DNA from: Eubacterium sp.
GTDB lineage: Bacteria; Bacillota; Clostridia; Lachnospirales; Lachnospiraceae
Direction of reading: 5' to 3'
NCBI GenBank assembly: GCA_017541035.1
Contig: JAFXZW010000023.1
Coordinates: 116-64,115 of the forward strand
Length of the DNA stretch: 64,000 nucleotides
Part shown: one piece after another, positions 1 through 64,000 of the stretch
How the letters are laid out: the number at the start of each line of letters is the position of its first letter
Numbering within the stretch: position 1 is the stretch's first letter
The notes under the pieces: model-generated
What the model was told of the DNA's origin: nothing
The model's database searches: none
What the model saw: the letters and a program-made list of their open reading frames with translations, nothing else
Position numbers and translations under genes: made by a program

Positions 1-101
1 TTACCTCGGAAGCCTCTTTTTTGCCCGGGATAGTAAGCCGGCGGGTAATATTTCGAGCAATATTGAAAAAATATTACCTCGGAAGCGGATCATCAGCTGG
101 G

Positions 102-131
102 GGCAAAATACCGTATGACCCCGGCATCATA
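102..131 (+). repeat. Dispersed repeat family B, copy 1 (30-bp core GGCAAAATACC...TGACCCC.GCATCATA)
   Basis: 27/30 identical to the reverse complement of 10592-10621; similar to 62512-62540. Confidence 0.75.
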
Positions 132-212
132 AATATCAAACATGAGTTGGTAAATACCCGGGTTTTTTACAGAATCCGGCACAGGAAGAACGACAGGGAG
201 AAAGAAAAATTC

Positions 213-241
213 TTGACAGGTCGATAGGGATTTGCTATTAT
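213..241 (+). promoter_or_regulatory. Sigma-A promoter of the tRNA cluster
   Basis: TTGACA (213-218), 17-bp spacer, extended TGc-TATTAT (236-241). Confidence 0.85.
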
Positions 242-316
242 GGTTGAGTGCAATTTTGCAACTGATAAATCACTGGTTTCGTGGCATGCGAAGTCTTGGT
301 GAGGGAATCAGGCACT

Positions 317-404
317 GGAGATGTACTCAAGTGGCTGAAGAGGCGCCCCTGCTAAGGGTGTAGGTCGGGGAACCGGCGCGAGGGTTCAAATCCCTCCATC
401 TCCG
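317..404 (+). tRNA. tRNA-Ser(GCT)
   Basis: Acceptor stem GGAGATG/CATCTCC, anticodon loop CT-GCT-AA, long variable arm, GGTTCAAATCC T-loop; CCA not encoded. Confidence 0.95.
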
Positions 405-493
405 CTTTTTGGTCTATATTGAATTGGCGTCATAATCGCTTCGCGATTTTGCAAAGTCCGCTGTGGGGAATTTGGTGCTGTTCGCAGAACACA

Positions 494-745
494 TCCTCAC
501 TACGTTCGGATATAAGGGATCTTCCCACGCCTACGGCGCGGGGTCGCGCCTGCCGGCTTGGTCGTGGGGCACTAAACACGTGCCACTGGCACGTAGTGCC
601 CCCTCCTTATACCTTTGGCACGAAGCCCGCTGCGCGGTCTTCCCTTCGGCTACGCCGAAGTATCGTGCTACGCACGATGTGTCCTCACTACGTTCGGATA
701 TAAGGGATCTTCCCACGCCTACGGCGCGGGCCCCTCCTTATACCT
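494..745 (+). repeat. Duplicated spacer unit upstream of tRNA-Asn
   Basis: 49-bp identical direct repeat at 494-542 and 682-730. Both are followed by CCCCTCCTTATACCT, the first after a hairpin insert. Confidence 0.9.
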
Positions 746-817
746 TCCTCGATAGCTCAATGGTAGAGCACTCGGCTGTTAACCGAGTTGTTGTAGGTTC
801 GAGCCCTACTCGGGGAG
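746..817 (+). tRNA. tRNA-Asn(GTT)
   Basis: TCCTCGA/TCGGGGA acceptor stem, CTCGG-CT-GTT-AA-CCGAG anticodon arm, GGTTCGAG T-loop. Confidence 0.95.
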
Positions 818-870
818 CTACTCCCATTATTCAGAATGTGGAGGATAACTGAAAATCCGCGGGTGGATTT

Positions 871-1064
871 TCCTCGCAGAGCTCGGATTTAGGACACCTT
901 CCCATGCTACGCATGGGCCCCTTCCTAAACCTATGGCGCGAAAATCGTTGTGCGATTTTGCTTCGGCTTCGCCGAAGTATTGCGCTTCGCGCAATGCGTC
1001 CTCGCAGAGCTCGGATTTAGGACACCTTCCCATGCTGCGCATGGGCCCCTTCCTAAACCTATGG
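871..1064 (+). repeat. Duplicated spacer unit upstream of tRNA-Cys
   Basis: 66-bp direct repeat at 871-936 and 999-1064 with 1 mismatch; the second copy runs into the first 2 nt of tRNA-Cys. Confidence 0.9.
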
Positions 1065-1133
1065 TGCTGTAGCCAAGTGGTAAGGCGTGGGACTGCAACT
1101 CCCTGATCATCGGTTCAAATCCGTTCAGCACCT
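1063..1133 (+). tRNA. tRNA-Cys(GCA)
   Basis: GGTGCTG/CAGCACC acceptor stem, CT-GCA-AC anticodon loop, GGTTCAAATCC T-loop. Confidence 0.95.
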
Positions 1134-1138
1134 CTGAG

Positions 1139-1170
1139 GCATCGGACTTTTTTGTCCGGTGCTTTTTTTT
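1139..1170 (+). terminator. Intrinsic terminator of the tRNA cluster
   Basis: GCATCGGAC/GTCCGGTGC stem followed by T8. Confidence 0.8.
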
Positions 1171-1218
1171 GTACAAATCGACTTTTTTGTGCAAATCGAC
1201 TTTTTTGTACAAATCCAC
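1165..1218. repeat. 18-bp tandem repeat x3 (TTTTTTGTACAAATCGAC)
   Basis: Copies at 1165, 1183 and 1201, each within 1 mismatch of the consensus. Confidence 0.85.
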
Positions 1219-1302
1219 TTTTTTCGTGGAAAAGAGCAGCAGATAATGGTAAAATAAAACATAACTGTCGGGAATTCTGTGTTCCGTGGAAAGGAGCAGA
1301 AA

Positions 1303-3057
1303 ATGCAGACTAAGGATGAATATTTTGAGACAAATACCGGAGGAAGGATCCCTACCGGTCTTCCGGGAGGGTTCTTCATCTATGAAGCGAATGGGGATGA
1401 AAGGATCCTTTTCGCCGAAACAAATATCGTCCGGATGTATGGTTGTGATGATTTTGAGGATTTTCTGAATTATATCGGGAACTCCTTTAAAGGAATGGTT
1501 CACCCGGAAGATCTGCATCGGGTTGAGAATCAGATCGTGGCACAGACGGAGGCCGGTGAGAAGCGGCACGACTATGTACGGTACCGGATCCTGACCAAGC
1601 AGGGAGAGGTGAAGTATGTTGAGGACTTTGGTCATCTGCTGCATTGGGTAAACGGGACCAGCTTCTTCTATGTGTTCATCGTGGATGTGGATCAGAATGA
1701 GTATTTTAACCGTAACCGCAACTCCTATGCCGAAGCAGAGCTTCTTTCCGGAAATATGGATACGGATGAGCTGACCGGACTCTTCACCATGTCATTTTTC
1801 TATCATCGGGTTCAGTTACTTCTGGCATCACCGGACAGCTGGCGCCAGGACATTTCCTTCCTGCATTTTGATATCCCGAATTTCAAGCTGTATAACGAAC
1901 GTCATGGCTTCAAAAAGGGAGACGAGCTGCTCTGCGAGCTGGCGAAAACGATCCGGGAGGTCTTCAGCGATGGCATTCTTGCGCGCTTTTCCGATGATCA
2001 TTTTGTGGTTTGCGCCTGCTGCAGAAAGGAGAAGATCCCTGGCCGGGTGGAGGAAGTGCATCGGAGAATGCTGCGGTCGGAGGATGCCGGCAAGAAGGTA
2101 CGGATCAAGACGGGTATCTACTACATGGAGGACCGGCGGCCGGAGATAGGTCTTGCCTGCGATCACGCCCGGCTGGCCTGCAACAGCATCAAAGGCCGTC
2201 ATGATGTGAATTACTGTGTTTATGATGAAATGCTCCGCTACAATATGCGCAAGCAGCAGTATGTAGTGGACCATATTGACGAGGCCATTGAGAAGGAATA
2301 CATAAAGGTTTATTATCAGCCGGTGATCCGGATCAGAACCAGAGAGATCTGTGGGTACGAGGCGCTTGTTCGTTGGCAGGACCCGCAAATGGGGATGCTG
2401 TCTCCTGCGGATTTTGTGGAGACATTGGAACAGTTCCATTTGATCCATCTGGTGGACAAATTTGTGGTGCAGCAGGTCTGCAGGGATTACCGGAAAATGA
2501 AGCAGGAGGGTAAACCGGTGGTTCCGGTTTCGGTAAACCTTTCCAGGCTGGATTTTGAACTCTGCGACATTTTCGGGATCATCGAAGAGACCCGGCAACA
2601 GTATGATGTTCCGCGTCAGATGATAGATCTGGAGATTACGGAAAGCGCTCTTAACGACAACATAGGCTATATTAAATCCGAATGCGATAAAATGCGGGAT
2701 CTGGGTTATCATATCTGGCTGGACGACTTCGGCAGCGGGTATTCCTCTCTGAATACCATCGCGGAATACGCCTTTGATGTGATTAAGCTGGATTTGATCT
2801 TCCTCCGCTGCCTGGACAAAAATCCGCGTACCGGAAAGCTGATGAAATACATTATCAGCGGTGCCAGAGGCATGGGGCTGTCTCCGCTCTGTGAAGGCGT
2901 GGAGACAGAGGAACATCTCCAGTTTCTTGCTGAGATCGGCTGTGAACGTGCACAGGGTTATCTTTTCGGAAAGCCCATGCCACTGGAGGAAACCCGCGCC
3001 CATACGATGGCAAAAGGTATGATCTGGGAGAAGATAGAAGAAGGGGGTACAGTATGA
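1303..3057 (+). CDS. PAS / degenerate GGDEF / EAL protein (likely c-di-GMP phosphodiesterase)
   Basis: PAS-like VHPEDL motif; RFSDDHF replaces GGDEF; intact EAL and DDFGSG; AAGGAG RBS before ATG 1303. Confidence 0.9.
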   Translation: MQTKDEYFETNTGGRIPTGLPGGFFIYEANGDERILFAETNIVRMYGCDDFEDFLNYIGNSFKGMVHPEDLHRVENQIVAQTEAGEKRHDYVRYRILTKQGEVKYVEDFGHLLHWVNGTSFFYVFIVDVDQNEYFNRNRNSYAEAELLSGNMDTDELTGLFTMSFFYHRVQLLLASPDSWRQDISFLHFDIPNFKLYNERHGFKKGDELLCELAKTIREVFSDGILARFSDDHFVVCACCRKEKIPGRVEEVHRRMLRSEDAGKKVRIKTGIYYMEDRRPEIGLACDHARLACNSIKGRHDVNYCVYDEMLRYNMRKQQYVVDHIDEAIEKEYIKVYYQPVIRIRTREICGYEALVRWQDPQMGMLSPADFVETLEQFHLIHLVDKFVVQQVCRDYRKMKQEGKPVVPVSVNLSRLDFELCDIFGIIEETRQQYDVPRQMIDLEITESALNDNIGYIKSECDKMRDLGYHIWLDDFGSGYSSLNTIAEYAFDVIKLDLIFLRCLDKNPRTGKLMKYIISGARGMGLSPLCEGVETEEHLQFLAEIGCERAQGYLFGKPMPLEETRAHTMAKGMIWEKIEEGGTV

Positions 3058-4892
3058 GAAAGCTAGCCAAAAGGGGAAATATCAATGAACGCATGGATAT
3101 AGCCCTGATGAAATTCAAATCACGAATGACATCATATCCGCCGGGAATGTGTCCGCTGGTTATGTATCGTTCCATCCTGCAGATGTCCATGAATCAATCC
3201 TGCGGGAAATGTGTTCCCTGCCGGGACGGTCTGGTAGAGGCGGAGCGGATGCTGCGGGATATCCTGAATGGAGACGCAGAGGAGGAAACGCTGACAAAGC
3301 TGAAGAATCTCTGCGTCATGATCGCGGAGACGGCAGACTGTGCCGTAGGTGTTGTTGCTGCAAATTCCGTTCTGGACAGTCTTACGGAATTTGCGGATGA
3401 ATATGAGAGCCACATCCGGAATCGCCGGTGTGCAGGCAGTGTGACTCAGACGGTTCCCTGCATGACGCTTTGTCCGGCCCATGTGGATGTCCCCGGTTAC
3501 GTGGCCATGGTAAAGGATGGGGATTATGCCGGAGCGATCAATATCATCCGCGACAGAAATCCCTTCCCCACCGCATGTGCCATGGTTTGTGAGCATCCCT
3601 GCGAGAGGAAATGCCGCCGGACCATTGTCGATCAGCCCATTAATATCCGCGGCCTGAAAAAATATGCCGTGGACCAGATTGCGGCGGATCAGGTGAAGAC
3701 ACCGCCTGCCAATGTGGCAACCGGCAAAACCATCGGCGTTGTCGGAGGAGGACCCTCCGGACTGACGGCGGCTTATTTCCTTGCCCTTATGGGACATAAG
3801 GTTGTGGTTTATGACGAGCATGAGAAGCTGGGCGGTATGCTGCGTTACGGCATTCCCGAATACCGGCTGCCCAAGGCGCGTCTGGATGAGGATATCAATG
3901 CCATTCTCGGGGCGGGCGATATCGAGGTGCACCTGAATACAAAGGTGGGGCGGGACATTTCCGTCGAAGAGCTGCGGGAGAAATACGATGCCGTTTATCT
4001 CGGGCTGGGTGCCCAGCTGGGAAACCGCATGCCCGTGGATAATGTAAACTGTAAAAATGTCATTCCGGCAGCGGATTTCCTTCAGGCAGTGGCCAAAGGA
4101 GAAAAGATTGATCTGACGGGGAAGAAGGTCGTTCTGATCGGCGGCGGAAATGTTGCGATGGATGCGGCTCGGACCGCCGTCCGCCTGAAAGCAAAGACCG
4201 TGCATGTATTTACGCGAAAGAGGGATGACTATACCGCACTGGAAAGCGAGATCGAAAGCGCCATGCAGGAAGGCGTCCGTTTCCGTACGCTGCTTTCATT
4301 CCTGCATCTGGAGACGGATAAAAATGATCCGGATCTGGTGGATGCCGTATGGCTGCAGCCGGAGATGGTCGGTGAATTTGATGAGTTTGGACTGGTAAAG
4401 ACAGAGCATTCCAGCCACTATCCCTACCGGTTTACCTGTGATTATCTGATCCTCGGTGTTGGCCAGCGCTGCGATGTGGCCGCCTTTGAAGAGGCGGGTA
4501 TCCCGGTGAACCGCGGACGGATCCTGGCAGATGAAACCTGCAGCATCGAAGGAGCAGATGGCGTTTTCTCAGGCGGAGACTGCGTGACAGGACCTTCTAC
4601 AGCCATCAACGCCATTGCGGCAGGACAGGTTGCCGCACACAATATCGATGAGTACCTGGGTTACCATCATAAGATCAGCTGTGAGGCAGAGGCCCCACAG
4701 GCGAAGCCAAATAAATGTATTCCCACGGGACGTGCGGAGATCGAGGAAAGAGATCCTTTTGAGAGACGGGAGGATTTCCTGCATGTGGAAATACCCATGA
4801 CACCGGAGGAAGCGGAACGTGAGGCCGGCAGATGCCTTCGCTGTGACCATTTCGGCTGCGGATCGATGGAAGGGGGCAGATGCGTATGGTAG
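3054..4892 (+). CDS. FAD/NAD(P)H oxidoreductase subunit of FDH: NuoF-type 4Fe-4S N-terminus plus GltD-like domains
   Basis: CGKCVPC...C motif; CPAHVDVPGY and CAMVCEHPCERKC Fe-S motifs; GGGPSG and GGGNVAMDAAR; adjacent to fdhF. Confidence 0.85.
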   Translation: MRKLAKRGNINERMDIALMKFKSRMTSYPPGMCPLVMYRSILQMSMNQSCGKCVPCRDGLVEAERMLRDILNGDAEEETLTKLKNLCVMIAETADCAVGVVAANSVLDSLTEFADEYESHIRNRRCAGSVTQTVPCMTLCPAHVDVPGYVAMVKDGDYAGAINIIRDRNPFPTACAMVCEHPCERKCRRTIVDQPINIRGLKKYAVDQIAADQVKTPPANVATGKTIGVVGGGPSGLTAAYFLALMGHKVVVYDEHEKLGGMLRYGIPEYRLPKARLDEDINAILGAGDIEVHLNTKVGRDISVEELREKYDAVYLGLGAQLGNRMPVDNVNCKNVIPAADFLQAVAKGEKIDLTGKKVVLIGGGNVAMDAARTAVRLKAKTVHVFTRKRDDYTALESEIESAMQEGVRFRTLLSFLHLETDKNDPDLVDAVWLQPEMVGEFDEFGLVKTEHSSHYPYRFTCDYLILGVGQRCDVAAFEEAGIPVNRGRILADETCSIEGADGVFSGGDCVTGPSTAINAIAAGQVAAHNIDEYLGYHHKISCEAEAPQAKPNKCIPTGRAEIEERDPFERREDFLHVEIPMTPEEAEREAGRCLRCDHFGCGSMEGGRCVW

Positions 4893-7726
4893 AGAACAGG
4901 AATGAGCATATGATGGAAAAGGGTAATTTGACCGGACTGATCGAGTTGGAGACACGGATCAGTCATGCGGAAATGGAAGCCGGGAAGACGGCTGATAAGG
5001 CTGTTTCGGAGATGGAGTCCAATATCATCCGGGTTACCATTAACGGTAAGGAATACACGGCCGAGAGAGGAAAGAAGATACTTAATTTCTGTCGGGAGGC
5101 AGGTATTGAGATTCCTTCACTGTGTCATTTGAAGGATTACAGCGATATCGGTTCCTGCCGTCTTTGCATGGTGGAGATCGAAGGCTATGGAAGCAGGCTT
5201 TTTGCGGCATGCCGGACAAAGCTGGAGGATGGTATGGTAATTACCACCGAGTCCGAGAAGCTGACGGAGTATCGGAAGGAAATGCTCCGGCTTCTTCTGT
5301 CCAACCATACGGTGGATTGTATGAACTGCCCGAAGAATGGCGGCTGTCAGCTTCAGGAGATGTGCAACCGGTATGAGATCAAGGATACGCCCTATGCCGG
5401 ATCCCGTCGGAAGATAGAAGGAAAGCTTCCGAAGCTGGCGGATAATCCGTACATTTCCTATGATCCCAGTAAGTGCATCCATTGTCAGCGCTGTGTCAGT
5501 GCCTGCAATAGAGCTGCCGTAAATCATACAATGAAAAACGGAAGAACAGGTGTATTTCACATGGTGGATGCACCCTTCGGACCGGACTGGAGAGAGAGCG
5601 GCTGCGAGAGCTGCGGAAACTGTGCCGCAGCATGCCCCACAGGTGCATTGGTGCTCAAGAGAAAAGAAAAATATCATGAGTGGTCAACCAAAAAGGTTCT
5701 TACAACCTGTCCGCATTGCGCGACCGGATGTCAGTTCTACCTGCTGGTAAAGGATAATCAGATCGTGGATGTGGAGCCGGCGGATGGACCTTCGAACCAC
5801 GGACTGCTCTGTGTCAAGGGCCGGAGCGGTAGTTTTGATTTTGTTAATTCTCCCGACCGGATCCGGACTCCGCTCATCAAGAATAAAGAGACCGGTGAAT
5901 TCGAACCGGCTTCCTGGGATGAAGCGATCTCTTATGTGGCAAAGCGTTTTATGGAGCTGAAGGAGAAGTACGGCGGGGATGCTCTGGCCGGCTTTGCCTG
6001 CTCCCGTTCTGCCAATGAAGACATTTACATGGTACAGAAGATGGTTCGTACCTGCTTTGGCACAAATAATACGGACAACTGTGCCCGCGTCTGCCATTCC
6101 GCAACTGTTGCGGGTCTGGCAAAGACCCTGGGCTCCGGTGCCATGACGAACCCGATCTACGACATCACCCATGATGTGGACTGCATCATGCTGGTGGGTT
6201 CGAACCCTGAGGAAGCGCATCCTGTGGTAGGTATGCAGATCCGGCAGGCGGTTGAGCGCGGAACGCGTCTGATCGTGGTTGATCCCCGGACCATCGGGCT
6301 GGCGGAGAAGGCGGACATTCACCTGAAGCTTCGGCCGGGTACAAATGTTGCCTTTGCCAACGGCATGATGCATGTGATGATCAAGGAAGACCTGATCGAT
6401 CATGATTATATCGAAAAGTTCACAGAAGATTTCGACAAGCTGAAGGAGCTGGTGAAGGATTATACGCCGGAGAAGGTGGGTGAGATCTGCCATATCGATC
6501 CGGATAAGCTGGTAGAGGCGGCAAGAATGTACGCCACAGCGAAAAAGGCCCCCATCATTTACTGTCTGGGTGTGACCGAGCATTCTACCGGTACCGAGGG
6601 TGTTATGAGCATGTCCAATATGGCTCTGCTTTGTGGTAAGGTTGGTCGCAGCGGCTGTGGTGTGAATCCTCTGCGCGGGCAGAATAATGTGCAGGGAGCC
6701 TGTGATATGGGTGCCCAGCCCACGGATTATCCGGGCTATCAGAAGGTGGACAATCCGGAGGTAAGGGAGAAATTCGAGCTGGCCTGGGGCGTTCGTCTGA
6801 ATCCCAAGCCGGGTCTCAAGGCAACGGATGTTTTCCCGGCAGCGATCGAAGGGAAGATCAAGGGTCTCTATATCTGCGGCGAGGATCCGGTTGTAACGGA
6901 TCCGGACAGCGAGCATATCAAGCATGCCCTGCAGAGTCTGGATTTCTTCGTACTTCAGGAGCTCTTTATGACGGAAACCGCCAAATATGCGGATGTGATC
7001 CTTCCGGGACGCAGCTTTGCCGAGAAGGAAGGCACATTTACAAATACCGAACGCCGGGTACAGAGGATCCGGACTGCCGTAACCGTGGAGGGTGACATGC
7101 GTCTCGATACGGATATCATCATCGATCTCATGAATGCCATGGGTTATCCGCAGGAATACCTGACCGCTTCACAGATCATGGATGAGATAGCATCCGTTAC
7201 CCCCAGTTTTGCGGGGATCAACTTTACGCGTCTGGATGCAGGCGAATCTCTTCAGTGGCCCTGCCGTGACAGAAATACGATCGGCACCCCCATTATGCAT
7301 GTGGGCAAGCCGGTGCGCGGCCGTGCGCTTCTATATCCTGCGGAATACAAGCCGTCACAGGAGCTCCCGGATGAATCCTATCCGTATGTACTGACCACGG
7401 GGCGTATCCTGTACCAGTATAATGCGGCTGCCATGACCTCCCGTGCACCGGGACTTATGGAGATTGCCGGAGAAGGCTTTATCGAGGTGAATTACAAGGA
7501 TGCAGACCGCCTTGGAATTAAGAACGGTGAGAGAATCCGTGTCAGCAGCCGGCGCGGCTGCATTACCGCAACCGCAAGGGTAGGCAGGAAGGTGTCTGAG
7601 GGTGAGACCTGGATGCCCTTCCATTTCCCGGATTCCCCCGTGAATATGCTTACGAATGCGGCATTGGATGATTTCGCCCGGATTCCGGAATACAAGGTTT
7701 GCGCGGTCAATATTGAAAAAATGTAG
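4880..7726 (+). CDS. fdhF: Formate dehydrogenase alpha subunit (Cys form, cytoplasmic); true start may lie downstream
   Basis: N-terminal 2Fe-2S, His-ligated 4Fe-4S and 2x4Fe-4S motifs; CPHCATGC; CARVCH active site; LRGQNNVQGACD; no Tat signal. Confidence 0.93.
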   Translation: MRMVENRNEHMMEKGNLTGLIELETRISHAEMEAGKTADKAVSEMESNIIRVTINGKEYTAERGKKILNFCREAGIEIPSLCHLKDYSDIGSCRLCMVEIEGYGSRLFAACRTKLEDGMVITTESEKLTEYRKEMLRLLLSNHTVDCMNCPKNGGCQLQEMCNRYEIKDTPYAGSRRKIEGKLPKLADNPYISYDPSKCIHCQRCVSACNRAAVNHTMKNGRTGVFHMVDAPFGPDWRESGCESCGNCAAACPTGALVLKRKEKYHEWSTKKVLTTCPHCATGCQFYLLVKDNQIVDVEPADGPSNHGLLCVKGRSGSFDFVNSPDRIRTPLIKNKETGEFEPASWDEAISYVAKRFMELKEKYGGDALAGFACSRSANEDIYMVQKMVRTCFGTNNTDNCARVCHSATVAGLAKTLGSGAMTNPIYDITHDVDCIMLVGSNPEEAHPVVGMQIRQAVERGTRLIVVDPRTIGLAEKADIHLKLRPGTNVAFANGMMHVMIKEDLIDHDYIEKFTEDFDKLKELVKDYTPEKVGEICHIDPDKLVEAARMYATAKKAPIIYCLGVTEHSTGTEGVMSMSNMALLCGKVGRSGCGVNPLRGQNNVQGACDMGAQPTDYPGYQKVDNPEVREKFELAWGVRLNPKPGLKATDVFPAAIEGKIKGLYICGEDPVVTDPDSEHIKHALQSLDFFVLQELFMTETAKYADVILPGRSFAEKEGTFTNTERRVQRIRTAVTVEGDMRLDTDIIIDLMNAMGYPQEYLTASQIMDEIASVTPSFAGINFTRLDAGESLQWPCRDRNTIGTPIMHVGKPVRGRALLYPAEYKPSQELPDESYPYVLTTGRILYQYNAAAMTSRAPGLMEIAGEGFIEVNYKDADRLGIKNGERIRVSSRRGCITATARVGRKVSEGETWMPFHFPDSPVNMLTNAALDDFARIPEYKVCAVNIEKM

Positions 7727-7773
7727 ATGTTTATACGGGACTCCGGAATCATTTGCGTGATTGCTGAGAGTGC

Positions 7774-7811
7774 AAAAGGCGGTACGGTGACACTTCACTG
7801 TGCCGCTTTTT
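7774..7811 (+). terminator. Intrinsic terminator after fdhF
   Basis: 12-bp stem GCGGTACGGTGA/TCACTGTGCCGC (2 G-U pairs) followed by T5. Confidence 0.75.
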
Positions 7812-7883
7812 CCCCTATTCGAAATATAGGGGTTTAGCCGGTTTTTGGATAATGTGAAAAGAATTGTTGAAGGGAAGAACACT

Positions 7884-9146
7884 ATGGAGCTGGAAGAAGC
7901 TTTGGAAAAATACCTGTCGGAAGCTGAACCCATACAGGATGTGGAAAGAGTACCGCTCTTTGAAGCCTTTGGAAGGATCATAGCCGAAGAGATCAGAGCA
8001 CCCTTTGCTGTGCCGCATTTTCCGAAGGCTGCCATGGACGGATATGCCGTGCGGGCGGAGGATGTGCAAAATGCCTCACCGGAAAAGCCGGTAATCCTTA
8101 CGGTTGTTGGAGAAATCCTGGCAGGTCAGGAGGAGCCGGTGCTTTATCGTTTCTCCGGTTCAGATATGTCGGAAAGATCTGCGGGATGCAGAGGAACCGC
8201 CATTCGCATCATGACAGGAGCTTTGGTACCCGAGGGTTATGATGCCGTTGTGCGTCAGGAGGATACGGATTACGGGGAGAGGGAGGTACAGATCTGCAAA
8301 GGAGTCCTTTCCTACACCAATTACTGCAAAGCAGGAGAGGATATCGCGGAAGGCGCTGCGGTTCTCCCAAAAGGAAGAAGGATCGGGCGGATCGAAGCAG
8401 GCATGCTTGCCAGCCTGGGTTTTTTTGAGGTACCGGTTCTCCGGAGACTGCGGATATCCGTGATCTCTACGGGAACGGAACTGTGGGAGGTTTCCGAAAC
8501 GGCTTCCCTAAGCTCCGGCGGAGTTCAGCCGCCCCGGGGAAGGATCTACAACAGCATAGCCTTCACTCTTTCGGGGAGTCTGAAAGCAGCAGGTTTTACG
8601 GTGGACTGCAGTGTGGTACCGGATGAGGCGGATGAGATCGCCCGATGCCTGGAGCAGGCGCTGATTACCTCCGATATTGTGATCACCACGGGAGGAGTTT
8701 CTGTCGGAAAGAAGGATCTGCTTCCCGAAGTACTGGACAGGATCGGTGCAAAGAAGGTTTTTGCCCGGATCAACATCCAACCGGGAACCCCCACCATCGG
8801 AAGTGTGAAGGGTGGGAAAGCCATTTTAAGCCTATCCGGAAACCCCTTTGCGGCGTTGGTGAATTTTGATCTGTATTTTTATCCCTTAGCCGCTAAGCTG
8901 ACCGGATGTTCTTCACTGCTGCCTGTAATCGAAGAGGCTATACTGCAAAGCGAATATCCGAAGGTTAATCATCATCGGCGCTTTCTTCGGGCAAGGGTTG
9001 AAAATGGATTGGTCTATCTCCCGGCAAAAAGCCATGCATCTTCCGTACTTGCCAATCTGCTGGAATGTAACTGTTATATCGATCTTCCTTCAGAGAAGAA
9101 GGTAAAGCCCGGAGACAGGGTTCGGATCGTCCGTATGCCGGTCTGA
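7884..9146 (+). CDS. moeA: Molybdopterin molybdotransferase MoeA
   Basis: PHFPKAAMDGYAV, IMTGA.VP, STGTEL, TTGGVSVGKKD, LSGNP motifs. Confidence 0.92.
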   Translation: MELEEALEKYLSEAEPIQDVERVPLFEAFGRIIAEEIRAPFAVPHFPKAAMDGYAVRAEDVQNASPEKPVILTVVGEILAGQEEPVLYRFSGSDMSERSAGCRGTAIRIMTGALVPEGYDAVVRQEDTDYGEREVQICKGVLSYTNYCKAGEDIAEGAAVLPKGRRIGRIEAGMLASLGFFEVPVLRRLRISVISTGTELWEVSETASLSSGGVQPPRGRIYNSIAFTLSGSLKAAGFTVDCSVVPDEADEIARCLEQALITSDIVITTGGVSVGKKDLLPEVLDRIGAKKVFARINIQPGTPTIGSVKGGKAILSLSGNPFAALVNFDLYFYPLAAKLTGCSSLLPVIEEAILQSEYPKVNHHRRFLRARVENGLVYLPAKSHASSVLANLLECNCYIDLPSEKKVKPGDRVRIVRMPV

Positions 9147-9150
9147 CGGA

Positions 9151-9266
9151 TCACAATGCCCGGATCATCGGAATATACGGTCTCACAATGTCCGGATTAT
9201 CGGAGTATACCGGTCTCACAATGTCCGGATTATCGGAATATACGGTCTTACAATGTCCGGATTATC
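9151..9266. repeat. 32-33-bp tandem repeat x3.6
   Basis: Units TCACAATGTCCGGATTATCGGAATATACGGTC at 9151, 9183, 9216 and partial at 9248. Confidence 0.9.
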
Positions 9267-9322
9267 TGTATATGCCGGGCCTGTGAGAGTGGTCTCTTAA
9301 TGACTACCATAGGCGGCATGAC

Positions 9323-9351
9323 TTGTCAGTATATCGTGAAAATGATACAAT
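9323..9351 (+). promoter_or_regulatory. Sigma-A-type promoter for mobA-mobB
   Basis: TTGTCA, 17 bp, TGa-TACAAT. Confidence 0.7.
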
Positions 9352-9441
9352 GTCTTACATAGTTCGGAGGATATGGTTCTGTATAACGGACTGAAACGTG
9401 ACGGGAAACAGTGCCGAAGAGAGGGATTTCGGAGAGGAATC

Positions 9442-10587
9442 ATGAAACATACAAAGCACCCTGCATATTCCGTGGGCATACTGGCCGGCGGAAAGAGCAC
9501 CCGCATGGGGCAGAATAAAGCTCTGATGGAATTTCAGAATGAAACCATGATCGGCAGGATCTCAAGGGAGTTTCGAGGCTTCGGAGAGGTTCTTGTTTCT
9601 GCGTCTCAAAGGGGAATTTATGAAGCTGAGGGGCTGCGGGTGGTTTATGACGAAGCGGACAGCATCGGGCCGATCGAAGGAATCCGCCAGCTGATCAGCA
9701 ATGCCGGAGAGGAATACATTTTTATCTGTGCCGCCGATATGCCTTTTGTTAATCGTGAGATCGCGGAGTATCTGGCGGAATTTTTATCGTCGGATTTTGA
9801 TTGCTTTGTGATTACGGATGAAGAGCATGTTCATCCGTTATGCGCCATTTATTCCAAACGGGTGCTCCCCGTGGTCGAGGAGTTGATCCGGGAGAAGAAA
9901 TACCGGCTGGTGGAGATACTGAACCGTGTGCGGACCAAATATGTCAGTCTGACGCATACGAATTTCGACCGCCGGATTGTAAAGAATGTCAATACAAAGG
10001 ACGAGTTTCTGGCACTGAGTCTGCCGGTTATTTTTGCTGTGTCCGGTTATCATAACAGCGGAAAGACAGGTCTCATCGAAAAGCTGATCAATGAGTTTAT
10101 CCGGGAGGGATATACGGTCGGTGTGCTGAAGCATGACGGACAGGATCATATCGATGAGGCAGAAGGAACGGATACGGCGCGGCTGCGGAAGGCCGGAGCG
10201 ATGTGCACAGCTGTGGTTTCCGACACAAGGTGCATTTTTGATGTGCAGTTTGTGAAGGTCGGTGGAGAAGCAGCCGGTTCCGGAGAAGCCGGGGAGGAGT
10301 TACGGCAAAAAATGTCGGATGTGCGGAGTCCGGAGACTCTGATCCGGCAGATGAAAGATCTACCGGAACCCCCTTCTGTTATTATCCTGGAGGGCTTTAA
10401 GAATTCGGTTTATCCGAAGATCGAGGTCGTCCGACGGGAAGTTTTTCCCGAAAGTGTCGCGGATCCTGACACCCTGATCTGTATCGTTACCGACTGTATA
10501 TCCCCTGAGAAAGTATCCTGTCCCGTATTCGGGTCGGATGATATCCGGGGGATTTTTTCATGCCTGCGGGAGAGGTTTTCAATCTGA
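9442..10587 (+). CDS. mobA: MobA-MobB fusion (Moco guanylyltransferase plus MobB P-loop domain)
   Basis: LAGGKSTRMGQNK and ICAADMPF (MobA); SGYHNSGKTGLIEKL, LKHDG, ILEGFK (MobB). Confidence 0.88.
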   Translation: MKHTKHPAYSVGILAGGKSTRMGQNKALMEFQNETMIGRISREFRGFGEVLVSASQRGIYEAEGLRVVYDEADSIGPIEGIRQLISNAGEEYIFICAADMPFVNREIAEYLAEFLSSDFDCFVITDEEHVHPLCAIYSKRVLPVVEELIREKKYRLVEILNRVRTKYVSLTHTNFDRRIVKNVNTKDEFLALSLPVIFAVSGYHNSGKTGLIEKLINEFIREGYTVGVLKHDGQDHIDEAEGTDTARLRKAGAMCTAVVSDTRCIFDVQFVKVGGEAAGSGEAGEELRQKMSDVRSPETLIRQMKDLPEPPSVIILEGFKNSVYPKIEVVRREVFPESVADPDTLICIVTDCISPEKVSCPVFGSDDIRGIFSCLRERFSI

Positions 10588-10591
10588 ACGG

Positions 10592-10667
10592 TATGATGCT
10601 GGGGTCAAAGGGTATTTTGCCTTGATGATTCGCAGCACGCACACTACGTGTGCAATGTGCTGCGAGA
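10592..10667 (-). repeat. Dispersed repeat family B, copy 2
   Basis: Reverse complement matches 62472-62540 apart from a short internal indel and a few substitutions; internal hairpin GCACACTACGTGTGC. Confidence 0.85.
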
Positions 10668-10750
10668 TCCCTATCATCATAATATTCATAAAAGAAAACA
10701 GGTTCAGGATTATGTGTAAAAATGGAAATGAATCGAAAGGTTTACATAAT

Positions 10751-11836
10751 ATGAAACTGATCAATACAGAAGAAGCAATCGGACATGTACTGTGCCATGA
10801 CATTACCAGAATCATTCCGGGTGAGGAGAAGGGGCCGGTCTTTCGGAAGGGACATATTGTAACCCGGGAGGATATCCCGGTGCTGCTGTCTGTGGGAAAG
10901 GAGCATCTCTACGTGTGGGAGAAGACGGAAGGAATGCTGCATGAAGATGAAGCAGCTGAAATCCTGCGGGAGATCTGCATGGGGGAAGATACATCCATGA
11001 CTGCATCCGCGCCTTCGGAGGGTAAGATCGAGATCCGCGCAGCACGGGACGGACTTCTTAAGATCGACAGGGAGAAGCTGCTCCGGGTCAACAGCCTTGG
11101 GGAAATGATGATCGCCAGTATTCACGGAGACCAGCCTGTGGGTGCAGGTGCAAAGCTGGCCGGGACCCGCGTGATCCCACTGGTGATCGAAAAGGAGAAA
11201 ATGGAACGGGCAAAGGAAGCGGCCGGAGGGTCGCCGATCTTCTCGATCCTTCCTTTTTCGCACATCCGCTACGGTCTGGTTACTACGGGAAATGAGGTGG
11301 CAGCCGGCCGGATCCGGGATGCCTTTGGTCCGGTGTTGAAGAAGAAAATGGCGGAATACGATACGGAATGTCTGGGGCAGGTGATCCTGCCGGATGATAA
11401 GGAAGCCATTACGAAAGCAATCCTGAAGTTTGTCCGGGAAGGCGCTGATCTGGTGCTTTGCAGCGGTGGTATGAGCGTGGATCCGGATGATAAGACCCCG
11501 GGAGCGATCCGGGATACGGGTGCCGAGGTAGTTAGCTACGGAGCGCCTGTACTTCCGGGAGCCATGTTTCTGCTGGCTTACCTGAAGACGGAAGCGGCTT
11601 TGGGAGATAATCTTCCAGCGGAAGCGGTTTTGGGATCAGAGCGTGTTCACACGGTTCCCGTGCTGGGGATTCCTGGCTGCGTCATGTATGCAAAACGCAC
11701 GGTATTTGATCTGGTGCTGCCCCGTATTCTTGCCGGAGAGCATCTAACCGCAGCGGATCTGGCACGTTATGGGGAAGGCGGTCTGTGTCTGAACTGTGAG
11801 GTATGCCATTTCCCAAACTGCAGTTTCGGGAAGTGA
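10751..11836 (+). CDS. MoeA-like molybdopterin-binding protein with C-terminal Cx2Cx2Cx4C motif
   Basis: AIGHVLCHDIT N-terminus; TTGNEV..G...D, CSGGMSVDPDD, PGAMF; ends CLNCEVCHFPNC. Confidence 0.82.
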   Translation: MKLINTEEAIGHVLCHDITRIIPGEEKGPVFRKGHIVTREDIPVLLSVGKEHLYVWEKTEGMLHEDEAAEILREICMGEDTSMTASAPSEGKIEIRAARDGLLKIDREKLLRVNSLGEMMIASIHGDQPVGAGAKLAGTRVIPLVIEKEKMERAKEAAGGSPIFSILPFSHIRYGLVTTGNEVAAGRIRDAFGPVLKKKMAEYDTECLGQVILPDDKEAITKAILKFVREGADLVLCSGGMSVDPDDKTPGAIRDTGAEVVSYGAPVLPGAMFLLAYLKTEAALGDNLPAEAVLGSERVHTVPVLGIPGCVMYAKRTVFDLVLPRILAGEHLTAADLARYGEGGLCLNCEVCHFPNCSFGK

Positions 11837-11962
11837 TCCCATAACAGGCCGTGAAGGGTAATTTAACCAAAAGCACTGGAAGATGATCTGTCAGGCCGGG
11901 GAGCAATTTACCGAAAGCACCGGACCGAAAGATAGAGAGTGCTGTGACCGAAAGCAAAGGGA

Positions 11963-11991
11963 TGTCAGGGAGCGTAGCGACCGAAGGATCT
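11963..11991 (+). repeat. Degenerate GTCAT-type REP-like element (family A)
   Basis: TGTCAGGGAGCGTAGCGACCGAAGGATCT resembles the left half of 50827-50903. Confidence 0.45.
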
Positions 11992-12027
11992 ACCGGATGC
12001 AAAAGGGTTACGAAGAAAGGAACAGTC

Positions 12028-12507
12028 ATGAACCAGCTTTCACATATCAATGACAAGGGTGAAGCCACCATGGTGGACGTAACGGCAAAGGATGAAACCC
12101 TCAGGTACGCAAGAGCAACCGGCCGGATCCACGTTGGAGCAGCGGTCCTGCAGGCCGTTGAGGAAGGCTCTGTTGCAAAGGGAGATGTATTCGGAACAGC
12201 CAGAATCGCCGGAATCATGGCAGCAAAGAAAACGCCGGATCTGATTCCGCTCTGCCATGGGCTGTTGTTAACAAAGATAGCAGTGGATTTTACTGTATGC
12301 CCTGAAACCTCCGATATTCTCTGCACCGGAGAAGTGCGTCTTACCGGAAAGACCGGTGCGGAAATGGAGGCCCTCACGGCTGTCAGTGTGGCGCTGCTTA
12401 CGATTTACGATATGTGCAAGGCCATTGATAAGGAGATGGTTATTTCCGATATCCGTCTGGAGGAGAAGGACGGCGGAAAAACTGGACATTTTCAGAGAAC
12501 CAGGTAA
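12028..12507 (+). CDS. moaC: Cyclic pyranopterin monophosphate synthase
   Basis: LSH...[40 protein letters not shown]. Confidence 0.95.
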
Positions 12508-12516
12508 AAAAGGAAA

Positions 12517-13347
12517 ATGAATAAGATGAAAAAAATATTAAGCACGCTGCTCTGTCTGGGAATACTCTTTTGCCTTGTTGCCTGCGGAGACAGGAAGGAG
12601 GAGGGTACGACAGCGGCATCCACAACGGAAGAAGGAAACGTAAATGAAGAGCAGGCAACGCTCCTTGTCATGGCTGCGGCTTCCCTTACAGATGTCTGCA
12701 CGGAATTAACGCTGAAGTATAACATCACGCATCCGAATGTTCAGCTGATGTTTCATTTTGCCGGTTCCGGCGCACTGCAGACACAGATCGAAGCCGGTGC
12801 GGATGCGGACATTTTCATTTCGGCCGCACAGAAGCAGATGAATGCTCTGAAGGACCAGAAACTCATGAAAGAGGATACGATCGTTGACCTTCTTGAGAAT
12901 AAGGTTGTTCTGATCGTGCCGAAGAACAGTACGCTGGGTCTTACGGGTTTTGCGGATGTGAAGAAGGAAAATGTGAAGCTCGTGGGCATCGGCGAGGTGG
13001 AAAGCGTTCCCGCCGGGCAATATGCAAAGGAGATTTTCACAAATCTCGGCTGTTGGGATGAGATTGAGAAAAAGGCTAATTTCGGTACGGACGTGCGGAC
13101 CGTGCTGGGATGGGTGGAGACATCAAATGTGGATTGCGGCGTCGTTTATGCAACCGATGCCAAATCCAGTGAAAATGTGAAGGTTGTAGCGGAGGCCCCG
13201 GAAGGATCCTGTAAACCGGTGATTTATCCTGCGGGGGTGATCGCATCCTCCAAAAATCAGAAAGCTGCAGAGGAATTTCTTCATTTTCTGAAGAGCGACG
13301 AAGCAAAGCAGATTTTTGAGAAGCACGGTTTTTCCCTTGCAAAATAA
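12517..13347 (+). CDS. modA: Molybdate ABC transporter substrate-binding lipoprotein
   Basis: Lipobox LVAC; AAASL; GSGALQTQIEAGADADIFISA; VYATDA. Confidence 0.93.
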   Translation: MNKMKKILSTLLCLGILFCLVACGDRKEEGTTAASTTEEGNVNEEQATLLVMAAASLTDVCTELTLKYNITHPNVQLMFHFAGSGALQTQIEAGADADIFISAAQKQMNALKDQKLMKEDTIVDLLENKVVLIVPKNSTLGLTGFADVKKENVKLVGIGEVESVPAGQYAKEIFTNLGCWDEIEKKANFGTDVRTVLGWVETSNVDCGVVYATDAKSSENVKVVAEAPEGSCKPVIYPAGVIASSKNQKAAEEFLHFLKSDEAKQIFEKHGFSLAK

Positions 13348-13426
13348 AGTGAGAATGTAAAGGCTTGATAGGATAATGATTTTATCTGACGGATGATCGC
13401 ATCGCCTGACGGAAGAGGAAAGTGAT

Positions 13427-14110
13427 ATGGACCTTTCACCTTTATGGATATCCTTAAAAATAGCCCTGATCGCAACGGGGATCACATTTCTTTTAGGCCT
13501 TCCCGCGGCCTGGGGTGTAACGCATCTTGGAAGAGGGAAGCACATCGTGGACGGGATCCTTTCCATTCCGTTGGTGCTTCCTCCCACGGTGGTGGGTTTT
13601 CTATTGCTGATTCTGTTCGGACAGAGCTCCGCCTTCGGGCGTTTTCTGCAATCCATCGGCATCAACGTGATCTTCACCTGGCAGGGTGCGGTGATCGCCG
13701 CAGTGGTGGTATCCTTCCCTGTCATGTACCGGGGAATGAGAGGCGCTATCGAACAGGTGGATGAGAATCTGATTCACGCTGCGCGGACACTGGGGATGCG
13801 GGAGTTTACGATCCTGCGCCGCGTAATCCTTCCCTCCGCCTGGCCGGGGGTGGCAGCGGCGGCGGTGCTGTCCTTTGCCCGTGCCCTGGGCGAATTCGGC
13901 GCCACCATTATGATCGCCGGAAATCTTCCGGGGAAGACGCAGACCATGTCGGTTGCCGTGTACACAGCCATGCAGGGAGGCAACCGCGGGCTGGCACTGA
14001 AGTGGGTGCTTATCATCGTCACCTTTTCGCTGATCATACTGATTCTGATGAATTACTGTACCGCCGCAGGCTTCCGGAGGAGAAGAAATGCAACTTACGG
14101 TAGACATTGA
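13427..14110 (+). CDS. modB: Molybdate ABC transporter permease
   Basis: LPPTVVGF, EAA-like loop, FARALGEFGAT. Confidence 0.93.
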   Translation: MDLSPLWISLKIALIATGITFLLGLPAAWGVTHLGRGKHIVDGILSIPLVLPPTVVGFLLLILFGQSSAFGRFLQSIGINVIFTWQGAVIAAVVVSFPVMYRGMRGAIEQVDENLIHAARTLGMREFTILRRVILPSAWPGVAAAAVLSFARALGEFGATIMIAGNLPGKTQTMSVAVYTAMQGGNRGLALKWVLIIVTFSLIILILMNYCTAAGFRRRRNATYGRH

Positions 14111-15233
14111 AAAAAAAGTCGGAGCCTTCTGTCTGCATACAGCATTTGATGTGGATATGGAGCGACTGGCTTTGCTGGGAGCTTCCGGCTGCGGAAAAAG
14201 TATGACGTTAAAATGCATCGCCGGAATCGAGAAACCGGATCGGGGCAGGATCATCCTCGGAGACCGGGTGCTTTTTGATGCGGAAAAAAAGATCTGTCTT
14301 CCGGCCAGGGAAAGAAGGGTAGGTTACCTTTTCCAGGACTACGCTCTTTTTCCGAACATGACGGTACGTAAAAATGTGACCTGTGCCGCCAAGGATCCTG
14401 CTTATGCAGAGGAACTGCTGGAGCGTTTCGGTATCCGGGAGGTGGCGGAGCAGTATCCTGCGGAGCTTTCCGGAGGGCAGAGTCAGAGAACGGCTTTGGC
14501 ACGCATGCTGGCGGCTAAGCCTGAGGTATTGCTAATGGATGAACCCTTTTCGGCACTGGATAATTATATGCGAACCCGTATGGAGCATGAGATCCTGGAT
14601 ATCATGAAGGATTTTACAGGTCCGGTGATCCTGGTTACCCATGACCGGAACGAAGCGTACCGGCTGGCAGAACGGATCGGAGTGATGGAGGCCGGCAGGC
14701 TGGCGGAGCTGCAGGAGAGAAAGGAATTCTTTGATCATCCCAGAACAGTAGCGGCTGCCCGGCTCACGGGCTGTAAGAACATTTCCCGTCTGGTCGGGAG
14801 AGGGGACGGAAGCTTTTTTGCCGAGGACTGGGGAATATCGGTGGCGGAACCCGGGGGATGCAGCCTGAAGGGCGTTCCTTATGTGGGCTTTCGGGCGCAC
14901 TATTTCCGGTGGGCAGACGAGAGGATGCGGAAGGATTCCGGAAATTCAGCAGGCCAGACACCGGAACGCACATCCGGAGCAGAAAACGAAGAGAAGTATG
15001 TATCGGGAAATGCAGCAGGCCAGGTGATCTCCTGCCGGCTGCAGCGAGTAATCGAGGATACCTTCTCCGTGGTGGTCTGCTTTACCGCTGAGGGAAATAC
15101 CTCTGAATCACCGGATGCCCTGCTTACCTGGGTGGTGGATAAGACACACTGGGAAAATGTGAGGGAACAGGTGTTGACGGGACATTTCTACCTGCAGCCC
15201 GATCCCGGAAAGTTGATGCTGTTGGAGGGCTGA
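14088..15233 (+). CDS. modC: Molybdate ABC transporter ATPase
   Basis: GASGCGKS Walker A, LSGGQ signature, LLMDEPFSALD. Confidence 0.9.
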   Translation: MQLTVDIEKKVGAFCLHTAFDVDMERLALLGASGCGKSMTLKCIAGIEKPDRGRIILGDRVLFDAEKKICLPARERRVGYLFQDYALFPNMTVRKNVTCAAKDPAYAEELLERFGIREVAEQYPAELSGGQSQRTALARMLAAKPEVLLMDEPFSALDNYMRTRMEHEILDIMKDFTGPVILVTHDRNEAYRLAERIGVMEAGRLAELQERKEFFDHPRTVAAARLTGCKNISRLVGRGDGSFFAEDWGISVAEPGGCSLKGVPYVGFRAHYFRWADERMRKDSGNSAGQTPERTSGAENEEKYVSGNAAGQVISCRLQRVIEDTFSVVVCFTAEGNTSESPDALLTWVVDKTHWENVREQVLTGHFYLQPDPGKLMLLEG

Positions 15234-15308
15234 GACAGGTCCGGGGAAGTGGTTGAAATGATAAATCCTCAGAATATAACCATGTGTCATTGTGAACAGG
15301 AGACGAAA

Positions 15309-16313
15309 ATGACTGAACTTGTGGATGCTTACGGAAGAAAGGTGGATTATCTCAGAATCTCTCTGACGGACCGTTGCAATCTCCGTTGCAGGTACTGCAT
15401 GCCGAAGGAGGGAATCGGCGGGATCGGACATGAGAGGATCCTCACATTGGAGGAAATCCTCCGGGTGGCGCGTATCCTTACGGAGATGGGAGTCCGGCGT
15501 ATCCGGATCACAGGAGGCGAACCGCTGGTGCGCAGGAATGTACTGTATCTCATCCGCCAGCTGGGTACGCTCCCGGGGCAGCCGGAGCTGACTCTGACCA
15601 CTAATGGAGTGTTGCTGGAGGAGGTACTTCCGGAGATCCTTGCAGCGGGACTGCACAGCATTAATATCAGTCTCGATACCCTGGACCGGGAGGTTTACCG
15701 GGAGCTTACCGGGACGGATGCGCTGGAACGCGTGCTCCGCGGAATGGAGAAGGCGCTGGAAATGGGTATGCAGGTCAAGTTGAATACCGTTCCCATCCGC
15801 GGAATCAATGAGAAGGAACTGACAGTGCTGGCCGGTCTGGCACGGGACAGAGGAATCGCGGTCCGATTTATCGAGCTGATGCCCATAGGCTGCGCGAAGG
15901 ATTTAAGAGGCATCCCGGGAGAAGAGATCCTGCATATTCTGGAAGACGAATACGGCTCTGCCGAACCGGAGGGAGGAACTCCCGGAGTATCGGAACTGCA
16001 AAAGGAAGCCAGGGGGCCGGCACGGTATTATCATTTCAGAGGCTTTCAGGGAAATGTGGGATTCATTGATCCCCTTTCTCACAGCTTCTGCAGCAGCTGT
16101 AACCGTGTACGCCTTACATCGGATGGCCGTCTGAAGCTGTGCCTATATTATCCGGAGGGGCCGGATCTGCGGGAAATGCTTCGGGGAGGCTGCAGCGATG
16201 AGGAGCTGAAGCAGGCAATCACACGGGAACTGATCTACAAGCCGGAATGTCACAGCTTTATCAACCCGTCAGAGGGAAAAGATTCAAGAAATATGAACGA
16301 GATCGGAGGATAG
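15309..16313 (+). CDS. moaA: GTP 3',8-cyclase (radical SAM)
   Basis: CNLRCRYC; C-terminal CSSCNRVRLT...LC; ends IGG. Confidence 0.95.
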   Translation: MTELVDAYGRKVDYLRISLTDRCNLRCRYCMPKEGIGGIGHERILTLEEILRVARILTEMGVRRIRITGGEPLVRRNVLYLIRQLGTLPGQPELTLTTNGVLLEEVLPEILAAGLHSINISLDTLDREVYRELTGTDALERVLRGMEKALEMGMQVKLNTVPIRGINEKELTVLAGLARDRGIAVRFIELMPIGCAKDLRGIPGEEILHILEDEYGSAEPEGGTPGVSELQKEARGPARYYHFRGFQGNVGFIDPLSHSFCSSCNRVRLTSDGRLKLCLYYPEGPDLREMLRGGCSDEELKQAITRELIYKPECHSFINPSEGKDSRNMNEIGG

Positions 16314-16316
16314 AAA

Positions 16317-17249
16317 ATGGGTCGGGTACGCGCGGTCTGCATCAGTGAGAAAAAGGGAACCCCGAAGAGGGATATCGGAAGAAGCCTTTTGATTAAGGAT
16401 TTCGGGCTTGAAAAGGATGCCCATGCGGGAAGTCCGCGGCAGGTCAGTATGCTTGCGGCGGAGGAGGTGGAGGCATTCCGTGAGCGTTCAAAGGGAGAAC
16501 TGCCCCCCGGTATCTTCGGTGAAAATCTGCTTGTGGAGGGGTTTGATCTCGCCAAATGTCCCGTGGGCACGCAGTTTCGGATCGGAGATGTACTTCTTCG
16601 CCTGACACAGATCGGAAAGCAGTGCCACAGCGGCTGTGTGATCATGCAGAAAACGGGGGAATGCATCATGCCCCGGCAGGGTGTATTTGCCGAGGTACTG
16701 CAGGGGGGCGTTGTGACCTCAGGTGACAGGATCCTGCGCCTTCCGCCGGAGCAGCGGGAGCAGGGATCGCCCTTCCGCGCGGTTATTCTTACCGCCAGTG
16801 ACCGTTCCTTCCGGGGAGAGAGAAAGGATCAAAGCGGTCCGAAGATCGCAGAGCTTCTTTCTGCCGCGAAATACGAGATAGTGGGTACGGAGCTTCTCCC
16901 CGATGATGAAGAAGGCCTCATCAATGTGATGACGGAGATCTGTGATATCGAACGGCCGGATGTTCTCTTTACCACAGGAGGAACTGGTTTTTCACCCCGT
17001 GACCGGATGCCGGAAGCTACCCGGAGGATTGCGGAACGGGATGTCCCTGGCATTGCTGAAGGAATCCGGGCCTACAGTCTTACCATTACCCCCCGGGCCA
17101 TGCTGTCCCGCGCCGTCAGTGTAATCCGTGGTGGTACGCTCATTGTCAATCTCCCGGGGAGTCCGAAGGCAGTTGAAGAATGCCTTACCTATCTGATGCC
17201 TGTTCTTGAACATGGTCTCGGCATTCTCCGGGGAGAAGCGGACGAATAG
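16317..17249 (+). CDS. MOSC domain fused to MogA/MoaB molybdopterin adenylyltransferase
   Basis: FGENL and IGKQCHSGC (MOSC); TTGGTGFSPRD and NLPGSPKAV (MogA). Confidence 0.87.
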   Translation: MGRVRAVCISEKKGTPKRDIGRSLLIKDFGLEKDAHAGSPRQVSMLAAEEVEAFRERSKGELPPGIFGENLLVEGFDLAKCPVGTQFRIGDVLLRLTQIGKQCHSGCVIMQKTGECIMPRQGVFAEVLQGGVVTSGDRILRLPPEQREQGSPFRAVILTASDRSFRGERKDQSGPKIAELLSAAKYEIVGTELLPDDEEGLINVMTEICDIERPDVLFTTGGTGFSPRDRMPEATRRIAERDVPGIAEGIRAYSLTITPRAMLSRAVSVIRGGTLIVNLPGSPKAVEECLTYLMPVLEHGLGILRGEADE

Positions 17250-17285
17250 AGACAGAAGTTTTCAATGTTATAATTGTGAAAAGGA

Positions 17286-17315
17286 TTGTCACTCATTACT
17301 CTGATGTGATACAAT
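17286..17315 (+). promoter_or_regulatory. Putative sigma-A promoter for the GGDEF-EAL gene
   Basis: TTGTCA, 18 bp, TGa-TACAAT; same hexamers as the mobA promoter. Confidence 0.55.
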
Positions 17316-17374
17316 GTAATAGACTATAAGGGCAACAGAAAAACTCATTTTGTATAATTGTTTTGGGGAAGTAC

Positions 17375-19054
17375 ATGGGTGTCAGCCATAAACAATATGT
17401 TGCATATCTTACAGAACTGATCCTCCTCACGCATAGTGAAGAATATGACCGTGAGGCTTATTTGGTGTGGGTAAAAAGTGTCTGCCGGGATTACCGGATC
17501 GCCAAGGCGGTTACGGAATTCTATCCGACCCCTATGATGCGGCGGAATGGGCAGGGGGAGATCTTCTGTGATGTCGATAACGGAAAAGGCGTGAAGATCC
17601 TGTTAAGGATCGAACTCATGACCAAAACAAAGTCTACCATTATCGGAACCCTTTATACAGAGGAGGAGGACGAGGAAAGAACAGAGGAGGAGAAGAAGCA
17701 ACTGGATATCTTTCTCCGTCTGATCATCGGTTTCGTAGCCCGGCGGCGTCTGATTCGCACGCTGCAGGAATTTGGCTTTGAGGATGAAACCGGTTTCCCA
17801 AATTACCGTGCCTTATCCCGTTACCTTGACATTGCCAATGTGGAAAATACTTTGGGCGGAAAAGTCGCCTTTCATATGGATCTGCATAATTTCACCATGG
17901 TCAATCAGGAGATCGGCCGGAAGAACGGTGATATTGTCATGCGTACATTTTTTAATATGGTTAAGGATGTCATTGGCGATACAGGGATTCTGATCCGGCT
18001 GGGTGGAGACAAGTTTGTGGGTATCTTTGACCGGAAGGTAAAGAGACAGGTATTTGAGCTCCTGTCCGGAACCTTGGTTCCCTATGACAAAGCAGAGGAT
18101 AAGAAGATTCTGGTTCAGGCGGCTGTCGGTGTGTACATGCTTCCGAATCCTTTTACGATGAATGTTTACGGGGACATCATGGATAAGATCATGATGGCAA
18201 GTATGGCGGCAAAGCAGCAGACGGAGGGCACCATCGTCATTTATGATGACCGGATGAAGAATGAGCGGAATCGCACGAAGAAGGTTCAGACTGATTTCCG
18301 GAGTGCACTGGTAAATGAGGAATTTCAGGTCTATTATCAGCCAAAGGTAGATATTGAGACACGAAAGCTCAGCGGAGCGGAAGCACTCTGTCGCTGGCTG
18401 AAAAATGGAAAGATTGTTCCTCCGCTGGATTTTATTCCGATCCTTGAGATCAATACGGATATCTGCGATCTGGACTTTTATATGCTGGACCATGTGTGCC
18501 GTCATATCCGACGTTGGCTGGATGAGGGACGGGATGTGGTGCGGATCTCGGTGAATTTCTCCCGGAAGCATTTGATGGATGTGGATCTTCTGGAACATAT
18601 CCTGGAGGTGGTCGATCGAAACAAGGTTCCGCATGAATATATCGAAATCGAGCTGACGGAGACCACAACAGATGTTCAGTTCCGCGACCTGAAACGGATC
18701 GTAAGCGGCTTGCAGGAGCAGGGAATCTGGACCGCAGTCGATGATTTCGGTATGGGTTATTCGTCCCTGAACCTGATCCGCGATATCCCGTGGAATGTGC
18801 TAAAGGTGGATAAGAATTTTGTTCCCAAGAACGCGGAGGATACAGGCAATATTACAAATGTGATGTTCCGGCATGTGATCTCTCTGGCTCAGGACATAGG
18901 GCTGGAGTGCGTGATCGAAGGAGTGGAGACCGTAGACCAGCTGGAGGTCTTAAGAGAGAATAACTGTAATATCGTGCAGGGTTATTTCTTCGACCGCCCG
19001 CTTCCTTTGGAAGAGTTTGAGCAAAGACTGGATGAGAAGTACTATCCGGAATAG
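17375..19054 (+). CDS. GGDEF(variant)-EAL protein
   Basis: RLGGDKF; EAL; DDFGMGYSSL; EGVET. Confidence 0.9.
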   Translation: MGVSHKQYVAYLTELILLTHSEEYDREAYLVWVKSVCRDYRIAKAVTEFYPTPMMRRNGQGEIFCDVDNGKGVKILLRIELMTKTKSTIIGTLYTEEEDEERTEEEKKQLDIFLRLIIGFVARRRLIRTLQEFGFEDETGFPNYRALSRYLDIANVENTLGGKVAFHMDLHNFTMVNQEIGRKNGDIVMRTFFNMVKDVIGDTGILIRLGGDKFVGIFDRKVKRQVFELLSGTLVPYDKAEDKKILVQAAVGVYMLPNPFTMNVYGDIMDKIMMASMAAKQQTEGTIVIYDDRMKNERNRTKKVQTDFRSALVNEEFQVYYQPKVDIETRKLSGAEALCRWLKNGKIVPPLDFIPILEINTDICDLDFYMLDHVCRHIRRWLDEGRDVVRISVNFSRKHLMDVDLLEHILEVVDRNKVPHEYIEIELTETTTDVQFRDLKRIVSGLQEQGIWTAVDDFGMGYSSLNLIRDIPWNVLKVDKNFVPKNAEDTGNITNVMFRHVISLAQDIGLECVIEGVETVDQLEVLRENNCNIVQGYFFDRPLPLEEFEQRLDEKYYPE

Positions 19055-19077
19055 AAACAGAATCATTTGAGAATCCA

Positions 19078-19104
19078 GAAAAGCCCCGGCCACCGGGGCT
19101 TTTC
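19078..19104. terminator. Intrinsic terminator (symmetric)
   Basis: Perfect 12-bp stem GAAAAGCCCCGG/CCGGGGCTTTTC. Confidence 0.85.
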
Positions 19105-19128
19105 TTAAATAAGCGATTACAATTCTCC

Positions 19129-19157
19129 TTGTGTTAATGGAAAACTGGTGCTATAAT
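19129..19157 (+). promoter_or_regulatory. Putative promoter of nfnAB
   Basis: TTGTGT, 17 bp, TGc-TATAAT. Confidence 0.6.
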
Positions 19158-19285
19158 TTGGAAGACTTTGACATTTTTGCCCTTACCCATAGAGGCAAAT
19201 TATCAGAAAATCCGGCACGTTTATCATTTATATGCCATGAAACTACAGGCTTTGTGCGGGATCATCATCAGAAAGCAGGGAGTAT

Positions 19286-20125
19286 ATGTATAAGATCATT
19301 CAAAAAAAATCGCTTAATCCCACAGTTACGCTGATGGAGGTTGAGGCCCCCCTTGTTGCCCGGAAATGTGAACCGGGTCAGTTTATCATTCTGCGCGCAA
19401 AGGAAGACAGTGAGCGGATTCCCCTTACCATTGCAGGCTATGACAGGGCGAAGGGAACCATTACCATTATCTTCCAGATCGTCGGCGGAAGTACCGAGAT
19501 CCTGAATTCCCTTTCGGAGGGTGATTCTATTCAGGATTTTGTAGGGCCGCTGGGAAAGGCTACAGAGACCGAGGGTCTGAAGAAGGTTGCGGTCGTCGGC
19601 GGCGGCGTGGGATGTGCCATTGCCTATCCGGTGGCAAAGAAGCTGCATGATATCGGCTGCGAAGTACATTCCATCGTCGGTTTCCGGAGTGAGGATCTGA
19701 TCATTCTGGAGGATGAGTTCCGGGCAGCCAGTGACAGATATGTACTGATGACGGACGACGGATCCAAGGGTGAGAAGGGACTTGTCACAGCGGCGCTGGA
19801 GAAGCTGATCACGGATGGTGAGCAGTACGACCAGGTGATCGCCATCGGACCGCTGATCATGATGAAATTTGTGGTTGCCGTGACAAAGAAATACAATGTG
19901 AAAACGGTTGTCAGCATGAATCCCATCATGGTTGACGGTACAGGTATGTGCGGCGGCTGCCGGCTTACCGTGGGTGGCAAGACGAGATTTGCCTGCGTGG
20001 ACGGACCGGATTTTGACGGCTTTGAAGTGGATTTTGATGAGGCTATGGCGAGAGGCGCTTCCTATCGTCCTTTCGAGCAGAAGGCCAGAGAAGAAGCCTG
20101 CAACCTTCTTAAACTGAAGCCATAA
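19286..20125 (+). CDS. nfnA: Electron-bifurcating transhydrogenase small subunit (FAD, 2Fe-2S)
   Basis: PGQFIILR...ERIPLTI, GGGVG, DGTGMCGGC...CVDGP; paired with a GltD-like gene. Confidence 0.88.
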   Translation: MYKIIQKKSLNPTVTLMEVEAPLVARKCEPGQFIILRAKEDSERIPLTIAGYDRAKGTITIIFQIVGGSTEILNSLSEGDSIQDFVGPLGKATETEGLKKVAVVGGGVGCAIAYPVAKKLHDIGCEVHSIVGFRSEDLIILEDEFRAASDRYVLMTDDGSKGEKGLVTAALEKLITDGEQYDQVIAIGPLIMMKFVVAVTKKYNVKTVVSMNPIMVDGTGMCGGCRLTVGGKTRFACVDGPDFDGFEVDFDEAMARGASYRPFEQKAREEACNLLKLKP

Positions 20126-20265
20126 AGAACCGTCGGACATGTCTCGTATGACAGCTGACAAAACAGTACTTATGCAGGACGATACCATGCATCAAAGGGC
20201 GCGAGGCGCCGGGAGATGCGGTAGGGAGTTAATGAAATAATTCAGATATAGAGGAGTAACAAGAA

Positions 20266-21648
20266 ATGCCCAACATGTCCATGGTTAAGAACCCCATGCC
20301 CACTCAGGAGCCGGAGGTTCGGAATAAGAATTTTAATGAGGTTGCCCTTGGTTATACCGAGGAACAGGCCATTGATGAGGCAAAGCGCTGTCTCAACTGC
20401 AAGCATAAGCCCTGCACAGGAGGCTGTCCGGTTCAGATCGACATTCCGGCCTTCATAGCCCGTGTAGCGGAAGGTGATTTTGAGGGAGCTTATGAGATCA
20501 TCACCCGTTCCAGCTCGCTGCCTGCGATCTGCGGTCGTGTATGTCCTCAGGAGTCCCAGTGTGAGAAATACTGCGTTCGCGGTATTAAAGGCGAACCCGT
20601 TGCCATCGGACGTTTGGAGCGTTTTGTGGCTGATTGGCACATGGCCAACAGCAAGGAAGCTCCGGTAAAGCCCGAACCCAACGGACATAAGGTAGCCGTG
20701 ATCGGCTCCGGTCCCTCCGGTCTTGCGTGCGCAGGCGATCTGGCAAAAAAAGGCTATGACGTGACCATTTATGAGGCTCTTCATGTAGCCGGCGGCGTAC
20801 TGGCTTACGGTATTCCCGAGTTCCGTCTTCCCAAGGCTATCGTTCAGAAGGAAATCGACGGATTGAAGGCGCTGGGCGTTAAGGTTGAAACAAATGTGGT
20901 GATCGGCAAGACCATTTCCATCGATGAGCTCTTCGATGAATTCGGCTATGAATCCGTATTTATCGGCTCCGGTGCCGGTCTGCCCCGTTTTATGAATATC
21001 CCCGGAGAGAATCTGAACGGTGTTTATTCCGCGAATGAGTTTTTGACCCGGATCAATCTGATGAAGGCATACAGGGATGATTCCAAGACTCCCATCAAGC
21101 ACCCGCAGAGTACGGTGGTAGTGGGAGGAGGAAATGTGGCTATGGACGCAGCCCGTTCGGCTAAGCGCCTTGGCTCTGACGTGACTATCGTTTACCGAAG
21201 GACCAAGGCGGAGCTACCCGCCCGTGCGGAAGAGGTGGAGCATGCAGAGGAGGAGGGCATCAAGTTCGCTTTCCTGCATAATCCCGTAGAGGTTTTGGGG
21301 GAGAACGGATGGGTATCGGCTGTAAAATGTCAGGTTATGGAGCTTTCCGATCCGGATGAGTCCGGGCGCAGAAAGCCGGTGCCGGTGGAAGGACAGTTCA
21401 TTACCGTTCCCTGTGACTGCATGATCATGTCTATCGGAACGTCCCCCAACCCGCTGATCAAGTCCACTACCGAGGGCCTGGAGACGCAGAAGTGGGGTGG
21501 TATCGTTGCGGATGAAAAAACAGGACTTACCTCCCGCAAGAGTGTATATGCCGGCGGCGATGCCGTTACCGGAGCTGCTACAGTTATTCTGGCCATGGGT
21601 GCGGGAAAGGCAGCGGCAGCAGGCATTGACGCAGAGCTGATGGGATGA
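20266..21648 (+). CDS. nfnB: Transhydrogenase large subunit (GltD-like, NADPH)
   Basis: RCLNC...CPV, CGRVCPQESQCE, GGGNVAMDAAR, YRR; no glutamate synthase large subunit nearby. Confidence 0.88.
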   Translation: MPNMSMVKNPMPTQEPEVRNKNFNEVALGYTEEQAIDEAKRCLNCKHKPCTGGCPVQIDIPAFIARVAEGDFEGAYEIITRSSSLPAICGRVCPQESQCEKYCVRGIKGEPVAIGRLERFVADWHMANSKEAPVKPEPNGHKVAVIGSGPSGLACAGDLAKKGYDVTIYEALHVAGGVLAYGIPEFRLPKAIVQKEIDGLKALGVKVETNVVIGKTISIDELFDEFGYESVFIGSGAGLPRFMNIPGENLNGVYSANEFLTRINLMKAYRDDSKTPIKHPQSTVVVGGGNVAMDAARSAKRLGSDVTIVYRRTKAELPARAEEVEHAEEEGIKFAFLHNPVEVLGENGWVSAVKCQVMELSDPDESGRRKPVPVEGQFITVPCDCMIMSIGTSPNPLIKSTTEGLETQKWGGIVADEKTGLTSRKSVYAGGDAVTGAATVILAMGAGKAAAAGIDAELMG

Positions 21649-21740
21649 TCATTTTCATCCGACTGCTCATGATAAGAAGAGTCAGGGGATAGTTTCTGCC
21701 GGCGAAGCCGGAGCAGGGATATCCGATCAGGAACCGGTTT

Positions 21741-23312
21741 ATGGATGAATCTCAAAAGACAACTCAAAGCGTGTTAAAGGCCTCCACCATTATGGCAATC
21801 TCCAATCTGGTGGCAAGCGTGTTGGGCTTTGCCCGAAACATCATCATTTCCAGTCTTTTTGGTATGGGAATGGAAAATGATGCCTATATCTCGGCTTTTA
21901 CGATTCCGGATTTTATTTATACGATCCTTGTAGGCGGTGCGTTAAGTACCGCCTTTATCCCTATTTTCAGCGTTTATATCGCGAAGGGTGAGAAGGAAGA
22001 AGGACTCCGGATGGGGAACACGGTTCTGAATCTGGTGGCGATCCTGGCTATGGCGTTCTGTCTCCTCGGTGAGATTTTCACACCCTGGCTGGTGGATACT
22101 TTTATGCAGTTTAAAGGAGAAGCTTTTGATCTCACGGTGAAGCTGACGCGGATCATGTTCTTCCAGTGCTTCTTCATGTGTCTCACCGGCGTATGTATGG
22201 GTATCATGCAATCCTACAAAAATTTCGTGCCGTCGGCACTGGGCTCAATCTATTATAATGTAGCTATCGTCGGCTTCGGCGTTCTGCTTTCTCAGGTTTT
22301 CGGCCTCGGCATCGCAGGTTTCTCCATCAGTGTCGTGATCGGAGCCATGGCGAATCTTGCGGCACATATCCGTCCGATGAGAAAAGCGGGCTTCGCTTAT
22401 CAACCTGTGATCGACATGCATCAGGACGGTATCCACAAATTCTTCCGGATGCTGGGTCCCGTACTTCTGGGACTGTCCGTCAATCACATCAACCTTCTGG
22501 TAAATCAGTATTTCGCATCGGGACTGGGAGCCAGTACGGTATCCTCCATGAAAAATGCCCAGAGTATCAGTCAGCTTCCGGTACTGATCTTTGGATCCAC
22601 CATTTCCCTGTCCATTTTTCCCACCATGTCCGAGCATTTTGCTACGGGGCAAAGAGAGGAATATAAGAAGGATTTCTCCATGTCCTTCCGGACCGTGTTC
22701 TTCCTGACGGTTCCTGCTGCGCTGGGCATCGTGGCGCTTCGGACGCCGCTGATCCGGGCCATGTATCAGCAGGGTAAATTCCGGCCGGAGGATATCGGTG
22801 CCATGGCGGTTTTCATGCTGCTTTATTCCATCGGTACCATCGGATACTCCGAACAGCTGGTGTTGAACCGGGCCTTTTACTCCCTCAGGGATACGAAGAC
22901 TCCCATGCTGATCAATGTGGTCTGTCTTCTTCTGAATGTCGTGATGAGTATGGTTTTCGTCCGGATCTGGGATGCAAACGGGCTTGCTCTTGCTTATTCC
23001 GGCGCGGGTATAGCAAGCATGTTGATCCTTTCTTACTACCTTCGTAAGAAGGCGGGCAAACTGCGGGGACGGGAGATACTCATTTCGGCCGGAAAGACAC
23101 TGGTGGCCAGCGTGGGCATGTTCATCGTTCTAATGCTGGGAGCGAGGCTTCTGGAACAGCTGTTTCCTTTGGAAAGAAAGATCTTCCAGCTGTTGGAGGT
23201 AGGAATCCTCTTTGTGGTGGGCGTAGCCGTATTCTTCGTGATCGCGATTCTTCTCCGTATGAGGGAGGTAGAAGCGGTGAAGAGCATTTTCATGAGGAAA
23301 TTCAAGAAGTAA
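21741..23312 (+). CDS. murJ: Lipid II flippase MurJ/MviN
   Basis: SVLGFARNIII..FG, AFTIPDF, multiple TM segments, AFYSLRDTKTP. Confidence 0.92.
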   Translation: MDESQKTTQSVLKASTIMAISNLVASVLGFARNIIISSLFGMGMENDAYISAFTIPDFIYTILVGGALSTAFIPIFSVYIAKGEKEEGLRMGNTVLNLVAILAMAFCLLGEIFTPWLVDTFMQFKGEAFDLTVKLTRIMFFQCFFMCLTGVCMGIMQSYKNFVPSALGSIYYNVAIVGFGVLLSQVFGLGIAGFSISVVIGAMANLAAHIRPMRKAGFAYQPVIDMHQDGIHKFFRMLGPVLLGLSVNHINLLVNQYFASGLGASTVSSMKNAQSISQLPVLIFGSTISLSIFPTMSEHFATGQREEYKKDFSMSFRTVFFLTVPAALGIVALRTPLIRAMYQQGKFRPEDIGAMAVFMLLYSIGTIGYSEQLVLNRAFYSLRDTKTPMLINVVCLLLNVVMSMVFVRIWDANGLALAYSGAGIASMLILSYYLRKKAGKLRGREILISAGKTLVASVGMFIVLMLGARLLEQLFPLERKIFQLLEVGILFVVGVAVFFVIAILLRMREVEAVKSIFMRKFKK

Positions 23313-23333
23313 AGTTTAATTTGCTGAGTTAAT

Positions 23334-23424
23334 CAGATCCTTCACCCCCTCCGGGTTCGGGATGACAATGTCATTCCGAGCCGTAGGGCAAGCGCTTTGC
23401 GCGCAGCCTTCGTGCGAAGAATCC
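23334..23424. repeat. GTCAT-type REP-like element (family A), head-to-head half units
   Basis: AGATCCTTC...GGGATGACA followed by TGTCATTCCGAG...GAAGAATCC. Confidence 0.65.
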
Positions 23425-23451
23425 AGGAAACCGGAAAAGGAGGAATCCTTT

Positions 23452-24894
23452 ATGTATGAAATGTTATCCCAACTGATCCTCTATCATCAACTGGAGCAGG
23501 ATTCCATCCTGCGAACCTTCGCCGAAGTCTGCGATGCCGCAGCAGGTGAGGCTGCTGTAACCCCGGAACGCCGCCGGGAGCTGGTGGATCAGCTGAATGC
23601 AGGCGTGCGGGAGCTGCTCCTTGTAGCCACCTCCTATGGTTTTAATAAGAATCTCTGGCGGGATTACCTTACCTTTCTGATCCTGACAGATGAGAATTCC
23701 TTCTCCCTTACGGCCGAGAAGCAGGAAATGGGAGAAGGCAGTGTGAAGCATTTTGCAGGACAGGATATGGAAATGTTCTGCCGTCTGTTCACCTATGATT
23801 TTTCTGCAGTGGAAAGCGCGCTGGGAACGGACTGCTTTTCCGTAATCACAAACTATAAAGCCGTTCCGAAGCGGGCACAGAATTTCAATCGCAATGTAAG
23901 CCGTCTGGTGCGGGAAACCAGTGACCGCATCGCCGGAGTGCTGGAGGAAAAGGGACTCGTTGCCGGAAGCGGTGAACGTACGGAGGTGGCGGATGAGAAA
24001 ATACGATCCGCAGCCGGAAAGCTGCTGGAGATCATTTCCGAATTCTATCTGACCTATGGTGTGGGAATGTTCGGCCTGAACCGTGCTTTCCGGATACAGG
24101 AGCTGCCGGCTTTTTCCGGGCCGGAAAGCATGCGCATAAACCACTTACCGGTCAGGGGATCGGAGGGGGCAGGAGGAAGGATTATCTTTACGCCGATCAA
24201 TAACACGGAAGAGGTACGGCTGTCGGATCTCGTCGGCTATGAAGTACAGAAACAGAAGCTGCGGGAGAATACCGAAGCCTTTCTGCGGGGCTTCCGTGCA
24301 AATAACTGTCTGCTCTACGGCGATGCAGGAACCGGAAAGTCCACCAGTATCAAGGCACTTCTCACCGAATACTACGATCAGGGATTGCGGATGATCCAGC
24401 TTTACAAGCATCAGATGCAGAGCCTTTCCGCGGTGATCGGTGAGATCAAACACCGGAATTATAAGTTTATCATATACATGGATGACCTGTCCTTTGAGGA
24501 TTTTGAGGTGGAATACAAATACCTGAAGGCAGTGATTGAGGGTGGACTGGAAAACCGGCCGGACAATGTACTGATCTACGCCACATCCAACCGGCGTCAT
24601 CTTATTAAGGAGACCTGGAATGACACTGCGGATGTGGATCTGGAGAAGCACCGGGGTGACACGCTGCAGGAGAAGCTCTCTCTGGTGGATCGCTTCGGAA
24701 TCACCATTCCCTACATGAAGCCCGGCAGGAAGGAGTATGAAGAGATCGTGCGGGAGCTGGTGAAGCGTGACGGCAGGATCTCCCTCAGTGAGGAAGAGGT
24801 TATGAAGCGTGCCCAGAGCTGGGAAGTGGCCCACGGCGGTTTCTCCGGCCGCGTTGCCCGTCAGTTCGTGGATGACCTGGCAGGCAGGATCTGA
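23452..24894 (+). CDS. AAA+ ATP-binding protein (DUF815 family)
   Basis: GDAGTGKS, IIYMDDLSFE, YATSNRRHL, EKLSLVDRFG; AAGGAGG RBS. Confidence 0.85.
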   Translation: MYEMLSQLILYHQLEQDSILRTFAEVCDAAAGEAAVTPERRRELVDQLNAGVRELLLVATSYGFNKNLWRDYLTFLILTDENSFSLTAEKQEMGEGSVKHFAGQDMEMFCRLFTYDFSAVESALGTDCFSVITNYKAVPKRAQNFNRNVSRLVRETSDRIAGVLEEKGLVAGSGERTEVADEKIRSAAGKLLEIISEFYLTYGVGMFGLNRAFRIQELPAFSGPESMRINHLPVRGSEGAGGRIIFTPINNTEEVRLSDLVGYEVQKQKLRENTEAFLRGFRANNCLLYGDAGTGKSTSIKALLTEYYDQGLRMIQLYKHQMQSLSAVIGEIKHRNYKFIIYMDDLSFEDFEVEYKYLKAVIEGGLENRPDNVLIYATSNRRHLIKETWNDTADVDLEKHRGDTLQEKLSLVDRFGITIPYMKPGRKEYEEIVRELVKRDGRISLSEEEVMKRAQSWEVAHGGFSGRVARQFVDDLAGRI

Positions 24895-24941
24895 ACAGAA
24901 ATTTCATGTACTGAATGGAACGGATCTGGAAGGAGCATTTT

Positions 24942-25598
24942 GTGACAAAGAAAGAACGTGCCCGTCTGGTGACAGAGGCATTGAATCGTGAATATGGAAC
25001 GGAAATGATCACTTACCTGCATTATGAGACGTCCTGGCAACTGCTCTTTGCTACCATCCTTTCCGCCCAATGCACGGACGCACGGGTGAATATGGTGACA
25101 AAGGATCTTTTTCAAAAATATCCTACGGTAGAGGATATTGCAAATGCAGAGCTTTCTGAGCTGGAGAAGGATATTTACTCTACTGGTTTTTATAAGAACA
25201 AGGCAAAGAATCTGAAAGCCTGCGCGGCAACGCTTCTGGAGCAGTACGGAGGGGAGGTTCCGCATTCCATCGAGGAACTAACAGCTCTCCCGGGGGTGGG
25301 GAGGAAGACGGCAAATGTGGTCCGCGGAAATTGCTTTCATGAGCCATCCATTGTGGTGGATACCCATGTAAAAAGGGTTTCCCGTCTGCTGGGACTTACG
25401 AAGGAGACCGATCCCACGAAGGTGGAATTTGATCTGATGAAAATACTTCCGAAGGATCAATGGATCCTTTATAACGTCCAGATCATTGCCGTTGGCCGAA
25501 CCTGGTGCATTTCCGGCCGGCCGAAATGCAGCAAGTGCATTCTGAGAGATGTATGTGCATTCGCGGAAAAAGAGATCCGGCAGGAGGACCGAGTCTAA
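24942..25598 (+). CDS. nth: Endonuclease III
   Basis: LLFATILSAQCTD, HhH LPGVGRKTA, VDTHV, Cx6Cx2Cx5C; GTG start after AAGGAG. Confidence 0.93.
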   Translation: MTKKERARLVTEALNREYGTEMITYLHYETSWQLLFATILSAQCTDARVNMVTKDLFQKYPTVEDIANAELSELEKDIYSTGFYKNKAKNLKACAATLLEQYGGEVPHSIEELTALPGVGRKTANVVRGNCFHEPSIVVDTHVKRVSRLLGLTKETDPTKVEFDLMKILPKDQWILYNVQIIAVGRTWCISGRPKCSKCILRDVCAFAEKEIRQEDRV

Positions 25599-25690
25599 AA
25601 GGATGTGTGAGCAGCCGCGGGAGAGATAAGGAACGAAAAAAAGGAGCAGTCAGATTTTCAGCGCTGACTGTGAAGAGAGTGAGAAATGAA

Positions 25691-25719
25691 TTGACATTCG
25701 CTCGAGAAACGTGTAGAAC
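25691..25719 (+). promoter_or_regulatory. Putative promoter
   Basis: TTGACA, 17 bp, TAGAAC. Confidence 0.5.
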
Positions 25720-25768
25720 ATTATAAGATAGGATTCGTTTACCCTTACAGATATGGAAAGGACACATT

Positions 25769-25876
25769 ATGGTTGATTTCAGCAAGAGAAAGAAGAAAAG
25801 TACCAGGATCATTGCGGCCGTTATCTGCGCACTTCTGGTAGGCGGTATGGTGATCGGTCTTCTGGTAAGCTTTTAA
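25769..25876 (+). CDS. 35-aa single-pass membrane micro-protein (not in the supplied ORF track)
   Basis: GAAAGGA RBS; MVDFSKRKKKSTRIIAAVICALLVGGMVIGLLVSF; stop 15 bp before the next gene. Confidence 0.7.
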   Translation: MVDFSKRKKKSTRIIAAVICALLVGGMVIGLLVSF

Positions 25877-25891
25877 CCGACAGAAAGAAGG

Positions 25892-27484
25892 ATGAAAATG
25901 ATAACAAAAAGGAGACTTGCCGCGGCGGCATTTCTTCTCAGTCTGGCCCTTCTCTTCATGGTTCTTCCCGCAAAAGCGGCGGAGAGTAAGATCCATGAGG
26001 GGATCACCATTGATGATATCAATGTGAGCGGACTTACGGAAGAGGAGGCGCGGAAAGTTCTTACAGAGCAGGAGGACCGGCTTCGGGAACTTCCGATCAC
26101 ACTGACCAGCAGCTATGGGGATGTGGAAACGACCCTTGGCGAGCTGGGTTATTTTAGTGATGTAGATGCGGCTGTCCGGAAAGCTGTCGGTTTCGGCAAT
26201 ACCGGAAATATTCTGAAGCGATACAAGGAACTGTATCAGGATACCACGCCCCGGTCACTGGAGCTTCGCCGGAGTATCAGCAAGGACGTGGTCCGTGATC
26301 TGATCGATGAGAAACTGGCTCGTGAACTGTCCGGTTCTTCGGAGATCCAGCTGGTTAAGAAAAGTGAAACAAAGGTTGCTCTGGTGCCGGAGAAGTCCGG
26401 TTTCCAGGTGGATACGGATGCCACGGAAGCATCGATCCGTATGATCCTCAATAATGACTGGGATCATGAAGCTTTTAGTGTGCCCATTTCCCTGGTGGAC
26501 GATGCGGATGCAGAGAGGCTGGAGGCTCTGAGCCATGTTACGGATCTGCTGGGAACCTATACTACCAAGTTCAGTAAATATGCCGCAGAGCGGAATCAGA
26601 ACATTGCCCGGGCAGCAGAGTTGATGAACGGAAAGATCGTTTATCCGGGCGAGAAGGTGTCAACCTATTACACCATTGACCCCATTACCCCGGCCAACGG
26701 CTACGCTATGGCGGGTGTCTTCCAGAATAACAAGGTGGTTCAGGGAATCGGCGGAGGGGTCTGCCAGATGTCTTCCACGCTCTACAACGCTCTGCTCTGG
26801 GCAGAGGTGGAGATCGTAAAAAGAGATTACCATGGTCTTCCGGTATCCTATGTACCGCTTTCCTATGATGCGACCATGGCCGGCGGTTATCTGGATCTGA
26901 TCTTCCGGAATAACCTGGATTACCCCATTTACATCGAGGTTGACTGCAATACAAATGCAGGCTATATCACCTGTAACATTTACGGGGAAGAATACAGGGA
27001 TCCGAACCGTACCATCAAGTTCGAGAATAAGATCATAGAGAAGATTGAGATCCCCGAAGAGGTGGAAGTGGAAGAGGATCCTGAAATGGCACCCGGAACG
27101 GAGGAGGTTGTCTCCAACGGTTCTGTGGGATATAAGACAGAGCTTTGGAAATATGTATATTACAACGGTGAGCTTCAGGATGAGGTAAAGATTAATTCAA
27201 GCAAGTATAGTGCGACACCGAAGCAGATAAAGAAGGGACCCGGAGAGCCTACGGAGGAGCCTACGGAAGAACCGACGGAGGAGCCTACGGAGGAACCCAC
27301 AGATGAACCGACGGAGGAGCCTACGGAGGAACCCACAGACGAACCGACGGAGGAGCCGACGGACGAACCGACGGACGAACCGACGGAAGAACCCACAGAC
27401 GAGCCGAGCGAGGAACCGACGGATGCACCTTCCGAGGAGCCCTCGGATGAACCGGCAGATCAGACGACACCGGATGAGGTGTAA
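25892..27484 (+). CDS. Secreted VanW-domain protein with G5-like domain and acidic Pro/Thr tail
   Basis: Signal peptide; RNQNIARAA, GIGGGVCQMSSTLYNA, DATM..G.LDL.FRN; EPTE repeats. Confidence 0.88.
   Translation: MKMITKRRLAAAAFLLSLALLFMVLPAKAAESKIHEGITIDDINVSGLTEEEARKVLTEQEDRLRELPITLTSSYGDVETTLGELGYFSDVDAAVRKAVGFGNTGNILKRYKELYQDTTPRSLELRRSISKDVVRDLIDEKLARELSGSSEIQLVKKSETKVALVPEKSGFQVDTDATEASIRMILNNDWDHEAFSVPISLVDDADAERLEALSHVTDLLGTYTTKFSKYAAERNQNIARAAELMNGKIVYPGEKVSTYYTIDPITPANGYAMAGVFQNNKVVQGIGGGVCQMSSTLYNALLWAEVEIVKRDYHGLPVSYVPLSYDATMAGGYLDLIFRNNLDYPIYIEVDCNTNAGYITCNIYGEEYRDPNRTIKFENKIIEKIEIPEEVEVEEDPEMAPGTEEVVSNGSVGYKTELWKYVYYNGELQDEVKINSSKYSATPKQIKKGPGEPTEEPTEEPTEEPTEEPTDEPTEEPTEEPTDEPTEEPTDEPTDEPTEEPTDEPSEEPTDAPSEEPSDEPADQTTPDEV
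27245..27457 (+). repeat. In-frame 12-bp tandem repeat encoding EPT(E/D) units
   Basis: About 15 units in the VanW C-terminus, degenerating toward the end. Confidence 0.92.
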
Positions 27485-27548
27485 TGTGGAATATCGTGAA
27501 AAAGCTTTTGAGAAGGATAGATCCTATTTTCGACCTGTCGGCGGGAGA

Positions 27549-28553
27549 ATGCTTGAGAAAAGCGTGCTGAAGCATGTGAAACGCAGACCCGAAGGGATTT
27601 GGGAGGGGGCCGCAGTCGGTTTTGATGCAGCCGCCTTTCAGGGTAAAGAAGAAATGATCCTTCAGGCCAGCGGTGTGGCAACCACCGGATGGTTTCCGGA
27701 TGGGGCATCCGTTACGGCTGAGGAAGCTGCCTTCCTGATCGCGGAGAACCAGATGGCTGCCGGAGGGGCAGTACCGTTCACGATGCAGATCTTTCTAACC
27801 ATGGGAAAGGACTATCCCGAAGAGAAGCTACGGAGTCTGATGCAGCATCTGAGCACCCTTGCCACAGAAAAAAAATGTCCCGTTGCCGGAGGAAATACCG
27901 TATATTTCGGAGAGGGTGAGGATTGTCTGGTCCAGATCCTGATGACCGGAGCGCCGGAAAAGTATGACCGGTATGTGAATCATTCAAAAGAGCGTCCCGG
28001 AAAACCGGGAGACAGTGTGTACTTCGTCGGTGAGGTCGGCAGTCTTGGAGCGGAGCTTCTGACCGCCGCTTACAACGAACGGCTGAAGGAACATTTTTCG
28101 GAAAGTTATCTGCGGGAAATGCATTACTCAAAGGAGGCTTTTTCCATCCGGAGCCGGGCAGAACAGTCCTACGGAGCGGGAGCCGTCTTTTTGCATGATG
28201 TATCCTACGGAGGGGTATATACGGCGTTATATCAGTTGGCCGAGGCTGCGGGGACAGGCATTTCCGTGCGTCATGAGGGATTGAGGATCCGCCAGAGTGT
28301 GATCGAATTGAGTGAAACCCTGAATATAAGTCCCTATCTGTTACTTGGTACAGGTGCTTTTCTGGCGGTGGTTCCCACAGACAGGGAAGAGGACTGGAAA
28401 GACAGGATGACGGAGGCCGGAATATCGGTTAGTTTTGCAGCAACCCTCACGAAGGAAAAGGCAAGGGTTGTCCGGGCGGATCATTTTTCCATGGAGAGAT
28501 ACCTGAACCTGCCGGACGGGGACGCCCTGACGGAAACCTGCTTTACGAAATGA
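27549..28553 (+). CDS. AIR-synthase-related (HypE/PurM-like) protein
   Basis: VAGGNT, LHDVSYGGVYTAL..LAEA, NISPYLLLGTGAFL. Confidence 0.75.
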   Translation: MLEKSVLKHVKRRPEGIWEGAAVGFDAAAFQGKEEMILQASGVATTGWFPDGASVTAEEAAFLIAENQMAAGGAVPFTMQIFLTMGKDYPEEKLRSLMQHLSTLATEKKCPVAGGNTVYFGEGEDCLVQILMTGAPEKYDRYVNHSKERPGKPGDSVYFVGEVGSLGAELLTAAYNERLKEHFSESYLREMHYSKEAFSIRSRAEQSYGAGAVFLHDVSYGGVYTALYQLAEAAGTGISVRHEGLRIRQSVIELSETLNISPYLLLGTGAFLAVVPTDREEDWKDRMTEAGISVSFAATLTKEKARVVRADHFSMERYLNLPDGDALTETCFTK

Positions 28554-28711
28554 TGGGATGATTTGGGATGATGTTTCCACTGATGCCATGCATCCGGAGC
28601 GCAGGCAATTCGTATGCGATTACCATGTTTTTCATGGAGTGCTGAGAAGGAATGAAAAAAAGGGAAGTCATATGTCATTTCCCGCAAAAGAAGGAAAAAA
28701 GGAGAATCACT

Positions 28712-29212
28712 ATGACGGATAGTTTGAAGGAAGAAATCCTGCAGATTCTGGAAAAGAACAGCCGCCTTACGCCGGCTGATGTAGCTGCCATGATCGGGGC
28801 GGGAGAAGAAGAAACCGCAGCAGCGATCCAGGCTCTTGAAAAGGACAAGGTAATCTGCGGCTACCGTACCGTAGTAAACTGGGAAAAGACACGGGAGGAA
28901 AGGGTGACGGCACAGATCGGCGTGAAGATTGCTCCGGTTCGCGGAGAGGGTTTCGACCGCATTGCCGCACGTTTCAGCCGTTTTGAAGAGGTGGACTCGG
29001 TCTATCTGATGTCCGGTTCCTCCTATGACCTGATTCTCACCATTGGCGGAGAATCCATGAAGGAGATCGCACATTTTGTCTATGACAAGATCGCTCCCAT
29101 GGAGACCGTGGTTTCCACCTCCACTTACTTTGTACTCCGGAAATATAAGGATCACGGAGTTATATTTGACGAAGAAAAAGCCGCAGACGAACGGATCCAG
29201 ATTATGCCTTAG
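28712..29212 (+). CDS. Lrp/AsnC family transcriptional regulator
   Basis: N-terminal HTH; VYLMSGSYDL; paired with an aminotransferase as in B. subtilis alaR-alaT. Confidence 0.9.
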   Translation: MTDSLKEEILQILEKNSRLTPADVAAMIGAGEEETAAAIQALEKDKVICGYRTVVNWEKTREERVTAQIGVKIAPVRGEGFDRIAARFSRFEEVDSVYLMSGSSYDLILTIGGESMKEIAHFVYDKIAPMETVVSTSTYFVLRKYKDHGVIFDEEKAADERIQIMP

Positions 29213-29324
29213 GAGCATGTGTGCCATGAGACGATAGCGCCCCGGAATACCCGGTATGGCCGGGTGATGGATTATCGAACATCATTCGTGGCAGGTAAAA
29301 AGATCAGTTTGGGAGGAAATACCG

Positions 29325-30491
29325 ATGAAACCGTTAAATCAAACCGTTTTGGATATGAAGCCTTCGGGCATCCGGAAGTTTTTTGATATTGTAAGTGAGA
29401 TGCCCAATGCGATTTCCCTGGGTGTTGGCGAACCGGATTTTGATACGCCCTGGCACATTACCGATGAAGGAATCTATACGCTGGAAAAGGGAAGAACCTT
29501 CTATACCTCCAACTCCGGTCTGATGGAGCTTCGTCAGGAGATCAGCGCCTGGTATGCAAGAAAATACGGGGTACATAAAGATCCTGCCACGGAGGTTCTG
29601 ATCACCGTGGGCGGAAGCGAAGGAATCGATCTGGCCCTGCGCGCACTGCTTTCCCGGGGAGACGAGGTGATCGTTCCCGAACCCTGCTACGTCAGTTACG
29701 TGCCCTGTGTGGCGCTGGCAGGCGGTGTGCCGGTGACCATTTCCCTGAAGAATGAGAATCGTTTTAAGCTGACGGCGGAGGAACTGGAGGCTGCCATTAC
29801 GGACAGGACAAAGGCGCTGGTGCTGTCCTTCCCGAATAATCCGACCGGAGCCATAATGACAAAGGAGGATCTGCTTCCCATTGCGGAGCTTGCGATCAAA
29901 CATGATCTGTATGTCATTTCCGATGAAATCTACTCCGAGCTAACCTACGGAAAGCATCCTCATGCTTCTATTGGTGCTCTTCCGGGCATGGAGGAACGAA
30001 CGATCGTGATCAACGGTTTCTCCAAAGCCTATGCCATGACAGGCTGGCGCCTCGGTTATGCGTTGGCTCCGCAGGTGATCGCGAAGGAAATGACGAAGAT
30101 TCACCAGTTCTGTATCATGTGTGCCCCTACCACCAGTCAGTATGCGGCTGTGGAGGCCATTAAGAATGGGGACAAGGATATCGCGAAAATGCGGGAATCC
30201 TATGATATGCGCAGACGTTTTCTTCTTAAGCAGTTTGAGATCATGGGTCTTTCCTGCTTCGAGCCGGAGGGAGCTTTCTACATGTTCCCCTGCATCAAGG
30301 ATCTGGGCATGAGCTCAGATGAGTTTGCTACCACACTGCTTCGTGAGGAGGAGCTGGCGGTCGTACCCGGTTCGGCATTCGGTGACTGCGGGGAAGGTTT
30401 CCTGCGGATCTCCTACGCGTATTCCATTGATGAATTACGGGAGGCCATGGATCGTCTCTCCCGTTTTATACGGAAGAAAAAACAAGGTTAA
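29325..30491 (+). CDS. PLP-dependent aminotransferase class I/II
   Basis: SLGVGEPDF, PNNPTG, SDEIY, GFSKAYAMTGWRLGY. Confidence 0.93.
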   Translation: MKPLNQTVLDMKPSGIRKFFDIVSEMPNAISLGVGEPDFDTPWHITDEGIYTLEKGRTFYTSNSGLMELRQEISAWYARKYGVHKDPATEVLITVGGSEGIDLALRALLSRGDEVIVPEPCYVSYVPCVALAGGVPVTISLKNENRFKLTAEELEAAITDRTKALVLSFPNNPTGAIMTKEDLLPIAELAIKHDLYVISDEIYSELTYGKHPHASIGALPGMEERTIVINGFSKAYAMTGWRLGYALAPQVIAKEMTKIHQFCIMCAPTTSQYAAVEAIKNGDKDIAKMRESYDMRRRFLLKQFEIMGLSCFEPEGAFYMFPCIKDLGMSSDEFATTLLREEELAVVPGSAFGDCGEGFLRISYAYSIDELREAMDRLSRFIRKKKQG

Positions 30492-30501
30492 GGAATTTCT
30501 G

Positions 30502-30993
30502 ATGATCAACATAGTGCTTTACGAGCCGGAAATGCCTGAAAATACGGGAAATATCGGACGGACCTGTGTCATTACCGGCAGCCGTCTGCATCTCATCGAA
30601 CCTTTGGGATTCCAGCTGACAGATAAGAAAAGAAAAAGAGCCGGTCTCGATTACTGGGACCGGCTCGATGTGACTCGTTACGCCGATTACACAGATTTCT
30701 GTACCCGGAATCCCGGGATACAGATGTATTTTGCCACCACCAAAGCCCGGCAGCGGTACACGGATATCGCATATCCGGAGGATGTGTGGCTGATGTTCGG
30801 AAAGGAGAGTGCCGGTATTCCGGAGGAAATCCTTGTGGAACATCCGGAGCATTGCATCCGCATACCCATGCTGCCGGAAGAAAGGTCACTCAACCTGGCG
30901 AATTCCGTGGCCATAGTTCTCTATGAGGTACTGCGTCAGCAGGACTTCCCCGGGTTGGAATCGGAGGGGAATCTGCACAGGCTTACCTGGTAG
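30502..30993 (+). CDS. trmL: tRNA (cytidine/uridine-34 2'-O)-methyltransferase
   Basis: PEMPENTGNIGRTC, RAGLDYW, FGKESAG, RSLNLANS. Confidence 0.92.
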   Translation: MINIVLYEPEMPENTGNIGRTCVITGSRLHLIEPLGFQLTDKKRKRAGLDYWDRLDVTRYADYTDFCTRNPGIQMYFATTKARQRYTDIAYPEDVWLMFGKESAGIPEEILVEHPEHCIRIPMLPEERSLNLANSVAIVLYEVLRQQDFPGLESEGNLHRLTW

Positions 30994-31005
30994 ACGGACT
31001 GCTAC

Positions 31006-31092
31006 CCTCAGGAGCGAAGCAACTGAAGAATCCGGGAACAGATCCTTTGAACGAGGTGACATGGTACTCTGAATGAAGCCACGGAAGAATCC
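31006..31092. repeat. Degenerate GTCAT-type REP-like elements (family A)
   Basis: GAGCGAAGC..GAAGAATCC, AGATCCTT, and a second GAAGAATCC. Confidence 0.5.
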
Positions 31093-31116
31093 TGACAAAA
31101 GACGAAAGGAACGAAA

Positions 31117-33480
31117 ATGAACAAGCGAACCTTAAGGGTTTTGGAATTTGAAAAGATCCTGACGGAGCTCTCCGGCTATGCCGTATCCGAGGGAGCAAAG
31201 AGGCGGTGTCTGAAGATCACCCCACGCCGGGATATCGAAGAAATAAAACAGCTGCAAAAGGAAACCCGTGATGCTGTACTCCGGATCGAAATGCATGGAC
31301 AACCGGGTTTTTCGGGACTCCGTCCCCTGCAGGAGGCGTTCCGCCTTCTGGCCCTGGGTTCCTCTCTTTCCGCAGTGGAGCTCCTGGATATCGCCTCTTT
31401 ACTGGAGACGGCGGAACAGAATGCAGCCTATGAAAAAAGGCGTGAGGATGCGGAACCCGACAGTCTGACGGACCGTTTTTCCTCCCTTCTTCCCGTGCGG
31501 GATGTGTCCGGGGAGATCCGCCGTTGCCTGCTTTCCGAAGAGGAAGTGGCGGACGATGCGTCCTCGAATCTGAAACGCATCCGGCGGGAAATTCTTACCG
31601 CAAATGCGGAAATGCGTCAGCAGCTGGAGAAGATCATGAAGAGAGAAGGGGACCGGGGTACTCTTCAGGATGTGCTGATCACCATGCGTGGCGGACGGTA
31701 CTGCCTTCCGGTAAAGGCGGAATATCGCGCGAAATTCCCCGGCATGATCCATGACCAGTCCCAGACAGGAAGTACAGTCTTCATCGAGCCGATGGAGGTT
31801 GTGAATCTGAACAACCGGATCAAGGAGCTGGAGGCGGAGGAGAGACTGGAGATCGAAGCAATCCTGGCAGATCTCTCCAAGATGGCGGGGAGCGTGCTGG
31901 ATGAGCTGAAGACGGATCAAACCATACTTACGGAATTGGATTTTATTTTTGCCAAGGCAAAATATGCAAAGAAACAAAATGCAGCAGAGCCTGTTTTAAA
32001 CAGTGAGGGGATTGTCGATCTTCGCCGTGCCCGCCATCCCATGCTGGATCCCGCTACGGCGGTGCCTGTGGATATCCGGTTGGGAGATGAATACACCCTG
32101 CTTATCATCACCGGGCCAAATACCGGCGGAAAGACCGTTGCGCTGAAGACACTTGGCCTTCTTACGCTGATGGGACAGGCAGGTCTGCACATTCCCGCGG
32201 AATACGGTTCCCGGATCGCTGTTTTTCAGGATGTTTTTGCGGATATCGGAGATGAGCAGAGTATCGAGCAGAATCTGTCTACATTTTCCTCGCATATGAG
32301 CAACATCGTTTATATTACGGAGCATGCGGGTTCCGAGACACTGTGCCTTTTTGATGAGCCCGGCGGCGGTACGGATCCTGTGGAGGGCGCGGCTCTTGCA
32401 GTTGCCATTCTTTCGGATCTGATGAACCGCGGTGCGCGGGTTATGGCGACTACACATTATACCGAGCTGAAGACCTTTGCACTTTCCAGGGAGGGCGTTG
32501 AAAATGCATCCTGTGAGTTCGATGTCACATCCCTGCGTCCCACCTACCGTCTTATGATCGGTATTCCCGGCAGCTCCAATGCGTTTGCCATTTCGAAAAG
32601 ACTGGGGCTTTCCGATGAGATCATTTCCGCGGCAAGAGCTGAAATCGATCAGGATGCGGTGCGAATGGACAGTATTCTGACCCGCCTGGAGGAAACCCAG
32701 AAGGTTATGGAAAGCGAACGGGAGGATGCGGAACGCTACCGGAAGGAAGCGGAGATCCTGCGGAAACGTCTTGCTGAAAAAGAAAAGAACCTGGCCGAAA
32801 AAAAGGAAGAGATTCTGAAGAAAGCCCGGGAAGAAGCCAGGGAACTGGTGGAGGAGGCAAAGGAGACCGCGGATGAAGCGATCCGGGAATACCAGAAGTG
32901 GCTGAAGAACCCGGCAGCGGCCGATGCCCGGCGGATGGAGGAAGAACGTGCCAAGCTGCGGAAGAAGAAGGAGAAGCTGACGGATCCCCAGGAGAAAAAG
33001 GTGCTCCGGTCCGGTCAGAAGCAGGGAGATTTTCACCTGGGTGACCGTGTGAAGGTGCTGAGTCTGAACACGGAAGGACATGTAACAGCGCTGGCCGATT
33101 CCAAAGGCCTGATCACTGTGGAGATCGGAATCATCAGCTCCCGTTTCCCTGCTTCAGATCTTGTGATCCTTCAGGAAGAAACCGTGACCGGCCCCAAGGT
33201 ACAGGCTGCCCGTGGCGGCCATATTCAGAAGGCGATGAACTTCTCTCCGGAGCTGAACCTTCTGGGAATGACCGTGGATGAAGCCGTGATGGAGCTGGAT
33301 AAATTCCTGGATGATGCGCTCCTTGCTCATGCCACCTCCGTCCGTATCGTTCACGGAAAGGGCACAGGTGCGCTTCGCAAGGGAGTTCATGAGCATTTAC
33401 GCAAGCTTAGATACGTGAAGGAATTCCGCCTTGGTGAGTTCGGTGAAGGAGATGCGGGAGTAACGGTCGTTAAATTATGA
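31117..33480 (+). CDS. mutS2: MutS2 (Smr domain)
   Basis: ITGPNTGGKT, LFDEPGGGTDP, C-terminal Smr IVHGKGTG. Confidence 0.94.
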   Translation: MNKRTLRVLEFEKILTELSGYAVSEGAKRRCLKITPRRDIEEIKQLQKETRDAVLRIEMHGQPGFSGLRPLQEAFRLLALGSSLSAVELLDIASLLETAEQNAAYEKRREDAEPDSLTDRFSSLLPVRDVSGEIRRCLLSEEEVADDASSNLKRIRREILTANAEMRQQLEKIMKREGDRGTLQDVLITMRGGRYCLPVKAEYRAKFPGMIHDQSQTGSTVFIEPMEVVNLNNRIKELEAEERLEIEAILADLSKMAGSVLDELKTDQTILTELDFIFAKAKYAKKQNAAEPVLNSEGIVDLRRARHPMLDPATAVPVDIRLGDEYTLLIITGPNTGGKTVALKTLGLLTLMGQAGLHIPAEYGSRIAVFQDVFADIGDEQSIEQNLSTFSSHMSNIVYITEHAGSETLCLFDEPGGGTDPVEGAALAVAILSDLMNRGARVMATTHYTELKTFALSREGVENASCEFDVTSLRPTYRLMIGIPGSSNAFAISKRLGLSDEIISAARAEIDQDAVRMDSILTRLEETQKVMESEREDAERYRKEAEILRKRLAEKEKNLAEKKEEILKKAREEARELVEEAKETADEAIREYQKWLKNPAAADARRMEEERAKLRKKKEKLTDPQEKKVLRSGQKQGDFHLGDRVKVLSLNTEGHVTALADSKGLITVEIGIISSRFPASDLVILQEETVTGPKVQAARGGHIQKAMNFSPELNLLGMTVDEAVMELDKFLDDALLAHATSVRIVHGKGTGALRKGVHEHLRKLRYVKEFRLGEFGEGDAGVTVVKL

Positions 33481-33518
33481 TCAGTGACCGGGATGCGGCG
33501 TGTGGAATCAGGATATAG

Positions 33519-33547
33519 TTGGATTATCCGGGGTATTGTGATACAAT
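33519..33547 (+). promoter_or_regulatory. Putative promoter of the two-component operon
   Basis: TTGGAT, 17 bp, TGa-TACAAT. Confidence 0.55.
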
Positions 33548-33620
33548 AAGTGATATGCCTCGCAAAAGAATGATGCAACGAGGATAGCCTTTTTACTGCG
33601 CCCCACGAAAGGAGAAGGAT

Positions 33621-34334
33621 ATGGGCAAGCCCAAGATTCTGATTGTCGACGATGATGAAAATATCGCTGAATTGATTTCACTTTATTTGAACAAGGAGTG
33701 TTTTGACACCAAGACCGCACCGGATGGGGAGACCGCACTGAAGCTTGTGGAAAGCTATGATCCGGACCTGATCCTTTTGGATCTCATGCTCCCGGGTATG
33801 GATGGTTACGAGGTTTGCCAGCAGATCCGTCGGACCCGCCAGACTCCCATTATCATGCTGTCTGCTAAAGGTGAGGTATTCGATAAGGTTTTGGGCCTGA
33901 AAATGGGTGCCGATGACTACATCATCAAACCCTTTGATTCCAACGAGATGGTGGCCCGGGTGCAGGCTGTTCTGCGTCGAACACAGCGCGTGGAGGAGAC
34001 TCCGGTTGCTGCTTCCGTCTCCTCTGACCGGAAGGGCGAATTTGTAGAATACGATCAGCTGATCGTTAACATTTCCAACTACACCGTGACCTTTAAGGGT
34101 AAAAATGTGGATATGCCTCCGAAGGAGCTGGAGCTGCTTTATTTCCTGGCCAGCCAGCCGAATCAGGTATTTACCCGTGAGCAGCTCCTGAACCAGCTTT
34201 GGGGCTATGATTTCATGGGTGATACCCGTACCGTTGATGTGCACATCAAACGTCTCCGTGAGAAACTGGAGGGAGACTTCTCCTGGTCCATTGCCACGGT
34301 ATGGCGTGTAGGGTATAAATTCGAGGTAAGATAG
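33621..34334 (+). CDS. OmpR-family response regulator
   Basis: LIVDDD, LLDLMLP, KPF, winged helix RTVDVHIKRLR. Confidence 0.94.
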   Translation: MGKPKILIVDDDENIAELISLYLNKECFDTKTAPDGETALKLVESYDPDLILLDLMLPGMDGYEVCQQIRRTRQTPIIMLSAKGEVFDKVLGLKMGADDYIIKPFDSNEMVARVQAVLRRTQRVEETPVAASVSSDRKGEFVEYDQLIVNISNYTVTFKGKNVDMPPKELELLYFLASQPNQVFTREQLLNQLWGYDFMGDTRTVDVHIKRLREKLEGDFSWSIATVWRVGYKFEVR

Positions 34335-34335
34335 T

Positions 34336-35850
34336 ATGCAGCATTCCATTCTGGACCGGATCTATATCGCATTCCTGGCGATTCTGATCGTCAGCTTCGG
34401 CATACTGATTGTTTTCACATCCATGATGACCCGAAGGTCTTTGATCGCGGAGAAGACGGAGACGCTGTCCAATGAGGCATCTTTGATCGCACAACAGACC
34501 ATTCTCGGTTATCTTACCGGACGTTACTCGGAGCAGGATCTGGTGAGTCTCTTTGATTACTATTCAAGCTCTTTAAATGCGGACGTCTGGTATGTGGATG
34601 AGTACGGTCGTGTCGTGGCTACCTCTCAGGCCTCGCAGGAAGAGAATGAGGAAGATGGCTCAGAACGGACAAAAGTGCAAAAGAAGCCGGAGTTGGACAT
34701 CCCATACAACATTTACCAACTGGCCCCGGACTATAATATCACCACCTCCCATTCCGAGATCGGCGATTTTTACGGCCTTTATCCACAGGAGATGATCTCC
34801 GTCAGCATGCCGGTGCATGTGGATATTCTGGACGGAAACCGGCAGATAACCCGGACGGTATCCCACGGCTCCATCATCATTCTGGCAACAGCTTCCCAGA
34901 TCAATGAACAGCTGCGAAACATTTTCAGTATCGTGCTGATTCCGTGTCTGGTCATCATTGTTATCGCCTTTATCTTCCTGGCCGTGGTTTCCAGAAAGGT
35001 GCTTACGCCTGTAAAGAGGCTTTCACAGGTGGCAAATGAATATTCCAAGGGGAATCTGGAGGTTCGGACCGGCATCACTTCTCAGGATGAGATCGGTGAT
35101 CTGGCTGAATCCATGGAGTATATGGCGGACGAGCTGTCGAAGCTGGAGGATTACCGGAGAGACTTCGTGTCGAATATCTCCCATGATTTCCGTTCGCCCC
35201 TGACATCCATCAAGGGCTATGTGGAAGCCATGAAGGACGGAACCATTCCTCCGGAGAAAATGGACCGCTATCTGGATATCGTAATCAATGAGACTCAGCG
35301 TCTGACGAAGCTTACGCAGGGCCTTCTGGATCTGAACAATCTGGAAAGCTACGGACCTTACCTGAAGCTTACGGAGTTCGACATCATTGATGTGATCAAA
35401 TCTACGCTGAATACCTTTGAGATCAAGGGGATTGAGCGTGGCGTTGCCATTTATCTGAATAACCATGCGGAAAATACGATGGTTATGGCGGATAAGACCA
35501 AGATCCAACAGGTGATCTATAATCTGATCGACAATGCGCTGAAGTTTACTCCGGAAGGAAAGCATATCTATGTGACCGTAACGGAAAAGGAGAAGGAGGA
35601 TAAGCTCCAGATCTCCGTCCGGGATGAAGGCATGGGTATGGATGAGGAGATGCAGAAGAAGATATTCATCCGTTTCTATAAGGGAGATCCTTCCCGAGGA
35701 AAGGATAAGACCGGAACCGGACTGGGTCTGGCTATCACAAAGGAGATCATCAAGGCCCATCATGAGGTGATCACCGTGGAAAGTAAGGTAGGCGAGGGAA
35801 CGGAATTTATCTTCACATTAAGCCGTCCGCATTCCGAACAAATTGGTTAA
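34336..35850 (+). CDS. HAMP sensor histidine kinase
   Basis: Two TM segments, HAMP, SHDFRSPL H-box, NLIDNALKF, GTGLGL. Confidence 0.94.
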   Translation: MQHSILDRIYIAFLAILIVSFGILIVFTSMMTRRSLIAEKTETLSNEASLIAQQTILGYLTGRYSEQDLVSLFDYYSSSLNADVWYVDEYGRVVATSQASQEENEEDGSERTKVQKKPELDIPYNIYQLAPDYNITTSHSEIGDFYGLYPQEMISVSMPVHVDILDGNRQITRTVSHGSIIILATASQINEQLRNIFSIVLIPCLVIIVIAFIFLAVVSRKVLTPVKRLSQVANEYSKGNLEVRTGITSQDEIGDLAESMEYMADELSKLEDYRRDFVSNISHDFRSPLTSIKGYVEAMKDGTIPPEKMDRYLDIVINETQRLTKLTQGLLDLNNLESYGPYLKLTEFDIIDVIKSTLNTFEIKGIERGVAIYLNNHAENTMVMADKTKIQQVIYNLIDNALKFTPEGKHIYVTVTEKEKEDKLQISVRDEGMGMDEEMQKKIFIRFYKGDPSRGKDKTGTGLGLAITKEIIKAHHEVITVESKVGEGTEFIFTLSRPHSEQIG

Positions 35851-35875
35851 CATAAAGTAAGAAGGGAGTATTATT

Positions 35876-36817
35876 TTGTACTACATAAATGAGCTTCGAG
35901 AGGGGGACAATGTTTCTGCGATCTACTTCTGCAAGACGAAGATCGTGGCAACGACCAAGGCCGGAAAAACGTATTATAACCTGATGCTGCAGGACAGGAC
36001 CGGTGTGATTGACGGAAAGGTATGGGATCTCAGCAACGGGATTGATCATTTTGAAGAACTGGATTATATCGCCATTGATGGTCAGGTGACCTCATTTAAC
36101 AATCAACTGCAGCTGAATATCCGCAGGATCCGAAAGGCCCGGGAGGGTGAATATGATGTGTCGGAGTACATGCCGGTGTCGCCCTACAAGCTTGAAGAAA
36201 TGGAAGACGCTTTGATGGGGATCATTTCCCGTGTGGAGAATCCGCACCTGCATGCGCTGCTTTCTTCCTTCTTCCTGGAGGATGAGAGCTTTCTCGCGAA
36301 CTTCCGTAAGCACAGCGCGGCAAAGTCGGTCCACCACAGCTTCATCGGCGGACTTCTGCATCACAGTCTCTTCGTGGCCAGAACCTGTGAATTTCTGGCA
36401 AATCAGTATCCGATGCTGAATAAGGATCTGCTGGTAACGGCGGCAATCCTGCATGATGTGGGTAAACTGAAGGAGATATCGGATTTCCCCGAGAATGATT
36501 ATACGGATGCGGGGCAGCTTCTGGGACATATTGTGATCGGCGCCATGTGGGTCAACGAACGGATCGAAAAGATACCCGGTTTTCCGGAAAAACTGAAGGA
36601 TGAACTGCTGCATTGTATCCTTGCCCACCATGGTGAGCTGGAGTTCGGATCCCCGAAGAAGCCGGCCATCATTGAAGCATTGGCGCTATCCTTTGCGGAT
36701 AATCTGGATGCGAAGATGGAGACCTTCACAGAACTGCTGAAAGCCAATGAAAACATTTCCGGCTGGCTGGGCTTTAACCGGTTGCTGGATTCCAATGTTA
36801 AAAAAACAGAGTCATGA
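35876..36817 (+). CDS. yhaM: 3'-5' exoribonuclease YhaM family (OB plus HD)
   Basis: LQDRTG.IDGK.W, HHSFIGGLLHH, LHDVGK; TTG start. Confidence 0.87.
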   Translation: MYYINELREGDNVSAIYFCKTKIVATTKAGKTYYNLMLQDRTGVIDGKVWDLSNGIDHFEELDYIAIDGQVTSFNNQLQLNIRRIRKAREGEYDVSEYMPVSPYKLEEMEDALMGIISRVENPHLHALLSSFFLEDESFLANFRKHSAAKSVHHSFIGGLLHHSLFVARTCEFLANQYPMLNKDLLVTAAILHDVGKLKEISDFPENDYTDAGQLLGHIVIGAMWVNERIEKIPGFPEKLKDELLHCILAHHGELEFGSPKKPAIIEALALSFADNLDAKMETFTELLKANENISGWLGFNRLLDSNVKKTES

Positions 36818-36837
36818 GACAAAGAAAGGAATGAAAA

Positions 36838-38223
36838 ATGGGAAAGTATTTTGGAACAGACGGTTTTCGAGGCGAGGCAAATGTAGTTCTGACAGCAGAC
36901 CATGCTTATACCATCGGGCGGTTTCTCGGTTGGTATTACGGTGAATTAAAGGCACAGAACGGGATCGAGGAGACAACGAGGGTGGTGATCGGAAAGGACA
37001 CCCGTCGTTCCAGTTATATGTTTGAATATGCTCTGGTTGCGGGACTTGTGGCTTCCGGCGCGGATGCCTATATGCTGCATGTTACCACAACCCCTTCGGT
37101 GGCCTATGTAACCCGAATGGATGGTTTTGACTGCGGGATCATGATCTCTGCCAGCCATAACCCCTATTATGATAACGGGATCAAGCTTCTGAACGGTTCC
37201 GGTGAGAAGATGGAAGAGTCCACCATCGAACTGATCGAAGCTTTTCTTGACGGATCGGTAACGCTCTTTGGACAGACCTGGACGACTCTTCCCATGGCAA
37301 AGCGGGAGAAGATCGGCTGCACGGTGGACTATGTAGCCGGAAGAAACCGCTATGTCGGTTATCTTATCTCCCTGGGACAGTATTCCTTCAAGGATAAGAG
37401 GATTGCTCTGGACTGTGCAAACGGTGCCGCCTGGAATATTGCGAAATCCGTATTCGATGCGCTGGGGGCGAAGACCTATCTGCTGAATGCTGAGCCGAAC
37501 GGTACAAATATCAACCGCGACGCCGGGTCCACCCACATTGAGGGACTGCAGAAGTACGTGTTGGATAATGGATTGGATGCCGGCTTTGCCTATGATGGCG
37601 ATGCGGACCGGTGTCTGGCAGTGGATGATAAGGGACAGGTGATCACCGGAGATCATATCCTTTATATCTGCGGCACTTATCTGAAGGAAAGAGGAGACCT
37701 GATGAATAATACCGTGGTCACAACGGTCATGTCCAACTTCGGTCTCTACAAGGCATTTGACGAAGCAGGCATTCAGTATGCAAAGACCGCTGTAGGCGAT
37801 AAGTACGTTTATGAGTATATGCAGCAGTATGGCTGCCGGATCGGCGGAGAGCAGTCCGGGCATATCATTTATTCCAAATATGCCACCACAGGTGACGGCA
37901 TTCTGACATCCCTGAAGATCATGGAAGTAATGATGGCAAAGAAGAAGAAGCTGTCCGAGTTGGCGGCACCCCTGAAGATCTACCCGCAGGTGCTGACAAA
38001 TGTCCGTGTAAGTGATAAGAAAAAGGCACAGGAGGACGCTGAAGTTCAGAATAAAGTGAAGGAAGTCGAGGAGAAGCTGGGAGATTCCGGCCGCATCCTT
38101 GTCAGGGAATCCGGAACCGAGCCGGTGGTACGTGTTATGGTTGAGGCTCCTTCGGAGGAAACCTGCCGGGAATATGTTGACAGTGTTGTGGGGGTAATCC
38201 GTGACCGCGGATATGGGGTATAG
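36838..38223 (+). CDS. glmM: Phosphoglucosamine mutase
   Basis: KYFGTDGFRG, ISASHNP, DGDADR, GGEQSGH, RESGTEP. Confidence 0.95.
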   Translation: MGKYFGTDGFRGEANVVLTADHAYTIGRFLGWYYGELKAQNGIEETTRVVIGKDTRRSSYMFEYALVAGLVASGADAYMLHVTTTPSVAYVTRMDGFDCGIMISASHNPYYDNGIKLLNGSGEKMEESTIELIEAFLDGSVTLFGQTWTTLPMAKREKIGCTVDYVAGRNRYVGYLISLGQYSFKDKRIALDCANGAAWNIAKSVFDALGAKTYLLNAEPNGTNINRDAGSTHIEGLQKYVLDNGLDAGFAYDGDADRCLAVDDKGQVITGDHILYICGTYLKERGDLMNNTVVTTVMSNFGLYKAFDEAGIQYAKTAVGDKYVYEYMQQYGCRIGGEQSGHIIYSKYATTGDGILTSLKIMEVMMAKKKKLSELAAPLKIYPQVLTNVRVSDKKKAQEDAEVQNKVKEVEEKLGDSGRILVRESGTEPVVRVMVEAPSEETCREYVDSVVGVIRDRGYGV

Positions 38224-38229
38224 GATAGG

Positions 38230-38526
38230 ATGAACAAAGCGGAAATGATTATTGCCCTGGCAGAGCGCACGGGGCTGAAGAAAACGGAAGCTGAGCGTGC
38301 GGTGAGAGGAATACAGGAGATTGTCGCCGAGACGCTTAAGAAGGGCGAAAAGGTGCAGATGGTTGGTTTCGGAACCTTCGAAGCGCCGGAGCGGGAAGCC
38401 AGAGAGGCAAGAAACCCAAAGACCGGGAAAACCATGAAGATTCCGGCCTCCAGATCGGTAAAGTTCAAAGCAGGGCGCTGGCTGAAGGAAGAAGTAAATC
38501 AGGATCCTTCCCAAAGCCCGGAATGA
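38230..38526 (+). CDS. hup: HU family DNA-binding protein
   Basis: MNKAE, VGFGTF, RNPKTG. Confidence 0.92.
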   Translation: MNKAEMIIALAERTGLKKTEAERAVRGIQEIVAETLKKGEKVQMVGFGTFEAPEREAREARNPKTGKTMKIPASRSVKFKAGRWLKEEVNQDPSQSPE

Positions 38527-38630
38527 CAGGCAGTTGTCATTCTGAGGCCCAAAGGATCTTCAGGATTCTTCCCATAACCCGGAATAACAGACAGTAGTCA
38601 TTCTGAGGCCGAAGGATCTTCAGGTCCCTT
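38501..38630. repeat. About 61-bp tandem duplication of a GTCAT-type REP-like unit (family A)
   Basis: 38501-38561 and 38562-38621 both contain GAAT.ACAG.CAGT.GTCATTCTGAGGCC..AAGGATCTTC. Confidence 0.8.
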
Positions 38631-38661
38631 CGTGAAGACATAGAAAAAAGGGAGAAACAAC

Positions 38662-38901
38662 ATGCGTTTGGATAAATACCTTAAGGTATCCCGCCTGATC
38701 AAACGACGGACAGTGGCAAATGAAGCCTGTGATGCCGGAAGAGTTGCGGTAAACGGAAAGCCTGCACGGGCATCCTATGATGTGAAGGTGGGTGACGTGA
38801 TCGAGATCACCTTCGGAAATAAAACCGTGAAGGCTGAAGTTACAAAGGTTGCCGAGGCAGTCCGGAAGGAAGAAACGGCGGAAATGTTCCGGCTTTTGTA
38901 A
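38662..38901 (+). CDS. yabO: S4-domain RNA-binding protein (YabO/RqcP-like)
   Basis: MRLDKYLKVSRLIKRRTVANEACDAGRV. Confidence 0.92.
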   Translation: MRLDKYLKVSRLIKRRTVANEACDAGRVAVNGKPARASYDVKVGDVIEITFGNKTVKAEVTKVAEAVRKEETAEMFRLL

Positions 38902-39048
38902 AAATAGGTTTAAAAAATTAGGACCCGTATGAAAAAGTGCTTGCATATGGTAAAAAAATATGCGAAAATGTAATGTGTTTTTCTTTTTTCCGCATTTAAA
39001 ACGGAAATATGGCTGAAAATGGGTGATCGGGTGTTCCGGGGAGAAGGC

Positions 39049-39348
39049 ATGAATCGCAGAGCAAGAAGAAAATCAAAAAGAAGTCTGATTCTGGTGTTGC
39101 TGATCGTGATTTTCATTGCAGGCGCATCGGGGGTAAAGATCATTCAGCTGCATGAGAAGAGTGAAGAGCTTGCCGTAACGGAACGTCAACTGGAGGCCGA
39201 ACTCGAAAATGCAAAATTGGAAGCTGAGAATCTGGTGAATCGTGAAAAATACATGCAGACAAAGAAGTATGTCGAAGATGAAGCAAAAAAGAAGCTGGGA
39301 CTTGTCTATCCGGACGAGATCGTGATCCGGCCGGGAGATGGACGATAG
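39049..39348 (+). CDS. Septum formation initiator family protein (DivIC/FtsB-like)
   Basis: Basic N-terminus, TM helix, coiled coil, YVEDEAKKKLGLVYPDE. Confidence 0.8.
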   Translation: MNRRARRKSKRSLILVLLIVIFIAGASGVKIIQLHEKSEELAVTERQLEAELENAKLEAENLVNREKYMQTKKYVEDEAKKKLGLVYPDEIVIRPGDGR

Positions 39349-39431
39349 ATTGTGAGAAGTTGAGAAGGAAGGCAGTGCTGATCGGCGCTGCCTTCTTTTC
39401 TGAAGATGCGGGGTTCGGCATGGGTAAGGAT

Positions 39432-40817
39432 ATGAACCGAAGGATCAGGGAAGAGCTCCTTGGAGCAGACGGCGTATGTCCCGGGGATACGGGGATCGTA
39501 GCTGTATCCGGCGGAGCGGATTCGGTATTTCTGCTGCGGATACTGGAGAGCCTTGCAGAAGAATTGGAGCTGCGGCTCGTTGTGGTTCATGTACATCATG
39601 GGATACGCGGAGAAGAAGCTGATCGGGATGCGGCCTTTACGAAGGCTCTGGCAGCAGAGCTTGCGCTTCCCTTTCGGGAAGTGAGGGTTGATGCAGTGCA
39701 GTTTGCGAAGGATGAACATCTCTCCGTGGAAGAGGCCGCCAGGATCCTGCGATTTAAGGCGTTGAGAGAGATCAAAGCCGAGGAAGGCGCAGCATGGATC
39801 GCACTGGCCCATCACTGGGACGATCTTGTGGAAACTGTTCTTTTTCATCTGATCCGTGGCACCGGTCTGCGGGGTCTGCGGGGTATTCTTCCCCGGCAGG
39901 AGGACTGTATCCGTCCTCTTCTTTCCCTTTATCGTTCCGATATCACGGAATGGTTAAAAGAAAAAGGATACAGTTGGTGTGAGGACACTACGAATCAAGA
40001 TATTCATTATGCGAGAAACCGTATTCGCCATCGCATCATTCCGGAAATGCTTGCGGTGAACAGCGGGGCAAAGGAACATCTGCTCAGGCTGGCGGAAGAT
40101 GCGGCCTTTCGTTATAACATTATTACGGCAGAAGCTGAGAAACTCCGGGATGAGGTGATCCGACAACAGGATGGAACCGTTCTTATCACAGACATGCTTT
40201 TTGGAAAAGCATCTGCTGAAGAGATCCGGGAGGAGCTGCTTTTTTCAGAGCTGTCTGGTCTGAGCCGAGGCCGTAAGGATCTTACGGAGAAGCACCTGAA
40301 GGCAGTTTTGGAGCTGAGGGAAAAGGAAAGCGGTAAGAAGATTTCTCTTCCCTACGGGTTGGAGGCAATGCGGACTGCAGAGGGAATTCTGCTGTATCGG
40401 AGATCCGGCAATACATTTTCGATGGAACTACGGGTGGAGAGAAGACCCTACACACCGGGAGAACCCGTTCCGCGGGATGAGAGAAGTGTTTTGGTCGATG
40501 CAGCCCTGGTACACGGTGAGCCGGTACTGCGCACTCCGCAGGAAGGAGATCGGATCATACTGGGAAATGAAGGACAGGGTAAGAAGCTGCTTCGTTTTTT
40601 CACAGACCGGAAGATTCCGGATATATATCGCGGCATGTGGCCGGTTGTTGCAGATGAGGACGGTGTATTTTGGGTCGTCGGACTCAGGCTGGATATGCGC
40701 TGCCGCGTGACGGAGGATACAAAGGAAGTATTATGTCTCAGTTTTTTGGGAGATCTTCCTTATGACATAGAAAAGCAAGATGAAAAGAGGAAACCATGGA
40801 ACGCAAAAGCCGAATGA
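39432..40817 (+). CDS. tilS: tRNA(Ile)-lysidine synthetase; start approximate
   Basis: VAVSGGADS, EEAARILR, AHHWDDLVET, IRPLL, RNRIRH. Confidence 0.92.
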   Translation: MNRRIREELLGADGVCPGDTGIVAVSGGADSVFLLRILESLAEELELRLVVVHVHHGIRGEEADRDAAFTKALAAELALPFREVRVDAVQFAKDEHLSVEEAARILRFKALREIKAEEGAAWIALAHHWDDLVETVLFHLIRGTGLRGLRGILPRQEDCIRPLLSLYRSDITEWLKEKGYSWCEDTTNQDIHYARNRIRHRIIPEMLAVNSGAKEHLLRLAEDAAFRYNIITAEAEKLRDEVIRQQDGTVLITDMLFGKASAEEIREELLFSELSGLSRGRKDLTEKHLKAVLELREKESGKKISLPYGLEAMRTAEGILLYRRSGNTFSMELRVERRPYTPGEPVPRDERSVLVDAALVHGEPVLRTPQEGDRIILGNEGQGKKLLRFFTDRKIPDIYRGMWPVVADEDGVFWVVGLRLDMRCRVTEDTKEVLCLSFLGDLPYDIEKQDEKRKPWNAKAE

Positions 40818-42655
40818 GCGGATTGGTCATTTACATACTTCTGATGCTCCTGATACTGGGAATCGTAAGCGCTCTGCTGAACCGGAAGGGAAATGTAAAG
40901 ACAGACTATACCAACGCGACACTGGAGAAGGAACTGAAAGACGGGGATGTGATCAAGGTTGAGATCACTCAGAATGAGGAGGTTCCGACGGGAACCGTAG
41001 AGGTAATCCGCACCAAAGGGGATCTGGTCTATTATACCCCAAAGGTGAGTGATACCATTGATGTTCTGGAGGATGCAAAGAATAAGGTGCCGTACACGGT
41101 CAGTGATGTGAAGCGGCCTTCCATCTGGTCGAAGATCCTTCCCTATGTCTTTATCGGTGTTATGCTCCTGCTGCTCCTGGCAATGATGAGCCAGTCGGCG
41201 GGAGGTGGTGCGGGAGCCGGCGGAGTAAACAACCGTCTGATGAATTTCGGCAAGAGCCGTGCGAAAAAGGATGTCAAGACAGGCATCACCTTCCAGGATG
41301 TAGCAGGTCTTGTAGAAGAGAAGGAGGAACTCGCTGAAATCGTGGACTTCCTCCGTGAGCCGAAAAAGTATACCCAGATGGGTGCCCGAATTCCCAAAGG
41401 AATCCTGCTGGTGGGCCCTCCGGGAACAGGAAAAACCCTTCTGGCTAAGGCCATTTCCGGAGAAGCGGATGTTCCCTTCTTCTCCATTTCCGGTTCTGAC
41501 TTTGTGGAAATGTTTGTCGGCGTTGGTGCTTCCCGTGTGCGCGACCTTTTCGCGGATGCAAAGGCAAATGCCCCATGTCTTGTCTTTATCGATGAGATCG
41601 ATGCTGTAGCCCGTCGACGTGGTGCAGGACTTGGCGGTGGTCATGATGAACGCGAGCAGACTCTGAACCAGCTGCTGGTTGAAATGGACGGATTCGGCGA
41701 AAATGAAGGCATTATCGTCATGGCAGCCACCAACCGTGTGGATATTCTGGATCCTGCAATCATGCGTCCCGGTCGTTTTGATCGGAAATGTGCCGTTGGA
41801 AGACCGGATGTCAAGGGCAGGGAAGAAATACTGCAGGTACATACCAGAAAGAAGCCCCTGGGTGACGATGTGGATCTTCACGCCATTGCCCGGACAACGG
41901 CCGGCTTTTCCGGTGCGGATCTGGAAAACCTGATGAACGAAGCAGCCATCAATGCGACCAGGACCGGACGTGTTTATATTACGAAGGCCGATATTGATAA
42001 GGCATTCGTGAAGGTAGGTATCGGAACCGAGAAGAAATCCCGGCTGGTACCGGAGAAGGAACGCAGGATTACGGCGTATCATGAGGCGGGTCATGCAATC
42101 CTTTTCCATGTTCTTCCGGAAATGGGCCCGGTTTATTCGGTTTCCATTATTCCCACAGGTATGGGAGCTGCAGGCTACATCATGCCCCTGCCCGAGAATG
42201 ATAACGTATTTAATACGAAAGAAAAGATGCTTCAGGAGATTCAGGTGGATTTTGGCGGACGGATCGCAGAGGAACTGATTATCGGCGATGTAACAACGGG
42301 TGCGTCCCAGGACATTTTGCAGGCTTCCAAGGTCGCCAGAAATATGGTGGTCCGTTACGGCTTCTCGGATCGTGTCGGCCCCATCAACTATGAGACCGCA
42401 GAGGACGATGAGGTCTTTGTCGGCCGCGATATCGGACATGAGGCTCATTACAGTGAGGAAATCAAGGCTCTGATCGATGAAGAAGTGAAGAAAATCATCG
42501 ATGATTGTTATGCAAAAGCGCGAAAAATCATCGAAGAACACATGGATATCCTCCATAGCACAGCCGAATTGCTCCTGGAGAAGGAAAAGATCACCGGAGA
42601 AGAATTTGTTGCATTGTTTAATTCGCACAAAACAGAGCCGGAAACCGCCCAATAA
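40796..42655 (+). CDS. ftsH: ATP-dependent zinc metalloprotease FtsH
   Basis: Two TM segments, [19 protein letters not shown]. Confidence 0.96.
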
Positions 42656-42829
42656 TGTCAAAGAATCGTCAAATGGTTCTTTATTCATTGGCACAATGAC
42701 GAAAAAGAGCGCGAAAAAAAATTCATCTTTGGGCACACTTTGGGAAAAGAATATGTATAATAAATACTTGTAACCCCCCCAATACATTATAGTTTTTTGC
42801 TACACCCCATAAGTAACAAAATACCTTCT

Positions 42830-43098
42830 CCAAGATGGGCAGTCACGAAAGTGGCTGTCCATCTTCCTTTCTTGCGTGTTTCCCCGAGGCGAGCACATGC
42901 GAAGCATGTGCAACATATAGAAAGAGGGCTCAGCCGTGCTTGCACGAAGCTGAGCCCTCTTTCTATATGTGCGCATGTGCCTTTGGCACATGTATTCGCC
43001 GAGGGGCGCGACATCGACGGACGCGAAGCGTCCGGAGAGGCGTATAGGGCTCGCGGGCATTTTGACATGCCGGGAGTCCGCCCGGGCGACTTTTTTTG
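42830..43098. other. Highly structured intergenic element (family C, copy 1)
   Basis: GAAA-capped stem at about 42833-42866; perfect 22-bp inverted repeat 42913-42934/42949-42970; 83-bp segment 42993-43075 shared with 47706-47788; hairpin plus T7 at about 43076-43098. Confidence 0.75.
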
Positions 43099-43338
43099 TT
43101 CTTTTGGTTTCTTGCCCGACTGCAAAAACGCTATGATTTGTTTGAAATGCGCCTCGACAGGGGCGCATTTTTTACCGGTGAAATGCCAAGAGAAGACTTG
43201 TAATTGTCAGGCGTTAAATATAAAATTAAGGAAAGCGATCGGGTCATATAATGATTCCGCAAGCAGTCATGGATGAAATTACGAGTGAACCTGTAGGGGG
43301 CAGAGTGTCCGGATGTGATTGGATCTTAGTTTAAGATA

Positions 43339-45144
43339 TTGGAGATTAATATGTTCATCAACAAACTAAATCAGCTGTATAAACCCAAAAGATCATTATA
43401 TTACATAGATGCTTCAAAGGAGGACATAGTGTCTTTCTATAAAGGTGTGATTCCGCCATTAGTAGAAAAATACGCTGACTCCTTTGGTACATATGACTGG
43501 CCCGGTGTCTTTTTTTCTCGTCAATTGCAGAAAGAGGTTATAGGCATTGAATTCAGAAGCGGTGATCCCTGCATCGATTATCCGACTGAAATGAAATCTA
43601 TAGAGCTTGATGCGGCGTTTTATTATTCAATCGAAATCGATGATGATGCAGAGATAAGTCTTCCTTTTATCAGGAGTTTATTTGAGGAGATTGCCCGGGA
43701 AGATAATGCACACAGACTCTTCAGCGATTTACGCATAGAAGAAGACCCTGAAGTGATCAGTGTTTTTCACAGCTATAATAAATTCAGGATCCTGCATGAA
43801 TGCAAGCTTTATAACGACAGGGCGAAGTATGTTATAAACGATGATCATGATCATTTTCCCAAAGATGAGTTATACAGGATGGCATTTACAGATCCGATAA
43901 CCGGACATTATAACTGGAGTCATCTTGTGGCCTTTCTGGAAATGCCCGGAAACAGAGAGATCTATGATTATGCCTTCGCACATTTTGACATAAAGCAGTT
44001 CCGCGTAATAAATGAAGCATACGGACACATAGCAGCCAACAGGGTTCTGATCAATACGGTAAAAGCATTGAATGAAGCGGATTTCGTCTATGCAAGTGCG
44101 CGGTGTCATAATGATAATTTTGCAATGCTCATTAAAGATATGCCGGAGCCGGAACTGAAACAAAAGCTTCTGGATCTATTTGAAAAAATATCTGTGTTGG
44201 AAGAAGATCCCAATTATAAAGTCTATTACAAGTGCGGAGTTGTTCCTATGCGGCGTGCAATGCTGTCCGGAAACAGAGTTGCAGATGCAGCCAAGATGGC
44301 TCAGGCTCTGTGTACAGATCTAAAGGGAATGGAGGTGGTTTTCTTCACAGATAAAATGCATGACGACCTTTCGTGGGGTAATTACATAAAGGCCTATGTG
44401 GAAACGGCGTTAGAACAGGATGAATTCGTCGTGTATCTTCAGCCCAAAATTAGTATTTCGACGGAAAAGATAAAGGGTGCCGAAGCGCTTATCCGCTGGA
44501 ATTACAAAAACAAGGAGTTTCTATCGCCCTACAGATTTATTCCGTTTTTTGAAAAAGACGGCACTATTGAAAAAATTGATGATCTTGTTTTGAATAAAAT
44601 CTGTAAGACCATGGAACGCTGGAAAAAGGAGGGAAAACCTCTTTATCCGATTTCGGTGAATCTTTCGCGCAGCCGCATGTATGATGAACACCTTGTAGAT
44701 AAACTTACAGGCATTGTCGATTCCTATGGGGTTGACCATCACCTTATAGATTTTGAGCTTACTGAAAGCGCCACATACGATAATATGGACCGCATGTTAT
44801 CTGTTTTGCGGGAGCTCCGTGATCGCGGGTTTAAAATATCCATGGACGACTTTGGAACAGGTTATTCTTCACTGTCGCTTCTGACACAGATGCCGATCGA
44901 TACTTTAAAGATTGACAAGAGCTTTGTCGACAAGATCGCAGATGATGTTGATTGTAAAGAAGACATTATCCTTCTGCGGCATATAATCACCCTTGCAAAA
45001 GAACTTGGGTTTGTCTGTCTTGCCGAAGGAGCAGAAAGCCGCATACAGATTGACCGGTTGCGTGACCTTGGTTGCGAGGTCATTCAGGGTTACTACTACA
45101 GTAAACCGATTCCTCTTGAAGAATATGAAGAAAAGTATCTATAA
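43339..45144 (+). CDS. Degenerate-GGDEF / EAL protein (start TTG 43339 or ATG 43351)
   Basis: RCHNDNF replaces GGDEF; EAL, DDFGTGYSSL, EGAE. Confidence 0.88.
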   Translation: MEINMFINKLNQLYKPKRSLYYIDASKEDIVSFYKGVIPPLVEKYADSFGTYDWPGVFFSRQLQKEVIGIEFRSGDPCIDYPTEMKSIELDAAFYYSIEIDDDAEISLPFIRSLFEEIAREDNAHRLFSDLRIEEDPEVISVFHSYNKFRILHECKLYNDRAKYVINDDHDHFPKDELYRMAFTDPITGHYNWSHLVAFLEMPGNREIYDYAFAHFDIKQFRVINEAYGHIAANRVLINTVKALNEADFVYASARCHNDNFAMLIKDMPEPELKQKLLDLFEKISVLEEDPNYKVYYKCGVVPMRRAMLSGNRVADAAKMAQALCTDLKGMEVVFFTDKMHDDLSWGNYIKAYVETALEQDEFVVYLQPKISISTEKIKGAEALIRWNYKNKEFLSPYRFIPFFEKDGTIEKIDDLVLNKICKTMERWKKEGKPLYPISVNLSRSRMYDEHLVDKLTGIVDSYGVDHHLIDFELTESATYDNMDRMLSVLRELRDRGFKISMDDFGTGYSSLSLLTQMPIDTLKIDKSFVDKIADDVDCKEDIILLRHIITLAKELGFVCLAEGAESRIQIDRLRDLGCEVIQGYYYSKPIPLEEYEEKYL

Positions 45145-45289
45145 GAAAGAATGAGGATTATAAAGATAAAGTTCAGAAATACAGGGATATGAGACTGAAA
45201 GTGGTCAGTCGCTGAAAATGACATCAGCGACCCCTGCTTCCATAATATGATCCTGTCACCGGATGGTCATGCAAAAAGCGGATGCAGGC

Positions 45290-45841
45290 TCATTTACCAC
45301 TACGTGAGGACGTCGGATCCTCATTGTTACGGCCTGCTCTATAGCGCCCGAATAATACCCCGTCATCGACATATTTGTCCATTTCGGAAACCCAGACAGG
45401 AAAAAGTCCCGTAGCAACAGCGGTCTGTCCGTTTAACATACCGGTATGAAAAGAAAGGTGCCGGTACTGTCTTAATACCAGCTCCATTCTGGTATATTTA
45501 CAATTCTCCGGTTTTTCATACAGCATCTCATCCGTCAGTGAATCCAGATAGGATAAGGTCTTTTTTTCTATTTCATCGAGATACAGTAACAGGTCTTCGT
45601 CAGACAAAACTACATCTGTCGGATTTTCGGGATTATCCATTCCCTCCTGATGGAAGGCAGGCTCCTCGTATTCAAAGGGATTGATAAACCATTTATCTGC
45701 AGAATGCAGAGCGTGATAAACCCATCTCCAGCATGGTGCGCCCACGCATAGCGCATTTCTGTCATAAGTTTCTATAGACGTACGGATATTTCTGAAATTC
45801 GGCTGTACGGTTTCCTTGATGATCATGCATAATTCGTTCAT
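45290..45841 (-). CDS. DinB/YfiT-superfamily protein
   Basis: AAGGAGG RBS; YHALH and RHLSFH His motifs; helical; divergent from LysR gene. Confidence 0.7.
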   Translation of the reverse strand: MNELCMIIKETVQPNFRNIRTSIETYDRNALCVGAPCWRWVYHALHSADKWFINPFEYEEPAFHQEGMDNPENPTDVVLSDEDLLLYLDEIEKKTLSYLDSLTDEMLYEKPENCKYTRMELVLRQYRHLSFHTGMLNGQTAVATGLFPVWVSEMDKYVDDGVLFGRYRAGRNNEDPTSSRSGK

Positions 45842-46020
45842 ATGTATTTCCTCCTTGCACTTGTTTCAGGATATCAGGCAAATGTCCGGTCGGGCATATC
45901 ATAAATGTATATGCGGCGGAATGCCTTCATTCCGTAATTTAGGGATTGCGGAATTATCAGGATGATAGTATAATAACGCCGGATCACACATCTGTAAAAT
46001 TGAAATAAATGATAAAAACG

Positions 46021-46035
46021 TTCAATAAAATCGAA
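46021..46035. promoter_or_regulatory. Possible LysR box (T-N11-A dyad)
   Basis: TTCAATAAAATCGAA between divergent dinB-like and lysR genes. Confidence 0.4.
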
Positions 46036-46138
46036 GTGCCATTTCCGGGCTGGATTGACTTTCAGATATATATCAGATGTGCAGGAACCGGGCGGGAAAG
46101 GACGCCGGGATGAATACAGTATGAGAGGCGGTTTTGGT

Positions 46139-47011
46139 ATGACGATAACACAGCTAAGTACATTTTTAAAAATCGCGGAACTGAGGAACTTTTCGGCAGC
46201 GGCCAGCAGCCTGGGTTATGCACAGTCTACCGTGACAACGCAGATCAAACAGCTGGAGGAAGAGCTTGAATGTCAGCTTTTCGACAGATTGGGAAAGACT
46301 ATTGTTCTTACGCCTCAGGGCGAGAGACTTATAACCTACGCCGAGAGGATGCTTCAGCTGGAACGGGAGATACATCTTGAAATATCCGATGAGGAAGAAC
46401 CGACAGGGGTATTAAAGATCGGCGTATCCGAATCTTTATGTTATAATCGCGTACCTAAAATTTTAATGGAATATAAGAAGGCGGCTCCGGGAATGGATAT
46501 TCAGCTTACCTTCATAACACATGAAACATTTCCTGACATGCTCCAAAAAGGGGAGCTGGATATGGTATATACCCTAAACCCGTATATGGAGGATGACAGA
46601 CTGACAATGCTGTATAAGAAGGAGGAGTCTCTCGGCTTTTTTGTTTCACCGGATCATCCGCTTGCGGGGAAGGAGATAAAAGAGAAGGACCTTTCCGATT
46701 ATCCGCTGCTGCTGACCGGGCATAACTGCAGCTTCAGGCACATGCTCCTGACAGATCTATCAAAGTGCGGCATGGACCCGAATCCGCTGATTGAGACGAG
46801 CAGCAAGGAGGTCCTGAAGCAGTTTGCGGCCAATGGGCTCGGCATTGCTTTTATTCCGGACATGACAGCAGTAAAGGAAGTGGAGAATGGAAGCCTGAAA
46901 AGACTGGACTGGAAAGGAAATGCCTTCCCGATCTATTCGCAGATATTTGTTCATAAAGATAAATATGTCGGGAAGGCGATCAGCACCCTTAACGATATCA
47001 TAAAAAAGTAA
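46139..47011 (+). CDS. LysR family transcriptional regulator
   Basis: NFSAAASSLGYAQSTVTTQIKQLEEEL...LFDR. Confidence 0.93.
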   Translation: MTITQLSTFLKIAELRNFSAAASSLGYAQSTVTTQIKQLEEELECQLFDRLGKTIVLTPQGERLITYAERMLQLEREIHLEISDEEEPTGVLKIGVSESLCYNRVPKILMEYKKAAPGMDIQLTFITHETFPDMLQKGELDMVYTLNPYMEDDRLTMLYKKEESLGFFVSPDHPLAGKEIKEKDLSDYPLLLTGHNCSFRHMLLTDLSKCGMDPNPLIETSSKEVLKQFAANGLGIAFIPDMTAVKEVENGSLKRLDWKGNAFPIYSQIFVHKDKYVGKAISTLNDIIKK

Positions 47012-47096
47012 CGGTGAATAAAGACTACAGGCCGGCAGCCGTTGATGTAAGGTATACCGTGTTATGGATAGTGGAAGAAAGGTTGAGGCTGAAATA

Positions 47097-47612
47097 ATGA
47101 GTATTTTGTTGGAAACGGACAGATTGATAATAACGGAGATGACGATGGACATGGCGATGGATGTCCATCAGAATTCATTGGATGAGGACACAAAAAGATT
47201 TGTGCCGGATGAAGTCTTTGAGACCTTGGAAGATGCAAAGGAAACGATTGAATTTCTGATATCTCAGTACGGAGGCGCAGAAGGCCCGCTGGTCTATGCG
47301 GTGATCACGAAAGATGGGAACAGAAATATCGGTTATGTCCAACTGGTTCCCATTGCAGACGGGAAATGGGAAATCGGATATCATGTCGCAAAGGCATTTA
47401 CCGGTAAGGGGTATGCGACAGAAGCGGTGAAGGCATTTCTGCCTGTGATAACAAAGCGGGTTGGTGTTTCCGAAGTGTACGGGATCCGTCTTTTGGAAAA
47501 TGCGGCATCCGGACGTGTATTGGAGAAGTGTGGATTTGAGACCTTCTTTACCGGAAAAGGCGAATATCACGATGGAATTTATATGATCAGTAAAGGTGTT
47601 TGGAAAGCGTAA
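47097..47612 (+). CDS. GNAT acetyltransferase (RimJ/RimL type)
   Basis: LETDRLII, EIGYHV...GKGYATEA, ENAASGRVLEKCGF. Confidence 0.9.
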   Translation: MSILLETDRLIITEMTMDMAMDVHQNSLDEDTKRFVPDEVFETLEDAKETIEFLISQYGGAEGPLVYAVITKDGNRNIGYVQLVPIADGKWEIGYHVAKAFTGKGYATEAVKAFLPVITKRVGVSEVYGIRLLENAASGRVLEKCGFETFFTGKGEYHDGIYMISKGVWKA

Positions 47613-47649
47613 TCCTGACACAGTTTTCGAAAAAAGGACGGAAAAAGAA

Positions 47650-47788
47650 GGAACAGGCAGGGCTTTGCTTGCACAAAGTCCCGCCTGTTCCTGTATGTAG
47701 GCCATTATTCGCCGAGGGGCTTAGGCATCCACGGACGCTTCGCGTCCGGAGAGCACATCGGGTTCGCGGGCATTTTGACATGCCGGGA
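47650..47788. repeat. Structured element family C, copy 2
   Basis: Hairpin 47650-47691 with TGCTTGCAC apex, then an 83-bp segment homologous to 42993-43075. Confidence 0.8.
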
Positions 47789-47799
47789 TTCTACCCTGA

Positions 47800-48822
47800 T
47801 TACTTGGTCTCGCCAAGGTACGCTTCGAGAGTGATCCCCTTGTCCATGATCTCCTTTGCGATGGCAGGATCATCGATGTATCGGAAATGCCACGGTTCAT
47901 AGCTGTACCCGGTTTCGGCGTCCTTACCTTCAAGATAACGAAGGATGAATCCGTATTTCGCCAGTTTTTCATGGACCTTGGCGAAGATCTCACGTTCTGC
48001 GATCATGGCATCATTATCATCGATCCGCTTTCCATCCTTATCCAGACAGACATCGATGGCGAGTCCGGTGTGATGCTCCGAGTATCCGGGCACAGCCACA
48101 TATTTCTTCACATAATCTTCGCCCTTCTCCACTGTCCAGTCATCCCAGAGCTTCTGCTGCTCTGCGACACTTCTTGTTGTGCTATCCAGTTCGATATATA
48201 TCCCTTCATCCGCAAGTTCCTTCTGCAGCCAGGTGAACTGCTCCAGGGCTTTCATCTCCACCTTGTACTTCTCCCCGTAGCGATTTGTAGCTTCTTCGAG
48301 AACCACATTACTCTCCCAGTCATCCGGGAGTTTATGTGTTTTATTTACAAGAACGAGATAATCATATGCATTTTCGGCATCCATGTCTTTGAATACAGCA
48401 TAATACTCCGCATTCCCGTCTATGGTAATGGTGGTCTTCGCATCGGTTGAGTATTCCGCTCCGTTCTTAGTCCATCGTAAGAATTTCAGGTTCTTTCCCG
48501 TTTCCGGTTTTGCTTCCAGAACATACTTTGCTCCGCCTGCACCGGAGAACTGCAAGGTCTGTACCGGAAAGTCATCTTTGAACTTGATCTCCTCACCCTC
48601 TTTGGCATAGGCGATCACAGTGCCGGAGGTAGTATTTACATTGATGGTACCGGAGGCCGATGCATTTTGTGCGGGATCGGAAGATGTGGATTCGGAAGAT
48701 GTGCCGGATGTTGATGATGTAGAACTGTTGCTGCCGCAACCCAAAAGGGATAAAGTCATACAGCCGGCTGATACAAGGATAAAGAGTTTCTTTTTCATTT
48801 TTTTACTTTGATCAAATCGCAT
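47800..48822 (-). CDS. Lipoprotein M15B carboxypeptidase (VanY/LdcB family)
   Basis: Lipobox LLGC; Ser-rich linker; SEHHTGLAID and EPWHFRY. Confidence 0.88.
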   Translation of the reverse strand: MRFDQSKKMKKKLFILVSAGCMTLSLLGCGSNSSTSSTSGTSSESTSSDPAQNASASGTINVNTTSGTVIAYAKEGEEIKFKDDFPVQTLQFSGAGGAKYVLEAKPETGKNLKFLRWTKNGAEYSTDAKTTITIDGNAEYYAVFKDMDAENAYDYLVLVNKTHKLPDDWESNVVLEEATNRYGEKYKVEMKALEQFTWLQKELADEGIYIELDSTTRSVAEQQKLWDDWTVEKGEDYVKKYVAVPGYSEHHTGLAIDVCLDKDGKRIDDNDAMIAEREIFAKVHEKLAKYGFILRYLEGKDAETGYSYEPWHFRYIDDPAIAKEIMDKGITLEAYLGETK

Positions 48823-49359
48823 ACAGTTTTCCTCGCTTTTTCAAAAACGGATCGCGCTGCTCATTTTTACAGCATTCATGGATATTCTAAAATCAAACAA
48901 CGCAAACCGCAGTATAGATATTGGACATTTCTTGCAGTCCTGAAATGTATTTCGAATTTCTACTCTCAAATCTCCGGGTAGGATTCAGTTCTGCACAAGT
49001 AAAACGTTCATATTCCCATGTTTTCATCTTCTATATTTCACTATACGCTTTTCCCGGGATTTTCGTCAACAAAAAAGTGAGCTGCGATGACTACATTTTG
49101 AGCCACCCAGTGATGACTTGAAAGTGAGTCACCCTACTTTCTGAATCGTTCCGTTTTTGATAACCGGCAGGGATCCCCATTCAAAAAACTGTAAGAGGTT
49201 TGTAAGAGTGGATGTGTTATCCTGTGATCAGAACAAGGGAAAACCTTAGAAAAATGGATTTGGAAAATGAGCTTAGGGAATAAATTAGAAAATATCATGT
49301 TCATCCCACAGGGAAAAACAGAGCAAACATTTTATGATTGATGAAGGGAGGACAAGAAT

Positions 49360-50793
49360 ATGAGAAAGAATACGATTAAGATCAGAGCACTTGCAATCGC
49401 CCTTGGTGCAGCAGCATTGTTTACCGTAACCGGTCCGGCATTCGGAGGGAACGGATTTCAGGTGGAAGCAGCCACAAATAAAGAGGAGTCTGAAAGAAAA
49501 GAGTGGATCAGACAGGAAAAGAAGATCATGAAGGTAACCTACGAAAGTATCCTGGACGGACTTCTGATCGCCTTCCCGAATCTCAAGGTCCTCGGCCCAG
49601 CGCTGAAGTATTTTGGTAATCTGTTCTTCGATCAGGGCGGAGAAACCGTGAACTCCAATGTGGAAATCATGAAGCGTCTGGAGCAGCTGGAAGCTGAGCT
49701 CCAAAGGCATGTTCAGGAGCTTCAGGCCGGCACCTACAATGCGATCCAGCTCAGTAATATCGGTGATAAGTACAATACCCTGGAAGACAAGGCAGCAACC
49801 ATTCGTACAAGGATCGCTAATTATGAGCGGAACACTGCCCTTTCAGCAGAGGAAAGACAGAAAATGATCGCCGATCTCTATACGGAAAGCGAGTTCCAGA
49901 GTCTGGAATCGGCCATGAACGGAGCTACCCGTTGCTTTACCGGCAGGGCCAACGACATCTTTGAGAATCAGAGCATTTTCGAAGCGGCATACGAAAGAGC
50001 CTGCCGGGAGGTTATGTTCTCCGGAGAGGCCATCGACCTTTCTGCCCCCTATATCTTCCGCCAGCTGAATAATTATATCGCCGCCTATGCGGTTATGGCA
50101 GAGGTATATAACGCTTATGAGGCCGTTTACGGCGAGGGGACCCTGGACCAGAGCATAGAAACCATGTACCGCAGGCTCATCGGCTGCGATCTGGAAGGAA
50201 ACAGGGTTGAAACCTCCGTGATCGAGCGCTGCGAAGAATATCTTTCCGGTGACCGGTTCATCTTCGTTGGGAAGAGCACCACAACGAAGATCAAACTGGA
50301 TCAGACCATGACCATGGTGGATCAGTTCAACACCAGCGGGATCATCAAGGATCCGAAGCACTATGGAAGCTGGGTTGAGACGCCGTCCTATATGAAGAAC
50401 ATGCCCCTCAGCAACGGTGAGGTTAATGCACTGCGGGAGTACTGCATTGAGCGGAAGGTTACGATCTTCGACCTGCTTCTGAATCGTGTAGGCTTTCAGA
50501 TCCAAACCCGGAGACACCTGGGGAAAAATAAGGTGGTAAGCTGCTGGGAATGCCATAGCGGTGTTTATAAGCCGAAGGGAATGGTTTATCTGGCAGCAGG
50601 TGCGCAGGAACTGGAGAAGCATCGTCCGGGTGGCGGCAGGTGCTGGGTAACCTACCAGGCAGTGGATCTCACGGGAGCACTTCCGGGGCAGATCCCCATG
50701 ATGGTTACGGAAGCCAGAGTGGAGGCACACGGAGTGATGTGTGAAAATGTGGTATACGGTTCCCCCTACCTGGTATTCTTCCGGAATCGGTAA
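49360..50793 (+). CDS. Secreted hypothetical protein with helical/coiled-coil N-terminal half
   Basis: GAAGGGAGG RBS; Sec-type signal peptide; 477-aa ORF; downstream stem-loop. Confidence 0.8.
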   Translation: MRKNTIKIRALAIALGAAALFTVTGPAFGGNGFQVEAATNKEESERKEWIRQEKKIMKVTYESILDGLLIAFPNLKVLGPALKYFGNLFFDQGGETVNSNVEIMKRLEQLEAELQRHVQELQAGTYNAIQLSNIGDKYNTLEDKAATIRTRIANYERNTALSAEERQKMIADLYTESEFQSLESAMNGATRCFTGRANDIFENQSIFEAAYERACREVMFSGEAIDLSAPYIFRQLNNYIAAYAVMAEVYNAYEAVYGEGTLDQSIETMYRRLIGCDLEGNRVETSVIERCEEYLSGDRFIFVGKSTTTKIKLDQTMTMVDQFNTSGIIKDPKHYGSWVETPSYMKNMPLSNGEVNALREYCIERKVTIFDLLLNRVGFQIQTRRHLGKNKVVSCWECHSGVYKPKGMVYLAAGAQELEKHRPGGGRCWVTYQAVDLTGALPGQIPMMVTEARVEAHGVMCENVVYGSPYLVFFRNR

Positions 50794-50826
50794 GCTGTAG
50801 ACAGTGCATTACAAAATCTTCCCACT

Positions 50827-50903
50827 TGTCATTCTGAGCGAAGCGAAGAATCTTATCGTGGTAAAAGATCCTTCGGGCACGGGTGTGCCCCCTCAGGATG
50901 ACA
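50827..50903. repeat. Complete GTCAT-type REP-like element (family A)
   Basis: TGTCATTCTGAG...CTCAGGATGACA terminal inverted repeat with GCGAAGCGAAGAATCT/AGATCCTTCG core. Confidence 0.8.
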
Positions 50904-50953
50904 CGTGATACCTTGATTTGAAGGTAATGTGGAATGTTTTTGCACACTACATA

Positions 50954-51000
50954 AAAAGAGGACAACACATGAGATAAGCTCTGTAAAGTTGTCCTCTTTT
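50954..51000. terminator. Stem-loop / probable terminator
   Basis: AAAAGAGGACAAC ... GTTGTCCTCTTTT. Confidence 0.55.
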
Positions 51001-51041
51001 CCTGTATAATCAAAAGAAAGAATCTACTGCGGGTGGTACAA

Positions 51042-52823
51042 ATGGGAGGAACAAAGAAAAACAGGAAAATACTGTTACAGCTGGCAGTGATCATACTTCC
51101 GCTGTTTCTGCTGATGACAACAGCCATCGTGTGGACGGTTTATAACAGTACACTCAATGGTTTTCTTGAAGCGCAGAACAGTCATATTGAAGAAATCCTG
51201 TCTGATCCCGAAAACCATTTTGAATTCATGAATGAGAAGAATTACGGAGAGGATATCCGTGAATGGTATATCGAGCAGCTGGAAAAAGGAACGGCCGGGG
51301 ATTACAGTGAAGAATTATCGGAAGAGGAGCTGCTCCGTGTCCTGGAGTATGAAACCCGTAAGGATAGTTTTGAATATGAATGGTATGTCAACATGCCGGA
51401 GGATGTAAGAGATATCTATATGAAACAGTATCTCTACAATACATCGAACCATGTCTCAGACACCATTAATACGGGAAATATCGACAGTCTGTTTTTTATG
51501 GATCTGACCGGGGATTCCCTGGGAACCGTCCTTTTTGAATGCAATAAAGATGGGACCGGCAGGAAGCCCGGAGAAGCCTTTGATCTGGATCTGTCAGAGC
51601 ATCCGGCGCTTCGGGAGCTTTTGGACAATGGAAGAGGGGAGATCGTATTTGAAAGGACCTCGGATTTCCCTGCAGCAGGAAACTATTACATCGGCTATAA
51701 GCCGGTGGTGATCGGCGGGAAGGTGCGGGCAGTCATCGGGGTTTCCTACCGGTGGGACATATTCCGTGACTCGCTTGCAGGGACGATAAGAAAAGCTCTG
51801 ATCATCTGCGTCGCAGGGATCGCCATAGTTCTGGCGGTGCTGCTGATCTTCCTTTATCGAAACGCTGTCAGTCCTGCTACAAAAATGCAGAAAGCGGTCC
51901 TGGAGTATACCGGTGACAAGGACAGTGCGAAGATCGTCGGAAAGATGTACAAGATCAGAGTAAAGAATGAGCTGGGATACCTTTCGGATGTCATTGCTGA
52001 TCTGGCCATGGAGATCGATCATTATACGAGAGAAAATATCCGTATCGCCGGCGAACGGGAAAGGGCAGAAAAGGAACGCTTTGAGGCAGAGGTTCAGGTC
52101 ATGGTCTCACAGATCCGGCCTCATTTTGTATATAATACACTGTCCTCCATTGCGATCCTCTGTGACATAGATCCCCAAACAGCCAAAGAAGCTGCCATCA
52201 CCTTTGCCAAGTACCTCAGGGCGAATATGGATGCGTTGAAACAAAAGGCACCGGTGCCCTTCACGGTGGAGCTTGAGCATCTTAAGAATTATCTTTATAT
52301 CGAAAAGCTGCGGTTTGCCGATGCGTTGAACGTGGAGTATGATATCCAAACCACGGATTTTGAACTTCCGATCCTCTCCATCCAGCCGTTGGCGGAAAAT
52401 GCGGTGAAGCACGGGGTGGGAATGAAGAAATACGGAGGAACCGTGAAGATATCCACCAGGGAAACCGATCGTGCTTATGAGGTTGTGGTTTCCGATGACG
52501 GCGTGGGCTTCGACCCGGAAGAGGCTCGTAAAAGGCAGGAGACGAAGAGTGACGGTAAATCCCATGTAGGAATGGAGAATACCAGGAAACGCCTTAAGGA
52601 GATGTGCGGCGCAGATATTGTGATCGAAAGCCGCATCGGTGAAGGAACCACCGCGCGGGTGATCCTTCCGAAGGACACTGCAGGAGAAAACCCGATGAAT
52701 GGCCCGGCGGAAAACCCGGTGAACGGCCCGGCGGAAACCCCAATGAATGGCCCGGCGGAAACCCCGGTGAACGGTCCGGCGGAAACCCTGATGAATGGCC
52801 CAGGTGGAAAAGGCGATGAATGA
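51042..52823 (+). CDS. Sensor histidine kinase (LytS/YesM-type)
   Basis: Two TM segments, HAMP-like region, SQIRPHFVYNTL, QPLAENAVKHG, DDGVGF. Confidence 0.9.
   Translation: MGGTKKNRKILLQLAVIILPLFLLMTTAIVWTVYNSTLNGFLEAQNSHIEEILSDPENHFEFMNEKNYGEDIREWYIEQLEKGTAGDYSEELSEEELLRVLEYETRKDSFEYEWYVNMPEDVRDIYMKQYLYNTSNHVSDTINTGNIDSLFFMDLTGDSLGTVLFECNKDGTGRKPGEAFDLDLSEHPALRELLDNGRGEIVFERTSDFPAAGNYYIGYKPVVIGGKVRAVIGVSYRWDIFRDSLAGTIRKALIICVAGIAIVLAVLLIFLYRNAVSPATKMQKAVLEYTGDKDSAKIVGKMYKIRVKNELGYLSDVIADLAMEIDHYTRENIRIAGERERAEKERFEAEVQVMVSQIRPHFVYNTLSSIAILCDIDPQTAKEAAITFAKYLRANMDALKQKAPVPFTVELEHLKNYLYIEKLRFADALNVEYDIQTTDFELPILSIQPLAENAVKHGVGMKKYGGTVKISTRETDRAYEVVVSDDGVGFDPEEARKRQETKSDGKSHVGMENTRKRLKEMCGADIVIESRIGEGTTARVILPKDTAGENPMNGPAENPVNGPAETPMNGPAETPVNGPAETLMNGPGGKGDE
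52686..52805 (+). repeat. In-frame 24-bp tandem repeat x5 (E[N/T]P[M/V]NGPA)
   Basis: Units at 52686, 52710, 52734, 52758 and 52782. Confidence 0.92.
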
Positions 52824-52886
52824 TCCGGCGAATCATCCGGTGAAATAACCGATGAATAATCCTGTGGAAAAGGAGGAGAATATCCC

Positions 52887-53660
52887 ATGAGAATGCTATG
52901 TGTAGACGATGAACCCCTTATGCTGATCATGCTGGAAAAGGCGGTAAGGGAAGCCGCACCGGATGCAGATATCTCTGCCTTCCGTTATCAGGAAGACCTC
53001 CTGGAGGACGCAAAGAAAAACGGCTGTGACGTGGCATTTCTCGATATTCATATGCGGGGTATGAACGGTGTGGAGCTGGCAAAGGAACTGAAGGCGGTCA
53101 ATCCGAAGATGAACATCATCTTTGTTACCGGTTTCTCGGAGTATACAGGAGATGCCATGAAACTGCATGCCAGCGGATATATCATGAAGCCGGTAACCGC
53201 GGCGGAAGTAAAAAGAGAACTCTCGGATCTCCGTTTTCCCGTTGTCCCCAAAAAGGATGCCCTTCTTCGTGTGCAGTGCTTCGGAAACTTTGACGTATTC
53301 CTGCCCAGCGGAGAGCATATGCATTTCGAACGAAGCCGGTCGAAGGAAATCTTTGCCTATCTGGTTCACAAATGCGGCAGCTCCTGCACCATAAAAGAGA
53401 TCGCAGCGGCACTGTTTGAAGATGAGATGTACGATCAGAAACAGCTGAACTATATGCAGCAGCTGACACATTCGTTGATGAAAAGCCTTCGGGCCGTAGG
53501 TGCAGAGGCAACCGTTGTAAAGAGTTTTAATTCACTTGCGGTGAATCCAGACCTTCTGGATTGCGATTACTACCGGTTTAAGGAGCTGGATTCCGGGGCG
53601 GTGAATTCTTACGAGAATGAATACATGAGCCAGTATTATTGGGCGGATTTTTTCATTTGA
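52887..53660 (+). CDS. Response regulator with SARP-like winged-helix output
   Basis: CVDDE, FLDIHM, KP; CFGNFDVF...RSRSKEIFAYLV. Confidence 0.88.
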   Translation: MRMLCVDDEPLMLIMLEKAVREAAPDADISAFRYQEDLLEDAKKNGCDVAFLDIHMRGMNGVELAKELKAVNPKMNIIFVTGFSEYTGDAMKLHASGYIMKPVTAAEVKRELSDLRFPVVPKKDALLRVQCFGNFDVFLPSGEHMHFERSRSKEIFAYLVHKCGSSCTIKEIAAALFEDEMYDQKQLNYMQQLTHSLMKSLRAVGAEATVVKSFNSLAVNPDLLDCDYYRFKELDSGAVNSYENEYMSQYYWADFFI

Positions 53661-53696
53661 TCGATACAACGCTTTCCTTATTCCGGATTTTAGGTA

Positions 53697-54524
53697 TTAC
53701 ATCTCCGGAGCAGTGTCAATATATTTCTTTCTAAGAATTTCAAAATCATCTTCCGTAAGTCCCAGGGCTTTTGTCAGATATCCTTCCGCCCCATTATATT
53801 TTTCTTCCAGTACTTCAAATGCTCTTATAAGATATCCTTCTATGGCTCCGCCCGAAGCAAAAACCATAGCATCGATCTTTTCCGGAGCCGTCTCAAGCTC
53901 TTTTAAGCGACTTCTGATCGGTTCAATAACCTTTGCATTATATGCATTTGTCATCAGATAGTCTTCGAATATGGTTTCTTTGGACGCACCAAGCGCAACC
54001 AAAAGTAATGCGGAAGCAAGCCCTGTTCTGTCCTTTCCGTCGGTACAATGCCAGAGAACGGCACCTTCTTCCGGATTGAGAAGTATTTCAAAGAACGATC
54101 TGTAGGCTTTGATTCCTCTTTCGCCAAGCAAAAAGAAAGGATATACCTCCGGTCCGATGAGACCATGCTGATAGGCAACATCGATCATTTCATCCCGTCC
54201 CATCTGTTGGGACATATAACGCTTCGCAAGCTGCGGATCGCCCAACTGTTGTAAATAATCCTCAAACTCTATGACGGGAAGATGGATATTCCGAGCTCCA
54301 TGTACTTCGGGATCAGGGCTTGCATTCCTTTCCCCATCCATACGAAAATCGACAATTGCACGAACCTTGTAGCTCTTTTCCAGTTTCTCCACCATCTCAG
54401 GGGCTTTGCCAAGTGTTCCGGCTCTCAGTAACACACCCTTTTTGATCCGTCCTCCATTCACGGCAAATCCGCCGAGTTCTCTGGCATTTTTCGCACCGGG
54501 GAGTTCAATTGCATTTTTAACCAT
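53697..54524 (-). CDS. Tyrosine/serine protein phosphatase (CX5R)
   Basis: NARELGG, HCTDGKDRTG, EDYLMTN; GAGGT RBS before ATG 54524. Confidence 0.88.
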   Translation of the reverse strand: MVKNAIELPGAKNARELGGFAVNGGRIKKGVLLRAGTLGKAPEMVEKLEKSYKVRAIVDFRMDGERNASPDPEVHGARNIHLPVIEFEDYLQQLGDPQLAKRYMSQQMGRDEMIDVAYQHGLIGPEVYPFFLLGERGIKAYRSFFEILLNPEEGAVLWHCTDGKDRTGLASALLLVALGASKETIFEDYLMTNAYNAKVIEPIRSRLKELETAPEKIDAMVFASGGAIEGYLIRAFEVLEEKYNGAEGYLTKALGLTEDDFEILRKKYIDTAPEM

Positions 54525-54840
54525 CGTAATACCTCTTACTTCAACCATTCAACAGCGCTAGCCTCCCTTCAAAAGATTAATCGCCAATTTGATTCAAGTA
54601 TATCAAACTCAATATAACAAAAGAACAACATTTTTTTGCAATTTGCAAGCAGCCCATTCGAGAAGGCATGAAAAAGATAATAAAAACATGATTCCTATAT
54701 AAGAGGCTGCGCGGAGTGTGTATAATAGAGGTGTGTTTTTAGATTCGTGAATGAATTGAAGAATACGTGAATAGTTACGAAGAGGGTTTTATAGATTCAC
54801 TGAAAAAGGTAAACGGGGCAGCAAAAAAGGAGGCGGAAAG

Positions 54841-57540
54841 ATGGCAATACGGTTTTCCGGAAAGGACGAGTCCTTCATTCTTCCCTCGGCGGAGAATACA
54901 AATTATCTTTATTTTCCGATCGCGGGTGAGGCAGGTCTGAAGGCGTGTGTTACACCGAATCTCGGTGGAGATTCGAAGCTGGATCAGGAACATTTTGTAC
55001 TGGAGCCGGTGAGTGTTGAGAATCTGCATAACAATAAAAACACGCGGAATTTCTGGCTGAACTTCGGTGAAGGACGTGTATGGTCCGCTGTGGGAAGCTC
55101 TGCCGGACAGGAAGCGGAGCGATTTACCGAATCTCAGGAGGAAAGCCGGGTTGAGGGAGGATTTCTCTGGCATAAGGCAATCAGAGAGTCCGGGAAATAT
55201 GGCATATTTGCGGAGGTAACATCCTTCGTACCGGTTGATGCAAATGTAGAGATCATGAGGGTGAGACTTTGGAACACATCCGAACAGGCGGTGACATTTA
55301 CTCCGGTTGCTGTGATCCCGCTTTACGGCCGGTCGGCGGATAATCTCCGGGATCACAGGAATGTAACCTCCATGCTCCACCGTGTGAGGGTAACGGAGGA
55401 AGGCGTACAGGTGAAACCCACTATGTCCTTTGATGAAAAGGGGCATCGTCTGAACCGGATGATTTACTATGTCCACGGATCCGAAGGAAATGGAGAAAAA
55501 GCGGAAAGCTTCTTCCCCACCACCGAAAGTCTGATCGGAGAAGGCGGAAGCTTCCTCCGTCCGGAAGCTGTCATCCTGGATAAACCCGGCATGCCGGCGG
55601 GAACCTCGATTGACGGACGAGAAGCCGTGGGAGGCATAAAGTTCCGGAAGATCACTCTTTCTCCAAAGGAAGAGTGTACCTATATTCTCCGGATCGGTGC
55701 GGAAGAGGATGAAGATAAGATTAGGGAAGCGGATGCGGCTTACCGCACAGATGCAGATGTGATCGCAGCTCGCATAAAGACCGGGGAGTACTGGAAAAAT
55801 AAGGTAAATGTACATTTTCACACCGGAGATCCGGATTTTGATCATTTCATGTCCTGGGTATCCTTCCAACCCTTCCTTCGCAGGATATACGGATGTTCCT
55901 TCCTGCCATACCATGATTATGGACGCGGCGGAAGAGGATGGCGGGATCTGTGGCAGGATTGTCTGTCCCTGCTATTTATGGAACCGGACGATGTCCGGAA
56001 GATGATCGTGGCGAATTTCGGAGGCGTGCGGGCAGATGGAACCAACGCCACCATTATCGGTGACGGGATCGGGAATTTCATTGCGGATAGAAACGGAATC
56101 GCCCGGGTATGGATGGATCACGCTTTCTGGCCATTCCGGACGCTGAAGCTTTATATCGATCAGACCGGGGATATCGGAATCCTGGACGAAGCGGCAGGGT
56201 ATTTTAAGGATCCGCAGGCGAGCCGGGCAACGGCAATCGACGGGGACTGGAAGCCGGAAGACGGAAACCGGTTGAAGACGGCAGACGGCCGGGTTTATCA
56301 GGGAAGCATTATCGAACATCTTCTGATCGAAACTCTCACAGCATTCTGCGAGGTGGGAGAACACGGGATCATCCGTCTCCGTGGCGCGGATTGGAACGAT
56401 GCACTGGATATGGCTGCAAAGCGCGGTGAAAGCGTGGCCTTTACCTTCGCCTATGCCATGAATCTGGCGGAGATTGCCGATACTCTCGAAGAGTACAAGG
56501 CTTATTCGGGAAAAGCTGCGGTATCTGTGGCAAAGGAACTGAAGCCCCTGCTGGAAATGGATGAAAGCCTGTATGGAGATGCGGAGAAAAAGCGGGATGC
56601 ATTATCTGCTTACTGTGACAGCTGTGTGCGGAATGTCTCCGGGGATCAGGCAGAGATTCCCATTGATCAGATCATCGAAAAGCTGCGGAAAATGGCCATC
56701 TGGCAGAAGGACTTCCTTCGCGGGCAGGAGTGGATCGATGGTGCGGAGGGTGAAGGCTGGTTTAACAGCTACTATGATGATCATGCAAATGCGGTGGAGC
56801 GATATACGGAATCCGAAGAGGATGTACGGATGATGCTCACCGGCCAGGTTTTTGCAATCATGAGCGGTACGGCAGAGGATTCCGAGGTTGCGAAGATCGC
56901 AAAGGCAGCGGATCATTACCTCTATCGGAAAGAGATCGGCGGTTACCGACTGAATACGGATTTCAGAGAATTGAAAATGGATATGGGCAGAATGTTCGGC
57001 TTCTCCTATGGTGAGAAGGAGAACGGTGCGGTCTTCTCTCATATGGCGGTGATGTACGGAAATGCACTTTACAGCCGGGGATTTGCAAAGGAAGGATATA
57101 AGGTTCTCAAGTCCCTTTCGGATACCTCCCTGGATTTTGAGGTGAGCCGTATGTACCCGGGTATCCCCGAGTATTTCAATATCGACGGAAGGGGAATGTA
57201 CCCGTACCTGACCGGAGCCGCTTCCTGGTACATGATGACCATGATCCTGGAGGTTTACGGTGTACGCGGAAAGAACGGAGATCTTCTCTTCAATCCCCGT
57301 ATTCTGGCAGAGCAGTTTGATGAAAAAAGAGAAGCAGCCATAGAGCTTTTCTTTGCCGGAAAGCCGCTTCGTGTGATCTTCCGGAATCCGAAGGGCCTGG
57401 AATACGGAAGCTATCGCGTAGGCAGTATAACAGTAAATGGAAAATGTATGGCGGGTGAACCGGCAATGATCAGCCGTGAAGTGATCAAAGATTTTGGGGA
57501 CGATGTAACGGAAATTATCATAGCATTGGAGGAGAAGTAA
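54841..57540 (+). CDS. GH94 phosphorylase, laminaribiose-phosphorylase-like
   Basis: YLYFP, GRSADNLRDHR, PYHDYGRGGRGWRDLWQDCL, ADRN, GADWND match the Paenibacillus laminaribiose phosphorylase as I recall it; needs BLAST confirmation. Confidence 0.85.
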   Translation: MAIRFSGKDESFILPSAENTNYLYFPIAGEAGLKACVTPNLGGDSKLDQEHFVLEPVSVENLHNNKNTRNFWLNFGEGRVWSAVGSSAGQEAERFTESQEESRVEGGFLWHKAIRESGKYGIFAEVTSFVPVDANVEIMRVRLWNTSEQAVTFTPVAVIPLYGRSADNLRDHRNVTSMLHRVRVTEEGVQVKPTMSFDEKGHRLNRMIYYVHGSEGNGEKAESFFPTTESLIGEGGSFLRPEAVILDKPGMPAGTSIDGREAVGGIKFRKITLSPKEECTYILRIGAEEDEDKIREADAAYRTDADVIAARIKTGEYWKNKVNVHFHTGDPDFDHFMSWVSFQPFLRRIYGCSFLPYHDYGRGGRGWRDLWQDCLSLLFMEPDDVRKMIVANFGGVRADGTNATIIGDGIGNFIADRNGIARVWMDHAFWPFRTLKLYIDQTGDIGILDEAAGYFKDPQASRATAIDGDWKPEDGNRLKTADGRVYQGSIIEHLLIETLTAFCEVGEHGIIRLRGADWNDALDMAAKRGESVAFTFAYAMNLAEIADTLEEYKAYSGKAAVSVAKELKPLLEMDESLYGDAEKKRDALSAYCDSCVRNVSGDQAEIPIDQIIEKLRKMAIWQKDFLRGQEWIDGAEGEGWFNSYYDDHANAVERYTESEEDVRMMLTGQVFAIMSGTAEDSEVAKIAKAADHYLYRKEIGGYRLNTDFRELKMDMGRMFGFSYGEKENGAVFSHMAVMYGNALYSRGFAKEGYKVLKSLSDTSLDFEVSRMYPGIPEYFNIDGRGMYPYLTGAASWYMMTMILEVYGVRGKNGDLLFNPRILAEQFDEKREAAIELFFAGKPLRVIFRNPKGLEYGSYRVGSITVNGKCMAGEPAMISREVIKDFGDDVTEIIIALEEK

Positions 57541-57541
57541 A

Positions 57542-59956
57542 ATGAAATACGGATATTTTGATGATGCAGCCAGAGAATATGTGATCGATCGTCCGGATAC
57601 CCCGGAAGCATGGGCCAATTACCTGGGTTCACCGGAGTATGGAGCCCTGATCTCCAACAATGCCGGCGGTTACAGCTTTGCCAAATCCGGAGCCAGCGGC
57701 CGGATCCTTCGATATCAGTTTAACAGCTTCGATCGACCGGGCCGGTACATTTATCTTCGTGACAATGAGACAAAGGACTACTGGTCGGCTTCCTGGCAGC
57801 CGGTAGGAAAGCCTCTTGACCTTTATAAGAGCGAATGCCGTCATGGTCTGGGCTATACTCTGATCAAGGCGGAATATGCCGAGATCGAGAGCAATGCCGC
57901 CTACTATGTTCCGAAGGATAAGGAATATGAGGTATGGGCTCTCACAGTGACCAACAAGTCCGATAAGCCCAGATCCCTTACGGTGACCGGCTATGCAGAG
58001 TTTACGAACAACAGCCATTATGAACAGGATCAGGTGAACCTGCAGTATTCGCTGTTCATTTCCAGAACTTACTTTGAGAAGAACCGGGTAATGCAGCAGA
58101 TCCACGGCAATCTGGATGCGTATCCGGAAGGTGTGCTGATGGACGGTAAGAAGGTGCTGGAGCGCTTCTTCGGTATGGCAAAGTCTGAAGTGGATTCCTG
58201 CTGCGGTGCGAAGGCGGACTTCTTCGGTGCATATCATGATTACCGGGATCCCCAGGGTGTAGCGGAGGGAAAGCTTTCCGGCGCCATGAATTACAACCAA
58301 AACTCCTGCGGCGGTTTGGCGACGGTTCTGGAGCTTGCTCCCGGTGAGACAAAGAAAGTGATCTTCCTTTTGGGAGAGAAGTACAGTGCAGAAGCTGCCG
58401 AAATCATCGCCAGGTACGATGTCGAAGAGGAGATCGTACAGAAGGAGCTCGATGAACTGAGAAGCTATTGGGAAAAGTATCTCAGTCGCTTTATCGTAAA
58501 GACACCCAGCGCTGAGTTTAACTCCATGATGAATGTATGGCATGCCTATAATTGTTTCATGACCTTTATCTGGTCCAGAGCGGCCTCCTTCATCTATTGC
58601 GGTCTTAGAAATGGATATGGTTATCGGGATACCGTGCAGGATATACAGGGTGTGATCCACCTGGCACCGGAAATGGCGGAGAAGCAGATCCGTTTTATGC
58701 TTTCGGCACAGGTTGATAACGGCGGCGGACTTCCGCTTGTAAAGTTTACACATAATGCAGGACATGAGGATACACCGGATGATCTCTCTTACGTACAGGA
58801 GACGGGACATCCCGCATACCGCGCAGATGATGCTCTTTGGCTTTTCCCCACGGTTTATAAATACATTACCGAAACCGGAAATCTTTCCTTCATCGATGAA
58901 GTGATTCCTTATGCGAATAAGGATGAAGGAACGGTCTATGATCACCTGAAGAGGGCCATTGATTTTACCATGAAGCATCTGGGCCCCCACGGTATGCCGG
59001 CCGGGCTTTACGCTGACTGGAACGACTGTCTGAGACTTGGTGCAAACGGCGAGTCTTCTTTCGTAGCCCTGCAGTTCGTCTATGCGCTGGATATCCTTAC
59101 GAAGTTCGCCGAGTATAAGAAGGATGATGCATATATTGCTTTCCTCACAGAAGAGAAGGATAAAATGAAGGCTCTCATTAATAAGATCTGCTGGGATGAG
59201 GACCGCTTTATCCGGGGATTTGCCGAGAATGGAACCGTAGTGGGAAGGAAGGCTGATCCGGAAGCAAATATGTGGCTGAATCCCCAGAGCTGGGCGGTTA
59301 TCTCCGGACAGGCTGATGAAGAACAGGCGCGTCTTGCCATGGATTCGGTATATCATATCCTGAATACAAAGTACGGCGCAATCCTTATGGATCCTCCGTT
59401 CCATGCACACGCCATCGATGGAGCGCTTGCTGTAGGCTACAATGCCGGAACCAAGGAGAACTCCGGGATCTTCTCCCAGACCCAGGGTTGGCTCATTCTG
59501 GCGGAGTCCCTGATGGGACACGGCAACCGTGCGTTTGAGTATTATATGGAGAACTGTCCGGCGGCCTTCAATGATCGTGCGGAGATCCGTCAGATGGAGC
59601 CTTATTGCTTCGGCCAGTTCACGGAAGGGAAGGCAAGCCCCTGCTTCGGTCAGTCTCATGTACACTGGCTGACGGGAACCGCCTCCACTGTGATGGTAGG
59701 CTGCGTGGAAGGTATCCTTGGGTTCCGTCCCGATTTCTACGGCCTGCACATTTCTCCGTCCATTCCGTCTGATTGGGATGGCTTTGAGATTGAAAAGGAG
59801 TTCCGAGGAAAGAAGCTTTCCATCAGGGTACTGAATCCGGAGCATAAGGAAACAGGTGTTAAGACACTTCTTTTGAACGGGAATGCGCTGGAGGGAGATT
59901 ATATCCCTGCAGATCTTCTGAATGATGAAAATGAGATATCCGTTACTCTTGGGTAA
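57542..59956 (+). CDS. GH94 phosphorylase, cellodextrin-phosphorylase-like
   Basis: YGYFDD..REYVI, FIWSRAASFIYCGLRNGYGYRDTVQDIQG, ADWNDCLRLG, HVHWLTGTAS match the Ruminococcus albus cellodextrin phosphorylase as I recall it; needs BLAST confirmation. Confidence 0.87.
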   Translation: MKYGYFDDAAREYVIDRPDTPEAWANYLGSPEYGALISNNAGGYSFAKSGASGRILRYQFNSFDRPGRYIYLRDNETKDYWSASWQPVGKPLDLYKSECRHGLGYTLIKAEYAEIESNAAYYVPKDKEYEVWALTVTNKSDKPRSLTVTGYAEFTNNSHYEQDQVNLQYSLFISRTYFEKNRVMQQIHGNLDAYPEGVLMDGKKVLERFFGMAKSEVDSCCGAKADFFGAYHDYRDPQGVAEGKLSGAMNYNQNSCGGLATVLELAPGETKKVIFLLGEKYSAEAAEIIARYDVEEEIVQKELDELRSYWEKYLSRFIVKTPSAEFNSMMNVWHAYNCFMTFIWSRAASFIYCGLRNGYGYRDTVQDIQGVIHLAPEMAEKQIRFMLSAQVDNGGGLPLVKFTHNAGHEDTPDDLSYVQETGHPAYRADDALWLFPTVYKYITETGNLSFIDEVIPYANKDEGTVYDHLKRAIDFTMKHLGPHGMPAGLYADWNDCLRLGANGESSFVALQFVYALDILTKFAEYKKDDAYIAFLTEEKDKMKALINKICWDEDRFIRGFAENGTVVGRKADPEANMWLNPQSWAVISGQADEEQARLAMDSVYHILNTKYGAILMDPPFHAHAIDGALAVGYNAGTKENSGIFSQTQGWLILAESLMGHGNRAFEYYMENCPAAFNDRAEIRQMEPYCFGQFTEGKASPCFGQSHVHWLTGTASTVMVGCVEGILGFRPDFYGLHISPSIPSDWDGFEIEKEFRGKKLSIRVLNPEHKETGVKTLLLNGNALEGDYIPADLLNDENEISVTLG

Positions 59957-59971
59957 TAATTGAGATAAAAT

Positions 59972-60023
59972 AAAAAAAACAGGGCGGCTGAACGGAGCAT
60001 TCCGGAATGCACCCTGTTTTTTT
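59972..60023. terminator. Symmetric intrinsic terminator
   Basis: A8-CAGGG ... CCCTG-T7 with internal GCATTCCGGAATGC palindrome. Confidence 0.7.
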
Positions 60024-60051
60024 GTACCGAAAAATGTGATGCTGAATTGAC

Positions 60052-60150
60052 GCAAACAATTGTGATGCAAACAATTGTGATGCAAACAATCGCGATGCAA
60101 ACAATCACGATGCAAACAATCGTTACGCAAACAATCGTGATGCAAACATT
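60052..60150. repeat. 15-bp-period array: GCAAACAAT x7 with variable 6-bp linkers
   Basis: Cores at 60052, 60067, 60082, 60097, 60112, 60127 and 60142 (last one GCAAACATT). Confidence 0.92.
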
Positions 60151-60363
60151 TCTAATACGAACAGCCCTGAGGCAAAAGACGGGTGTCTGAAGACAGAAAA
60201 TTACGATATTTCTCAGAAAATTGTAAGACAAGTCATTTAAACATAAAAAGAGAAATGAAAACTATATCTTTTCCTGCTCCGGGTATACTATAATCATCAT
60301 AGATTACCGGCCAGTAATGAAACGTAAAGGGTGTTTGCATGATAAAGAAAGGAATGGGGTAAA

Positions 60364-61665
60364 GTGAAAAAGAAGGGGTTAATTACGGCCGCATTATGCG
60401 TATTCGGTCTTTTGGGAGGCCTGGCAGCAGACGGAGCAAACAGGACAGAAGCAGCGTCTGCATGGAACGGAACACATTATAGTATGGACTTTGACTGGGA
60501 TGAACAGAGCAAATTCGAAAAGTCTAACTGGTCAAACGGAGACATGTTTGATTGTACCTGGAAGCCGGGAAATATTAAGTTTAATAACGGCCAGATGGCT
60601 ATCACGATTGACAGAGACTGGAGCGGTTACACTGCCGGAGAGTATCGTACAAAGGAATATTTTGGTTATGGCCTGTATCAGGTAAGCATGAAGCCGATCA
60701 AGAACCCCGGTGTGGTGTCCTCCTTCTTCACCTACACGGGACCGTCAGACGGAACCAAGTGGGATGAGATCGATATCGAGTTTCTTGGATATGATACTAC
60801 CAAGGTACAGTTCAATTATTACACAAATGGTGTGGCAAATCATGAGTATCTGTACAATCTTGGATTTGACGCATCACAGTCCTTTCACACTTATGGTTTT
60901 AACTGGTCTCAGGGTGCGATCACCTGGTATGTAGACGGAAAGGCTGTATACACGGCAACCCGTGATATCCCGAATACACCAGGCAAGATCATGATGAACG
61001 CCTGGCCGGGAAAGGGAGTGGATGACTGGCTTAGACCGTTTAACGGAAGAACAGGTCTGACTGCTTATTATGACTGGGCATCCTATGATTCTCCGTCTGC
61101 AACATCTTCTTCAAACACAAACAGTAATCAGAACAGTTACAGCCAGAATAACAACAATCAGAATAATAATCAGAATAATTACAATCAGAACAACAATTAT
61201 TCAAACAATAACCAGTCCGGCGGCGCAGCTTTTGATCGTAACAAGACCTACAAGCTGATCAATTTCAACAGTGGACTTGCTGTGGATGTTGAAGGTAACC
61301 GTCAGTATAACGGTGCGAATATCCTGCAGTATCAATATAAGGGATCAAATAACCAGAGATGGACCATTGAACAGCAGTCAAACGGTTATTACATTATTAA
61401 GAACAGATCTACAGGAAAGGTTCTTACCGTTCAGGACAATGCAAACTGGGACGGTGCTAATGTCTGTCAGTGGGATTATTACGGAAATGCGAGCCAGGAA
61501 TGGAAATTCGTTCAGGCAAAAAGCAATACCTATAAGATCGTAAACCGTGGCAGCGGTAAGTGTCTGAATATCTCCTGGGGAAGCAAAAATAACTGTGCGA
61601 ATATCGAGCAGTATAAGGATGCAAACAGTGATGCGGAATTATTCTGGATCGATGCGGCAAACTAA
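60364..61665 (+). CDS. Secreted GH16 beta-1,3-1,4-glucanase (lichenase) with N/Q-rich linker and ricin-type (CBM13-like) domain
   Basis: Signal peptide; [21 protein letters not shown] catalytic motif; QRW/QEW repeats. Confidence 0.92.
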
Positions 61666-61693
61666 TCATCCGGGATCCATTCTCTAAGTTAAA

Positions 61694-61724
61694 AACGCCC
61701 TGCACCTTTAAGATGCAGGGCGTT
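61694..61724. terminator. Stem-loop between convergent genes
   Basis: AACGCCCTGCA/TGCAGGGCGTT. Confidence 0.75.
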
Positions 61725-61727
61725 GAA

Positions 61728-62252
61728 TTATCCGAGAATCGATGATAAAACTTTTCTATTTTTGGGGTTAAAGCAATCCCCCAGGGCTGTTACCTTATCC
61801 GCAACGCACAGAATAACAGCTTCCTTTGAACGGGGTGCAGAGGACGAAAGAGGCCACATATGGCTTGTGATCGCCTGTATACTTTTCGGGTCGATATCAT
61901 TCCAAAGCTTTCGGGCTGTTATAGCGGAATTCTTCGGATGAAGCTGTCTGCACTCATGATTGTTTCGATACCTGTCATCGCGTCCGAGCATTCCCAGATC
62001 ATGCAGCAGGGAAATACGGACAACCTTACGCTCATCGATGCGGATTCCGGTTTTATTGATCATTTTGCACATTGTCAATCCGGCTCTTGCAGTTAGGATG
62101 GAATGATCACCGACAGACGAACGATGATGATGCTTTTGAGATAAGGCAATTTCAAATTCGCTGGATTTCAGTATATCGTTGCCGTATTTCCTGATCAGAA
62201 TATCATTTCTCTGATTTCTCCGCTCTTTACGCCGCATTTCTTTATTTCTCAA
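61728..62252 (-). CDS. Small HD-domain phosphohydrolase (start probably TTG 62252)
   Basis: SVGDHS, LLHDLG, HPKNS, SHMWP, VADK; AAAGGAG RBS. Confidence 0.8.
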   Translation of the reverse strand: MRNKEMRRKERRNQRNDILIRKYGNDILKSSEFEIALSQKHHHRSSVGDHSILTARAGLTMCKMINKTGIRIDERKVVRISLLHDLGMLGRDDRYRNNHECRQLHPKNSAITARKLWNDIDPKSIQAITSHMWPLSSSAPRSKEAVILCVADKVTALGDCFNPKNRKVLSSILG

Positions 62253-62471
62253 TCCCGGCTCTCCTTTCACGCGATGTGATGATCGAATCATGATCTGCAA
62301 ATCAAATAATAGTATATCCGCGGGATTTTTGCAATTTGTATTTTTTTTAGTACAATAATATGATGATAGGCTCAAAAGATCCGTGCGATGCGCTTGCGCA
62401 ATCGCACGAGACCTTACTTACACAAATTTCGTAATCATTTTGCACAGCAAAATGATGGGAGCCGTGAGTGT

Positions 62472-62540
62472 TCTCGCAGCACATTGCACACGTAGTTCTG
62501 CGAATCATCAAGGCAAAATACCTTTGGCCCCAGCATCATA
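62472..62540 (+). repeat. Dispersed repeat family B, copy 3
   Basis: Near-identical to the reverse complement of 10592-10667. Confidence 0.85.
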
Positions 62541-62558
62541 ATATAAATATTTGGTGTT

Positions 62559-63893
62559 CTACTGCGGGATGATGATTCCTCCGAAATATTCGGGGTTCCC
62601 GTTACTGTCACATAGTACAAATCCTCTTGGTTTAAGAATCACATAGGTTCCATCTGCCATTCGGGCCCGGTAACTGATAGAGTAAAGAATGGAATTACCT
62701 GTTAATACGGCAGTCACCACATCCTGGTATCGGTTTAAATCATCCGGATGTATATTATTCTCCCAGATTTTTTCAACATGATACATATATTCGGACGGAA
62801 GCCCAAAATCATTGATCAGGGAAAGGGACCATCTGGAGTAATCATACTTCAGGTCAGTCAGAAATATATATCCGTCTCCGGCGGTAGTATATAAAGCACC
62901 GAACAGGCTGTCCAGTGTGCGCCTTCTGTCATCCGGAATTGTTCGGGTTAAATTACTCGGCTTTTTTATGCTTCCCATTATAGTTCCGGACTTCAGCTCT
63001 TTTTTATTGTCATACATATGACCATCTGCCCGTTCAAAAACTTCATCATAGCTTTGATCAACTTCGGGATTAAAAACGCTCATACCGCATGCAACGACCG
63101 GACCGGATCTTGACCGGCAGTTGGCTTCGGATTCCTTTTTCAGCAGATCAAAAAGGAATTCGCGGTTTCGGTAATCGTCACCTGAGAGAATCACGACAAA
63201 TTCGTCTCCCCCGATTCGATAGATCAGACTCTTCTTGAATGCTTCACAGATCATACGACAGGTTCTTTGTATGGTTTCATCTCCAAAGCAATGACCACGT
63301 GTATCGTTAATAAGCTTCAGATCATTTATGTCACACATGATCACGCCAAACTCACAATCAGGGTCCTTCGCCGTGATCATGTCATCAATGATATTAACAT
63401 GCTCCGTGTAGGCGTTTTTATTTTTTATCCCTGTTAATTCATCAAGTCTGGCCAGGCGTTCATTGGATTTGAAAATCCGTTCCTGTTCTTCTGTTTCACG
63501 ATATTGAGATTCAATATTTTTTATACAGCCGAGTATATGTTTGTTATCCTCACACATTATACTGATATGGCAGATATGTACAATCTGGCCGCCCAGTATA
63601 AATCTGCAAACGATCAGACTGGAATTGTTTTCTGTAAGCTTCTTACGGAGAGCCTCTTTATTTATAAGCTGCAAAACGTAATCCAGATCATCCGGATGTA
63701 CAATTCTTTTAGCCTGATCGGATAAAAAGGCAAAGAAATCCGTCCCCTGTTCCGGAAGGTTTAATTCATTCAGCATCTGAGAATGAAAGAACTCAATGAA
63801 GCTGTCAGATTCCATATCCACGTAATACATACTATCAAAGTGTTTAGCAAGAGTAGTTGCAACCTGTCCGAATGCTACCTGATCAATATTCAT
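62559..63893 (-). CDS. Diguanylate cyclase with PAS-like domains (PAS-GGDEF-PAS)
   Basis: AGGAGG RBS; VHPDD, DELTGIKN, intact RIGGDEF, IHPDDL. Confidence 0.9.
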   Translation of the reverse strand: MNIDQVAFGQVATTLAKHFDSMYYVDMESDSFIEFFHSQMLNELNLPEQGTDFFAFLSDQAKRIVHPDDLDYVLQLINKEALRKKLTENNSSLIVCRFILGGQIVHICHISIMCEDNKHILGCIKNIESQYRETEEQERIFKSNERLARLDELTGIKNKNAYTEHVNIIDDMITAKDPDCEFGVIMCDINDLKLINDTRGHCFGDETIQRTCRMICEAFKKSLIYRIGGDEFVVILSGDDYRNREFLFDLLKKESEANCRSRSGPVVACGMSVFNPEVDQSYDEVFERADGHMYDNKKELKSGTIMGSIKKPSNLTRTIPDDRRRTLDSLFGALYTTAGDGYIFLTDLKYDYSRWSLSLINDFGLPSEYMYHVEKIWENNIHPDDLNRYQDVVTAVLTGNSILYSISYRARMADGTYVILKPRGFVLCDSNGNPEYFGGIIIPQ

Positions 63894-64000
63894 TCATTTA
63901 ACCTCCTAGTTTCAAATTATGTCCCCTGACTTTTAGTATACCATACAGGTCATAGATCATGCTACATGTATCTTGGTGTTCCTTGTTAAACGTGAAATGT

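Follow-up and report, generated by a model that had tools for sequence, protein, structure and literature searches.

A formate dehydrogenase and molybdenum cofactor operon without moaD, moaE, or moeB, and its MOSC domain as a plausible substitute for molybdopterin synthase

The stretch of DNA analyzed here (the window) comes from a metagenome scaffold 64,011 bp long. It carries a formate dehydrogenase (FDH) maturation operon from an uncultured rumen Lachnospiraceae bacterium, in which FDH and molybdenum cofactor (Moco) genes occupy positions 3054-17249, all on the + strand. The nearest relatives are metagenome-assembled genomes (MAGs) labelled "Eubacterium sp." at NCBI. The genes of the operon are as follows.

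3054..4892, + strand: NAD(P)-binding Fe-S flavoprotein subunit of FDH (NuoF C-terminal 4Fe-4S plus GltD-like); Pfam NADH_4Fe-4S, Fer4_20, and Pyr_redox_2; NCBIfam PRK12771, 554 bits
4880..7726, + strand: FdhA, catalytic FDH subunit, Mo/W-bis-PGD, Cys type; TIGR01591; Pfam Fer2_4, NADH-G_4Fe-4S_3, Molybdop_Fe4S4, Molybdopterin, and Molydop_binding
7884..9146, + strand: MoeA, canonical molybdopterin molybdotransferase; Pfam MoeA_N, MoCF_biosynth, and MoeA_C; called gene of 420 aa
9373..10587, + strand: MobA-MobB fusion (GMP attachment, bis-MGD formation); Pfam NTP_transf_3 and MobB; NCBIfam PRK14489, 196 bits
10751..11836 (called start 10712), + strand: MoeA-like protein with a four-Cys tail (4-Cys protein); Pfam MoCF_biosynth only
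11944..12507, + strand: MoaC (cPMP synthase); Pfam MoaC, 188 bits; NCBIfam NF006870, 229 bits
12526-13347, + strand: ModA, molybdate ABC importer; Pfam set for ModABC: SBP_bac_11, BPD_transp_1, and ABC_tran
13427-14110, + strand: ModB, molybdate ABC importer; gene call and the Pfam set of ModABC
14088-15233, + strand: ModC, molybdate ABC importer; gene call and the Pfam set of ModABC
15282..16313, + strand: MoaA (GTP 3',8-cyclase, radical SAM); TIGR02666, 355 bits (cut-off, 284); Pfam Radical_SAM and Mob_synth_C
16317..17249, + strand: MOSC::MogA fusion; Pfam MOSC, 59 bits, and MoCF_biosynth, 101 bits

FdhA is the client enzyme of the operon's cofactor. It scores 837 bits against TIGR01591 (cut-off, 666), which identifies it as a formate dehydrogenase alpha subunit, and its active-site motif, ARVC405H406SATV, contains the Cys/Sec-His pair in the Cys form. 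The flavoprotein subunit gene lies upstream of FdhA in relatives too. An earlier note on this DNA had listed moaA, moaC, MogA, two MoeA-family genes, mobAB, and modABC beside FDH, and all of them lie where that note had put them, with strong family scores. A search for a Moco riboswitch in positions 1-20000 found none.

Of the canonical steps of bis-MGD synthesis, the operon covers all but one, the conversion of cPMP to molybdopterin (MPT). Canonically, this conversion depends on MoaD/MoaE, which is recharged by MoeB, and accounts of Mo/W cofactor synthesis regard this MPT synthase as a universal step in organisms ranging from bacteria to humans. Like the Escherichia coli moaABCDE/moeAB system, the locus has MoaA, MoaC, MogA, MoeA, MobA/B, and ModABC, but unlike that system, it has no MoaE, Gly-Gly MoaD-like protein, or ThiF/MoeB in its 64 kb. 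E. coli moeB itself lies at a separate locus. The lack of moaD, moaE, moeB, and fdhD, also claimed beforehand, holds across the 64 kb by Pfam and phmmer. Specifically, no ORF judged to be a gene in the whole window matches the Pfam families for ThiS/MoaD, MoaE (PF02391), ThiF/MoeB, or FdhD, and E. coli MoaD, MoaE, and MoeB queries have no phmmer match at an E value of ≤10 among six-frame ORFs of at least 40 aa. The same MoaE query recovers the S. aureus, human, and archaeal MoaE proteins in the PDB at 1e-23 to 1e-12; the sequence search for MoaD is less sensitive than that for MoaE. An FdhD query from a relative likewise has no match within the 64 kb.

Two small ORFs were considered as MoaD and rejected. 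The ORF at 13444-13764, the sole ORF of 55 to 130 aa with a Gly-Gly end in the 64 kb, is an alternative frame inside modB. The 68-aa ORF at 9156-9362 has no family match and no Gly-Gly end, and it sits on a 32-bp tandem repeat.

We propose that the MOSC domain of the MOSC::MogA fusion performs or mediates the missing sulfur insertion between cPMP and molybdopterin, a reading that we put just short of an even chance. That the pathway is complete in the 64 kb apart from MPT synthase is a first point in its favor. A substantial possibility, if well short of even, is that canonical moaD, moaE, and moeB are at another locus and that the MOSC domain is an accessory module for Moco/MPT binding or sulfido handling, which would stabilize, store, or sulfurate the FdhA cofactor in the manner of the Moco sulfurase C-terminal domain or FdhD/XdhC. 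Consistent with such an arrangement, the view is one of 64 kb of a metagenome scaffold, and accessory genes do leave the cluster, as evidenced by fdhD: in 28 of 80 relatives it immediately follows MOSC::mogA, yet the window has none, so absence from the cluster does not equal absence from the genome.

Clusters of this type are widespread, and the locus is one example. A genome-collection scan with MOSC::MogA found relatives in at least 579 species genomes, from which 80 loci were sampled with 10 kb on either side (1.29 Mb). The recurring core consists of the 4-Cys protein, MoaC, MoaA, MOSC::MogA, and ModABC; MoaA is carried by 75 of the 80 sampled loci, MoaC by 65, and the 4-Cys protein by 64. 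Neither MoaE nor MoaD occurs within 10 kb of any of the 80 (1.29 Mb). Moreover, phmmer with the E. coli MoaE query finds nothing at an E value of ≤1 in the six-frame ORFs of 91 related loci, none of about 100 related loci has MoaE, a MoaD-like Gly-Gly protein, or ThiF/MoeB within 10 kb, and no conserved family of small ORFs with a Gly-Gly end was found in 1.53 Mb of loci. Because MoaD/MoaE are normally linked to MoaA/MoaC (Iyer 2006), as in E. coli moaABCDE, this synteny argues for a synthase role of the MOSC domain and against canonical genes merely placed elsewhere. Compact stand-alone modules that adjoin other clients (for instance, an XDH-type enzyme with MoaA, MoaC-MOSC-MogA, ModBA, and the 4-Cys protein) also speak for the synthase role, as does the occurrence of the entire cluster, in closely related form, in rumen Treponema.

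The presence of a MOSC domain in the cluster, which the earlier note had asserted, is confirmed by Pfam: the domain scores 59.2 bits against PF03473 (gathering cut-off, 22.7), placing it in the family. It is placed at residues 33-139 of the fusion protein, followed by MogA at residues 157-299, and the N-terminal MOSC part of the gene spans about 16317-16751. The AlphaFold2 model of the fusion has a pLDDT of 87.7, and the best 50 Foldseek matches to this model all fall on the MogA domain. MogA has the MPT adenylyltransferase fold, as evidenced by a MoCF_biosynth score of 100.6 bits that assigns it to MogA/MoaB, a TM score of 0.9 to Thermus thermophilus MoaB (47% identity) and Cnx1G, and 39-41% identity to Cnx1G and gephyrin G in Foldseek. 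The MOSC domain, by comparison with solved MOSC proteins, shows very weak similarity (E value of about 0.06). It is minimal, with about 140 residues and no further Pfam domain apart from the fusion partners. Across 84 distinct sequences, six of its Cys/His positions are invariant (C8, C103, C107, C116, H36, and H104), which is consistent with a role in sulfur insertion. In the alignment to YiiM, Cys103 pairs with the conserved Cys of that protein, C8 falls outside the aligned region, and C107 and C116 face no Cys.

In mARC, YiiM, and the C-terminal domain of Moco sulfurase, the conserved Cys of MOSC binds finished Moco, and none of these domains is known to act on cPMP. Both points weigh against a synthase, and the retention of the canonical Mo-binding Cys suits an accessory module. 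Like the eukaryotic Moco sulfurase C-terminal domain, mARC, and E. coli YiiM/YcbX, the domain described here belongs to Pfam MOSC and has a Cys, C103, that matches the one in YiiM. Unlike those proteins, it is minimal, carries three more invariant Cys along with two His, and has biosynthetic enzymes as its partners instead of a NifS-like protein or a reductase. These differences also bear on the idea that the MOSC domain is a Moco-dependent reductase of N-hydroxylated compounds, similar to mARC, YiiM, or YcbX, with the fused MogA supplying its own cofactor and no role in biosynthesis. The Pfam match and the weak similarity to YiiM, which includes the Mo-ligand Cys, would fit such an enzyme, as would the treatment of bacterial MOSC proteins as molybdoenzymes in comparative genomics, where they are counted as Moco-dependent (Peng 2018). 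That count also fits an accessory module. Nevertheless, the small size of the domain, without other Pfam domains besides those of fusion partners, its three extra invariant Cys that have no Cys counterpart in YiiM, and its almost invariable linkage or fusion to enzymes of cofactor synthesis, even one as early in the pathway as MoaC, make a reductase very improbable.

Fusions in the MOSC subfamily take the forms MoaC-MOSC, MOSC-MogA, and MoaC-MOSC-MogA, with the triple fusion in at least 17 protein clusters. Since MoaC makes cPMP and MogA uses MPT, a MOSC domain fused between them is placed at the missing step from cPMP to molybdopterin. We regard these fusions as evidence for the synthase role, and the order MoaC-MOSC-MogA counts against a purely accessory function. 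Nevertheless, ThiF, FdhD, XdhC, MobA, and MobB are further fusion partners of the subfamily. The last four act late in the pathway, and their fusions fit a general module for Moco binding or sulfido handling just as well. The published assignment of MOSC proteins to late steps (Iyer 2006) favors an accessory module too. The MOSC-ThiF fusions, found on contigs that are short for viewing a MoaD/MoaE neighborhood, suggest that some carriers retain MoaD-type chemistry.

The idea that MOSC substitutes for MPT synthase is plausible on the strength of gene order and fusions, and it has already been published. Tang et al. (2016, PMC4751268) proposed it for Dehalobacter, which has no moaD or moaE and expresses MOSC proteins, and described the gene order moaC-MOSC-mog in Desulfitobacterium hafniense. 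Aklujkar et al. (2009, PMC2700814) reported that Geobacter metallireducens is without moaE and that Geobacter sulfurreducens is without moaD and moeB; both species have mobAB-moaA-mosC, and the authors called the synthase gap unexplained. In a 2016 study of 14 acetogens, MoaE was not reported (PMC5039349). These whole-genome reports support a synthase role for MOSC; several independent accounts of missing or incomplete MPT synthase in MOSC-bearing anaerobes count against canonical genes at another locus. In the opposite direction, G. sulfurreducens has MoaE alongside mosC (PMC2700814), so MOSC and MoaE are not strictly exclusive, a point that favors the accessory function over the synthase.

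The present locus resembles these precedents in its arrangement, with moaA adjoining the MOSC gene in a cluster without moaD/moaE, both here and in the 80 species loci. Like Dehalobacter/Desulfitobacterium, it has a Moco cluster with MOSC and no moaD/moaE in the cluster (PMC4751268). Compared by description, it is unlike them in having a MogA fusion, where those genera have one or two stand-alone MOSC genes, and that description mentions no 4-Cys MoeA-like protein. A MobA-MobB fusion, moaA, and mosC are shared with Geobacter, where they are adjacent (PMC2700814); unlike the host of this operon, Geobacter belongs to another phylum and keeps parts of the canonical synthase. The puzzle of the synthase gap was published in 2009 and again in 2016, and the locus adds no new idea to it. 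What the survey does is make the case sharper, by way of the MoaC-MOSC-MogA fusions, the linkage of MoaE to 0 of 80 loci, and the invariant cysteines.

More broadly, and with a likelihood somewhat under even, we suggest a MoaE-independent molybdopterin route in many strict anaerobes, in which a minimal four-Cys MOSC domain, fused to or adjoining MoaC/MogA, would insert the dithiolene sulfurs. Its hosts may include Lachnospiraceae, Oscillospiraceae (including Faecalibacterium), rumen Treponema, Peptococcaceae, Geobacter, and some MAGs labelled Planctomycetes. In the mechanism that we propose for the present locus, MOSC would stand in at minimum for the catalytic subunit MoaE and would hold cPMP/MPT in the canonical pocket (Cys103), while C8, C107, and C116 would pass on the two dithiolene sulfurs through a persulfide relay or an Fe-S/sulfide site. 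As the sulfur source, either a ThiF-type or cysteine-desulfurase system or free sulfide would serve. MPT would pass straight to MogA, to which MOSC is fused, and be adenylated there. Insertion of Mo (or W) by MoeA and/or its 4-Cys paralog would follow, with molybdate supplied by ModABC, and MobA-MobB would add GMP. Finally, FdhD encoded elsewhere would sulfurate the cofactor and insert it into FdhA (Cys405). If a MOSC domain does replace MoaD/MoaE in major anaerobes of the gut, the rumen, and the environment, a step held to be universal in textbooks would have a second, unrelated solution (a non-orthologous replacement), calls of pathway completeness would be systematically wrong for those anaerobes, and the question of what the very large "MOSC domain-containing protein" family does would have its answer.

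The earlier note had further suggested that the MOSC domain and the MoeA-like protein could together form a noncanonical dithiolene synthase. Gene context favors the MOSC part of that suggestion; the 4-Cys part fares poorly, for the protein looks like a MoeA-type insertase. The MoeA-like protein with its four-Cys tail is indeed present: the tail reads C346-x2-C349-x2-C352-x4-C357 (CxxCxxCxxxxC), and 66 of 67 sequences share all four Cys. This invariance, together with the co-occurrence of the 4-Cys gene and MOSC in 64 of 80 loci and also in clusters of a distant lineage, would suit a joint synthase in which the Cys4 tail serves as a sulfur-donating Fe-S site. Several observations make that division of labor improbable. 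Structural comparison of the AlphaFold2 model (pLDDT 85, with the tail below 50) gives gephyrin E, Cnx1E, and MoeA as the best full-length Foldseek matches (E values of 2.5e-9 to 1e-7), with a probability of 1.0 but a TM score of only about 0.3. The protein also keeps a GGMSVDPDD motif, which we take to be MoeA-like. Among 39 fully flanked loci, 14 have the 4-Cys gene as their lone MoeA-type gene within 10 kb, so that it is needed there as insertase, and it is missing from some otherwise identical FDH-Moco clusters. Hence, judging from the model, the 4-Cys protein looks like a paralog of MoeA-type metal insertases and is unlikely to insert sulfur. A MoaE-like fold hidden in its N-terminal 170 aa was also considered and rejected, as Foldseek finds this region to be MoeA-like. 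The protein shares the MoCF_biosynth domain with MoeA, gephyrin E, and Cnx1E but differs from them in that the Cys4 tail replaces domain IV and in that MoeA_N and MoeA_C are undetected by Pfam. It has more than 8000 homologs, which carry the NCBI name "molybdopterin-binding protein."

The Moco and FDH genes of the window form a single array on the plus strand at 3054-17249, as evidenced by Pfam, NCBIfam, and gene calls. The earlier note had listed the Moco genes and their client FDH from the sequence alone, and the same analyses found all that it listed to be real and at the positions it gave.

Genes of the FDH-Moco array, with supporting evidence
3054-4892, +, NuoF/GltD-like NAD(P) subunit (Pfam, NCBIfam)
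4880-7726, +, FdhA (TIGR01591, 837 bits; Cys405-His406 active site)
7884-9146, +, MoeA (Pfam)
9373-10587, +, MobA-MobB fusion (Pfam, NCBIfam)
10751-11836, +, MoeA-like protein with the tail C346xxC349xxC352xxxxC357, here the 4-Cys protein (Pfam)
11944-12507, +, MoaC (Pfam, NCBIfam)
12526-15233, +, ModA, ModB, and ModC (Pfam)
15282-16313, +, MoaA (Pfam, NCBIfam)
16317-17249, +, MOSC::MogA fusion (Pfam)

The window is a metagenome scaffold of 64 kb (ENA ERZ28653461 scaffold_1678); among the matches listed, its closest named relatives are MAGs of rumen "Eubacterium sp." and Lachnospiraceae. Operons of this type are normal and widespread. The array is bordered on one side by a GGDEF-EAL gene at 1279-3057 and on the other by a second at 17375-19054. 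Four PAS/GGDEF/EAL cyclic-di-GMP signaling proteins are encoded in the 64 kb, these two, which bracket the FDH-Moco operon, and others at 43339-45144 and 62559-63893. Upstream of the first GGDEF-EAL gene lie three tRNA genes (317-404, 746-817, and 1063-1133), followed by a strong terminator-like hairpin at 1136-1165.

The reported lack of moaD, moaE, moeB, and fdhD is confirmed within the 64-kb window because searches by Pfam and, for the first three, phmmer were negative. Among all ORFs judged to be genes, Pfam detected no ThiS/MoaD, MoaE, ThiF/MoeB, or FdhD in the 64 kb, and E. coli MoaD, MoaE, and MoeB queries (from NC_000913.3) had no phmmer match at E ≤ 10 among the window's six-frame ORFs of at least 40 aa. 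The MoaE query is sensitive, since in a control it recovered the MoaE proteins of S. aureus, humans, and archaea at E values from 1e-23 to 1e-12. A 68-aa ORF between moeA and mobAB is not MoaD-like and is probably not a gene; it sits on a 32-bp tandem repeat (9151-9273; 3.8 copies, 90% matches, unit TCACAATGTCCGGATTATCGGAATATACGGTC) that occupies most of the moeA-mobAB gap and precedes a promoter-like site at 9323-9351. This stretch may act as an array of operators or as an internal promoter. The sole window ORF of 55 to 130 aa with a Gly-Gly end is an alternative frame within modB.

Homologues of MOSC::MogA fall into more than 7,900 clusters at 90% identity, and a search of 185,579 species genomes found relatives of it encoded in at least 579 of at least 599 pattern-matching stretches. 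Carriers include Lachnospiraceae, Oscillospiraceae (among them Faecalibacterium prausnitzii), Enterocloster, Blautia, Pseudoflavonifractor, Aminipila, and rumen Treponema. The window-type cluster also occurs on a 3.86-Mb contig of an isolate assembly (GCA_000703065.1). When window proteins were mapped onto the best 80 of the at least 579 loci (1.29 Mb in total), MoaA was found in 75 of 80, ModA in 67, MoaC in 65, the 4-Cys protein in 64, canonical MoeA in 36, FdhD in 28, and FdhA in 15; MoaE and MoaD were found in none of these 80. No conserved small ORF with a Gly-Gly end was present across the related loci. Genes for MoaA and MoaC are normally adjoined by those for MoaD and MoaE (Iyer et al. 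2006), as they are in E. coli (NC_000913.3).

In five rumen Treponema loci (L024, L029, L030, L038, and L040), the FDH-Moco cluster is complete, with both MOSC::MogA and the 4-Cys protein present, at 59 to 62% identity to the window protein. We take the unit to have been moved whole, presumably by horizontal transfer, between Lachnospiraceae and spirochaetes.

The canonical synthase might be encoded elsewhere, with MOSC serving as a Moco-handling accessory, a reading that we consider quite possible though less likely than not. In the 28 relatives with fdhD (L003, L006, L008, and others), this gene lies directly downstream of MOSC::mogA, a position held in the window by the GGDEF-EAL gene at 17375-19054, and no fdhD occurs in the 64 kb; therefore, accessory genes can sit elsewhere. 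Fusion partners bear on the same point. The MOSC domain alone, searched against 1.84 billion representative proteins, gave 2,640 matches at E ≤ 1e-3, and among the best 149 of these the partners were MoCF_biosynth (31 members), MoaC (8), XdhC (5), FdhD, ThiF, and MobB (2 each), and MobA (1). Neither MoaE nor ThiS appeared as a partner in the best 149, among the 25 of 30 matched families listed. The fusions to FdhD, XdhC, and MobA/B suit a general cofactor-binding or sulfido-handling module equally well.

The architectures seen were MoaC-MOSC, MOSC-MogA, MogA-MOSC, and the triple MoaC-MOSC-MogA. The triple fusion is represented by at least 17 protein clusters (44 to 80% identity, 463 to 520 aa; loci L097-L100, proteins P0355, P0400-P0414, and P0424), some on contigs of more than 300 kb, and its named carriers include MAGs labelled Planctomycetes. 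One such locus, L099, is a compact module beside an XDH-type molybdenum hydroxylase, with the order MoaA, MoaC-MOSC-MogA, ModB, ModA, 4-Cys protein and with no MoaD or MoaE in the module. Gene order and fusion order therefore both place MOSC after the formation of cPMP and before the use of MPT. This placement is the strongest in silico argument for MOSC at the missing step, and that MOSC acts in converting cPMP to MPT is, in our judgment, a serious possibility that falls just short of probable.

Counted against MOSC at this step are MOSC-ThiF (MoeB-like) fusions of 361 to 366 aa, found on short contigs in L095 and L096 (the latter a Logan SRR29026062 contig). In L096, the fusion is flanked by a mogA gene on one side and on the other by an ORF that by eye we take to be the N terminus of an aldehyde:ferredoxin oxidoreductase. 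This arrangement suggests co-operation with E1-type sulfur activation, and it would fit MOSC as a replacement for MoaE, not for the whole system.

Across 84 distinct sequences, the MOSC-domain residues C8, H36, C103, C107, and C116 never vary, and H104 is kept in 83 of the 84; C103 corresponds in the alignment to the conserved Cys with which YiiM binds Mo. The C-terminal domain is, according to its predicted structure, a textbook MogA/MoaB (TM 0.9 versus both Thermus thermophilus MoaB and Cnx1G).

The earlier note had paired MOSC with the 4-Cys protein in a possible noncanonical dithiolene synthase. A role for the 4-Cys protein in sulfur insertion is unlikely, given that the best full-length matches of its AlphaFold2 model (pLDDT 85, tail disordered) are gephyrin E, Cnx1E, and E. 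coli MoeA (E 2.5e-9 to 1e-7) and that in 14 of 39 fully flanked loci no other MoeA-type gene lies within 10 kb. The protein carries a GGMSVDPDD motif, presumably MoeA-like, and 66 of 67 sequences keep all four tail Cys. The gene is missing from one cluster lineage that is otherwise identical. We take the protein to be a paralog of the Mo/W insertases in which domain IV has given way to a tail that would bind a metal or Fe-S. More than 8,000 proteins make up its family, under the sole name "molybdopterin-binding protein." In P0210, a 506-aa member from an uncultured Oscillibacter, about 150 residues of the MoCF domain are duplicated internally, which could be an assembly artefact or real.

The gap in the locus is a recognized pathway hole, and both the MPT-synthase gap and the idea of a MOSC substitute are already in print; the novelty lies more in the supporting survey (moderate) than in the idea (low). 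In Geobacter metallireducens moaE is missing and in G. sulfurreducens moaD and moeB are, and both species have mobAB-moaA-mosC; how nitrate reductase can work "is unknown," according to the authors (Aklujkar et al. 2009, PMC2700814). Dehalobacter encodes MOSC proteins within its Moco cluster and expresses them, and the order in Desulfitobacterium hafniense is moaC-MOSC-mog (Tang et al. 2016, PMC4751268). For 14 acetogens, MoaE went unreported (Shin et al. 2016, PMC5039349), and Peng et al. (2018) class MOSC proteins with the Moco-dependent enzymes. According to papers citing Anantharaman and Aravind (2002), MOSC was predicted there to be a sulfur carrier; no experimental follow-up of the MOSC idea was found in the literature searched.

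Just downstream of the Moco cluster, a gene pair at 19286-21648 encodes a 279-aa protein with the DHODB_Fe-S_bind domain and a 455-aa pyridine-nucleotide oxidoreductase that is GltD-like, which we suspect form an NfnAB-type or sulfide-dehydrogenase-type complex. Farther along, at 54841-61665, two GH94 phosphorylases (899 and 804 aa) lie in tandem and next to them comes a GH16 enzyme that bears ricin-type lectin repeats; this gene set suggests a fiber specialist that degrades beta-glucan or cellodextrin.

What the first reader, a model, noticed from the sequence alone, without database searches (positions are those of the whole stretch)
16317..17249. MOSC-MogA fusion carrying a Cx3Cx8C motif
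Seen: a MOSC domain (KQCHSGCVIMQKTGEC) is fused to MogA directly after moaA. Established: MOSC domains were proposed as sulfur carriers, and MogA binds the MPT product. Inference: the fusion would place a sulfur-handling domain next to the MPT-binding step, as expected if it replaces MoaD/MoaE.
Basis: partly seen in the sequence, partly recalled or inferred. Interest (0 to 1): 0.6.

Follow-up and report, generated by a model that had tools for sequence, protein, structure and literature searches.

The report
MOSC-MogA fusion in MoaE-less Moco operon
A real, widespread fused gene joins a three-cysteine MOSC domain to the molybdopterin adenylyltransferase MogA, in a genome where the usual sulfur-inserting enzyme MoaE was not found. 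Across two bacterial phyla this MOSC type is found almost exactly where MoaE is missing, which makes it the best candidate for a long-noted missing step, though this is untested.

Summary
ORF 16317-17249 (+) encodes an N-terminal MOSC domain and a C-terminal MogA/MoaB domain, 3 nt after moaA. The motif is C103-x3-C107-x8-C116, and each Cys is kept in 149-150 of 150 diverse relatives.

The fusion is common: 30 of 80 related loci are fused, and 20 more have adjacent MOSC and MogA genes.

- MoaE was not found in this 95%-complete genome, nor in 50 of 50 genomes with the closest MOSC relatives.
- In a second phylum, 50 of 52 MoaC-positive genomes without MoaE carry this MOSC, against 13 of 46 with MoaE. 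None of the 14 genomes with a strong, canonical MoaE has a strong MOSC match.
- FdhD is present elsewhere in the genome, so a role replacing FdhD is not needed.

Displacement is supported for MoaE only, not for MoaD. ThiS/ThiF carriers exist in this genome and sit inside some MOSC operons.

Sulfur chemistry and metal or cluster binding are inferred, not shown.

The gap and the MOSC idea are already in the literature (2008-2016, untested). This scan has also flagged it on other DNA.

The parts
16317..16742 (+). MOSC domain (residues 1-142) of the fusion, of the 3-Cys 'short MOSC' subtype
   Evidence: PF03473, E 5e-16. It matches the MOSC half of NF011069 at 141 bits. The AF2 model has pLDDT 90.5. 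Nearest folds are YuaD 1oru (Z 17.1), YiiM 5yhh (Z 15.2) and mARC1 6fw2 (Z 13.0).
16623..16664 (+). Cys triad C103-x3-C107-x8-C116, with H104
   Evidence: Seen in the translation. Kept in 149, 149 and 150 of 150 relatives; H104 in 143 of 150. C103 aligns with the invariant MOSC cysteine of YiiM (PMC5818509). The loop has lower pLDDT, 72-86.
16743..16772 (+). Inter-domain linker (about residues 143-152)
   Evidence: pLDDT dips to 77 in residues 141-150, and no Pfam domain covers it.
16773..17249 (+). MogA/MoaB-type MPT adenylyltransferase domain (residues 153-310) plus stop codon
   Evidence: PF00994, E 8e-29. TIGR00177 is above its cut-off. T. thermophilus MoaB 2is8 matches at E 4.5e-40 and 47% identity; gephyrin-G and Cnx1G also match. 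Foldseek TM 0.92 normalised to the target.
15249..16313 (+). moaA (GTP 3',8-cyclase), 3 nt upstream of the fusion
   Evidence: TIGR02666, 354.9 bits against a cut-off of 284.
11944..12507 (+). moaC (cPMP synthase)
   Evidence: PF01967, E 8e-56; TIGR00581, 203.9 bits.
12517..15233 (+). modA, modB and modC (molybdate ABC transporter)
   Evidence: TIGR01256, TIGR02141 and ABC_tran/ModC-like hits.
7845..9146 (+). moeA (molybdotransferase)
   Evidence: MoeA_N, MoCF_biosynth and MoeA_C domains.
9373..10587 (+). mobA-mobB fusion
   Evidence: NTP_transf_3 plus MobB.
10751..11836 (+). MoeA-like protein holding only the MoCF_biosynth domain, with a C-terminal CLNCEVCHFPNC tail. The ORF may start at 10538.
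   Evidence: Present in 48 of 80 MOSC loci. It shows no complement pattern with MoaE: 28 of 52 against 14 of 46.
3054..7726 (+). Client enzyme: NAD(P)-linked Fe-S flavoprotein plus formate dehydrogenase alpha subunit
   Evidence: TIGR01591, 837 bits, for 4880-7726. NF009410 for 3054-4892.

Best explanation
The gene encodes a two-domain Moco-biosynthesis protein.

The C-terminal domain is an ordinary MogA/MoaB MPT adenylyltransferase.

The N-terminal domain belongs to a distinct, uncharacterised three-cysteine branch of the MOSC superfamily. It most likely takes over the job of MoaE, the catalytic subunit of MPT synthase, in anaerobes that lack it. In this model it does three things:
1. It binds the pyranopterin phosphate made by MoaA/MoaC.
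2. It installs the dithiolene sulfurs. This would use the invariant MOSC cysteine C103 together with C107/C116, either as persulfide relay sites or as ligands of a metal or Fe-S centre.
3. It hands MPT to the fused or adjacent MogA.

The sulfur donor is not fixed by the data. It could be a cysteine desulfurase or a ThiS/MoaD-like thiocarboxylate.

Shown: the domain identities, the fold, the conserved triad, the operon position, the failure to find MoaE, and the complementary distribution with MoaE.

Inferred: the substrate, the sulfur chemistry, any cofactor on the triad, and channelling to MogA.
For: 1. Missing step. The operon holds moaA, moaC, mogA, moeA, mobAB, modABC and an FDH. PF02391 (MoaE) has no match in the 95%-complete genome. 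A profile of clostridial MoaE-like proteins also finds nothing.

2. Own-class sample of 121 genomes. MoaC is in 25. This MOSC is in 23, and all 23 are MoaC-positive. MoaE is in only 7. Among 14 control genomes, the same 11 have both MoaC and MoaE.

3. Closest relatives. None of 50 genomes with the closest MOSC relatives has MoaE.

4. Second phylum, 98 MoaC-positive genomes. MOSC is in 50 of 52 genomes without MoaE and in 13 of 46 with MoaE (odds ratio about 63). None of 14 genomes with strong MoaE (E<1e-30) has a strong MOSC hit. The canonical MoaE genes that were inspected sit next to a MoaD gene.

5. Gene order and fusions. The order MoaC-MoaA-MOSC-MogA recurs. Thirty of 80 loci are fused to MogA, and MoaC-MOSC fusions exist. 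The fused/split state changes at least several times on the domain tree.

6. Ligand site. R41, N70, Q98 and C103 align with the YiiM residues modelled to hold the Moco phosphate and pterin and to lie beside Mo (PMC5818509).

7. Sulfur donors nearby. NifS-like genes lie within 7 kb in 15 of 80 loci. A ThiS-like carrier plus ThiF sits in the MoaE-less Terrisporobacter operon.

8. FdhD is present elsewhere in the genome.

9. The other extra operon gene, the MoeA-like protein, shows no complement pattern with MoaE.
Against: - No biochemical or genetic test exists.
- Every characterised MOSC protein (mARC, YiiM, YcbX, ABA3 C-terminal domain) binds finished Mo-MPT. None makes MPT.
- MOSC coexists with orphan MoaE-like genes in 11-13 of 46 genomes (second phylum) and 6 of 7 (own class).
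- One such orphan, DVU2212 (120 aa), is genetically required for tungsten-cofactor-dependent AOR activity in D. vulgaris. No MOSC gene was among the hits in that screen (PMC10102598).
- Fusion partners also include late-acting XdhC (5) and FdhD (2).
- Related genomes are not independent, so the Fisher p-value overstates the case. The E<1e-30 split was chosen after seeing the data.
- The genome is a 139-contig draft.
- The geometry of the Cys triad could not be measured because no coordinates were available.
Confidence: 0.55

Rival explanations
1. Late-acting Moco carrier or sulfurase. The MOSC domain binds finished Mo-MPT through C103, like the ABA3/MOCOS C-terminal domain. It stores, protects or sulfurates Moco before insertion into FDH- or XDH-type enzymes.
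For: All characterised MOSC domains bind Mo-MPT (PMC10637980, PMC5818509). The ligand-contact residues are conserved. NifS-like genes lie in 15 of 80 loci, which recalls the NifS-MOSC fusion of ABA3. Fusions to XdhC (5) and FdhD (2) exist.
Against: This does not predict the complementary distribution with MoaE. FdhD is present in this genome. There are no MoeA fusions among 150 representatives, and the gene sits between moaA and mogA. The MOSC_N domain and a fused NifS are absent. The missing MPT-synthase step stays unexplained.
Confidence: 0.22
2. Co-traveller. An undetected enzyme (a very divergent MoaE or an unrelated protein) makes MPT in these genomes. MOSC is an accessory of that route, for example a cPMP/MPT chaperone or sulfur relay, and not the catalyst.
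For: Orphan MoaE-like proteins score only weakly against Pfam, so still more divergent ones could be missed. ThiS/ThiF carriers persist in this genome and in some MOSC operons. The MoeA-like Cys-tailed protein is frequent in these operons.
Against: A profile of the orphan MoaE-like family finds nothing in this genome. No other conserved unknown gene is universal in the 80 operons. The MoeA-like protein lacks the complement pattern.
Confidence: 0.15
3. Moco-dependent N-reductase of the YiiM/mARC type that happens to be encoded in the cofactor operon.
For: Same fold and same invariant cysteine.
Against: The YiiM 3-alpha domain, MOSC_N and any redox-partner domain are absent. NF008577 scores 17.8 bits against a cut-off of 294. 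It is constantly placed in biosynthesis operons and fused to biosynthetic enzymes. Its anti-correlation with MoaE is unexplained.
Confidence: 0.04

Closest known systems
MPT synthase MoaD2-MoaE2 with MoeB (E. coli)
   Same: It is the proposed functional analogue. It occupies the same pathway slot between MoaC and MogA, and its distribution is complementary to MoaE.
   Different: There is no sequence or fold relation to MoaE. It has a MOSC beta-barrel with a Cys triad. The sulfur donor is unknown. The function is not demonstrated.
B. subtilis YuaD (PDB 1ORU), a small stand-alone MOSC protein
   Same: It is the closest solved fold (Z 17.1, 144 residues aligned, rmsd 2.6). Both are single-domain MOSC proteins without MOSC_N or the 3-alpha domain.
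   Different: Identity in the structural alignment is only 22%. YuaD is not detectable by sequence or profile search. YuaD's function is unknown, and B. subtilis has MoaE (control line).
YiiM / mARC / YcbX Moco-dependent N-reductases
   Same: MOSC fold, the invariant cysteine, and conserved residues at the modelled pterin and phosphate contacts.
   Different: It lacks their extra domains. It carries two further invariant cysteines and H104. It is encoded in, and fused into, the cofactor biosynthesis pathway.
Eukaryotic Moco sulfurase ABA3/MOCOS (NifS-like domain + MOSC_N + MOSC)
   Same: A MOSC domain paired with a cysteine desulfurase. Here the pairing is by gene neighbourhood, in 15 of 80 loci.
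   Different: There is no fused NifS and no MOSC_N. The fusion partner is MogA, an early-to-mid pathway enzyme.
MOSC genes of MoaE-less Moco clusters already noted in Dehalobacter (Dehre_2363/2365) and Geobacter (mosC)
   Same: The same genomic situation. For Dehalobacter the same suggestion was made (PMC4751268). Geobacter is described in PMC2700814. MoaE is also missing in acetogens (PMC5039349).
   Different: Those papers gave no distribution test, no motif analysis and no experiment. Homology of those particular genes to this one was not checked here.

Membership tests
MOSC superfamily (PF03473) | Profile match above the curated cut-off | tested here: met
   59.2 bits against 22.7, residues 33-139.
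MOSC superfamily (PF03473) | MOSC beta-barrel fold | tested here: met
   The model has pLDDT 90.5. Matches are YuaD Z 17.1, YiiM Z 15.2 and mARC1 Z 13.0.
MOSC superfamily (PF03473) | Single invariant 'MOSC cysteine' | tested here: met
   C103 aligns with YiiM C120 (PMC5818509). It is kept in 149 of 150 relatives.
MOSC superfamily (PF03473) | Binds a molybdopterin-type ligand | not testable with these tools
   Only the conservation of R41, N70 and Q98 at YiiM's modelled contact positions is available.
MogA/MoaB MPT adenylyltransferase (PF00994, TIGR00177) | Profile match above the curated cut-offs | tested here: met
   PF00994 scores 100.6 against 26.6. TIGR00177 scores 98.9 against 85.35.
MogA/MoaB MPT adenylyltransferase (PF00994, TIGR00177) | MogA fold and the conserved GGTG...RD and PGSxK motifs | tested here: met
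   2is8 matches at 47% identity with TM 0.92. TTGGTGFSPRD and LPGSPK align with MoaB and gephyrin. The role of these motifs is from general knowledge.
MogA/MoaB MPT adenylyltransferase (PF00994, TIGR00177) | MPT adenylylation activity | not testable with these tools
   Needs an enzyme assay.
MPT synthase large subunit MoaE (PF02391) | Homology to MoaE | tested here: not met
   There is no PF02391 hit in the protein or anywhere in the genome. The claim is 'works in its place', not membership.
Moco sulfurase ABA3/MOCOS | Fused NifS-like domain and MOSC_N domain | tested here: not met
   Pfam finds only MOSC and MoCF_biosynth.
YiiM 6-hydroxyaminopurine reductase (NF008577) | Equivalog score, with the C-terminal 3-alpha bundle | tested here: not met
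   17.8 bits against a cut-off of 294. No 3-alpha domain hit.
MoaC/MOSC fusion protein (NF011069) | Full-length equivalog match (MoaC + MOSC) | tested here: not met
   141 bits against a cut-off of 457. Only the MOSC half (model positions 164-303) matches, so it is the same MOSC subtype in a different architecture.

The most novel reading that the evidence does not exclude
The three-cysteine MOSC domain is itself a MoaE-independent molybdopterin synthase of anaerobes. The Cys triad, possibly with H104 or H36, holds an Fe-S or metal centre or a persulfide relay. This inserts both dithiolene sulfurs into cPMP, and MPT then passes directly to the fused MogA.
Probability: 0.3. Interest if true: 0.88.

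Novelty: new variant of a known kind. Interest (0 to 1): 0.6.

Why it matters
Acetogens, many Clostridia, sulfate and metal reducers, and gut spirochaetes make active Mo/W enzymes such as formate dehydrogenase and AOR. Yet they lack the only known enzyme that puts the dithiolene sulfurs on the cofactor. Genome papers have noted this gap since 2008.

A concrete candidate with a strong complementary distribution makes the question directly testable. It would also add a new chemistry to a cofactor pathway considered universal and solved.

There is a practical side too. Heterologous expression of clostridial or acetogen FDHs, and pathway reconstruction in gut anaerobes, depend on knowing the full gene set.

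Tried and rejected
- FdhD substitute: rejected, because FdhD is present at G000:C127.
- MoeA-like Cys-tailed protein as the MoaE replacement: rejected, because it shows no complement pattern.
- Moco riboswitch upstream of the operon: none. Rfam at gathering threshold finds only three tRNAs in the window.
- Sequence or profile link to YuaD or any solved MOSC: only marginal YiiM hits (E 0.06-0.5).
- The search for related loci with the 150-row alignment failed because no stretch was conserved enough. It worked with a 22-row alignment.
- The full-length model search returned only MogA-type folds, so the MOSC domain was modelled separately.
- The D. vulgaris fitness supplements were searched for a MOSC gene and for neighbours of moaC and moaA. 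Nothing was retrievable because the stored file is cut.
- Literature searches for an experimental test of MOSC as MPT synthase found none.
- Cys-Cys distances in the model could not be computed, because coordinates are not exposed.

Full report
**Observation**

The ORF at 16317-17249 (+) is a continuous 310-codon frame. Pfam places a MOSC domain at residues 33-139 and a MoCF_biosynth (MogA/MoaB) domain at 157-299, both far above their cut-offs. NCBIfam TIGR00177 also passes its cut-off. The N-terminal half matches the MOSC half of the MoaC/MOSC fusion model NF011069 at 141 bits.

moaA ends 3 nt upstream. The quoted peptide is present and gives C103-x3-C107-x8-C116.

The gene closes a plus-strand cluster. 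In order it holds:
- an NAD(P)-linked Fe-S flavoprotein and formate dehydrogenase alpha;
- moeA;
- mobA-mobB;
- a MoeA-like protein;
- moaC;
- modABC;
- moaA;
- MOSC-MogA.

A GGDEF-EAL gene follows.

**Is it more than chance, and is the fusion real?**

A word-indexed search returned at least 7,997 homologues. All of the best 120 carry both Pfam domains, and the few that bear names are from Lachnospiraceae and Treponema.

An exhaustive search with the MOSC domain alone found 2,656 cluster representatives at E<=1e-3. In the best 150 of these:
- C103, C107 and C116 are kept in 149, 149 and 150;
- H104 is kept in 143;
- D34, H36, R41, Q42, S44, E69, N70, Q98, G100 and K101 are nearly invariant.

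The triad is therefore a signature of this subfamily and not a local accident.

**Structure**

The full-length AF2 model is confident (pLDDT 93.8). It shows two domains joined by a softer linker.
- The MogA half superposes on T. thermophilus MoaB, Cnx1G and gephyrin-G.
- The MOSC half, modelled alone (pLDDT 90.5), is closest to B. subtilis YuaD (Z 17.1), then YiiM (Z 15.2) and human mARC1 (Z 13.0).
- No solved structure is detectable by sequence. This is a structurally uncharacterised MOSC branch.

In the weak YiiM alignment, C103 falls on the invariant MOSC cysteine. R41, N70 and Q98 fall on YiiM R55, N87 and Q115, the residues modelled to hold the Moco phosphate and pterin (PMC5818509). The pocket therefore looks built for a pyranopterin phosphate. 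Which one it binds (cPMP, MPT or Moco) cannot be told from this.

**The missing step**

PF02391 (MoaE) finds nothing in the window's 2.98-Mb, 95%-complete, 139-contig assembly.

ThiS-like genes exist, but only inside two ThiS-ThiF-JAB clusters that are not linked to Moco genes. The only MOSC in the genome is this one. FdhD is present elsewhere, so the domain is not needed as an FdhD substitute.

**Distribution test 1: own class, 121 genomes, same sample each time**

MoaC is in 25 genomes. This MOSC is in 23, all of them MoaC-positive. It is usually adjacent to or fused with MoaC. MoaE is in only 7. In the 14 control genomes, by contrast, the same 11 have both MoaC and MoaE.

All 7 MoaE hits are weak (32-40 bits). 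The 3 whose neighbours were annotated lie among unrelated genes, with no MoaD and no Moco genes beside them. Six of the 7 were aligned and form one tight family. A profile of these six finds nothing in the window's genome.

**Distribution test 2: closest MOSC relatives**

Eighty loci with the closest MOSC relatives were fetched. In 50 of those genomes MoaE was found in none. These include cultured Blautia, Eubacterium ramulus, Terrisporobacter, Schaedlerella, Anaerocolumna, Lachnoanaerobaculum and Fervidicola. They also include Treponema and Desulfovibrionaceae MAGs.

**Distribution test 3: an independent phylum**

This sample was 101 genomes from the phylum of a Desulfovibrionaceae MAG. MoaC is in 98 of them. 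The cross-tabulation among MoaC-positive genomes is:

| | MOSC present | MOSC absent |
|---|---|---|
| MoaE absent (52) | 50 | 2 |
| MoaE present (46) | 13 (2 of them weak hits) | 33 |

The odds ratio is about 63 and Fisher p is 3e-13. Related genomes are not independent, so the p-value overstates the case. Still, only 2 of 98 genomes have neither gene.

None of the 14 genomes with a strong MoaE (E<1e-30, a split chosen after seeing the data) has a strong MOSC hit. Two such MoaE genes were inspected, and each has a GG-ended ThiS/MoaD gene directly upstream. Six MoaE genes that coexist with MOSC were inspected, and all are solitary orphans.

The other 'extra' operon gene, the MoeA-like Cys-tailed protein, shows no such pattern: 28 of 52 against 14 of 46.

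**Gene order and fusions**

In the 80 loci the core order is MoaC-MoaA-MOSC-MogA.
- MOSC is a separate gene followed by MogA in 20 loci, and fused to MogA in 30.
- MoaC-MOSC and MobB-MOSC-MoaC fusions also occur.
- Among the 150 representatives the fusion partners are MogA/MoaB (30), MoaC (8), XdhC (5), FdhD (2), ThiF (2), MobB (2) and MobA (1). MoeA is never a partner.
- On a low-resolution domain tree, the fused/split state changes 13 times by parsimony. The fusion has therefore arisen or broken repeatedly.
- NifS-like genes lie within 7 kb in 15 of 80 loci.
- In Terrisporobacter muris the operon reads moaA-MOSC-mogA-ThiS-like (74 aa, ending GGG)-ThiF. That genome has no MoaE.

**Interpretation**

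Together, four observations are the classic signature of non-orthologous displacement of MoaE by this MOSC subtype:
- one pathway step is missing;
- there is one near-universal extra gene;
- that gene sits between the producer of cPMP and the consumer of MPT;
- its distribution is complementary to MoaE.

I put about 0.55 on the reading that the MOSC domain takes part directly in MoaE-independent conversion of cPMP to MPT.

Ubiquitin-like carriers persist in this genome and in some MOSC operons, and they may be the sulfur donors.

The role of the extra cysteines (persulfide relay, or Zn or Fe-S ligands) is inference only. The lower pLDDT of the 101-120 loop is compatible with a missing ligand but proves nothing.

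**Counter-evidence**
- Every characterised MOSC protein binds finished Mo-MPT.
- MOSC coexists with orphan MoaE-like genes in a quarter of the MoaE-positive genomes.
- One such orphan, D. vulgaris DVU2212 (120 aa), is required together with moeB for tungsten-cofactor-dependent AOR activity. No MOSC gene was among the hits of that fitness screen (PMC10102598). Whether that strain has this MOSC could not be checked.
- Fusions to XdhC and FdhD, and the NifS neighbourhood, fit a late sulfurase or carrier role equally well.

**Novelty**

The fusion itself is a common, already annotated protein ('MOSC domain-containing protein'). Earlier work bears on the gap as follows:
- The lack of MoaE has been reported for acetogens (PMC5039349, citing 2008 work).
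- It has also been reported for Geobacter metallireducens (PMC2700814).
- It has been reported for Dehalobacter, where MOSC proteins were suggested in one sentence to fill the gap (PMC4751268).
- A 2023 review still lists small YuaD-type MOSC proteins as uncharacterised (PMC10637980).
- This scan has flagged the same gap on other DNA several times.

No experiment exists, and the decisive ones are listed under next steps.

Noticed in passing
window 10538-11836 (+), likely start at 10751: A MoeA-like protein with only the MoCF_biosynth domain, an N-terminal region unknown to Pfam and a C-terminal CLNCEVCHFPNC tail. It is present in 48 of 80 MOSC operons and 42 of 101 genomes of a second phylum. 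It shows no complement pattern with MoaE. Function unknown.
   Followed up: partly
L008:6002-6433(-), L009:6024-6431(+), L010:6129-6521(-), L106:3659-4009(+), L108:3497-3862(-): A tight family of orphan 'MoaE-like' proteins (116-146 aa, weak PF02391 hits). They are never next to MoaD and are found only in MoaC-positive genomes. In L108 the gene lies directly downstream of a NifS-like gene. The 120-aa D. vulgaris DVU2212, called moaE in PMC10102598 and required for tungsten cofactor, has the same size. The family is absent from the window's genome.
   Followed up: partly
L004 (G000:C138:1-3589): A triple fusion ThiS-ThiF-rhodanese (493 aa) lies next to a JAB peptidase, a Cys/Met PLP enzyme and a type 2A encapsulin shell protein (SrpI-like). 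This may be a sulfur-carrier and encapsulin sulfur-metabolism island.
   Followed up: no
L003/L095 (G000:C112:1-5769): A 628-aa protein with a cysteine-desulfurase domain is followed by a hexapeptide transferase, a 68-aa ThiS-like protein ending GGGR, ThiF, and a JAB-TusA fusion. This is a second ubiquitin-like sulfur-carrier system that could feed Moco synthesis.
   Followed up: no
L047:8044-8937 (Terrisporobacter muris): A ThiS/MoaD-like 74-aa gene ending GGG and a ThiF/MoeB-like gene lie directly after moaA-MOSC-mogA, in a genome where MoaE was not found. Carrier and E1 are kept while MoaE is missing.
   Followed up: partly
window 1279-3057 (+) and 17363-19054 (+): Two GGDEF-EAL (one with a PAS domain) c-di-GMP proteins flank the FDH/Moco cluster.
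   Followed up: no
window 19268-20188 (-) / 19286-20125 (+): Two long overlapping ORFs on opposite strands. The minus-strand 306-aa product has no Pfam hit. It is unclear which of the two is the gene.
   Followed up: no
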